A stretch of 38,382 bases of DNA, from contig CBFFRQ010000060.1 in the NCBI GenBank assembly GCA_965644315.1, forward strand, positions 1 to 38,382, written 5' to 3'. Position 1 is the stretch's first letter. The number at the start of each line of letters is the position of its first letter. A program made the position numbers and the translations under genes. Source of the stretch: Caecitellus pseudoparvulus (Eukaryota > Protista > Bigyra: Bicosoecida). The notes under the pieces were generated by a model that saw only the letters and a program-made list of their open reading frames with translations, had not been told where the DNA came from and searched no databases. This document shows, piece by piece, positions 1-38,382 of this stretch.

Positions 1-550
1 AGGCGCAAAGTGGTCCTTCCGCCTGCCAAATGGCGACAGCGGCAGCTCACAAAACGGAGACACTTCCTCACGAGCCGCCAGCAGTGGCTCAGGAGACAGC
101 ACTGGCAGTCAGGAGGCTGCGCGTGGCTGCGTTTCAGGCGCAACTCCAGTGGCACCGTGGGACGACAGCGATTTGCCCTTGCAGCGCTCGGCATCCCATG
201 GTGGCCCCCTCAGCATGCAGGCGTCCGCTATGGCAGCGGTCATGTCAGGATTTGCTGCAGGCTTGTCGAAACCAGCTGACTCGGCGGGGCGAAGCAAGCG
301 CGGGCGCCAGGCTGCACAAGCAGCGCAAGGAGCCTTTGGCAGTTCAACACACCCGCGCCAGGGTCAGGCTGGCGCCACCAAGCGCTACCGACTCCTGGAT
401 GGTGCTGCTGTTGCCGCTCAGGACGCCCTTGGCCATTTGGAGGGTGACCTGGAGGGGGAAGCACCTGTACCTGGGCAGCGCGACTGCGACTCCAGCAGCG
501 CGGGGGACTCTGGCAGCGTCGGTGGAGACTTACAAGGAGCGGTGAGCTGA
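1..550 (+). CDS. Possible partial exon of a hypothetical protein
   Basis: ORF 149-550 has Ala/Gly/Ser/Asp-rich, protein-like composition and ends at a GTGAGC donor-like site (~542). No recognisable domain. Confidence 0.25.
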   Translation, partial: GAKWSFRLPNGDSGSSQNGDTSSRAASSGSGDSTGSQEAARGCVSGATPVAPWDDSDLPLQRSASHGGPLSMQASAMAAVMSGFAAGLSKPADSAGRSKRGRQAAQAAQGAFGSSTHPRQGQAGATKRYRLLDGAAVAAQDALGHLEGDLEGEAPVPGQRDCDSSSAGDSGSVGGDLQGAVS

Positions 551-1133
551 TTGTGGTCTGGTGATGGGCTTCTTGTACCCCGCAGCATGCTGCTGGTGTC
601 GGGGCGTAGGCCTTGCGCCGGAGCATCACCTGCACATCGAGCCAGTGCGCCCACCTGGCTTGTTGAAGCCGCAGCGCCGCGGGGTGGGCAAATCACCATA
701 CACGGCACACATCTTCTCGAAGGCAAGTGGCTTCGCGGACTAGTAAGCCTGACAGTCCCCGCCCACAATGCATGCCTCGCCGCCTGCAAGCGCGAGTTCC
801 CCGCCAAAGCCTGCTGCACAACTTGGCCCCACCTCGAGAGGGGAAAGCAGCCACCCGACATCCCAAGAAGGCGAAGCTCGCACATCGGCTCGGCATGAAA
901 ACCTTTCTTATTCGGCAACCCCCGGCAGTGCCACTCCTCAGCTCGCGTCTCCCACGGTGCCGCCTCGAAGCCTGGGTAGCGACTGGCAAGCCCACGAAAG
1001 CGTAACGTGCAGCGTCTGGTGCGTGCAGAGAAGCTGATGCCTTGTAGCCGCCTTCATGGTGCCGGGGTGAAGTTTCAACGCATCACATGTTCCACTGTCG
1101 CAGGAGCTTATCCACAGCGCTGCTGGCAGGCGA

Positions 1134-3974
1134 TTGGGGCCACTGCACCGTGCCGCTCGGCGGGTGGGCCCAAGCAGTCAGCCCACCCACCATCTCCAAC
1201 TCGAGAAGCCCGCCTACACTGCACAGAAACACATCTGCGCACCCCCCAAAGGTGCGCCTACCAAGCCCACTGCACAATTGCACTGCTCCTGCACTCATTG
1301 GAGCTTGTGTGCGCAGGACGAGGGAAGCGCTGCTGCAGGCAGCTGCGGCGAGCTGGCAACGCCTTCGCCAGGCGGCCTGAACACCAGGATGCCCCTCGCA
1401 GCAGCGGAAGGCAGGTCGGGCGCCTGGAACACGATGAACAGCGTCATCAACTCAAAACCGTGGAGTATGAGATGCTGTGGGGGCTTGCGCCCAGACGACG
1501 AGCAAGGCATGCACGCCACGAGCGCATCGTACGACGCGGATGGGGACCACAGCGACACTTCCTCTGACGTCGCGGCACGCGCCAGTGGCCTGGGCTCTCC
1601 TCAGCACTCACTCCTCTCTTGCTCGGATGCTGCCGCTGGCGAGGCTAGAGCACAGCACTGCCTTGATGCAGCCCAGACGTGGACTGCCGGAGGAGACGCT
1701 GGCCCGCTCCTGCCCACCATGACAAACCTGCACAGTTCCTGCTGTGAGCCAGCATCCACCAGCTACGTTCCGGTTGTAGCAGTCGCATGCGTGCCGAGGT
1801 CATTGGCACCACCCCCTGGCCGCGTGGGCGGGTCCAAGCGGCGCCGAAGTGACACCCCTCCCCACCACGAGGGCAAGGCCAAGGCGCCTCGACCTCTGCG
1901 CCTGCACATGACCTCATTGTACGGCAACAACCCCAGCACGCCCGATCAAATAGCCGCAGAGTGCAACTTGAACCCTGTAACCTGGCTTCCCTTCTGCGGG
2001 GACGGCGGTGTCCTTGGGAAGCAGCACGTTGCCGCAGCGCCAGCCTGAGCAATCCCACGGCAGAGCTCAAAACCGCCCCCGTACAAAGCTCCTGCTGCGG
2101 GCACTGTAGGCACCGCGCACTGTCCAGGCTTCTGATTGTTGGGCCTGCCTATGGGTTGCCCTGTGCCTGCCGGGGCCACTCCAGGCATGGCGAGCACAGA
2201 CTCGTGCAGCTCTGCGCCAGCCAGCTTGGTGTGGAGGGCAACTCTCGCGGCAGCTGCAGCCAAGCAGCAACAGGGATCCAATGGCTGGGATGCCCCCATA
2301 ATCTGCTTACCGGAACCTTCTGTCTATAGAGACCGCGCCACCTTGTGCAGGCTGGCGGCGCTGCTGGCGTGTGACGGGGAAGCGGCGCAGGTGGTGGACA
2401 GTGACTGGCGTGCCGCTTCTTCGTGGAGCCCGGGGCACCTCCCAGTGCCCGCTGGCAACACAGTGCAGCCCTCGGACGTTTCAGACATGGCACAGGGCTG
2501 TATTACCAGCCCGGGACTGAAGCAGAGCGCGGCAGACCCGGCGGCGCTGGTCACGGGTGCACTTGCGGCTTTTGAGCAGGCAGTCTCCGTGCTCTGCTTG
2601 GATGTGGGCGGCGTTGCAGTCGTGCACGACCCTGAAAGCCTGCTGCCTGTCCTCTGGGTGCGTGGTGACATGCCTGGAGCTGCAGCATCGCTCCCCATGC
2701 CCGGAAGAGTTCGGAACTCCTTTTCCGTTGCTTTGCAGGTTGTCAATGACTGCTTGCTGCGAGATTTCCAGCTTTCCAGGCGCGATGTGGAGGCTGCCTT
2801 GGTGCAGACAGGCCTGCTGCCTGCTGCCTTGTCTTGCTACTCGACCCTGCAAACTGCTCGCGGGGTCAAGCCCCAGGCGCCTGCCGTCTCATCGCCAGAC
2901 ACGCTCTCCACTGCTGCGCCCGTTTCAGCGGCTCTCGACTGCGCACGCACCACGACGACGGGCTCCTCCACAGCCAGCCACATGGCCGTCGTCCAGCGTA
3001 TTCCCAGCAACGTGCGGCAGGCTGTGAAGCCAGGCTCGTTCTGTCCCCGTGCCGTTGTGCGGCGCCTCGTCAGCCAGTTGCTGGCGTGGCAAGCCCAGCC
3101 CACCGGCGTCGTGGCCGCTGCCGCACAGAGCGAAGCCTTCTACTGCACGGGCCGGGGCTTCACCATGCCTGTCATGACCTCCGTGCAGCTGCTGGCCACG
3201 GACCTGCACGGGCTGCCGCCGCTGCTCACGCTGGCCACGTTTCACACGGGGCAGGCTCCCCGGCCGCTGCGACATTTGCCCATGCCACAGCACGTGCTGC
3301 GCGCAGTGCACTGGGGACACCGGGCCCAGTGGCGAGGGGTGAAGCGCCCTCGCCCCGTCCACCCTGCCCCTCCCTCTGCCTCCCCGCTGCAGGCTGACGC
3401 CACGGCGGGCAGCGGAGATGAGCCGCTGCCCATTCTCGGCGCCACACCCCAGGCAACTGACGAGGGCAGTCTGCTGCGAGCGCTGTACCCACGTGCCACC
3501 TGCCAGGCGCTGCTGTCGGCGTCCATCTCACCCTTCGACGCTGCGGGGGAGGCTGCAGCCACGGCGGAGGGCCTGCTGCCGCTGCCCCCGCCCAGCCACC
3601 TGCACACCCTCGCCCACACTGCCCGTGCGGTGGGTGAGGATGATGGCGGGCTGGCGCTTGCGGCTGGGCGAGGGGGGGGTGACGGTGGCAGCAGCATGCG
3701 GGGGGGTGCCAGTGCTGGCGCTGCCCTGAAGCTGCAGCGCCTGCACGCCGCCACCGCCCTCAGCGGGCCAGCCTTGCCGCCTGGTGTGACGCTGGCCGCG
3801 ACATCTCAGGTTGAGGGGACGGTGGTGTCTGTGCCAGGCGCTTCGGTGCGTGTGGGCGGGCGGCGGCCGGTGCGCCCCACGCCCACCCACGCAGCCTACG
3901 CGCTGGGACATGGCCTGTCCCCCGCACCATACCCTGCGCCTTTGGGCCCGCCTGCTGCCACTGTGCAGGTGTAA
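1134..3974 (+). CDS. Hypothetical low-complexity protein(s); ORFs 1134-2048 and 2136-3974 are in the same frame
   Basis: 304-aa and 612-aa ORFs in one frame, separated by two TGA stops. May be one spliced gene or two genes. No motif recognised. Confidence 0.4.
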
Positions 3975-4466
3975 TGTTTCCCTGCTTGCAGCGGCCCCCT
4001 TCAATGTATCCTCCCTGCCGGCTTTCACGGTGTGGAAGCTTCGGCGACGTTACAAGGACCTGGCATAGCGCACTGCCATTGGGCCGCGCCTCGAGTTTCG
4101 GAGATGAGAAAGGCTGCTAGGTTCCATGTCCTTCTTGCTCATGGTGCGGCGGCAGAGGCCAGCGGGAGTTGCGCGAGGATCCGAGCAGTGCATATGCGCG
4201 CAGCAGCCAGCACACATGCCAGCAGTGCGCGCATAAGTGGCAACAGGGTGGCCGGCCTTCGACACGACTTGACTAGTATGCGGTAGAGCTGTGCAGCTTG
4301 GCGACGTTTGCCTGCCGTGCCGCACTCCTACCCAAACATTCCCGAGGCACGTGTTGGAAGAGGTGGGAAGTGCACTGCACCGCTCTGAGTCGATCCATTC
4401 TGCGCTTCAAAACCCAGCCGCCGAACCGAGGTGCCGTCGCTCGCATCGCGCAGACACCCTTCAGTC

Positions 4467-7400
4467 ATGGCAAGGCCTGCACCGCTTCCTCCCTCGGTGG
4501 AGCCACCCACGTGGGCGCCGCCAGACACCCGGGCGGCTTGGAGCTGCCAGTCAGCTGCAGCCCAGCCCCGTGATGTTTCGTCCACAATCGTGTCCCCCGA
4601 GGCGTGGGGAGACACGTACATGGCACACCTGCGCCAGGCCTGCCCAGACTTTGTGAAAGCCGAGCAGGCCTTTGAAAGCGGGCACTTGCGTGGGCCGGAG
4701 GAGTGCCATTTGGATGAGGCACACTCTCCGCTGGTGCTGGCTGCCCGAAACGCCGACGGCAGCCCCAAGCCTGGCCTCGCAGCCTTTGCCCTGTGCGTGC
4801 AGGGCCGCCCGCTACACGTGGGCTGCAGTGACAAGTGCATGAACTGCGCGGTGCCCCGCCCTCTCCTTCGCAGCTCCTGCCCCTACCTCTTCACGGCACA
4901 CATTCCGCCGCATTTGTTGATCATGGCTGATGCAGCAATGCGAGGGGTTGGCAGCCCGGCACACGCAAGCCTGGGCTCTGCGCTTGGCTGTGCTGCAGAG
5001 ATGGCGGCAAGCACGCAAGAAGTCATGTCATCCACGCTCCCCTGCTCCAAGCTGTTCGTCCACCCCGTCACGGGGCGAGTGATGGCGAATGTGAGGCGAT
5101 TGGGTGTGCAAAAACGCCACACCGCCATGCTACGTCACATGCCCGCCCCTCCCTCGCCCCCCCGCCACAGCTGCACAACCCAGCAATGGAGTACACCTTC
5201 TCCAAGGCTAGCCCAGCGCTGGAGCGATTCGAGGCCCCTGGAGCGCCCCTTTCGCGCCCGTCTGCCGAAGTCCCTTCGACCAGCACTTCAGCAGCTCCGA
5301 GGCCAACCGAAGCTGACCCAGGGGGCATTGACGTGGACCAGCTGCGCCACACAAACCACGCATTCATCGTGGCACTGGGACAGCGCTGCTCCAGCATCAC
5401 CGTCGTGCAGCGCACCCGGGCGCCAGGCCTCTCTCAAGGTGTGTGAAATCGTCAGCCCACCTGGGCCCTGTCCCATTGAGTGGTTAGGAGGGGTTCGTTT
5501 TTGAGCTTGTCAGGAGGGCATGTTGGCGATAGTTGTATGTGATAATGTACTGAGTATAAAATAACGAATGCATACATTATTTTTGTCAGAGTGTGCTTGA
5601 AAGGTTGGGTCTGTGATGCAAACTGGATGCGGAATTTGCTTGCCCACGTTTGTAAAAGGAGGCTGCTGTCTTATGTTCCAGTCTACTTGCGCGTATTCGT
5701 ACACTTTCGTGATCCAATGCAAATTTTTATGAAGTGTGGGCCGAATTTCGAGGAATCGGGCCGTTTTGGTGATCACCCTCTTTCGATTCGGGTGAGTTGT
5801 CTGTCGATTACGAACAGAGGGCCTGCGTCGTCATCGAGGTGCTCACAAACCCGCATTCGACACCGGCGCAACCAGCACTCCAGCCCCCATGTGTCTTTCA
5901 CAGTGTCGAACTACCGATCAAACGATCAGCGTCCCAGGGTTGCAATTCACAATTTTCACCTCGAAGGCTTGCACTTCCCGCAAGGCGAGTTTCGCGGAAA
6001 TCGAAATGAGTCTTGGTTGAGACAGGCCGAACAAGGCACTGTGAGAAAAGACTCCCCGTATTGTCTTGCACAGATCATACAACCATGTCTGGCATGCAAT
6101 TCCTGGTTTCCTTTTTACTGTTGCGCCGGCGGCAGCATGTCCGTAGGTTGCAAGCGCTCCAAGCACTTATTGCCACAGAAGCAGCACTGTTGCTGGCAGT
6201 GGTAGCAATGGCCGATGAAGATGGACACGAGCAGGCCGTGCCACTACCGTGCTTCGATGAAGACTGTGCTCTGGAGGAGGGCGTGAGGGCCAGCGCACGT
6301 GGCCGCACCAATCCTCTTGCAGGTTTGGCATCCGGTGTGAGGACGTGGGTGGCACGGCAACATGGAGTGCCTCTCGAAGAGCACGAGGTTTGCACAACCC
6401 CACATACGGTGTTGCAGTATACTATGAAGCAGTTGTGCTCTGTTGGTGTGAACACTATTTTAGCTCTATCGGTGTGGTTCATGAAATCTTCTGCACCAAA
6501 ACTCTGGTACAGGTGGGTCATGCATTCGATCCTACCCGTGGAAGTAGAGGCCCACGCTGTGGAGCTTGCAGGTGATGAACCTGCAGAGGAACCAGACTCA
6601 CAAGAGCACAGGACCTGGCAGAGACAGCTTCGGCGCCACAGGGAAGACTGTCTGCACGAGCACTGCAGTCGCCTTGGGGCATGCGAGCGTCCCATGGTGC
6701 AGCAACAGCCATCAGTGGCAGACTGGTGGGGTGCTGTGGACTCATCATTCTGCGGCCAAGGATGCACTTTCAGTTGGCTGGAGGCTTGTTGCCTTGGAGT
6801 GCATTATATGTGCAAGGGTTTCAACATGAGAGCTGGACAAGAAGCGTTCACTGGGGCATCGAAGTCCACATGCAGTCGAATCCTAAAGGTTTTCTTGCGG
6901 TCTATCTCATCCAGCATGTTTGAACAGCAGGTGTACATGCCAGCACCAGATTCTGGGGAGTGGATGGAGAGTGTACGATTGAACTTTGCCCTGTCAGGCA
7001 TGCAGCTGCCGTGCGTAGCAGGCAGCGTGGATGATACACATGTGCGTGCTTACATCAGTGAAGATAGTGGAAAGGGCGTATACATAAACAAGGATGGCGT
7101 GGCTTCGGTTAGTGCCCAGTGCATGGTAAGTGGCCACGGACTCTTCTGGCAAGCAGACATTGGGTATGCTGGTGCCGAAAGCGATCGGGGGAAGCTCATA
7201 AGGTCTCCCATGTTTGCGGCAATGGTCGGGAACCCAAGCTTACGTCCTTGTCCACTCCCATATACATTGGCAGCAGACTCGGGATTTCGTCCGGGGTACA
7301 CATTCTTACTTCTTCCGTTCGACCAGCGGGACACTGATGTGGTGCAGCCGAATCATTTGGTGACAATTTTCCACGATGCACTTTTGCACATTCGAGTTAA

Positions 7401-10400
7401 GGTAGAATGTGCATTTGGAGAGCTCAAGAACAGGTTCCGCATCTTGAACAACACTGCGAATGGAAACCTTGGGCCAGCAGCAGTTGCACTGCGTCTACGT
7501 GTAGCTGTAGCACTGCATAACTTTGTACTGCGAGCTCTGCCATTGCGGGCATCTGTGTGGCATGCCCTTGATGTGACAGCGCCGGGGACTGTCTGGGGTG
7601 ACCTGCTGGAAGAAGCAACGGCAAAGGTGGTAGAGGACTTGCTTGAGGCGCAGCCCCCTTCATGGAGTATGCCGAGTGCCATGGGATGGAAGACGCAAGT
7701 GCTGGAGCTGGCGCTTGGCCAGCTTCCACCCACACCATCTTCAAGTATGCTGGGGTTCAGTATCGCTCCATCATGGTGGGCACTGCCCAGTGGTGCCGCG
7801 AGAGAGTTGAAGAGCTAGCCCTTCTGCACCTGCAAGCACCTGAACAGCCTGGGGCTGCCGGCGAAGGTGATGAAGGGAGTGACTGGGAAGGTGACTCTGT
7901 TGGCAGTCAATAATGCAGTGTGTTGTCTCATGTTCATGACTGCATGGGTTGCCCAGCAACACTACGCTTCTTCAGGGCTGTAACCATTTGAAGTCGGGCG
8001 CGTGCGACCTTCAGCTCCTTGTCTGCGTCTGACAGCGGGTGCGGTGGCATGCCACGCAAGGTTGGAGGCACACTTCCGCTGTGCAGCTGCTCCAAAACAG
8101 TCTGAACCTGCTCTTGCATGCTAAGGTCACCGTCAATGATGCTTAGGTCCAACCACCCCTGCACTCTTGTAATTACACCTGATATCGCTGCATCTACCGC
8201 ACGCTCACTATGTGCGGCAGCAGCACCTGGTGCAGGCACCGAAAGCGAAGGTGCGGGCTGCTGCACTTGCAAGGACTGCTGGAAAAACTGAAGAAGTGAG
8301 GCGTCCTGTTGTGCTTGTCGTTCCCGTGCTGCCTCTTCAGCAACCTGTCGTTTCTCCAGCGAATCTGCCAAACGGGCAACGATGTCACGCATGCCTGCGG
8401 CTGGTGGTGACGTGCCAGACCCCAGGCGACCTCCATCCAGGGCTCCAGTTGCTTTTGCAACAGCAGCAACACGGCTTCCCGTGCTCGTTCCACTCCCCGC
8501 ACCTGATAGGTACTCTCCGCCCTGTCGCGGACTTTCAGTGGGCAACGCAGCGGGCCTGCCACTCGCCAACAGCGAGGCTACTGTGTGTGATCCTTCAGAT
8601 CTAGCCTCTGCAAATATCCCGTTGGTGATGTTGCGAGGCACTGAAGACATCGTTGCCTTTGGCCTGGCTTTGCCTTGGCACACGCTTGCATAATTCATCA
8701 GCTCGCCCGGAAGCAGTCCACCGTTCAGGGGTGGATAGCGCAAGTCATCAGTTGGTCCCACAGGCAACCACATTTCCTTGTTCGTTACGCTACACCGCAG
8801 GCGCTGGAAGCGCAAGCGCGCAGCGGCGCTTGCGTTTCGTGCCCTGCTCCACCCCACCTTCGTGATGTCCCAACGTGTGTACTTCTTTCCATTTAAATCA
8901 AGAGAGGGAGCACCAGGGTGGCTAGGGGCTGTGGGTTCGCTTGCCCCCCCGCTTCCCGTCCTTCTGCCCTCAGACCCGTTGATGATGTCAACCTGTTTCT
9001 TCAACGTTTCGAGGCTGGCCCAAGTACCTGAAGCTGGAACCAGAGCCTCACGAAGGAGGCTTGAAACCAGGACCAAGCCTGACCACGACAGGAAGGCTTC
9101 TTGGGAATCACTACCTGGTGTTGAAACCAACACCATGTACTTTGAGTCGTCTCGCTCCGGCCATGGCCTTCCTAGCATGTTCGTGTCATGCTCCTCGAAG
9201 GCAGTGAGCAGCAACGGCAAGAATTTGTGAGCTAGGCTCTTGCCCACAATGCCACTTCGCATCTTGTTGCTCCCTTGTGTGGCAAAAGTCCGGAACAGGC
9301 TTCTGTCAGAGCCTTCCGGGCATGGCTCACCCGACGAGACAACACGACCCCCAAGAGATGAGTAGTCAATGGTACCCTCACGAACACCCAGACGAACGAT
9401 AGCTCCAGACATTCTCCATGCACTTGCTTTGTTTCCAAAGGCAGCCCAGGTCGACGACGGCATCAAGGTGGCGAACTCCTTCTTGTCAGGGTGCGTCTGC
9501 ACCCCATTCTTGGACGGTGTTTGCAACAGAGCTCGATCAGTAGAGGCCCACGGAATTGGGCTCGCTGAGTCGAGACGCATCAACGCACGGGCAGGGGAAG
9601 TGGCAGCTGGTGTCGCGCCGACGGCACCAGCAGCACTCCGTGGTGGGGAAGGGCTGCCAGCTGTCCAGGACACACCACCACTCTCCAAGTCAGGACTTGA
9701 ACTGTCACTCTTGCCCTCATCACCACTCATGTCAACGACCTCGTCTGCGGGCAGAGTCAGGAAGGCGTGTTTGCGAGAAGCGTTTCGGAGTTTCACACAG
9801 CGGAAATGAAAACGAACCGAAAGCTTCCAGTTGTTCCTTAGCGTTTGTCTTCATCCTCCTGGCAATGCTTGCTGTAAGGGCAGCAATCCGGACTGGTCTG
9901 GTAGGCGTTGCGATGGCGGGTGATTCTTGCGCAGCGAGTTCGCTTCCTGGAGGCGTTGCAGGCAGCTCAAACACCCGTCCTGCTGCCCCGAGCCTCGCGC
10001 CCGTCCGCAGTCGGGAAGTCGGTGCGTTACCTTGAAGGAACTGTCGGACCAGTGCATGTGTGTCCGCTTGCGAGCCTTCAACTGCGGTTCTTTTGCCACT
10101 CGTCGGCGCATCTGCCTGAACGCGTGCATTCCGGGGGCGCTTGCGGCCAGACATGGCAGCAAATCATTCCAAGAGTATGCTCACAACTTACTGTGAATAG
10201 TTTAAAAGTAGAGTTTGATATCCATATCTGCACTGCTCGCCATGGTACACAAACCACTGCCAGCAAGTGGCAAATTCCGCATGCTAATAGGCTCGATAAA
10301 CAACGCTCTGTTGCACACGACAGAGCGGCCGTTCAAGTCTAACATCCTCTGTTAGTGTCAAGGTGACAAAACATGCTGCCTGCAGCACTTTTCCGTGAAC

Positions 10401-11477
10401 TTCAAAAAATGCATTCTCGTTTCACAGATTTTCTCGATTCAGAGGCCTCCGCTGGCCTCAATGAGACACGGCCCTGCAGCAGAACTTCGAAGGCGCTGGC
10501 CTTGCTGCACTGCACTCGTGCCCGCCCTGCCCTGAGCACAGATGGAGGGTCAAGTGCCTGGTTCGCCTCCAAACTGCACGTGTACTTGGAGTTCACACCC
10601 AATGGCCGCCTCACCGGCCTTGTCGTGGCTCACGACATGGTGCGGAAACCCACCCGCTCCGCCGCACCTCTCACGCGCAGCACAGCCCTCCCCCTGCCCT
10701 GCACAGGATCCCCCCGTGAACATCCCCAAGCCGTTGTGGGGGCGTGCTCCGCCCTCACGAGCCCTCACAGCGCCATCCTGTGTCCCAGACTGGGCCTTTC
10801 GGCCTCCCAGCCAGCCAGGCAGCAACGCACGTGAGCGCCCTGTAACCGCCTCACCGCACGCTGGCCCCTGCCCTGCCTCTTGCGCCTGCCAGCGCGGCTT
10901 CCGAGAAGTGTCCATTGCAGCACAGGCACTGTTCGGCCAGGGGGCGCCCCCCCCTGGCGCCATGGCCGCGTCAGCGCTCCGGCCTGCCCCCATACACACC
11001 GGCCATGGCTTGCACGACAGGCCTGTGCTGCTGCTGCCCTCTGTCCAGTCGGCTTTCCCGCCGCAAGACGCCCAGCCTGTGCGCGATGCAACGCAGAGCT
11101 TCAGCCTGCCTGCTCCGCTGTGCGCCTCTGCGGACAGCGGCGGTGCGGGGCTCACGCCGGCGGCTGCGTTTGAAGGGCGCTCCGCCTCCCCCCTGCACGG
11201 CCGCGATGGCGCGACAGCTCTGCCTCGTCGCGACAGCTCAGATCCGCCCCACGCCTCGGCCACCTTCGCCCCAGCCCCGTGCTGCGTCACCCTGCGCCCG
11301 ACCTTGCTCGCGGTGCCGCCGGCGCCCTGCAGCGTCACCACGGATGACCCACGCCCCGCCTCGCCGCCTGACGTCACCCTGGAGGCCCCCAGCTGGGGCC
11401 ACCTTCGTTCTGCTGCTCGTTTGGCGCCGGGGGCACAGGCGGTGCCAGCACACCCCCTGCACTCTGTCCAATTCTGA
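4467..11477 (+). CDS. Spliced hypothetical host gene spanning the Harbinger insertion
   Basis: Frame-consistent junctions: intron 5091-5170 (GTGAGG..CACAG, MAN|LHNPAMEY), intron 5439-10541 (GTGTGT..CACAG, GLSQ-D-GGSSAWF; contains the transposon), intron 10640-10706 (GTGCGG..CACAG, AHDM|DPPVN), stop at 11477. Start and 5' exons are uncertain. Confidence 0.55.
5464..5480 (+). repeat. Left TIR of Harbinger element (preceded by CTG TSD)
   Basis: Its reverse complement matches 10457-10473 at 15/17 nt. Confidence 0.88.
6085..7818 (+). CDS. Harbinger/PIF DDE transposase (DDE_Tnp_4/HARBI1-like); true C-terminus possibly in the shifted frame ending 7913
   Basis: HTH-like GFNMRAGQEAFTGASKSTCSRIL; catalytic-region motifs GSVDDTHV, YINKDGVASVSAQCMV, GYAGAESD, LAADSGF, LLLPF, RVKVECAFGELKNRFRIL and ALHNF. 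First ATG at 6085. Confidence 0.92.
   Translation: MSGMQFLVSFLLLRRRQHVRRLQALQALIATEAALLLAVVAMADEDGHEQAVPLPCFDEDCALEEGVRASARGRTNPLAGLASGVRTWVARQHGVPLEEHEVCTTPHTVLQYTMKQLCSVGVNTILALSVWFMKSSAPKLWYRWVMHSILPVEVEAHAVELAGDEPAEEPDSQEHRTWQRQLRRHREDCLHEHCSRLGACERPMVQQQPSVADWWGAVDSSFCGQGCTFSWLEACCLGVHYMCKGFNMRAGQEAFTGASKSTCSRILKVFLRSISSSMFEQQVYMPAPDSGEWMESVRLNFALSGMQLPCVAGSVDDTHVRAYISEDSGKGVYINKDGVASVSAQCMVSGHGLFWQADIGYAGAESDRGKLIRSPMFAAMVGNPSLRPCPLPYTLAADSGFRPGYTFLLLPFDQRDTDVVQPNHLVTIFHDALLHIRVKVECAFGELKNRFRILNNTANGNLGPAAVALRLRVAVALHNFVLRALPLRASVWHALDVTAPGTVWGDLLEEATAKVVEDLLEAQPPSWSMPSAMGWKTQVLELALGQLPPTPSSSMLGFSIAPSWWALPSGAARELKS
7934..10154 (-). CDS. Harbinger second (accessory) protein, ~715 aa, 2 exons (10154-9818, 9744-7934)
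   Basis: ORFs 9732-10154 and 7934-9796 join in frame via a 73-nt intron 9817-9745 (GTTCGT...CTGAC...CCCGCAG), giving LEAF-D-EVVDM. N-terminal NLS-like MSGRKRPR. Lies inside the TIRs, convergent with the transposase. No clear Myb/SANT motif visible by eye. Confidence 0.75.
10457..10473 (-). repeat. Right TIR of Harbinger element (followed by CTG TSD)
   Basis: Its reverse complement matches 5464-5480 at 15/17 nt. Confidence 0.88.
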
Positions 11478-11604
11478 CCATATGTCCAATTCACTCCTCA
11501 CACCACTATCCACTCTCCCACGGACCCATGACGCCCGCAGCTCCCACGCCCCGCCAACTTGCCTAGCAGACACCTCTGTCAGCGGCTGGACTTGCGCTGC
11601 TGCC

Positions 11605-13178
11605 ATGGCACAGGAGAGCAAAGGCGGCAGCGCCGCGCCGGCGGCACAGGCACAGCCCGCCGGCACACCCTCCACACAGGACTTGCTGGCCACGTACTCT
11701 GGTCATGGCCTGTACAGGCGCCTGCAACTGCTGGCACAGACAAAGCAGCCCGAGGCAGACGTTGCCCTGGTGGCTCTGCTGGACGCCATCAAGAGCGAGG
11801 GCACCAACCTGGAGCTGTACGAGAGGGTGTGCGGCGCAGCAGGCCAGCCAATGGACGACAGCTTTGTGGCGGCCTCCGCGGCCAAGGCACAGCAGGACGC
11901 CCTTGTCTTGGAGCGGCAACTGAACATCGCCACCGCAAACCAAGTCCGCGACAACATCCGCGTGCGTGCAGGGGCTGCGAGTGCTTGGCGTGGTGGCGGC
12001 GCACGCAGCGTTTCCACGGCACCCCTCCACGCCGCCCACAGACTGCCCTGATGGCGCATGGAGAGTTCAAGTACGCTGCCGGGGATCTACAGGCTGCGTT
12101 GAAGAGCTTCGTGCGCGCCCGTGACTACTCGTCCGCTGCCGCGGCTGGGCAGACGTACTTGGCCATCGTGCGCGTCTGCCTCGAGCTCAAGCACTGGTCT
12201 CATGTGGATGTGTACGCCAACAAGATCAGGTCCTCTGCGGCCTGCAAGGAGGACTCGTGCGTGATAGGCCACGTGCCCTTTCCAGCTCAGCGTGCGCCAC
12301 CCGCACCAGCTGCCGCCGTCACAGGGTGCTGCAGGCGCAAGTGTCTGTGGCTCGCGGCTTGTCCCACCTGGGCCGCCGGGACTTCTACGCTGCCGCCCAC
12401 GCCCTGGCTGACACGACGAGCGACCTGGGCAGCACCTTTACCGCCTTTGCCACCATGGCAGACGTCGCGGCATACTTGGCCCTGGCAGCGCTCGCCACCT
12501 TCTCACGCGAGGAGCTAAAGCAAGGCCTCCTGGAGCGCAAGAGCCTGAGGGCGTTCTGGGAGGCGAACGCCCTCGCAAAGACGGCAGTGGAGGGCCTCGT
12601 GCACTCCGAGTACGCCTCCTGCTTCCGCAGCATCACACAGCTCATGGTGCGTGGGAGACGCACAGTGGCGACCGGGCGCACTGCGTTTGACACCCGCACA
12701 CCCACTGCACCACCCCCCTCCTTTCCCTGCACCTCAGGCAACCCTGCAAGTGGACCCGTGGGTCGGTGGCAACCTGCGGCACCTCTTGGTCGCCATCCGA
12801 GCACGGGCCATGGTGCTGTACTGCGGGCCATACAAGACCATCTCCCTGGCCACCATGGCCAGCGCCCTGGACATGCCCGTGGCCAACCTCACGTCAGAAG
12901 TCGCGGGGCTCATTGCCGATGGCCGCCTGCAGTTCCGCATCGACTCGGCCAAGGGCCAGCTGCTGGCCAAGCACACCGACCCCCGCACTGCAGCGTACGC
13001 ACACGCCGAGGAGGTGGCAGACGCCTTCGTTGCCAAGGCCCAAGGCCTCGCGTTGAAGGCTGCCTTTGATCTGCACTCGCTCAGCGTGGGGCCCAAAGTG
13101 CCGCCGCCCAAGGGGCTCGCGCCACAGCAGGCTGAGGGGGTGGCCGGCTTCCCAGGCTTCTCGCCAGGCTTCCTGTGA
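11605..13178 (+). CDS. CSN1: COP9 signalosome complex subunit 1 (PCI domain), 4 exons
   Basis: Exons 11605-11961, 12042-12256, 12325-12646 and 12738-13178 splice in frame. Motifs GDLQAALKSFVRARDY, HWSHV, ALATFSREEL, SEYASC, IRARAMVLYCGPY and LIADGRLQFRIDS match CSN1/GPS1. Confidence 0.9.
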
Positions 13179-13420
13179 TGGGCCGCGCACAGAGAGGGCA
13201 GAGGGAGCGCACACGGCGCCCGGCCACAAATTCAACTTGCACCCAGGGAATGCCTGCCACCCCACCTGCCACGGGCCCTGCAGGCGTCACGCTGCGAGAA
13301 AGACCAGACCACCTGCTCTGAGCCAGCCGCACCAGTTTGTGTGCCACTGCGTCACCCATGGCCCACGCGTCCATGTCAGGAGTGCCAGCTGGCAGCTCGT
13401 CAGCTTCCAGGTTCGCCTCC

Positions 13421-16400
13421 ATGCCAGGAGCCCATGGTATGGACGCTGTGCCAGGCTGTGTGCTGCTGCCGCTGCTCACGAAGCTGCCACGCCTGCGCAG
13501 TGTGGGTGCCCTCGCCCCAGCAAGTCGCGACGTTCGAATGGTACTTTGACCAAGCGAACAAAGAAGGAGGTAGCACGCTGAGTGGCAAGGATACCGTTGC
13601 ATTCCTGAAGACCTCTGGCCTCCCCGTGGACACTCTGCGGCAGGTGAGGCGTGCGGAAGTTGCAGCGCATGCCACGGACACCGCTATCACGAGCCCCTCG
13701 CGCCCCCGACCCTCGAGTGCAGGTATGGAACGTCGCGAGTGATGGAAAGACGACCCTGTCCAAGGGTGCCTTCCGCGTAGCTTGCCGCCTCGTGGCACTG
13801 GCGCAAGCAGGTGTGGCCCAGCCCAGCGCCGGCGCAGTCAACACACACTGTGACCACCCCGCCATGCCGAAGTTTGAGGGCTTCACGCCCCCTGCGCCTG
13901 CACCCAAAGCCTCCTCTGTGGCCTCTGCTGCGTCTGCCTCCACGACTGGCGCGTCGGCCTCTTGGGCCGTCTCTGCCGAAGACGCTGCGAAGCTCAAGAC
14001 AGTCTTCGTGGCACAGAAGCCAGACTCCAATGGCTTGCTCTCAGCGCAGGTGGCTGCCGGCGTGCTGCGCCGGTCAGGCCTGGAGCCCGATCAGCTGCGC
14101 ACAGCCTTCCGCCTCGCAGACGTCGGCGGCGACAATGCCCTGGACGAGAAGGAGTTCACAGTAGCCATGCAGCTGGTGCTGGGCGTCGCCAAGCGCGGCC
14201 GCACCATGCCCGACACCCTGCCGCCCGAGCTGCGTGCCTTCATCTCGGGTGCTGCGCCACCAGCTCCCAAGCCCGTCATGGGCTCCTCCACCTCGGCTAG
14301 CCGCCTCTCTGGCGCCTTTGCTGCCCTCGACCTGGACCTCAAGCCCAAGTCCAAGCCAAAGCCCGCACCGACACCCCCCCCCGCCGCTGACCCAGCACCA
14401 AGCCCTGCGCCTGCACCTGCACCCCAGCCAGCACCTCAGCCAGCACCAGTGCAAGCGCCATCCCCTGGCCACACAGCTCCCCCTCGAGCAGGCAGCACGG
14501 CCACTCACGGCAGCGGTGGCATGCACCACAGCCACGCCTCACTGCCAGGGCAGTCCCCCAGCCCAGGCAGCCAACGGCACCATGCAACGGCCAGTGCAGG
14601 GGTGTCCGAGGGCGCTCTCGCGGCCGGTGCCACAGGCGTGGTGAGCGCTGCCAAAGAAGTCAACAGCGGGCTGCAGAGTCACCTGGCCAGCCAACGCAGC
14701 ATGACGGCTGCCACCGGCGAAGCCCTCGACGCAGCCCTGAGCACCCTGCAGGCGCTGTCCACAGAACGGGACCAGCTGAATGCCAGCATCGCAGCGCTCA
14801 AGACCCGCGCTGAGAAGGATGCCGCCGAGCTCTCCACTGTGCTGTCCCAGGTGCAGGAGCTGCAGGGCGCGCTGGCCTCCTTGCGAAGCCAAGCCGCTGC
14901 GCAGCGAGAAGAGACGCAGCAGGGGAGTGACGCCACACACCAGGCCAAGGCGCGCCTGGCCAGCCTGGTGCAGCAAGTGGCGGACGCAGGGGGGCAGACG
15001 CAGCAGCTGTCTGCCGAGCTGGCCCAGTTGGTGGCTGCCGCTCGCGCTAGCTCTGCGAGCACGGCCGCGGCACAGGGCGCCGCTGCCCGACTGCAGGGCG
15101 TGGCCATGCAGCACTCCCACGCCGCGGCGCTGAACCAACAGGAGGTGCAGGCGCTGCAGGCTGCACTGCAAGCCTCCCAGGCAGCCATCGCCACCCTGGA
15201 GAAGGCCAAGGCGGATGCAACGGCAGACGCAGCGGCAAGCCGCAGCCAGGCGGCTGCCGCCGAACAGGTGCTGGCCGAGATGCGATCCAAGGTCGCGGCT
15301 GCCCGCCGGGAGCACGAGAGCAGCCTGCAGCAAAAGGTAGCCCTGGCGGCAGACCTGTCCGCGACCCGGGGCGAGGAGGCTGCCCTCAGCGCAGTGGTGG
15401 CTAGTCTGCAGGCAATCACCGCCGCATCACAGACGCCCGCCCTGCCCCAGGCCGCGCCGGCACCAGCACCAGCACCAGCGCCAGCGGTCCCCCCCTTGAC
15501 TGGACTGGGCTCCCTGCGCTCAGCGTCACCAGGGTCGGAGGCAGCGCTGCCTGCACCACGCCAGGCCCCCTCCCCTGCTCCTGAGGCCCCCTTCTCCGTC
15601 ACTCCCTCACCAGCCCCGGCGCCTGCTCCAGTGCCAGCTTCCAACAAGCCCGCAGCCAGCAGCATGGGCGGTGGCAGCCAGGCTGCTTCGACCCGATCAG
15701 GCACCATGTCCCTGGACGAGGCCTTTGGCTCCATGGGCCTGCCCGAGGCGTCCCCGCTGCCCCCCCTCGGCGGCAGCCCTGATGTGGCGCCGGAGACCAC
15801 GCCAGCCACGCTGGCTGGCTCAGCCACGCCGGCCTCCCCATCACCCGAAACCACCAAACCTGCCGCCGAGCCAGCACTTGCGCCTGTACCTGCGCCTGCA
15901 CCTGCAGCTGGTGTGAACGTGGCAGTCACCGACGCCGACTTTGACTTTGACGATGCGGAAGGCTTTGACGACGAGGGCTTCGGGGACTTCGATGCATCTG
16001 CACCGGCCCCCGCTGCAGCGCACGTGACCCCCGGCACCCCTGCTGAAGCCCCCGTGGCAGAAGAGTCTGCCTCAACGGCTGCTACCGGTTCATCCCCGGT
16101 ACAGGATGGGCAGCCGGAAGCTGAAGGAGGGGCAACAAGTGCTCCTGCGCCAGCGGCACCCTCCGACGATGCCTTCGGAGACGATGCATTTGGTGATGAT
16201 GCATTTGGCGATGATGCTTTCGGGGATGATGCTTTCGGGGACGCTGGGGCTGCTGGTGCGTCGTCCCAAGGTCAGGCTGACCAGGCCGCCTCCAAGCCAG
16301 AGGGGAGCACGGGAGAGGAGGCAGCTTTCGGCGATGGCGAGTTCGGCGATGCGGCCTTTGGTGATGACGCCTTTGGGGATGGGGAGGCAGCCCCCTCTGC

Positions 16401-16536
16401 AGCGCCTGCTGATGATGCCTTCGGGGACGATGCGTTTGGAGATGATGCCTTTGGCGACGCGCCGGCTCCAGCCCCCGTGGCCACCACAGCGGCAGCACCC
16501 GCACCAGACACCTTTGAGGATGATCCATTTGCATGA
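13421..16536 (+). CDS. Eps15-like EH-domain endocytic adaptor (2 EH domains, Pro-rich linker, coiled coil, DAF/DPF tail)
   Basis: EH1: FEWYFDQANKEGGSTLSGKDTVAFLKTSGLPVDTLRQ|VWNVAS...FRVACRLVALAQ (intron 13644-13722). EH2: LRRSGLEPDQLRTAFRLADVGGDNALDEKEFTVAMQLV. Ala/Gln heptad region, acidic DDAFG repeats and terminal DDPF. Start inferred via intron 13437-13500. Confidence 0.85.
16165..16455 (+). repeat. Coding 15-nt tandem repeats (DDAFG x5 at 16165-16239, x3 at 16411-16455, degenerate copies between)
   Basis: GAYGATGCNTTYGGN units with synonymous variation. Confidence 0.85.
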
Positions 16537-16838
16537 GGACAATGCACCTGTGTGTTCGCGGTTGCCTTGGGCGCTTGCAAGCGTGGAAGGGCAGTGGCGC
16601 CTCGGCGTGGTGAAGTTGCGGAAAATGAGCAGACTGGCGATTCGCCTCTAGCTGCTACTTTTCAAATGCCCGTGCAAACCAAAGCACGCCAAACTGCGTG
16701 CAGACTGATTTTGACTGTGTCCTTGTGCAGTTCTTCCGTGTCTTCCCGCTGCAGCCGCATTTCAGCCGAGAACACAGCTCAGCTTTGTTTGCCTGCTCCC
16801 GCAGCCGAGAACAAGACGCCGATCCAAACACGACAGCC

Positions 16839-19019
16839 ATGCCGTCCGACGCCAGCGCCAAGAAGGTGAAAAAGGAGAAGAAGGAAAAGAAGGAGAAGAA
16901 GGACAAAAAGGCCAAGAAGGAGCGCGGCTCCAAGCGCTCCCGCGAGGTGGAGGTGGTCTCCGGAGATGCAGCTGAGGCTGCCGCGGCGACAACCCCTGCC
17001 GCCTCCCCTGACGCTGTTCCTGCAGCACGCAAGCGCCCCCGCACACGCTCCATGGGCAGCGTGGATGACGACCCGGCTGTGTCCAGCATGCTGGGCAGCA
17101 AGGCCGCTGCTGCCGCTGCCGGCGACGGCTCTGGCTCGGAAGACGACTCCAAGGCTGCGGAAATCGGTGGCAAGACCTCCCCGCTGTCGCGCTTCCCGCT
17201 GTCAGACGTGACGGTCAAGGCGCTGCACGCTCGCGGCATCAAGAGCCTCTTCCCCATTCAAGCAAGCACCTTCGCGCCTCTGTTTGGCGGGTCAGACCTC
17301 ATCGGCCGTGCACGCACAGGCATGGGCAAGACGCTGGCCTTCGTGCTGCCCACCATTGAACAGCTGCTGCAGGCGCCAGGCGGCCCCGTGCGCCGCGCAG
17401 GGGGCGCAGGCCCCGCCATCCTCGTCATGGCACCCACCCGTGAGCTGGCCAAGCAGGTCGCGTCTGACTTCGAGCTGACCGCCCCCACCCTGCGCACGCT
17501 GGTGGTGTACGGCGGGACGGGGTACGAGCCCCAGCGCCGGGCCATGCGCAGCGGCATTGAGATCGTCGTGGGCACGCCCGGGCGCATCAAGGACCACGCC
17601 CAGAACGGCACGTTGAACTTGGAGAACCTCACCCACGTCGTGCTGGACGAGGCCGACCAGATGCTGGACATGGGCTTCGCAGACGACATGCGGGAGATCC
17701 TGGACTTCAACCCCTACCTCAACGCCAAGGCGGCTGCTGCGTCAGGTGTCAAGGGCGGCGCAGAGGCCCTCGCAGGCATGTCGGGCTCCAAGCCCCAGGT
17801 GGTGCTGTTCTCCGCCACCCTGCCCTCCTGGTGCAAGGACGTCTCGCGCAAGTATATGACCGACCCCAAGGTCATCAACCTCGTCGTGGAGGGGTCTGGC
17901 GCAGCCAGCAAGGACGTGCAGCACCTGGTGCTGCAGGCGCCCTGGCAAGTGCGCGCCAGCACCACCAACGACCTCATCCGCATGTACTCGGGTGTGAAGG
18001 GGCGCACCATCATCTTCTGCGACACCAAGAAGGACGCCAACGAGCTGAGCGTGGACCCCGCCGTCACCGTGGACTGCGGCGTCCTGCACGGCGACATCAG
18101 CCAGTCCCAGCGTGAGACCACCCTCACCGCCTTCCGCGAAGGGCGTGTCCGGTGCCTCGTCGCCACAGACGTCGCCGCGCGTGGCCTGGACATCAAGGGC
18201 GTGGACCTGGTCGTGCAGCTACAGCCCCCCCAGCGCAACTTCAGCGGCAAGGCGGACGTGGACACGTACGTCCACCGCAGTGGCCGCACTGGGCGAGCGG
18301 GGGCCAAGGGCACCTGCATTACGCTGTACACGCACAGGGACGAACACGTCCTGCGCGAGATCGAGCGCGCCACCAAGAACACTTTCGTGCGCATCGGCGC
18401 ACCCCAGGTGTCGGACCTCGTCGGCGTCGCCGCCAAGGAGACCGTCGCCAGCGTCGTGGGCGTGGACGCCAAGGTCGCCTCTGCATTCGCTGACGCCGCA
18501 CAGGAAGCCCTGGAGGCGTGTGACGGCAATGCCCTGGACACCATCGCCCGCGCCCTCGCTGCCGCCAGCGGGTACACAGACTCCCTCCCCGTCCGGTCCC
18601 TGCTCAGCGCCGCAGACGGCATGGTGACCCTGCAGTACACAGCTGCCCCGCACATGAAGGCGGAGGGCGGCATGCGCTCAGCCAGCTACGTCTGGAACGC
18701 CCTGCGCCGCCACCTGCCCGAGCAGATCGTGGAGAGCATCAAGGGCATGCGTCTGGCCGCCGATGGAACGGCAGCAGTCTTTGACCTGCCCTCCAAGGTC
18801 ATGCCCCAAATCGAGCATGCGCTGGAAGAGCCAACCTCAGGCATCACCAAGTGCGAGACGCTGCCGGAGCTCAAGGCCAAGCCCTCCTTCCAGGGCGCGC
18901 GCGGTGGAGGCCGGGGTGGCGGCCGTGGAGGACGTGGACGTGGTGGTGGCCGAGGTGGCCGAGGCCGTGGCGGCGGCTACGGAGGCCGATCCAGCTCTCG
19001 TGGCCGATCCAGGTGGTGA
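16839..19019 (+). CDS. DDX21: Nucleolar DEAD-box RNA helicase, DDX21/DDX50 (plant RH7-like) family
   Basis: Lys-rich N-terminus, Q motif LFPIQ, ARTGMGKT, APTRELA, GTPGRI, DEAD, SAT, LHGDISQSQRE, ATDVAARGLDI, HRSGRTGR, GUCT-like region (RSLLS...AVFDLP) and RGG tail. Single ORF. Confidence 0.93.
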   Translation: MPSDASAKKVKKEKKEKKEKKDKKAKKERGSKRSREVEVVSGDAAEAAAATTPAASPDAVPAARKRPRTRSMGSVDDDPAVSSMLGSKAAAAAAGDGSGSEDDSKAAEIGGKTSPLSRFPLSDVTVKALHARGIKSLFPIQASTFAPLFGGSDLIGRARTGMGKTLAFVLPTIEQLLQAPGGPVRRAGGAGPAILVMAPTRELAKQVASDFELTAPTLRTLVVYGGTGYEPQRRAMRSGIEIVVGTPGRIKDHAQNGTLNLENLTHVVLDEADQMLDMGFADDMREILDFNPYLNAKAAAASGVKGGAEALAGMSGSKPQVVLFSATLPSWCKDVSRKYMTDPKVINLVVEGSGAASKDVQHLVLQAPWQVRASTTNDLIRMYSGVKGRTIIFCDTKKDANELSVDPAVTVDCGVLHGDISQSQRETTLTAFREGRVRCLVATDVAARGLDIKGVDLVVQLQPPQRNFSGKADVDTYVHRSGRTGRAGAKGTCITLYTHRDEHVLREIERATKNTFVRIGAPQVSDLVGVAAKETVASVVGVDAKVASAFADAAQEALEACDGNALDTIARALAAASGYTDSLPVRSLLSAADGMVTLQYTAAPHMKAEGGMRSASYVWNALRRHLPEQIVESIKGMRLAADGTAAVFDLPSKVMPQIEHALEEPTSGITKCETLPELKAKPSFQGARGGGRGGGRGGRGRGGGRGGRGRGGGYGGRSSSRGRSRW

Positions 19020-19560
19020 GTTTCTGGTCGTGTGCGGCGTTGAACTCTAACGCCACACACGCCTCTCAATGCATCTTTCGCACGTGAAAAACGTGCCATG
19101 TCTAGTCGGTTTTGTGCGATGAGAGCCAGGCATGGGTTGAGGATCGCTGTGAATACTCTGCGCTAAGGTGGGAGACAAAAGCGTGGTGGTGCACTGCACC
19201 AGACTGCAAGCCCAACGCTGCGCAGTTTCTGGCAGACGACGCATTCGCGCAAAATTACCTCTCAGACAGCAAACGGTGCTTCATGGAATCATAGAATAGG
19301 GTGCAGTGCGTCATACCCAGCTTGCCTGGCACTTTGCAGCTGCCAACGTTGTGACTCACTGCACTGCACCAACGCTAGCCCGCTGCAAAGACGCGCAGCG
19401 AGCCGGTCACGTGGTGTCTGAGCCCCCTTGGCTCCTTCCTAAAATAGGTTTCTTGGGACGTTCAAGCACCCCCTTGTATTGGCGTGGCATGCCTCGCACC
19501 GACACGAGAGAACGCCAGTATGCTCCAGGCTGGCGTTCTCTTCAGCGAGCTGGCTTCACC

Positions 19561-22500
19561 ATGGCGCTGTTTGTAGCCTGTACAGTCCATGCTGCGGGCA
19601 GTGGCACATGTTCGTTTGACTGCCCTGGGTCGTACACGTGTCTGGAAGGGGCGTGCGCGCAGGTAGTCTGCACTCCGCTGAATCACGACAACGCTGAAGC
19701 TGAATGTGTGAACAACGGAGGGGTTGGGCTACTTCGAGTAATGAACAATCCAATGTGGAGCAGTCTGAAGGCGGAGGCTGAGAGTCAATGCTTCTCAGGA
19801 AGCACAATTGCTGCTGGACTGTGGATTGATGGATTTGACATGGTCGGAGACAACCAGATCTATCGGTGGCGGGATAGCTTGCCAATAACCTTCGACAAGT
19901 GGTACACAGACAATGGTGAACCAAATAGCAATAGTGAGCGATGCATAGAAATGCGCGAGGAGTTTGACTACTTCTACAATGACGAAAGTTGCTTGACATC
20001 AAACTTCTACGCGTGCGAGGCAGACCTAGTTCCATCGCCAACCCCAACTTCGTCCGCTTCGGCAACATCGCCGATGACCCCCTCACCCACAGCTTCCCAA
20101 AGTGTCACAACCACTGCCTCAGCAAGCAGCACCGGAACAGCCACGCCCACCCCATCCACCAGCACCACTCGGACCCCCACAGCGACATCAACAGCAACAC
20201 CAACAGCATCCATCAGCTGCACCAGCACCCCCACGTTGACATCAACGGCTACGTCTACCTCGTCCGCCACAAGCACCGCCACCCCCACAGCGACTTCAAC
20301 GGCCACGCCCACTGCATCGGCCGGCCCCACCGGCACCTCCACACCAACACCCACGGCCACGCCCACTCCCTCCGTCAGCCCCACCGGCACAGCCTCACCA
20401 ACATCGACAGCGACACCTACCGCAGCCGCCACTGGCACTGGCACGGCTACAACAACATCGACGGCCACACTCACTCCATCGGGCAGCCCCACACCAACAG
20501 CGACATCAACAGCCACGATCTCACCATCACCATCCTCCACACAATCAGCAACCCCTTCCACAAGCCCCAGCCCTACCTTCACTCCACCACGCGACCACTG
20601 CCCCTGGTGGGCCATCTGCCACGCCAATGGCACCCTGGCATCGGCCTTCCCCGGACGGCTGTTCTGCGCTGACAACTGCGACTCAGAAGAGCCGATCATG
20701 CACCTGTGCCCCAGAGACCAGTCCTGCCAGCAGTCTCAAAAGCCACAGCGCCTCACCTCGTGCCAGCCAGGACACACCGGCAAGCTGTGCCACGTCTGCA
20801 AGCCGAGGTATGCTCCATCTGATGCATGTGCTGCCTGCAGTCGGTGCCCGGACACTGGCCTGTCTCCCGCCATGTCAGCCACGGTGGTGGTCGGCGTCCA
20901 AGCTGGCGTTGCCATTGGGCTGGGAGTCGTGACTGGTGCCCGCTACCTGGCACAGCCTGACCGCCTGACCACGAGCCTGTTCTCAGGGGCCGTGCGCATC
21001 TTGCTCTGGTACGCTGGCATGGCTGGCCAGATGGCTGCGCTGGGCCCCGGGCGGCGCGACACGCTTGAGCAGGCTGCTCACACGCTGCAGCAGTGGAAGT
21101 CTGCTTGTGACTCCGCTGAAGACACAAATGACGCTCCTGCAGCCACAGGATCGTCCCACACGAGCTCAACCATGCAAACCATGGCTGGCAGTCCAGACGT
21201 CGTGCCTGCGCTGCAGTGCTGGACTGGCTCAGTCAGCCCAGGTCAAGTTGGCCCCAGCACCATCCTCCGGGTGGCCATTGCTGGCGCTGCCCTTGCCCTC
21301 GCCATGGCTGCACTCGTGGCCCACAAGACCTTTGCCGGGCGGCTGCACCCTGCCTTCACCGTCCTGCCTGTCGCGGTGTACATGCAGCTCCTGCACCCAG
21401 CACTGGTCACGGCTGCACGTGTGAGCAGCCCACCACCTGTCGGGGCCTGGGATCCCCTGGGACCGGCTGCCATCGTGTGGACACCTGGACTGGTCCATGC
21501 CCTTGCAGGAACTCTCGGCGTTGCCGCCCTGGCACGCACGCTGGCCAGCCCAGGGGCCAAGCGCAGCGCACCTTCCCCTGCTGCCTTCTGCAGCAAGGGC
21601 TACCGTCGCCAGCTTTCCCCTGCGGACGCTCGAGCGACAGTGCTGGCGCGGTTGTCCGCCCCCTCTTCTGCGAAGCCCGTCCACCCGACAGTGGCCACAC
21701 TGGCAGACATGGCTGCAGATGCTGCCGCCCAAGACCGGGCTGCGTGCGCCTCCTGCGGCTCCGTACTGCCTACCCACGCCTTCGCCACAGTGCACACTGC
21801 CGAGCTCATCGCAATGCTGGCATGTGTGTGGCTGTCCACAGACATCTGGATCCGCCTGAGCTGTGGCATGGCCGTGGTCCTCGCCGGCTCCACAGCCCTT
21901 GCCCTGCGCCGCCCCTGGGCGCTCAGCGAACTGAACGACCTGGACACCACCGCACACTTGGGGGTCCTGGCTCAGGGTGTGGCCGTCGCGCTTACCACAG
22001 CTCTGCCGTCCATGCGTGCGGTTGTCCTCCTTGCCGTGCTCGTCCTGCACGCTGCCATGGTGCTGAGCATGCTGCTGGTGCTGTGCAGGGGATACAGCCC
22101 CGCCATGCGCCGTGGCCTCGTCAGGGTACGCACCACCCTCGTCCATGCCCTCCCGCATCTCCACATGCCACCACGAACCAGTCCAGCTGCAGGCTCAGAG
22201 GAGGATGGCGGCATTGCGGACATCGCTCACTCGGCCATGCCGAGCATCCTCGACATCGTGACCGCCCTCCTCCGCCGCATGCTGCCTGGCCCCCCGCCTG
22301 CTTCCCGCCCAGTTGCCCCCGCAACGGACCTCCTCTCGGCACTCCAGCACATGCCGCACTCTGCTACGCCTGCAGCAGCGCTGCACACGCTGTCCTCCTC
22401 AGCAGCCGGCCTTGTTGCAGCCCGGCCAGCTCCGTCGCTGCTCCAAGCCTGCACCTGCTCCTGCTCTAAACCGGTCAGAGGAAAGCGGGCCCTTCGTGCA

Positions 22501-22881
22501 CACGGTGCCCTCTTCCACGCAGACGGCTCTCCTGCTGCCGTCGCCGCACATGCAGCTGCAAGCGGCACTCCTCACACCAACCCCCTCATCGGCAGCTCCA
22601 AGTCAGCTTCACCAGCCGAGGCCGGCCCGAAGAAGGCAGCACCTGTCATGTCACGGCGCCTGTCGTCACTGCATGCGGGTGATCGCCGTGTCACGTACTC
22701 CGGCACATCGCCCAGGCGCCACCACACGCCCCTCAGCGGGACTGGCCGCTCCAGCCAAGGCATCGTGTCCAGACGTACCTTGCTGCGGGCCCAGATCGCA
22801 CAGTATGCGACTGCACCCACTGCCAGTGCGCGGACCACGAGCAACAGGCGGCGGACGAGGAAGGCACACTCCAAGCGGTAG
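19561..22881 (+). CDS. C-type lectin domain + Thr/Ser/Pro mucin stalk + Cys-rich module + multi-pass membrane protein
   Basis: Signal-like MALFVACTVHA. CTLD: LWIDG...YRWRD...KW...GEPNSNSERCIEM...YNDESC...YACE. TPTATST stalk, CQPGHTGKLCHVC module, ~8-9 hydrophobic segments including RRPWALSELNDLD. Start uncertain (19489 or 19561). Confidence 0.8.
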   Translation: MALFVACTVHAAGSGTCSFDCPGSYTCLEGACAQVVCTPLNHDNAEAECVNNGGVGLLRVMNNPMWSSLKAEAESQCFSGSTIAAGLWIDGFDMVGDNQIYRWRDSLPITFDKWYTDNGEPNSNSERCIEMREEFDYFYNDESCLTSNFYACEADLVPSPTPTSSASATSPMTPSPTASQSVTTTASASSTGTATPTPSTSTTRTPTATSTATPTASISCTSTPTLTSTATSTSSATSTATPTATSTATPTASAGPTGTSTPTPTATPTPSVSPTGTASPTSTATPTAAATGTGTATTTSTATLTPSGSPTPTATSTATISPSPSSTQSATPSTSPSPTFTPPRDHCPWWAICHANGTLASAFPGRLFCADNCDSEEPIMHLCPRDQSCQQSQKPQRLTSCQPGHTGKLCHVCKPRYAPSDACAACSRCPDTGLSPAMSATVVVGVQAGVAIGLGVVTGARYLAQPDRLTTSLFSGAVRILLWYAGMAGQMAALGPGRRDTLEQAAHTLQQWKSACDSAEDTNDAPAATGSSHTSSTMQTMAGSPDVVPALQCWTGSVSPGQVGPSTILRVAIAGAALALAMAALVAHKTFAGRLHPAFTVLPVAVYMQLLHPALVTAARVSSPPPVGAWDPLGPAAIVWTPGLVHALAGTLGVAALARTLASPGAKRSAPSPAAFCSKGYRRQLSPADARATVLARLSAPSSAKPVHPTVATLADMAADAAAQDRAACASCGSVLPTHAFATVHTAELIAMLACVWLSTDIWIRLSCGMAVVLAGSTALALRRPWALSELNDLDTTAHLGVLAQGVAVALTTALPSMRAVVLLAVLVLHAAMVLSMLLVLCRGYSPAMRRGLVRVRTTLVHALPHLHMPPRTSPAAGSEEDGGIADIAHSAMPSILDIVTALLRRMLPGPPPASRPVAPATDLLSALQHMPHSATPAAALHTLSSSAAGLVAARPAPSLLQACTCSCSKPVRGKRALRAHGALFHADGSPAAVAAHAAASGTPHTNPLIGSSKSASPAEAGPKKAAPVMSRRLSSLHAGDRRVTYSGTSPRRHHTPLSGTGRSSQGIVSRRTLLRAQIAQYATAPTASARTTSNRRRTRKAHSKR
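20032..20590 (+). repeat. Degenerate coding repeat (TPTATSTA-like mucin stalk)
   Basis: Recurring (c/a)acagcgac(a/t)tcaac(a/g)gc units encoding a Thr/Ser/Pro/Ala tract. Confidence 0.75.
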
Positions 22882-23373
22882 ACGGAAGGAGCCCGGGCCA
22901 GAGCATCGTTCAGCCCCACAGCAGCACTCGCTGCGTCGCCCAGGCCGGGCGACAGGCCTGTTGAGTAGCGTGCCCATTCGTGGGAGGTTTGCTGGTAGTC
23001 ATTCGAACAGGGTGGCTGAAACTTTATGAATTCATGCTTTGCTGCCACGCGCAGCGCCGTCTCGGGGCGTGGCGAAAGCCAGCTCACTTCGCTTGCACTT
23101 GCGAGAGCGCCCACACGCGCGGTGTCCGACAAAACAGAAGCGTGCCCGCAAACAAAGTGGGGAACTTGTAAAAGCAGAAGTACTCCTTGAGTCCCTCTAC
23201 CCTGTCCTGGGCGAACACGTGCCCTTGTTGTGCACTGCCACACACCCTTGCGCGGTCAAGCACAACCTCTGGCAGCACAGGCTTGCTGCGACCCAGGCCG
23301 TCACGGATTAGAAGGCGGAGGGGCCAAGTTGAAGACCAGTTACAGCTTCTCCCAGTCTTGATTCGTGCCCATC

Positions 23374-25108
23374 ATGCAGCAGACCAACGGCGGGCAGACA
23401 GTCTCGTTCTCTGTGAGCTGCGGTTTTTGCAGACGTGTCGCGGAAACGTCAATGCCTCACTGCCCCTGCCTGCGCCTCCTGCCCGCCGCAGAAGGCTCTC
23501 TGTGCCACGCACTGGGCAATCAAGGCATGTTCTTGCTGCTCCATCTGCTGTGGGGTCATGTTCATCGCAGGTGCCATAGCTGTGGCAGGCACCCGCGAGG
23601 CCATCGTGCAGATGCGAGAGGAGCGCCTGCAGCTGTACAACGACGCGGTGGGCAGCTGGACTGCCACAGAGCTGCAGCGCTTCGAGCAGGCGACAGGTAA
23701 CTACCGGCCCGATGAACAGCCTCAGAACGGCAAGTGGGTCTTGGCGGCGTGCCCTGTCGGGACAGCCCCCTGCACCGCAGACGCCAACGTGACAGTGGAC
23801 TTCGCCGCGCAGCGCGGCGCCAACAGCAAGGAGGTCCGGAAGCTTGCCGTGTTCCCCAACGGCATCGAACAGTACAGCGACGACAGCAAGCTCCGCTTCC
23901 GCATGGCAGCTGGTGGCCTGGCCCTGGCCGCGCCCCTGCTCTCTGACGAGTTCTTGCCGTCGCAGCCAGGTGTGGCGGTGCAGAGCAGTCTGTCAATGTC
24001 CTGGTTCAGCATCCCTCAGCCACCCGCGTCCTTGAACGCGTCCGACTCCCTGTCCATCGTGGAGGTGCCCCTGACCCTCACCGCCACCAAGCGCCACGGC
24101 GCATGCCAAGGCAACTCCAACTGCCCTGCTTGTGAGGGAATCCTGCACGGCGGCAACCTGTGCACGCACTTTTACAAGCTCAGTGAGCTGTGCATTGCGC
24201 CAACCCTGCTGTCCTCGCCTTCGCCCACGCCGCAGCAGACGCCGGCACTGCTTGCCACTGGGGAATGGGCGTGGGATCTGAAGGAAGGCGCTGGGTGTGC
24301 CGTGCTGCCGGATGACTTGCTGGACCACGCCCAGCTGGACGAAGCCAACATGCCGAGCGTGCTGCTGACGCCCGAGGACAACCCCACCCTGTCCCCCTTC
24401 TCCTTCACCCCCGTGGAGGTGCTGCGCGGCACGGACCCTGGCGATCGTGCCGTCAGCGTGTCTGCAACGGAAGGCACGCTGCGCAGCGACAAGGACCCGT
24501 GGGTGGTCGCTCTGCGTGCCACGGAAGGCACCTTCTCCTTCGGTGTCCCCGGCTTCATCATTGATCAGGTGTCCTCCACCCTGGGGTGGATCGGCGCAGG
24601 CCTCGCTGCCGTCGGCATCATCTTTCTGGTGGCCTTCGCGCTGCAGAAGCGCAAGGAGCTGGCTGGGCGCCCCCAGTCCTCCCCAGCTGCAGGCGGCTCG
24701 CAGGCAGATGTCCCAATCGCTCATCCAGTGAGCCCGTCAAGCCCAGGGCCATCTGGCATGTCGCCGGCAGCTGCAGGTGGCAGTGGTGGCGCACCCTCCT
24801 ACGAGATGGCCCGCCTGCCAGATGGCCCAGGCACGTCCAAGACAGAGGGCATCTACGTCAACCCAGCCCCTGCACCCAGTCAGGCCCCACCATCCACCGG
24901 CGGCAACCTGTACCCGGTCGCAGGCTCCGACTACCGCACACCCAACTACGGCTCCCCCATCCCCATGACCACGTACGGTGGCCCAGCCGCCCCTGCGCCG
25001 GCCCAGGTGGGGTACGCATACCCCCCCGTCGGCGGCACGACAGCGTACCCGGTGTACCCGGTCGCGCCAGCTTCGCAAGCCCCCCCCTCCCGGCCCCCAG
25101 GCATGTGA
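23374..25108 (+). CDS. Two-TM membrane protein with Cys-containing luminal/extracellular domain and Pro/Tyr-rich cytosolic tail
   Basis: Exon 23374-23412 joins ORF 23435-25108 in frame via intron 23413-23491 (GTGAGC..CGCAG). TM1 ICCGVMFIAGAIAVAG; TM2 WIGAGLAAVGIIFLVAFAL followed by QKRK. Confidence 0.7.
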
Positions 25109-25134
25109 CGCACTCTCTCCTCAATACATGGTCC

Positions 25135-26341
25135 TCAGCTCAGCATGGCGTAAGATGTCACCTGCCCCACCACGCCAGCCGCGGCAGCCTGCAGAGTCGG
25201 GTACAGCGCCTGCGACCCCGACCATCCGTGTGCGACCTGCACAGTGGCACAGCCCCACGATCCAGGCGTCGAGCAGGGCTCCGTGAACCCAGACGCATTG
25301 ACGCGAATGGAGCGCTGCTCCCACACCAGCCCAGGCACAGAGCCCTGCTCTGCAGCACAGGCGCCGCCAGGGCCACGCTCTGCGCACTGCACGGCTGCCA
25401 GGGATGCTACTAGGTCGAAGAGGGCATTCGTGCCCAGCTCAGGCGAGGCTGGCCACAAGGGTGGGAATAGGCCCGGGCCCCCACCGTTGAACCAGGCCTT
25501 GAAGGCGCTGAGCAGGGTGGTGGGCAGCGGTGCACCGCGCTGGGCTGCCTGCAGGAACGTCGCGTACGCCGAGGCATTCACGGCGAACTGGCGGGAGGGC
25601 AGGATGGGCACGATGCGCAGAGGCGCTGCCCAGTTAGCAGAGGGCATGCCCCACACGATAGCCGAGGCAGTGGCGTTCAGAGCCACGTTATACTCGGGGC
25701 AAGGCGAGGAGGTATTCAGGCGGTAGCATGCCCACAAGGAGCCGCCCATGAGGATAGTGTGCATGTGGTGAGACAGGGGCGGCCACTGCGCCAGCAGCTG
25801 TGCCTGAGCTAGAGGCGGGGACAGCTGCAAGAACAGCACTGGAGCAGTGGGTGACGCGGCCTGCACCACACCCCGCATGGCAAGCAGAGTCTCGTTGGGC
25901 TGTAGGATCCCACCAGGGTACGATGCCAAGGGCATGCTGCTGCCCCACGTAGCCAGTGGCATGTCTGCGTTGCTCTGGTCTCCCGTCGGCGTGTGCAGCG
26001 CAATGGGGATGCCGCTGGCCCCAGCCTCGACCAACATGCGTGCCGCAACGCCAGCCCTGGCGGTGGTGTTCCGGGTGCTGACCACGACCAGTGCGATGGA
26101 AAATAGTTCCGGGTGGGCCAGCATCTGCGCAATGGCCCATGAATCGTCCATGTCTGCGCAAGCGGCGAGCACGAGCTGCTATGTGGCGCCAGGCTGCGCC
26201 TCATCTGCATCTGCCCTCACAGGTGCCAATGTCCGTTTCAATGATGACTGTCTGTGGGATCCTTCCTCCGAGACAAGCACAAGGCACCACGCCAAGGGCC
26301 AGAGCAAAGACCAGGCATCGCCACGCCCATCTGCAGATCAT
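25135..26341 (-). CDS. Secreted inosine/uridine-preferring nucleoside hydrolase-like protein, 2 exons (26341-26221, 26153-25135)
   Basis: Exon 1 MICRWAWRCLVFALALGVVPCACLGGRIPQTVIIETDIGT, 67-nt intron (GTGAGG..CGCAG), then YMDDSWAIAQ. Further NH motifs LMGGS, EYNV and LFDLVA. Multiple N-x-S/T sequons. Confidence 0.8.
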
Positions 26342-27192
26342 TGCGCTGGGGTGCGGAAATCGCTTACCTCCACAACACTAGCGAAGTCTGAGCAGTCACG
26401 ATAGCCGCCTTGGAAGCGAATGAATGGCAGAGGGCTTCAAGAGAGGGATGATGTCTTGCGTGAATTCAGATTTTGAGTGATCTCAGCTGTTGTGCGCGGT
26501 GGCAGACTGAGTCATATTGCACCCGAGTCATTTGTCTGTGGAGTCCATGCGAGCTGTGCAGACCACTTATTTTTTCCCAACTGCGTACTATGAAACAAAA
26601 GTTCCACAGTAGCACACCACAGAGAGATACGTCACACCAAAATACAAGCCCCACAGGCGCGTAGCTTGTTTGTCGATCCAGAAAGCGGTCGTTGTATCCG
26701 TTCAAACCGCGGACGTTCAGCATGGCCAGCGCTGAAGAGCTGCCGACAGGCGGCACGATTGCTGCCATGATCAAGCGCTTTCGGTGAGTGTTCTGCCCTG
26801 AAAACGAAGCCTGCAGCCTTAAGATCTGTGCTGGCGCTTTTGCAGGTCGAGTCCGCCCCGTGAGCGAGGGTTGCGGGAGACGTTTGGGACGAAGTTCTGG
26901 TGGGAAGCCTCGCCTGCGTGAGTGAAACGCCAACGACACAACTGCTTCCCCTACGTGTCAACCACTGCAGTGCTTTGCGAGACCACTCGTGATCTGAATA
27001 GCAACAGTGGTGTGAGTCAGGCCCAGTGCATGGAATCCACGTCTCTGTGCCTCCTCTCGACGCAGCGGCGAAGCGACAGGAGCGGCTGGCGTTGGACGAA
27101 ACTCCTCGACGGGCGCTTCAAACCCTGAGCCTGAGAGCCAGGAAACGTCCCCTGGGGACGCCGACGCCAGCTGCGAAGGTATCAGCTCCACT

Positions 27193-30100
27193 GTGCAGAG
27201 CGCTCCCTTGAACCTCCGAGACTTCGACATTGACGGTGTGCTCTCCCGAGCCAAGCGAGTGATTGCCTGCACGCGCTCGAGTGCTGCCCAGAGCTCAACG
27301 CCACAGCGGCCCGCGGCGTCGGGAGGGGAGCTGTCGAGCTCGCTGCATGCAGACCACACATCTCCTTCGCGTCTCCCGGCCCTGCGAAGCCGCATCGCGA
27401 GCCTGCGGCACACTGCTGCTGAGCGTCAACAGAGCAAGCCAACGCCGACCGCGAGACCCGTGTCGCCGCCTGCGGGTGACGAAGGGGCAGGGCGTGCAGC
27501 TGGGACAAGCCAGTCGGGTGAAGACAGTGATGGTGACGTGTTTTCGCAGCCAGGGTCTGGAAGTTTGGGTGGGAAAGCCAGCACCAGGGCTGGGCCATTG
27601 CCCACTCGCCCGCCCCCTTCCGGCTCAGAAGTCATCGATGCCTTGCGGAGACTAACTGGGCGTTGGGCCCAGGACAAAGCCACAGCATCAGAGCAGGGCC
27701 TGGCAGCTGTCGAGCGCCCTGCCTCTCCCGCCCTGTCTGCCACAACACCAGCTCACGAAGGAGCCGCTGTGCTCAGCGGCTCAGAGTCACCTGGGGAGTC
27801 CGCGGCTGACACCCCTGCCCGCACACCTGCAATGCCAGAGCGTGAAAGCGAGGGTGAGGCAAGCATGCACACGGCGGAGCAGGGCTCGGCGTCGAGCCGG
27901 GAGGGCGAGGGTGATGCAGATGATGAGGCGCTGCACGATCTCGTATCGCTGGCGCTGGGCGATGGCTCACCCAGGAGCCAGCAGCCAGTGCACGACCAAC
28001 AGGGCACCGAGGCCAGGGTACCCAGCCCTCCTGCTGCATCGGACTCCCCCCCCGCTCCAGCGCAGCCTGATGTTGGCGCCCGGCATACTGCCTCCACTGC
28101 TGGCGCCACCACAGCGCCCCCGGGCCCCAGCACGCCAGAAGCAGACGAGTTCTCGTACATGCACGCACTGCACTCAACGTCTCTCGGGTCCACGGGTTCC
28201 AAGAGCAGCACATCTGAATCCGCAGCCTCCATAGGCGCCTCCCCTCCGCGCGATACCAGCCCCAGCCTTACCGCAGCTGAACTTCAGCACCTGCCTGACT
28301 GGGCGGCAGGTGTGCTTCCAACACTGCCCCTCGCCACCCAGCGCTACCTGGCCACTGCATGGGTGCCCAGTGGTGCCTCGCCAGCGGAATCCTCCAAGCC
28401 CTCCAAGGTGTCTGGCCTTAAGGCGACGGCGCAGGTCTCGAAGCCAGGCCCGCGCCGAGACGCGACGGCAGAAACGATTGCACTGGAGCCTGCCGAGGTG
28501 ACGGTGACTCGTCTGCGTGCCCGGCTGGCGCGTCTGGACGATGAGTACGAACGAGCATACTCGGCCAGGCTGCGTGAGCTCGTGTCACAGGCCAACGCCA
28601 CGCCCAGCGGCAAGGCCAGGCGGCACTCAGTCAGCTCTGCGTCTTCTGCAAGCTCATGGGGCGACGAGGCCCAAGGTGCGCTGCTGCGTCAGGTCGGCAG
28701 GTACTTGCCCTCCTTCGGGGCAGCCGATGCCGCGTCTGCCTTGGCCTCCCCAGCCTCGCATGCGCCTGCGGAAACAGCTTTGCCCACAACCACATCCACT
28801 GGATCTGCAGGGCTTGCCTCGGTGTCACCCTCACCTGCCGCGTCACAGGGCACTGACTGTCTCCGTGCTCCTGCCTCCACCGCCCCCCAAGCTCTGAGCA
28901 CATCCCTCCAACGGCCACAAAGTGCGAGTCCAACCTCAGCAGGGGACGGGTCACCGTGCCTGGAGCAGCTCACGGCCAGCCTGCAAAGTGCGACACAGCG
29001 CTTCTTGGCTGGTCTGGCGAGTAGCGCGGTTTCGCCCGAGGCATCAGACGAGGAGTCAGCCACTGTAGACACGCTTTCGCCCCAGCCCGTGCAGAAAGCC
29101 TCCGGCACAGTGTCGCCACCACAGCCGCCTTCGAGTCCGCAACAGCTGAACAGCACTTCACAGGCTGATTCGGTTGCTGCTTCTGCTGACAGAGAATCAC
29201 CCCCGCCTGGCCTCGATGCCACACCGCCACCTGAGCCCTCACGTGTCTCTGCAGCCACGTCTGGCAGCAGTGCAAGCAGCCATCGAAGCACGCCTGCCCC
29301 GCCCGAGGCAGAAGACGTCTCACCCCCCTCACCTACTGGCAGCCGCGCCTCGAGGCAGTTGGGTAGGGAGGCGTCCAGCGGGTCGCTGAGCGGCCCTGCC
29401 ACCTCGGCGAACGTCTCCTCCGATACCAGTCTGGACCTGAGCTTGGCGCTGTCAGATGTGTCAGGCCAAGACCTCGTACCAGACTCGCCCCCCTCTCTGT
29501 CTCAGCACGAAGAGGCGCTGTCACTGGTCAGCGACAGCGACGCTCAGCCACAAGCCGCAGCACCGGTGTCTGCTGTTGGTCAGGCTCCCCAACCACACTC
29601 ACAGCCTGACCAGAACGAAAAGACAGGTGAACCTCCCTCGTCGCAGCGGTGCACACCACCATCACCACCCCCACCAGGACCGAGCCCGGGCCTGGGCGCG
29701 GGCAGCGTTTCATCGCCAGACACACCTTCCAAGCCAAGCACCACTCCACCTCCGCCACCTGTGCCAGTGCCAGTGTACTCACGGCACCGCCACTCCCCTG
29801 CAGGCTCCGTCACCGGGACACCACAAGCACAGGAGAGTCTTCTTGACTCTCCAGCGACCTCGCGTGATGGCAGCTGCTCCGCGGACAGCGGCCACGAGGC
29901 TGCACCAAGTGATGGGGATTCCTCTGAAACGGAGAAAGCACCCTCCTCTTCCGATGTCTCAGCAGGCGGCGTGGCGCAAGCCCCTGCCGAGGAAGGAGCA
30001 GCACTCAGCCGTGACGAATTGCAGCTTGGCGTGGCGATGGGCGCCGCGAGTCACTCCCAGGAACGCACCGCTACCTCTGGGCATACTGATCCTGAGGCAG

Positions 30101-31041
30101 TCACGGTTTCTGCCCCGACCAGCCCCTCGCCAGCCCACCAGGCGTCCGTGGAGTCACTGCTGGAGGAGTACTTGACTGAATACCAACGACCCACCCCCGC
30201 TGCAAGCACCCAGAATGCCCCCAAAGCAAGAGTGCCAGCCTCACCTGGCACTTCAAGCAACGGGGGTACCAGTGGCGTCGTGTTGCCATTGTCACACACA
30301 CAGCACAGCTCCATCGATGAGCACAGCTCGCAAGCAGGCACGCCCTCCCAGCGCAGCAGCTCCACTCCTACTCTCGCCAGCGAGGGGCGGGCAGTGCAAG
30401 CCTCACCCGCCCCCCAGGCAGCAGACAGCAGCATTGATGAGGGCAGCAGCAGCCAAGAAGTAGGTGGCATTGGGCAGGCAGCAACAGGCCAGTCCTCACC
30501 TCTTGAAACAGGCACCGCATCCCGTGGCTGGGGGGCGTGGCTGGGGCACTTGGCTCGTCCTGCCGCTAGCCAGGCGCCACACGCTCCCCTGCCACCGTCT
30601 GAGGGCGACAGCGGCGTCAGCGCTTGCAGTGCCCAAGTGGCTTCCGGGTCTGCAGCGCCCCGACCAGCCACCGCGGGTTTCGAGCGGTGGCTTGGCCGGG
30701 CAGGGCACACCGTGCCGAGAGGACCTGGTGTCCACCCCCCTCCTCAGACCCAAGGCGCGTCTGATGCCGCCCCAGTCGCCGGGGAAGTGCAAGCAGAGGT
30801 GGTGCCGCCCCCACCCCTTGCGCCCGAAGCGCCGGCCAGTGCGGCCCCTGCTGCAGCCACGCGCGACCCAGCCCACCACGTCAAGCCCAAGCAAGTGCCA
30901 CAGGAAGGACAGTGGCAAAGCGGCCCGCCTGGCATCACCTTCCCCAGCACAGCAGCACTTGCCCTGGATCCTGCCTTCGCCGCGTTGCTGCCTCGCGTGG
31001 CAGGGGTGCTGGGGCGGCGGGCGGCCGTCGTGGGGCAGTAG
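27193..31041 (+). CDS. Large Ser/Pro/Ala-rich, probably disordered hypothetical protein
   Basis: 1282-codon ORF with short helical islands (RLRARLARLDDEYERAYSARLREL). Start uncertain. Confidence 0.65.
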   Translation: MQSAPLNLRDFDIDGVLSRAKRVIACTRSSAAQSSTPQRPAASGGELSSSLHADHTSPSRLPALRSRIASLRHTAAERQQSKPTPTARPVSPPAGDEGAGRAAGTSQSGEDSDGDVFSQPGSGSLGGKASTRAGPLPTRPPPSGSEVIDALRRLTGRWAQDKATASEQGLAAVERPASPALSATTPAHEGAAVLSGSESPGESAADTPARTPAMPERESEGEASMHTAEQGSASSREGEGDADDEALHDLVSLALGDGSPRSQQPVHDQQGTEARVPSPPAASDSPPAPAQPDVGARHTASTAGATTAPPGPSTPEADEFSYMHALHSTSLGSTGSKSSTSESAASIGASPPRDTSPSLTAAELQHLPDWAAGVLPTLPLATQRYLATAWVPSGASPAESSKPSKVSGLKATAQVSKPGPRRDATAETIALEPAEVTVTRLRARLARLDDEYERAYSARLRELVSQANATPSGKARRHSVSSASSASSWGDEAQGALLRQVGRYLPSFGAADAASALASPASHAPAETALPTTTSTGSAGLASVSPSPAASQGTDCLRAPASTAPQALSTSLQRPQSASPTSAGDGSPCLEQLTASLQSATQRFLAGLASSAVSPEASDEESATVDTLSPQPVQKASGTVSPPQPPSSPQQLNSTSQADSVAASADRESPPPGLDATPPPEPSRVSAATSGSSASSHRSTPAPPEAEDVSPPSPTGSRASRQLGREASSGSLSGPATSANVSSDTSLDLSLALSDVSGQDLVPDSPPSLSQHEEALSLVSDSDAQPQAAAPVSAVGQAPQPHSQPDQNEKTGEPPSSQRCTPPSPPPPGPSPGLGAGSVSSPDTPSKPSTTPPPPPVPVPVYSRHRHSPAGSVTGTPQAQESLLDSPATSRDGSCSADSGHEAAPSDGDSSETEKAPSSSDVSAGGVAQAPAEEGAALSRDELQLGVAMGAASHSQERTATSGHTDPEAVTVSAPTSPSPAHQASVESLLEEYLTEYQRPTPAASTQNAPKARVPASPGTSSNGGTSGVVLPLSHTQHSSIDEHSSQAGTPSQRSSSTPTLASEGRAVQASPAPQAADSSIDEGSSSQEVGGIGQAATGQSSPLETGTASRGWGAWLGHLARPAASQAPHAPLPPSEGDSGVSACSAQVASGSAAPRPATAGFERWLGRAGHTVPRGPGVHPPPQTQGASDAAPVAGEVQAEVVPPPPLAPEAPASAAPAAATRDPAHHVKPKQVPQEGQWQSGPPGITFPSTAALALDPAFAALLPRVAGVLGRRAAVVGQ

Positions 31042-31571
31042 ATTAGGGGGCCCCGTGACACATGTGCATGGGGTACAGTTCAGGGGTTGTCAGGGTGTCC
31101 GGGAAGCTATTTCCGCACCTTTTTTGCTAAGATGCCGGACACCCCAACCTTGGGGGGGGGTGCCCCCCTTGTGGACCCCCCCCCTTCGCCGCCCGTGTGC
31201 AAGGCGCTGGGAGACGCTCATCCTCCTCCGCCTGCTTGCCAGCCCTGGTTCCCAAGCAGGTTCAAGTGCCACTTTGCCATCAATGCACCGAATCACATCA
31301 ATGATTTAGTTTTAGGGGCTTGATATATACGCCTCTAGGTTCCTGAGCAAGACCAGATTCGTGTGCAACGGAGGTGCAGTGATTGGGAGTTTCGGTCACG
31401 TTTCACTGCTGTCCCTGCATCATCATGGCAGAGGGCGTGCAGCAGAGCAGTGCGCCTCACTGACATTGGTGAGAGACTTCAGTGTGCCCCGGATCCTGGG
31501 AGAGGGGACATGCCTTCTCTACAGCGCGCTCAAGCCACCGTCGCTGCGCTGTCCGTCACTGGAGGATGGCC

Positions 31572-31910
31572 CACTAGTAATTTGCAAGTTCAAAGTGTTT
31601 TTTACTAAGTGAGAATCTTGTACTAGTGCGAAGACAATGGAAAAATATCGTGCTAGTGTGAGCATGAGGGTCAGTGTGCACGCAGTCAGCTGTGCTAGTG
31701 TCAAGTCCGTGCTAGTGAAGTGCTTGAAAGCCGCAGAGGCGATGTGAAATACTAGTGTGCTTGGGGTTTGCCAAAACTGCACATCACCCTGTTCACTAGG
31801 GGTGGGTTGTGCGCTAGTGCGTCAGACCTGTCCAAAGCGTCGCTAGTGTGAGCGCGGTAGGCAGGATTCACGAGGGCCAGCTGTACTAGTGAGGTGAGCT
31901 GTACTAGTGC
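31572..31910 (+). repeat. Left terminus and subterminal YRCTAGTG array
   Basis: CTAG cores at 31574, 31623, 31653, 31695, 31712, 31752, 31796, 31814, 31843, 31886 and 31904, with a degenerate CTAAG at 31605. Confidence 0.88.
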
Positions 31911-32430
31911 AGCAGCAAGCTCGAGCTGACGTTGTGGGTGGAGCAGACCTCTCTCGTACACACACCAATAAACACAATGTTGGTGCAGTCTTCGACTCTG
32001 TGTGCCATCTTCATCGTTGTCTCACAACTACCACGGCTTTTGTTTGGACCATGATCATGCTATCGGGCTAGGAAGAGCCCTGCGTCGACTGGTGTGGCGT
32101 TTCGCTTCTAACGGGTTCTCCGCGCCTCTCCCATGCGGAACCGGGTAGGACTCCCACCAGGTCCCCGGCCCCTGGAAAACCTACCATGACTTATGCTTAG
32201 GTTTGGCCGGCCCTGGCGCCTTGTGGTGGGCTTGTGCTAGCGGTGTTGGACGGCTTCGCCGTGATGCAAGTGCCTGGCGCACGCAGCTTCGCAACGTTCG
32301 CTGCCACAAGACAGGCTCGGTGCATTGGCATGGATGAAATGTGAGGGAGGCCTGATGAAAGGTGGTCCATCCGTGCTGCAGCATGGAACTTCTCTTGTCA
32401 GCCAGCGTGTGGCGCAAAGCTCTCACAAGC

Positions 32431-35400
32431 TCAGTGCTGCCGCGCTGTGATGGTCGGCAGCCAGAAGAGAACCGGGTCACCATCCGGCTCCTCTGTGTAA
32501 GTGTGCCCCTCCACTACTGTGGGGTGAACCACCGCTGGAGCGATGAGAACACTGCCACCCACTGCGTTGGCTGGGGGGGCGACATCCAGCGGGTTCACGT
32601 ACTTCCATCCAGCTATACATGCGTGGGCCTCGTCTGGGTGCAAGAATGTCCCCAACAACACCACCTCCTCAATCGAGGCATCTTTCTCATGGTCCTGGGG
32701 TGCATCACCAACAAGAGCAGCGACAGCACGGAACAACCCACTCCCAATGGCTGGCGCGGCTGCCCCTTGTTGCTGCTCCTCACGCACAACCACGAAAGCG
32801 GGGAAGCACAGCGTCGACGTGTTCCCGCCTGGGAAGCACATCAAGACGGTGCTGCACAGCCGTACTTGTCCCACCATCCTATCTCCAGTACCAACTGTGC
32901 TGGAGACGCTCTGCAGCATGGTATTCACGTCCCCTAGAGGTAAGACCCCATCCAGAGACATTCCGGCCACGCAGGGCTCCAAGGCTGCGCGGATTGTGCG
33001 GGCCAGCCCACTGTCTTCCCTGTCGAGCAGTTGCCAGACAGTGATTGGTGATCGGAGGACCTCGCGAGCCTTTGTTACAGGGGACAGGTACGGCATCTCT
33101 GGCAGCGGGCTGCCTTGCAGCAGGCAAGCAAGCTCTTCCCCAGCCACCTGTGATGAGGCGCTCGTCACCCATGCCTCGCTTACCAGCATGTCTCGGCGGA
33201 TGGATGCGTACGTCAACAACTTTGGCATATTGGCTGCCCCAAACGCAGAGTTGCACAGCTTCCACAGGCGGATGAGAGCGGGGTGCCGGCCCTCCCCGTT
33301 GTCAGTGTCCAGCGCTGCAACTACCCCAAAGCCTGCCACAGCTGCAGGAAGGTGCTGTATCTCGTGGGCCTTGGGATAGTGTGTGCTGGTGTCGCATGAA
33401 AAACTACTCCCTCCGGACTTGGAGGCTGCCTCTTGCACAAGCTCAGCGATCAGCTCCTGCGTGCCAACCATCCGAGCTAGCCAAACCTGCATGCCAAGCA
33501 GGGCCGCTTCGTCCAGTGTGTCTCGCACATACATGTATGCCTGTACTACCAGTGTACAGTGACACAGCACTTGCACCATGGTGTGCAGCTGGGGATCAGC
33601 AATAATGTCTTGGTTGTGTCCGACGATGAGTGGCAACCACTGCGCCCTGCTAACGCGCTCGGCCGACCGCATCATACCCCCAGCATTCTGCCGCCATGGC
33701 AGTGCTCTTCCTCCATCAAGCCGAGTTCCGTTTATGGTCACACCCTTGACGGCCTCCCATCGGCTTTTAAGGAGTGCTTCCCTCGCAGCAAGTCCTGGAC
33801 CGACAGTCATCGCAGCTAGGACAAACCTTTCGCAGCGGGCCGCTACAGCCCCCGTGTCGGCCGCGTGGATGGGATCTGGAGGCCTCAGGAAGCACAGCCG
33901 GGTTCCTAGTACCTTCTCAGCCGCTTCCCACGCGCTGAGTGCCCCTCTGCGATGTCCAGTGGCCGCGGCTGCCTCATCGCTGCCGGCTCCCTCTCCCCCT
34001 ACCCTGAGCTGACAGTGTTTCAGCGATGCCAGCGAGGACAGCTGTGGACCGGGGACACAGCGACACTGCACGCACCGCCGATGGAGCAAGTCAAACTGAT
34101 CCCACGCTTCCACCATGTCCGCCGACAGCTGGATAATGCAAGGCATCATCTGCACATACTCCACCAGCTGCCTCGGGCGACTGTGTGCGGTCACCTGTGA
34201 CACCCTGTACCCAGCAGACTTCAGTGCAAGGGACTGCTCTGGAGTCACCTCCTTGGGAATGCCGCCCATCTTCTGGATCGCGAGCAAGGGTTGGAGGACA
34301 AGGCTCAAAACCATGGACTGTGCTGCTTGTGCTGTGGCCGCAGCCGAAGTCAGGCCCGCCTCTCGCAGCACGTTGTCATCCTTGGGAAGTCTCTTTGGGC
34401 TCGGGGGCATGGCGAGCAATGTTGCCCTGTGCGCCTTGCGCATGGAGGCAGCATCCCCCGCAAGCGGCCAGAGCATCATGGGATACAATGCATGCTTCCC
34501 AGCCCCATCAGGGTGCACTTCGTCCATGAAAATGACCAGCGGCATGGATAGCGCCCCGCGCGCCTTGGCGCGTTCAGCCGCATTGCGCAGGAAGACGCCA
34601 TTGGATGGATGGCTCCATGTCTGTCCTGCCGCCCCAGCTTCGGATGGACGGAACTGTTTTTCAACGCTGACCGGATCTCTGAGGCTACAATGGCCAACCT
34701 CGAGGGGGGCAGGGAGCGAGATCTCCCCACCGCCCGGTAGCTGCAAGGCGTCCTTCATGCGTCTCCAATGCGCTGTCGCCAGCCCGTCTGCAAAGTGGAA
34801 CTTTTCTTTCACCTTCATGGCAGCGCTATTGTGTGCTGGCAGCTTAAGTGTTGATGGGAACCACTCTGGACTGGCGACGCCACCTCCTCGGTGAGGGGCG
34901 AAGTCCTCCAGTGGTACTTCGGCAGCCGTGCGTATAAGCACGTCCCACAGTGGCATGGAAGGCACTTCGCACTGTCCACCTGCCAGTCCCTTGGGTAAAG
35001 GTACAGTGATGGAGATCGGGGAGGGGGTTCCTTCCGCGGCGATCTCCAGCAGCTTGTCGATGCTTGGCACCATGGGACACTGTGGAGCTGTGCGATGCTC
35101 CTGACGAAGAAGCACCTCAGAAGTCTTGATCGTCTTGTTGTGCTCCTTGATGATCTCCGTCAGCACACTCTTGCTGGCGTTGAAGCGCAGCAGACACTTG
35201 AGTATGGTCCGGCCCATGCCCCCTCCAATGCCTCCACCACTACCCGCACTCTGTGCTGACAGCCGATCAGCGTGCGCTATGGCTCTGGCGACCAGCTCGG
35301 TGTGGCGTGGAGGGATGTGCTTTGCTGCTCCGGGTTGCTTTCGTGGTCCCCCGGTTGGCTGGGGAAGAGCTGGCTGTGCCATCTGGGCTTGGACGGTGGC

Positions 35401-35694
35401 GGCGACAGGCTCAACAACCAAAGCAAAGGGTGACCCCCCCCCTTGTGAGTGCCCGGCTGCCATGCGCTTGGCACCCACATCATGTTGAGGCCGCGCCGCG
35501 GCTTGCTGGTGGCGCTTGCGTTCAAGGCGAGTAGTTCGAGCTTCTGAAGCCAGCCGCTCCTGAACCTCACGAAGCCGTTGGACTTGTGCTTCTTTGTACG
35601 CCTTCATCCGCCTGCGACGACAATGGACCATATGGCCGCCAAGAGCTCGTTCGTCGTCGAACTCCTTGTTGCAGAGCTTGCAGCGGGCGCTCAT
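32431..35694 (-). CDS. Plavaka-family transposase with N-terminal C2H2 zinc finger (~1087 aa)
   Basis: C2H2 finger CKLCNKEFDDERALGGHMVHC. Plavaka-like motifs PLVIFMDEVHPDGAGKHALYPMML, QLSADMVE...CVQC, PDPIHAADTG and PKAHEIQHLPAAVAGFG...DTDNGEGRH. First ATG at 35694; uninterrupted ORF. Confidence 0.85.
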   Translation of the reverse strand: MSARCKLCNKEFDDERALGGHMVHCRRRRMKAYKEAQVQRLREVQERLASEARTTRLERKRHQQAAARPQHDVGAKRMAAGHSQGGGSPFALVVEPVAATVQAQMAQPALPQPTGGPRKQPGAAKHIPPRHTELVARAIAHADRLSAQSAGSGGGIGGGMGRTILKCLLRFNASKSVLTEIIKEHNKTIKTSEVLLRQEHRTAPQCPMVPSIDKLLEIAAEGTPSPISITVPLPKGLAGGQCEVPSMPLWDVLIRTAAEVPLEDFAPHRGGGVASPEWFPSTLKLPAHNSAAMKVKEKFHFADGLATAHWRRMKDALQLPGGGEISLPAPLEVGHCSLRDPVSVEKQFRPSEAGAAGQTWSHPSNGVFLRNAAERAKARGALSMPLVIFMDEVHPDGAGKHALYPMMLWPLAGDAASMRKAHRATLLAMPPSPKRLPKDDNVLREAGLTSAAATAQAAQSMVLSLVLQPLLAIQKMGGIPKEVTPEQSLALKSAGYRVSQVTAHSRPRQLVEYVQMMPCIIQLSADMVEAWDQFDLLHRRCVQCRCVPGPQLSSLASLKHCQLRVGGEGAGSDEAAAATGHRRGALSAWEAAEKVLGTRLCFLRPPDPIHAADTGAVAARCERFVLAAMTVGPGLAAREALLKSRWEAVKGVTINGTRLDGGRALPWRQNAGGMMRSAERVSRAQWLPLIVGHNQDIIADPQLHTMVQVLCHCTLVVQAYMYVRDTLDEAALLGMQVWLARMVGTQELIAELVQEAASKSGGSSFSCDTSTHYPKAHEIQHLPAAVAGFGVVAALDTDNGEGRHPALIRLWKLCNSAFGAANMPKLLTYASIRRDMLVSEAWVTSASSQVAGEELACLLQGSPLPEMPYLSPVTKAREVLRSPITVWQLLDREDSGLARTIRAALEPCVAGMSLDGVLPLGDVNTMLQSVSSTVGTGDRMVGQVRLCSTVLMCFPGGNTSTLCFPAFVVVREEQQQGAAAPAIGSGLFRAVAALVGDAPQDHEKDASIEEVVLLGTFLHPDEAHACIAGWKYVNPLDVAPPANAVGGSVLIAPAVVHPTVVEGHTYTEEPDGDPVLFWLPTITARQH

Positions 35695-35985
35695 TCTGAG
35701 TCTTCTGTAGCGTGAGGGCACCGGCGGAGTTCCGTTGCTTGCGTTGGCGCCCCTACCGTACGTACGCAACGCGCACAGCGAGGCGAGAACGCAACACAAT
35801 GCCAGGCAGCCGTAGCATCTTCATGTTGGTCGTTGGTGTGTGTTGGGCTGTGGGCATTGAAGGCGCCTTGCAACCTCGTCCAGTGCATTTCCAGTCTGTC
35901 TCGACATTCCACCGTTGCATGTACTTTCAGACCCACCAAGTCCTCAGATACGCTTTTTGTTGCACACCCACCCCAACCATTCACC
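35695..35985. promoter_or_regulatory. Putative bidirectional promoter between the transposase and the accessory gene
   Basis: ~290-bp gap between head-to-head start codons; positional inference only. Confidence 0.35.
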
Positions 35986-38028
35986 ATGTCACTTCACTTT
36001 GATGAAATGGGCTCTGACAGCGAGGATGCAGGGGACACAACGGCAAGTGTCGTGGCTTCGTTAAGTATCGCCACACCCCTCGAGGCTGCACACCTCTTCA
36101 ACCGCAGCACGGCTGCCAAAGCTGTGATGGCCGGGAAACGTCGACGGGATGTTGTGCTTTGGGCATCTCACCCTGGCAACTGCACTGGGTCCGTCGTTGG
36201 GGTGCCTGACGTTCTGGAGGGTAATGGTACGTACTGGTTCGCGCCACAGGATCGACGCCCGTGCAGCGCCTCCCCACCCCACCCTAGCATCATGTGCAGG
36301 TGATGCCAACGCACTCACATGCCTTGATGACAGGGAGCTATTCGGCACAGCTAGGGGCGGTTCTAGTGCTGCCATTGCGGCTCGTACGTACCTGCTCTGC
36401 AGTCACGGTAGCCACAGCGTTCTAACGGCCACTGCTAAGCTTCGTTGGACCGGACCAATCCCGCTCCCCTTCCCCAGAAGCCTTCGCCGCAAATACAATG
36501 GCGAGCTGCAGACCGATCAAGGCACCAAGGCCGCTTGACCTTGCTGAGAAGCTTGAATCGGCGAAGGAGCTGCTTGAGTCTATTGGCACGCCCAGCGAGA
36601 AACGTCTCATCGAGTTGTTGAACGAGGTTTTCGTTTGGAGCGCAAACACCATGTCCCTTGTCCAACTCTCACTTGGCCTGGGGCAATTCAGAACTTCACA
36701 GGTAGTGGGTATGGTTGGTCCACTAACGCAGAAGCAGGAAGCAAAGAACTCCAAGAAACGTGGAGCTCGTGGGGGAGACCAGCTGGGTGAACTCTTAGAG
36801 CCCGTGGGGGGCGCAGACTCAATCCCATGGCCCCGAAAGTTCAGGGCAGAAGCCCGCCGCATCGTGGTCGACCTCATCCTCGAGAACCCTTCGTTCATCT
36901 TGGCAGACCCCGAGAACCTGGTAGACACACTACGAGCAGCCATCGAGGCAGTTGAGGCCGAGCAGAACGTTGCCCGAGAGGTGGCTGGAGCCACAGAGGA
37001 AGGGGGAGATGGGGTGCCGGTTGGAGCACAAGCCACGAGCCGGGCTCTAGACGACCCTAGGTTCTCAGCACCGTGGAAGTTCAAATGCCTCGAAAACGTG
37101 ATAGCAGCAGCGAGGAAGGTTTCGATACAGAAGGAGCTTACCGAGCGGGGTGGCGTGCTTTGCGCGCTGAAGGACATGGCGAAGAGCAGCAAGAGTGCGA
37201 GTTACGCCGGGCTGAAGGCCGCCATGAGCAATGTCAGGAGCAAGTGCCGCGCCAAAATCACGAGGTGAGTGCCCAGAGGACTCCTTCCGAGTCCGTGGAG
37301 CGCAGCATAGCAGACTTCTGAGCATTGCGCAGTTCGGAATGCCTAGGAAAGTTCGAACCGTGGCACGAGATGCAGAGGAAGTACGAGCCAGTCCATGAGA
37401 AGTGCACCGGAGGTGCAAGCATTCAGCTTGACCACGACCCAGCCTTCTTCGAGGTGTCTTCCGAGGACCCTGAGTACCGCCACAGTTGGGTGCCCAAGGT
37501 AAGTATGTGTGTGAGTCTAGACCCGCACAGGTGATGCTGGGCCCGAATGCTCCTTTCTCATGCATTCTCTTTGTGCCACAGGCTGAGAGGGGCAAAAAAA
37601 GGGCTGATCGATCAAGGCACCGCCTGTGCTTGCAGGAAGTCAACGTTGCCCGTGAGGCCATCGTCAATCATACCACCATCAAGGCTGTTTTCAAACGCCG
37701 GGGATCCGAGGACTCCAGTAGCGGCCCCCGTTTCGACCCCAGCTTCAGGCGTTTGGAAGCGGCGCTCAGTGGCCCAGAAGATGTGGCAAAAGGGGCCAGG
37801 ATTGTCTTACGATGGATGGAGGCTGCGTACAACGTTGCTGTCGACTGCTTGAACGTGAAGAACAAGCAGTGGGTGACTGATTGTGGGGACCTGAGCAGCC
37901 TGACCGTTGACGACAAGGTGCGTGCGTGCTGTATGTTGGCCATGCTGTGGACGTCGTTACGCATGAAGCACCACGTACAGACGGAGATGGCCGTGCTTAC
38001 GCACAAAATTGTGTCCAGGATAACCTGA
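35986..38028 (+). CDS. Spliced accessory gene of the Plavaka element, unknown function (~574 aa)
   Basis: Exons 35986-36226, 36300-36383, 36478-37264, 37333-37498 and 37582-38028 total 1725 nt and splice in frame. Donors GTACGT, GTACGT, GTGAGT and GTAAGT; all acceptors end CAG. Possible extra in-frame intron 37918-37980. Confidence 0.75.
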
Positions 38029-38139
38029 CATGCCCTCCCTCGACCTGGCGCCGAGCCATCCGTGCTGAAGCTACTTCATTGTTCTTCAGGTTGTCAAGGT
38101 GTGTTTCAATGCAATCGATTCACGGCAGACCGAACTTGT

Positions 38140-38382
38140 TGCGCTAGCGAAGAATGTACTACTAGGAAAAATGTCCAGCTGGGCGGTGCGCTAGTAGTGC
38201 GCTGGGCGGCCCTCCGTACTAGTAGCGCCTCGCCCAGCGAAATTTACTAGTACCGAGCACAACCACCCCCGCTCACTAGTGTGCCTCTGGGCATGCATTC
38301 TCACTAGCATTGCAGTCGCCCCACTCACTTCACTAGCGCAAAATTGAGCTCTAGAAAAAAAACACTCTTCAAACTCTCCTTA
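38140..38382 (-). repeat. Right subterminal array (CACTAG/TACTAG, inverted relative to the left array)
   Basis: CTAG cores at 38144, 38162, 38191, 38219, 38247, 38276, 38304, 38333 and 38351. Confidence 0.88.

Follow-up and report, generated by a model that had tools for sequence, protein, structure and literature searches.

The window analysed here, 38,382 nucleotides long, is the entire contig C60 of a 30.6-Mb, 215-contig assembly of Caecitellus pseudoparvulus. This eukaryote is rich in GC and has short GT-AG introns, and its DNA turns up in marine metagenomes. At its right end lies a multi-copy, very young DDE transposon that carries two genes, an intronless transposase gene and a spliced partner (gene 2), placed head to head across a 312-bp spacer and enclosed by subterminal arrays of a CTAG-core motif. 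Much of this architecture had been anticipated in a preliminary description of the DNA, of which the two-gene transposon with definable ends, the uninterrupted open reading frame of about 1,087 amino acids, the spliced head-to-head partner and the arrays at both ends are all borne out here. We propose that this is a recently active, probably autonomous cut-and-paste transposon of the CMCT group, belonging to a highly divergent branch related to Plavaka, with gene 2 as a possible helper; overall we consider this reading probable. The main features, in order, are as follows.

31081–31552, + strand: left portion of the host repeat, a multi-copy sequence of ~1 kb that is older than the insertion, hAT-like and ending in CAGGGGTTG, into which the element is inserted
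31551–31552, no strand: GT, the presumed target site duplication of 2 bp on the left side, as judged from the empty site and the 2-bp rule of the other copies
31553–31559, + strand: left terminal inverted repeat, CCGTCAC, 7 bp, the start common to the copies, with its partner GTGACGG at the right end
31572–31910, + strand: left subterminal array of 11 CTAG-core motifs, mostly CTAGTG, the first being CACTAGTAA
32431–35694, − strand: transposase gene, an open frame of 1,087 amino acids with no introns and no stops
35695–36006, no strand: spacer of 312 bp between the two start codons
36007–38028, + strand: gene 2, five exons, ~567 amino acids, from the ATG at 36007 to the stop at 38028
38144–38354, + strand: right subterminal array of 9 CTAG-core motifs, with an orientation bias opposite to that of the left array
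38355–38382, + strand: last bases of the contig, GTGACGG being reached 21 nt beyond the contig end in complete copies

Boundaries of the element

Alignment of genomic copies places the left end at 31553, with the sequence CCGTCAC. When the genome was searched with 31400–32400, matches started at query base 153–154 (window 31552–31553), and the position corresponding to 31553 is where seven near-identical and two diverged copies start, each preceded by unrelated flanking sequence. Complete copies measure 6,851 bp and terminate in GTGACGG. The part of the element in the window is identical to the complete copy on contig C102 minus its last 21 nt, and the right junction of the C60 copy was not found in the assembly. 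The perfect inverted repeat is 7 bp only; a repeat finder returned no long terminal inverted repeat, just short arm pairs between the arrays. CTAG is in excess at both ends, with 11 occurrences in the first 400 nt (p<5e-5) and 9 in the last 300 nt (2e-4), ~2 being expected at each end.

These boundaries bear directly on the CACTA terminus that the preliminary description had placed at 31570–31572, with CACTAGTAA as the start of the element, and thus on whether this is a canonical CACTA/EnSpm element starting at 31572. CACTAG is indeed present there, subterminal repeat arrays and a second gene are CACTA-like traits, and the copy on contig C49 starts two bases before the motif. However, the seven near-identical and two diverged copies continue 19 nt further outward to CCGTCAC, which rules out a start at 31572 and makes CACTAGTAA the outermost CTAG motif of the left array. 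On the right the element finishes with GTGACGG and not TAGTG, neither CACTA nor CACTG forms a terminus, the target duplications are 2 bp and the Pfam EnSpm transposase family does not match the protein. The C49 copy lacks its first 16–17 nt and shows a 16–18-bp flank duplication instead; it is an aberrant insertion with a lost tip. The probability left to a canonical CACTA element is negligible and we exclude that identity; the element would work like Plavaka and CACTA transposons.

A neighbouring definition of the ends was also rejected. CGTCA ends with a 3-bp duplication are ruled out because the outer C and G occur in every copy and are absent from the empty site, and because no more than 2 bp match outside them.

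Target duplication, copies and age

Four copies retain both ends and are flanked by 2-bp duplications: CG (C102), AT (C69), CA (C44, a diverged copy) and AT (C18, a deleted copy with a slightly mutated right tip). There is no fixed site among the duplications. Five further contigs carry the left junction alone (GT in C60, then TT, AT, CA and GC), four others carry the right junction alone (TT, AT, CA and GC), and the four right-only junctions pair one to one with left-only junctions by dinucleotide, an outcome with a chance of ~0.2% at equal dinucleotide frequencies. Since the split copies pair by their duplication, assembly breaks are indicated; several loci were presumably split by the assembler, giving ~8 loci in total. 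For the same reason, the clustering of junctions at contig ends was set aside as a telomere signal.

The near-identical loci are ≥99.9% identical, with no more than 5 differences over 6.8 kb, almost exclusively homopolymer indels, although consensus polishing of repeats may inflate this near-identity. Other copies of the host repeat are empty at the insertion position, their sequence continuing after 31552 without the element. A related strain, 95–97% identical here, lacks the whole insertion, and the host repeat is likewise absent from that site. The element has spread recently.

Non-autonomous derivatives that keep both ends also exist in the genome. Seven elements of 3.3 kb, 91–92% like the C44 copy, have retained both ends and gene 2 and lost the transposase, and further deletion derivatives occur in this genome and in other samples. 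Gene 2 is missing from a 2-kb derivative family and from others, which would fit action in trans.

The transposase

The residues and motifs of the predicted 1,087-amino-acid protein, with the end of its gene, are listed below in the direction of translation.

35620–35682, − strand: zinc finger of C2H2 fold at the N terminus, residues 5–25, its ligands being C-C-H-C
34522–34524, − strand: D391, first catalytic residue, invariant, at the end of a predicted β-strand (model strand 153–161)
34063–34119, − strand: D526, second catalytic D, in S-A-D-M-V-E, and C541-x2-C544
33352–33366, − strand: H777-x3-H781, ahead of E801
33292–33294, − strand: E801, third catalytic residue, in D798-x-G-E801, invariant in six sequences at 24–83% identity
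32321–32326, − strand: candidate polyadenylation signal AATGCA, ~105 nt after the transposase stop

The DDE residues were assigned by conservation and predicted strand topology. D391, C544, H777, H781, D798 and E801 are invariant in the six-sequence alignment; D526 is present in five of the six, and C541 is not kept in three relatives. The D391/D526/E801 triad, C541-x2-C544 and H777-x3-H781 conform to the definition of the CMCT group, which sets C(2)C and H(3-4)H after the second D and before the E of a D, D, E triad (PMC12730594). At the N terminus, the isolated 25 residues of the finger match zf-C2H2_6 (Pfam) weakly, with E 2.3e-5, so that the C2H2 finger reported in the preliminary description stands as a zinc finger; its ligands, for their part, read C-C-H-C, and it is the final C that relatives conserve.

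A C9 run at 35434–35442, near codon 84, leaves the frame in register with the C44 copy, and we accordingly take the open form as the intact one. The run is C7 in four assembled copies and C10 in an independent sample, where the extra C would break the frame after codon 84; these variants may be error or real slippage. Compared with the C44 copy, dN/dS of the transposase is 0.18–0.41. As judged from the intact frames and the young copies, the element would be autonomous.

Gene 2 and the spacer

36007–36226, 36300–36383, 36478–37264, 37333–37498 and 37582–38028, + strand: the five exons of gene 2
38108–38113, + strand: hexamer AATGCA, 80 nt downstream of the stop codon of gene 2, retained by the C44 copy

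The four GT-AG introns of gene 2 are 68–94 nt long and their positions and phases are identical in the C44 copy; an alternative acceptor for intron 1 at 36333 was ruled out because it breaks the frame. No RNA supports either gene or the splicing, the sole RNA run having contained relatives only, as contigs. The exons are 44–73% identical to those of the C44 copy and gene 2 evolves faster than the transposase core. Per exon, dN/dS against the C44 copy is 0.18–0.55 where computable; on these ratios both genes are under purifying selection. The 312-bp spacer is likely to be a shared two-way promoter.

An exon-by-exon search of gene 2 gave no Pfam or Atlas match, the Atlas returning weak helical look-alikes only, and Pfam found no dioxygenase, SET or methylase domain. 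The TET/JBP neighbour raised in the preliminary description has no counterpart in the element: neither TET/JBP nor any PAG gene with a profile model, which PAG1 and PAG4 lack, was found in the gene 2 exons with Pfam and the Atlas; such genes are frequent in Plavaka elements and not required of them.

Related families in the host

At least four other families in the genome have long open frames, 24–29% identical to the present transposase, making at least five in all, and a CCGTCA end together with head-to-head genes is common to families whose proteins are just 24–25% identical. Two of them are represented by metagenome contigs, L043 and L046, from this species or one very close to it. The end of the L043 element is CATGACGG, and its boundary is proven, as its flank matches an empty site in the Caecitellus genome, starting with the base immediately outside the element; L046 reaches its contig end with GTGACGG. 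Each has a head-to-head partner gene and the two partners are homologous (E 2e-12). A by-eye match of exon 5 of gene 2 to these partners scored no better than shuffles and was discarded. The array motif of L043 is based on TCATGA, not CTAG. The C44 copy is itself a mosaic, 80–97% identical over the transposase core and 55–73% elsewhere.

These families inform two readings of gene 2. By analogy with En/Spm, in which TnpA binds subterminal repeats and the helpers share no sequence between families (PMC2613891), gene 2 could bind the CTAG arrays as a TnpA-like helper or regulator, for which we see about even chances; the alternative array binder is the zinc finger of the transposase itself. Gene 2 could also be a captured passenger or an anti-silencing gene, dispensable for cut-and-paste transposition and comparable to TET/JBP or the red-algal accessory genes, which we regard as possible if somewhat doubtful. 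Plavaka elements do carry varied accessory genes (PMC12730594; 10.1101/2025.02.11.637652), gene 2 changes faster than the core, it was kept without the transposase in the seven 3.3-kb derivatives, and its homology to the partners in the distant families could not be demonstrated. Against a passenger, however, those families keep a mutually homologous head-to-head partner, the array motif differs by family (CTAG versus TCATGA-type), as expected of a fast-changing binder that tracks its sites, and a dioxygenase, SET or methylase domain is missing from the Pfam results.

Affinity to Plavaka

The preliminary description had called the element Plavaka-type and its transposase motifs Plavaka motifs. 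Part of this holds: the DDE and CMCT motifs are present, and transitive homology, language-model features and shape all point to Plavaka, but a direct match to the Plavaka profile is missing. In Pfam scans, the transposase, whole or by part, matched neither Plavaka (PF18759) nor any other CMC family, and the plant CACTA domains of Pfam gave no match; word-index searches returned nothing new. Running PF18759 against the genome also gave no match and carries little weight, since a control found nothing either. The two results named beforehand as counting against the preliminary description, no such profile match and copy boundaries other than 31570–31572, are literally what we obtained.

The link to Plavaka emerges one step removed. 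An exhaustive search recovered five relatives among 1.84 billion protein representatives, none a named Plavaka; the best, P0001 (E 4.6e-31), matches PF18759 over model positions 80–317 with E 6.7e-5, its 22.7 bits lying below the curated cut-off of 26.3. A language-model feature search of the Atlas placed a Plavaka cluster on top (0.95, 178 shared features), as did a shape search with the first structure model (TM 0.39 by target), where the commonest taxon of the cluster is diatoms, on six records. The fold evidence is weak: the models are of low confidence (pLDDT 41 for the first and 50 for the second), and RAG1, the top solved chain for the first (Z 7.9, 263 residues aligned, rmsd 6.3, a weak match), was not ranked first by the second. 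A PDB sequence search and Foldseek searches of PDB and viral models gave no match, and no relatives were found on viral contigs. Other CMCT families do not appear in the transitive-HMM, feature or shape match lists, so that the remote similarity is nearer to Plavaka than to other CMCT groups.

The ends give a mixed picture. The 2-bp duplication falls within the 2–5 bp of CMCT elements, whose ends are CA..TG 'in most cases', unlike CC..GG here; PlavakaA ends (PMC12730594) and several red-algal Plavaka ends (10.1101/2025.02.11.637652) also depart from CA..TG. CCGTCA differs from the Plavaka motifs TGT and CATCA and from the red-algal CGTCT, CGTCA, CGACG and CACTG/CACAG, the latter accompanied by 2-bp duplications (10.1101/2025.02.11.637652), and equals CGTCA with one more C. 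A CCGTCA-ended family is not among the ends given in PMC12730594 or 10.1101/2025.02.11.637652, and none was found in the literature searched.

The families could instead form a separate, unnamed CMCT lineage restricted to one host group and marked by CCGTCA ends with a head-to-head accessory gene, either sister to Plavaka or of equal rank in the manner of ESTA or Lanisha. The five relatives without a Plavaka name, the presence of at least five families at 24–29% identity in one genome, an end common to proteins 24–25% identical and its dissimilarity to the mostly CA..TG ends of CMCT elements (PMC12730594) speak for such a lineage, but every named match is Plavaka, and red-algal Plavaka comes within one base of these ends, with CGTCT/CGTCA and 2-bp duplications (10.1101/2025.02.11.637652). 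We judge a separate lineage unlikely. More doubtful still is the bolder proposal of a new CMCT lineage outside Plavaka that radiated into five or more families within a single marine protist group, and in which gene 2 would be a new type of helper for family-specific motifs, swappable by recombination. Given the red-algal ends and duplications, the sequences make a divergent branch of Plavaka, its ends longer by a single terminal C, the most likely assignment, and formal membership of Plavaka appears likely.

Proposed mechanism

In the cut-and-paste scheme that we favour, both genes would be read from the 312-bp spacer. The transposase, predicted to combine an RNase H core with a zinc-bound helical insertion as in EnSpm, Transib and RAG1, would pair two CCGTCAC ends and excise the element, and joining to new DNA across a 2-nt stagger, followed by repair, would leave the 2-bp duplication. 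As the inverted repeats are too short for specificity, the CTAG arrays are taken as candidate protein-binding sites. Deleted copies that keep both ends would have moved in trans.

Significance and comparison with known systems

Descriptions of Plavaka elements come from fungi and red algae and mostly concern copies that are large or decayed; in the literature searched, transposition tests of them were not reported. With its compact length of 6.9 kb, its exact ends, known duplication and young copies, its natural deletion derivatives and its single accessory gene, the present element is a ready test system, suited to asking how Plavaka-like transposases cut and whether a helper is needed, and it may show how Plavaka-like ends came to differ from the CAC ends in common with RAG1. 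It adds to transposon diversity; its mechanism is not new.

Among known systems, red-algal Plavaka (EnSpm-Plavaka of Bostrychia, Gracilaria, Kappaphycus and Chondrus; 10.1101/2025.02.11.637652) shares the 2-bp duplication and the presence of accessory genes, which in some of its families lie on the strand opposite the transposase. By contrast, the present element has one more C (CCGTCA), an inverted repeat of 7 bp rather than 13–35, a length of 6.9 kb rather than 10–22 kb and a single accessory gene showing neither a methylase nor a SET or oxygenase domain. Fungal PlavakaA and PlavakaB resemble it in the DDE triad with C(2)C and H(3-4)H, the 2-bp duplication and a size of 6–9 kb, and the CATCA of PlavakaB recalls its inner CGTCA (PMC12730594); unlike it, they end in TGT..ACA or CATCA..TGATG, and here there is no TET/JBP gene and no direct PF18759 match. 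Plant CACTA/En-Spm, with TnpD and TnpA, likewise has short inverted repeats, subterminal arrays, a second protein and deletion derivatives, whereas its two proteins arise by alternative splicing of one transcript and not from two head-to-head genes (PMC2613891). The present element further differs from plant CACTA in having no CACTA end, a 2-bp duplication and no Pfam match to the plant domains. The target duplication of plant CACTA elements is 3 bp. Transib and RAG1 are characterized by 5-bp duplications and CAC ends. The present transposase resembles them in its zinc motifs and in the weak whole-core shape match of the first model to RAG1 and an amphioxus RAG1-like protein, unlike in sequence, where no match was found.

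Aberrant and mosaic copies of the focal family

The copy of the Plavaka-like transposon on host contig C44 (L035/L036) is a mosaic, in which only the transposase core is near the focal family, whereas a sister family is the source of the ends, the N-terminus and gene 2; this make-up suggests recombination between transposon families. The copy on contig C49 (L027:960-995 and 7790-7830) is an aberrant insertion that lacks the left tip, with 16-18 bp of flanking sequence duplicated and CC microhomology, and it looks like a one-ended insertion completed by repair. Seven 3.3-kb non-autonomous elements in the host genome (contigs C13, C17, C18, C24, C65, C69 and C94) have lost the transposase and retained gene 2, which in most of them is interrupted by a single stop around exon 3.

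Nested elements and surrounding sequence

Other features of the window, and an element within the family copy on contig C19, are as follows:

Window 5464-10473, two-gene Harbinger-type element (DDE_Tnp_4 match, E 8e-13)
Window 16839-19019, DDX21/50-type DEAD-box helicase with a GUCT domain
Window 25135-26172, divergent nucleoside hydrolase
Window 31081-31552, multi-copy repeat with CAGGGGTTG ends (about 1.04 kb in full), represented here by its left part
L028:4900-9312 (C19 copy), two-ORF element of 4,413 bp encoding DDE_Tnp_4 and a SAP domain, with TAGGTCTC ends

The Harbinger-type element is 100% identical to a 5-kb insert within the C44 copy, where it is flanked by a CTG duplication, and is absent from the corresponding site in the related strain. 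Two stretches of about 350-400 bp (window 29232-29578 and 4079-4487) have no alignment in that strain and are possible small insertions; the helicase and the nucleoside hydrolase are ordinary host genes. The multi-copy repeat is hAT-like, and an 8-bp duplication, sought in the one complete copy read, was not confirmed. The 4,413-bp element has inserted next to the C9 homopolymer in the transposase gene of the C19 copy, with an apparent 5-bp CTTGT duplication; duplications of this length are unusual for Harbinger-type elements.

Distant relatives of the transposase

P0005, a relative of the focal transposase, lacks the second D and looks decayed; it lies on L047, a 5.6-kb contig of an assembly of more than 1 million contigs (GCA_024449685.1), in which contamination is possible. 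Upstream (5′) of the transposase P0001, the best homologue (E 4.6e-31), CCGTCAC is followed by a 29-bp tandem array (L042:56-420), possibly an end of the P0001 element, the gene layout of which differs from that of the focal element.
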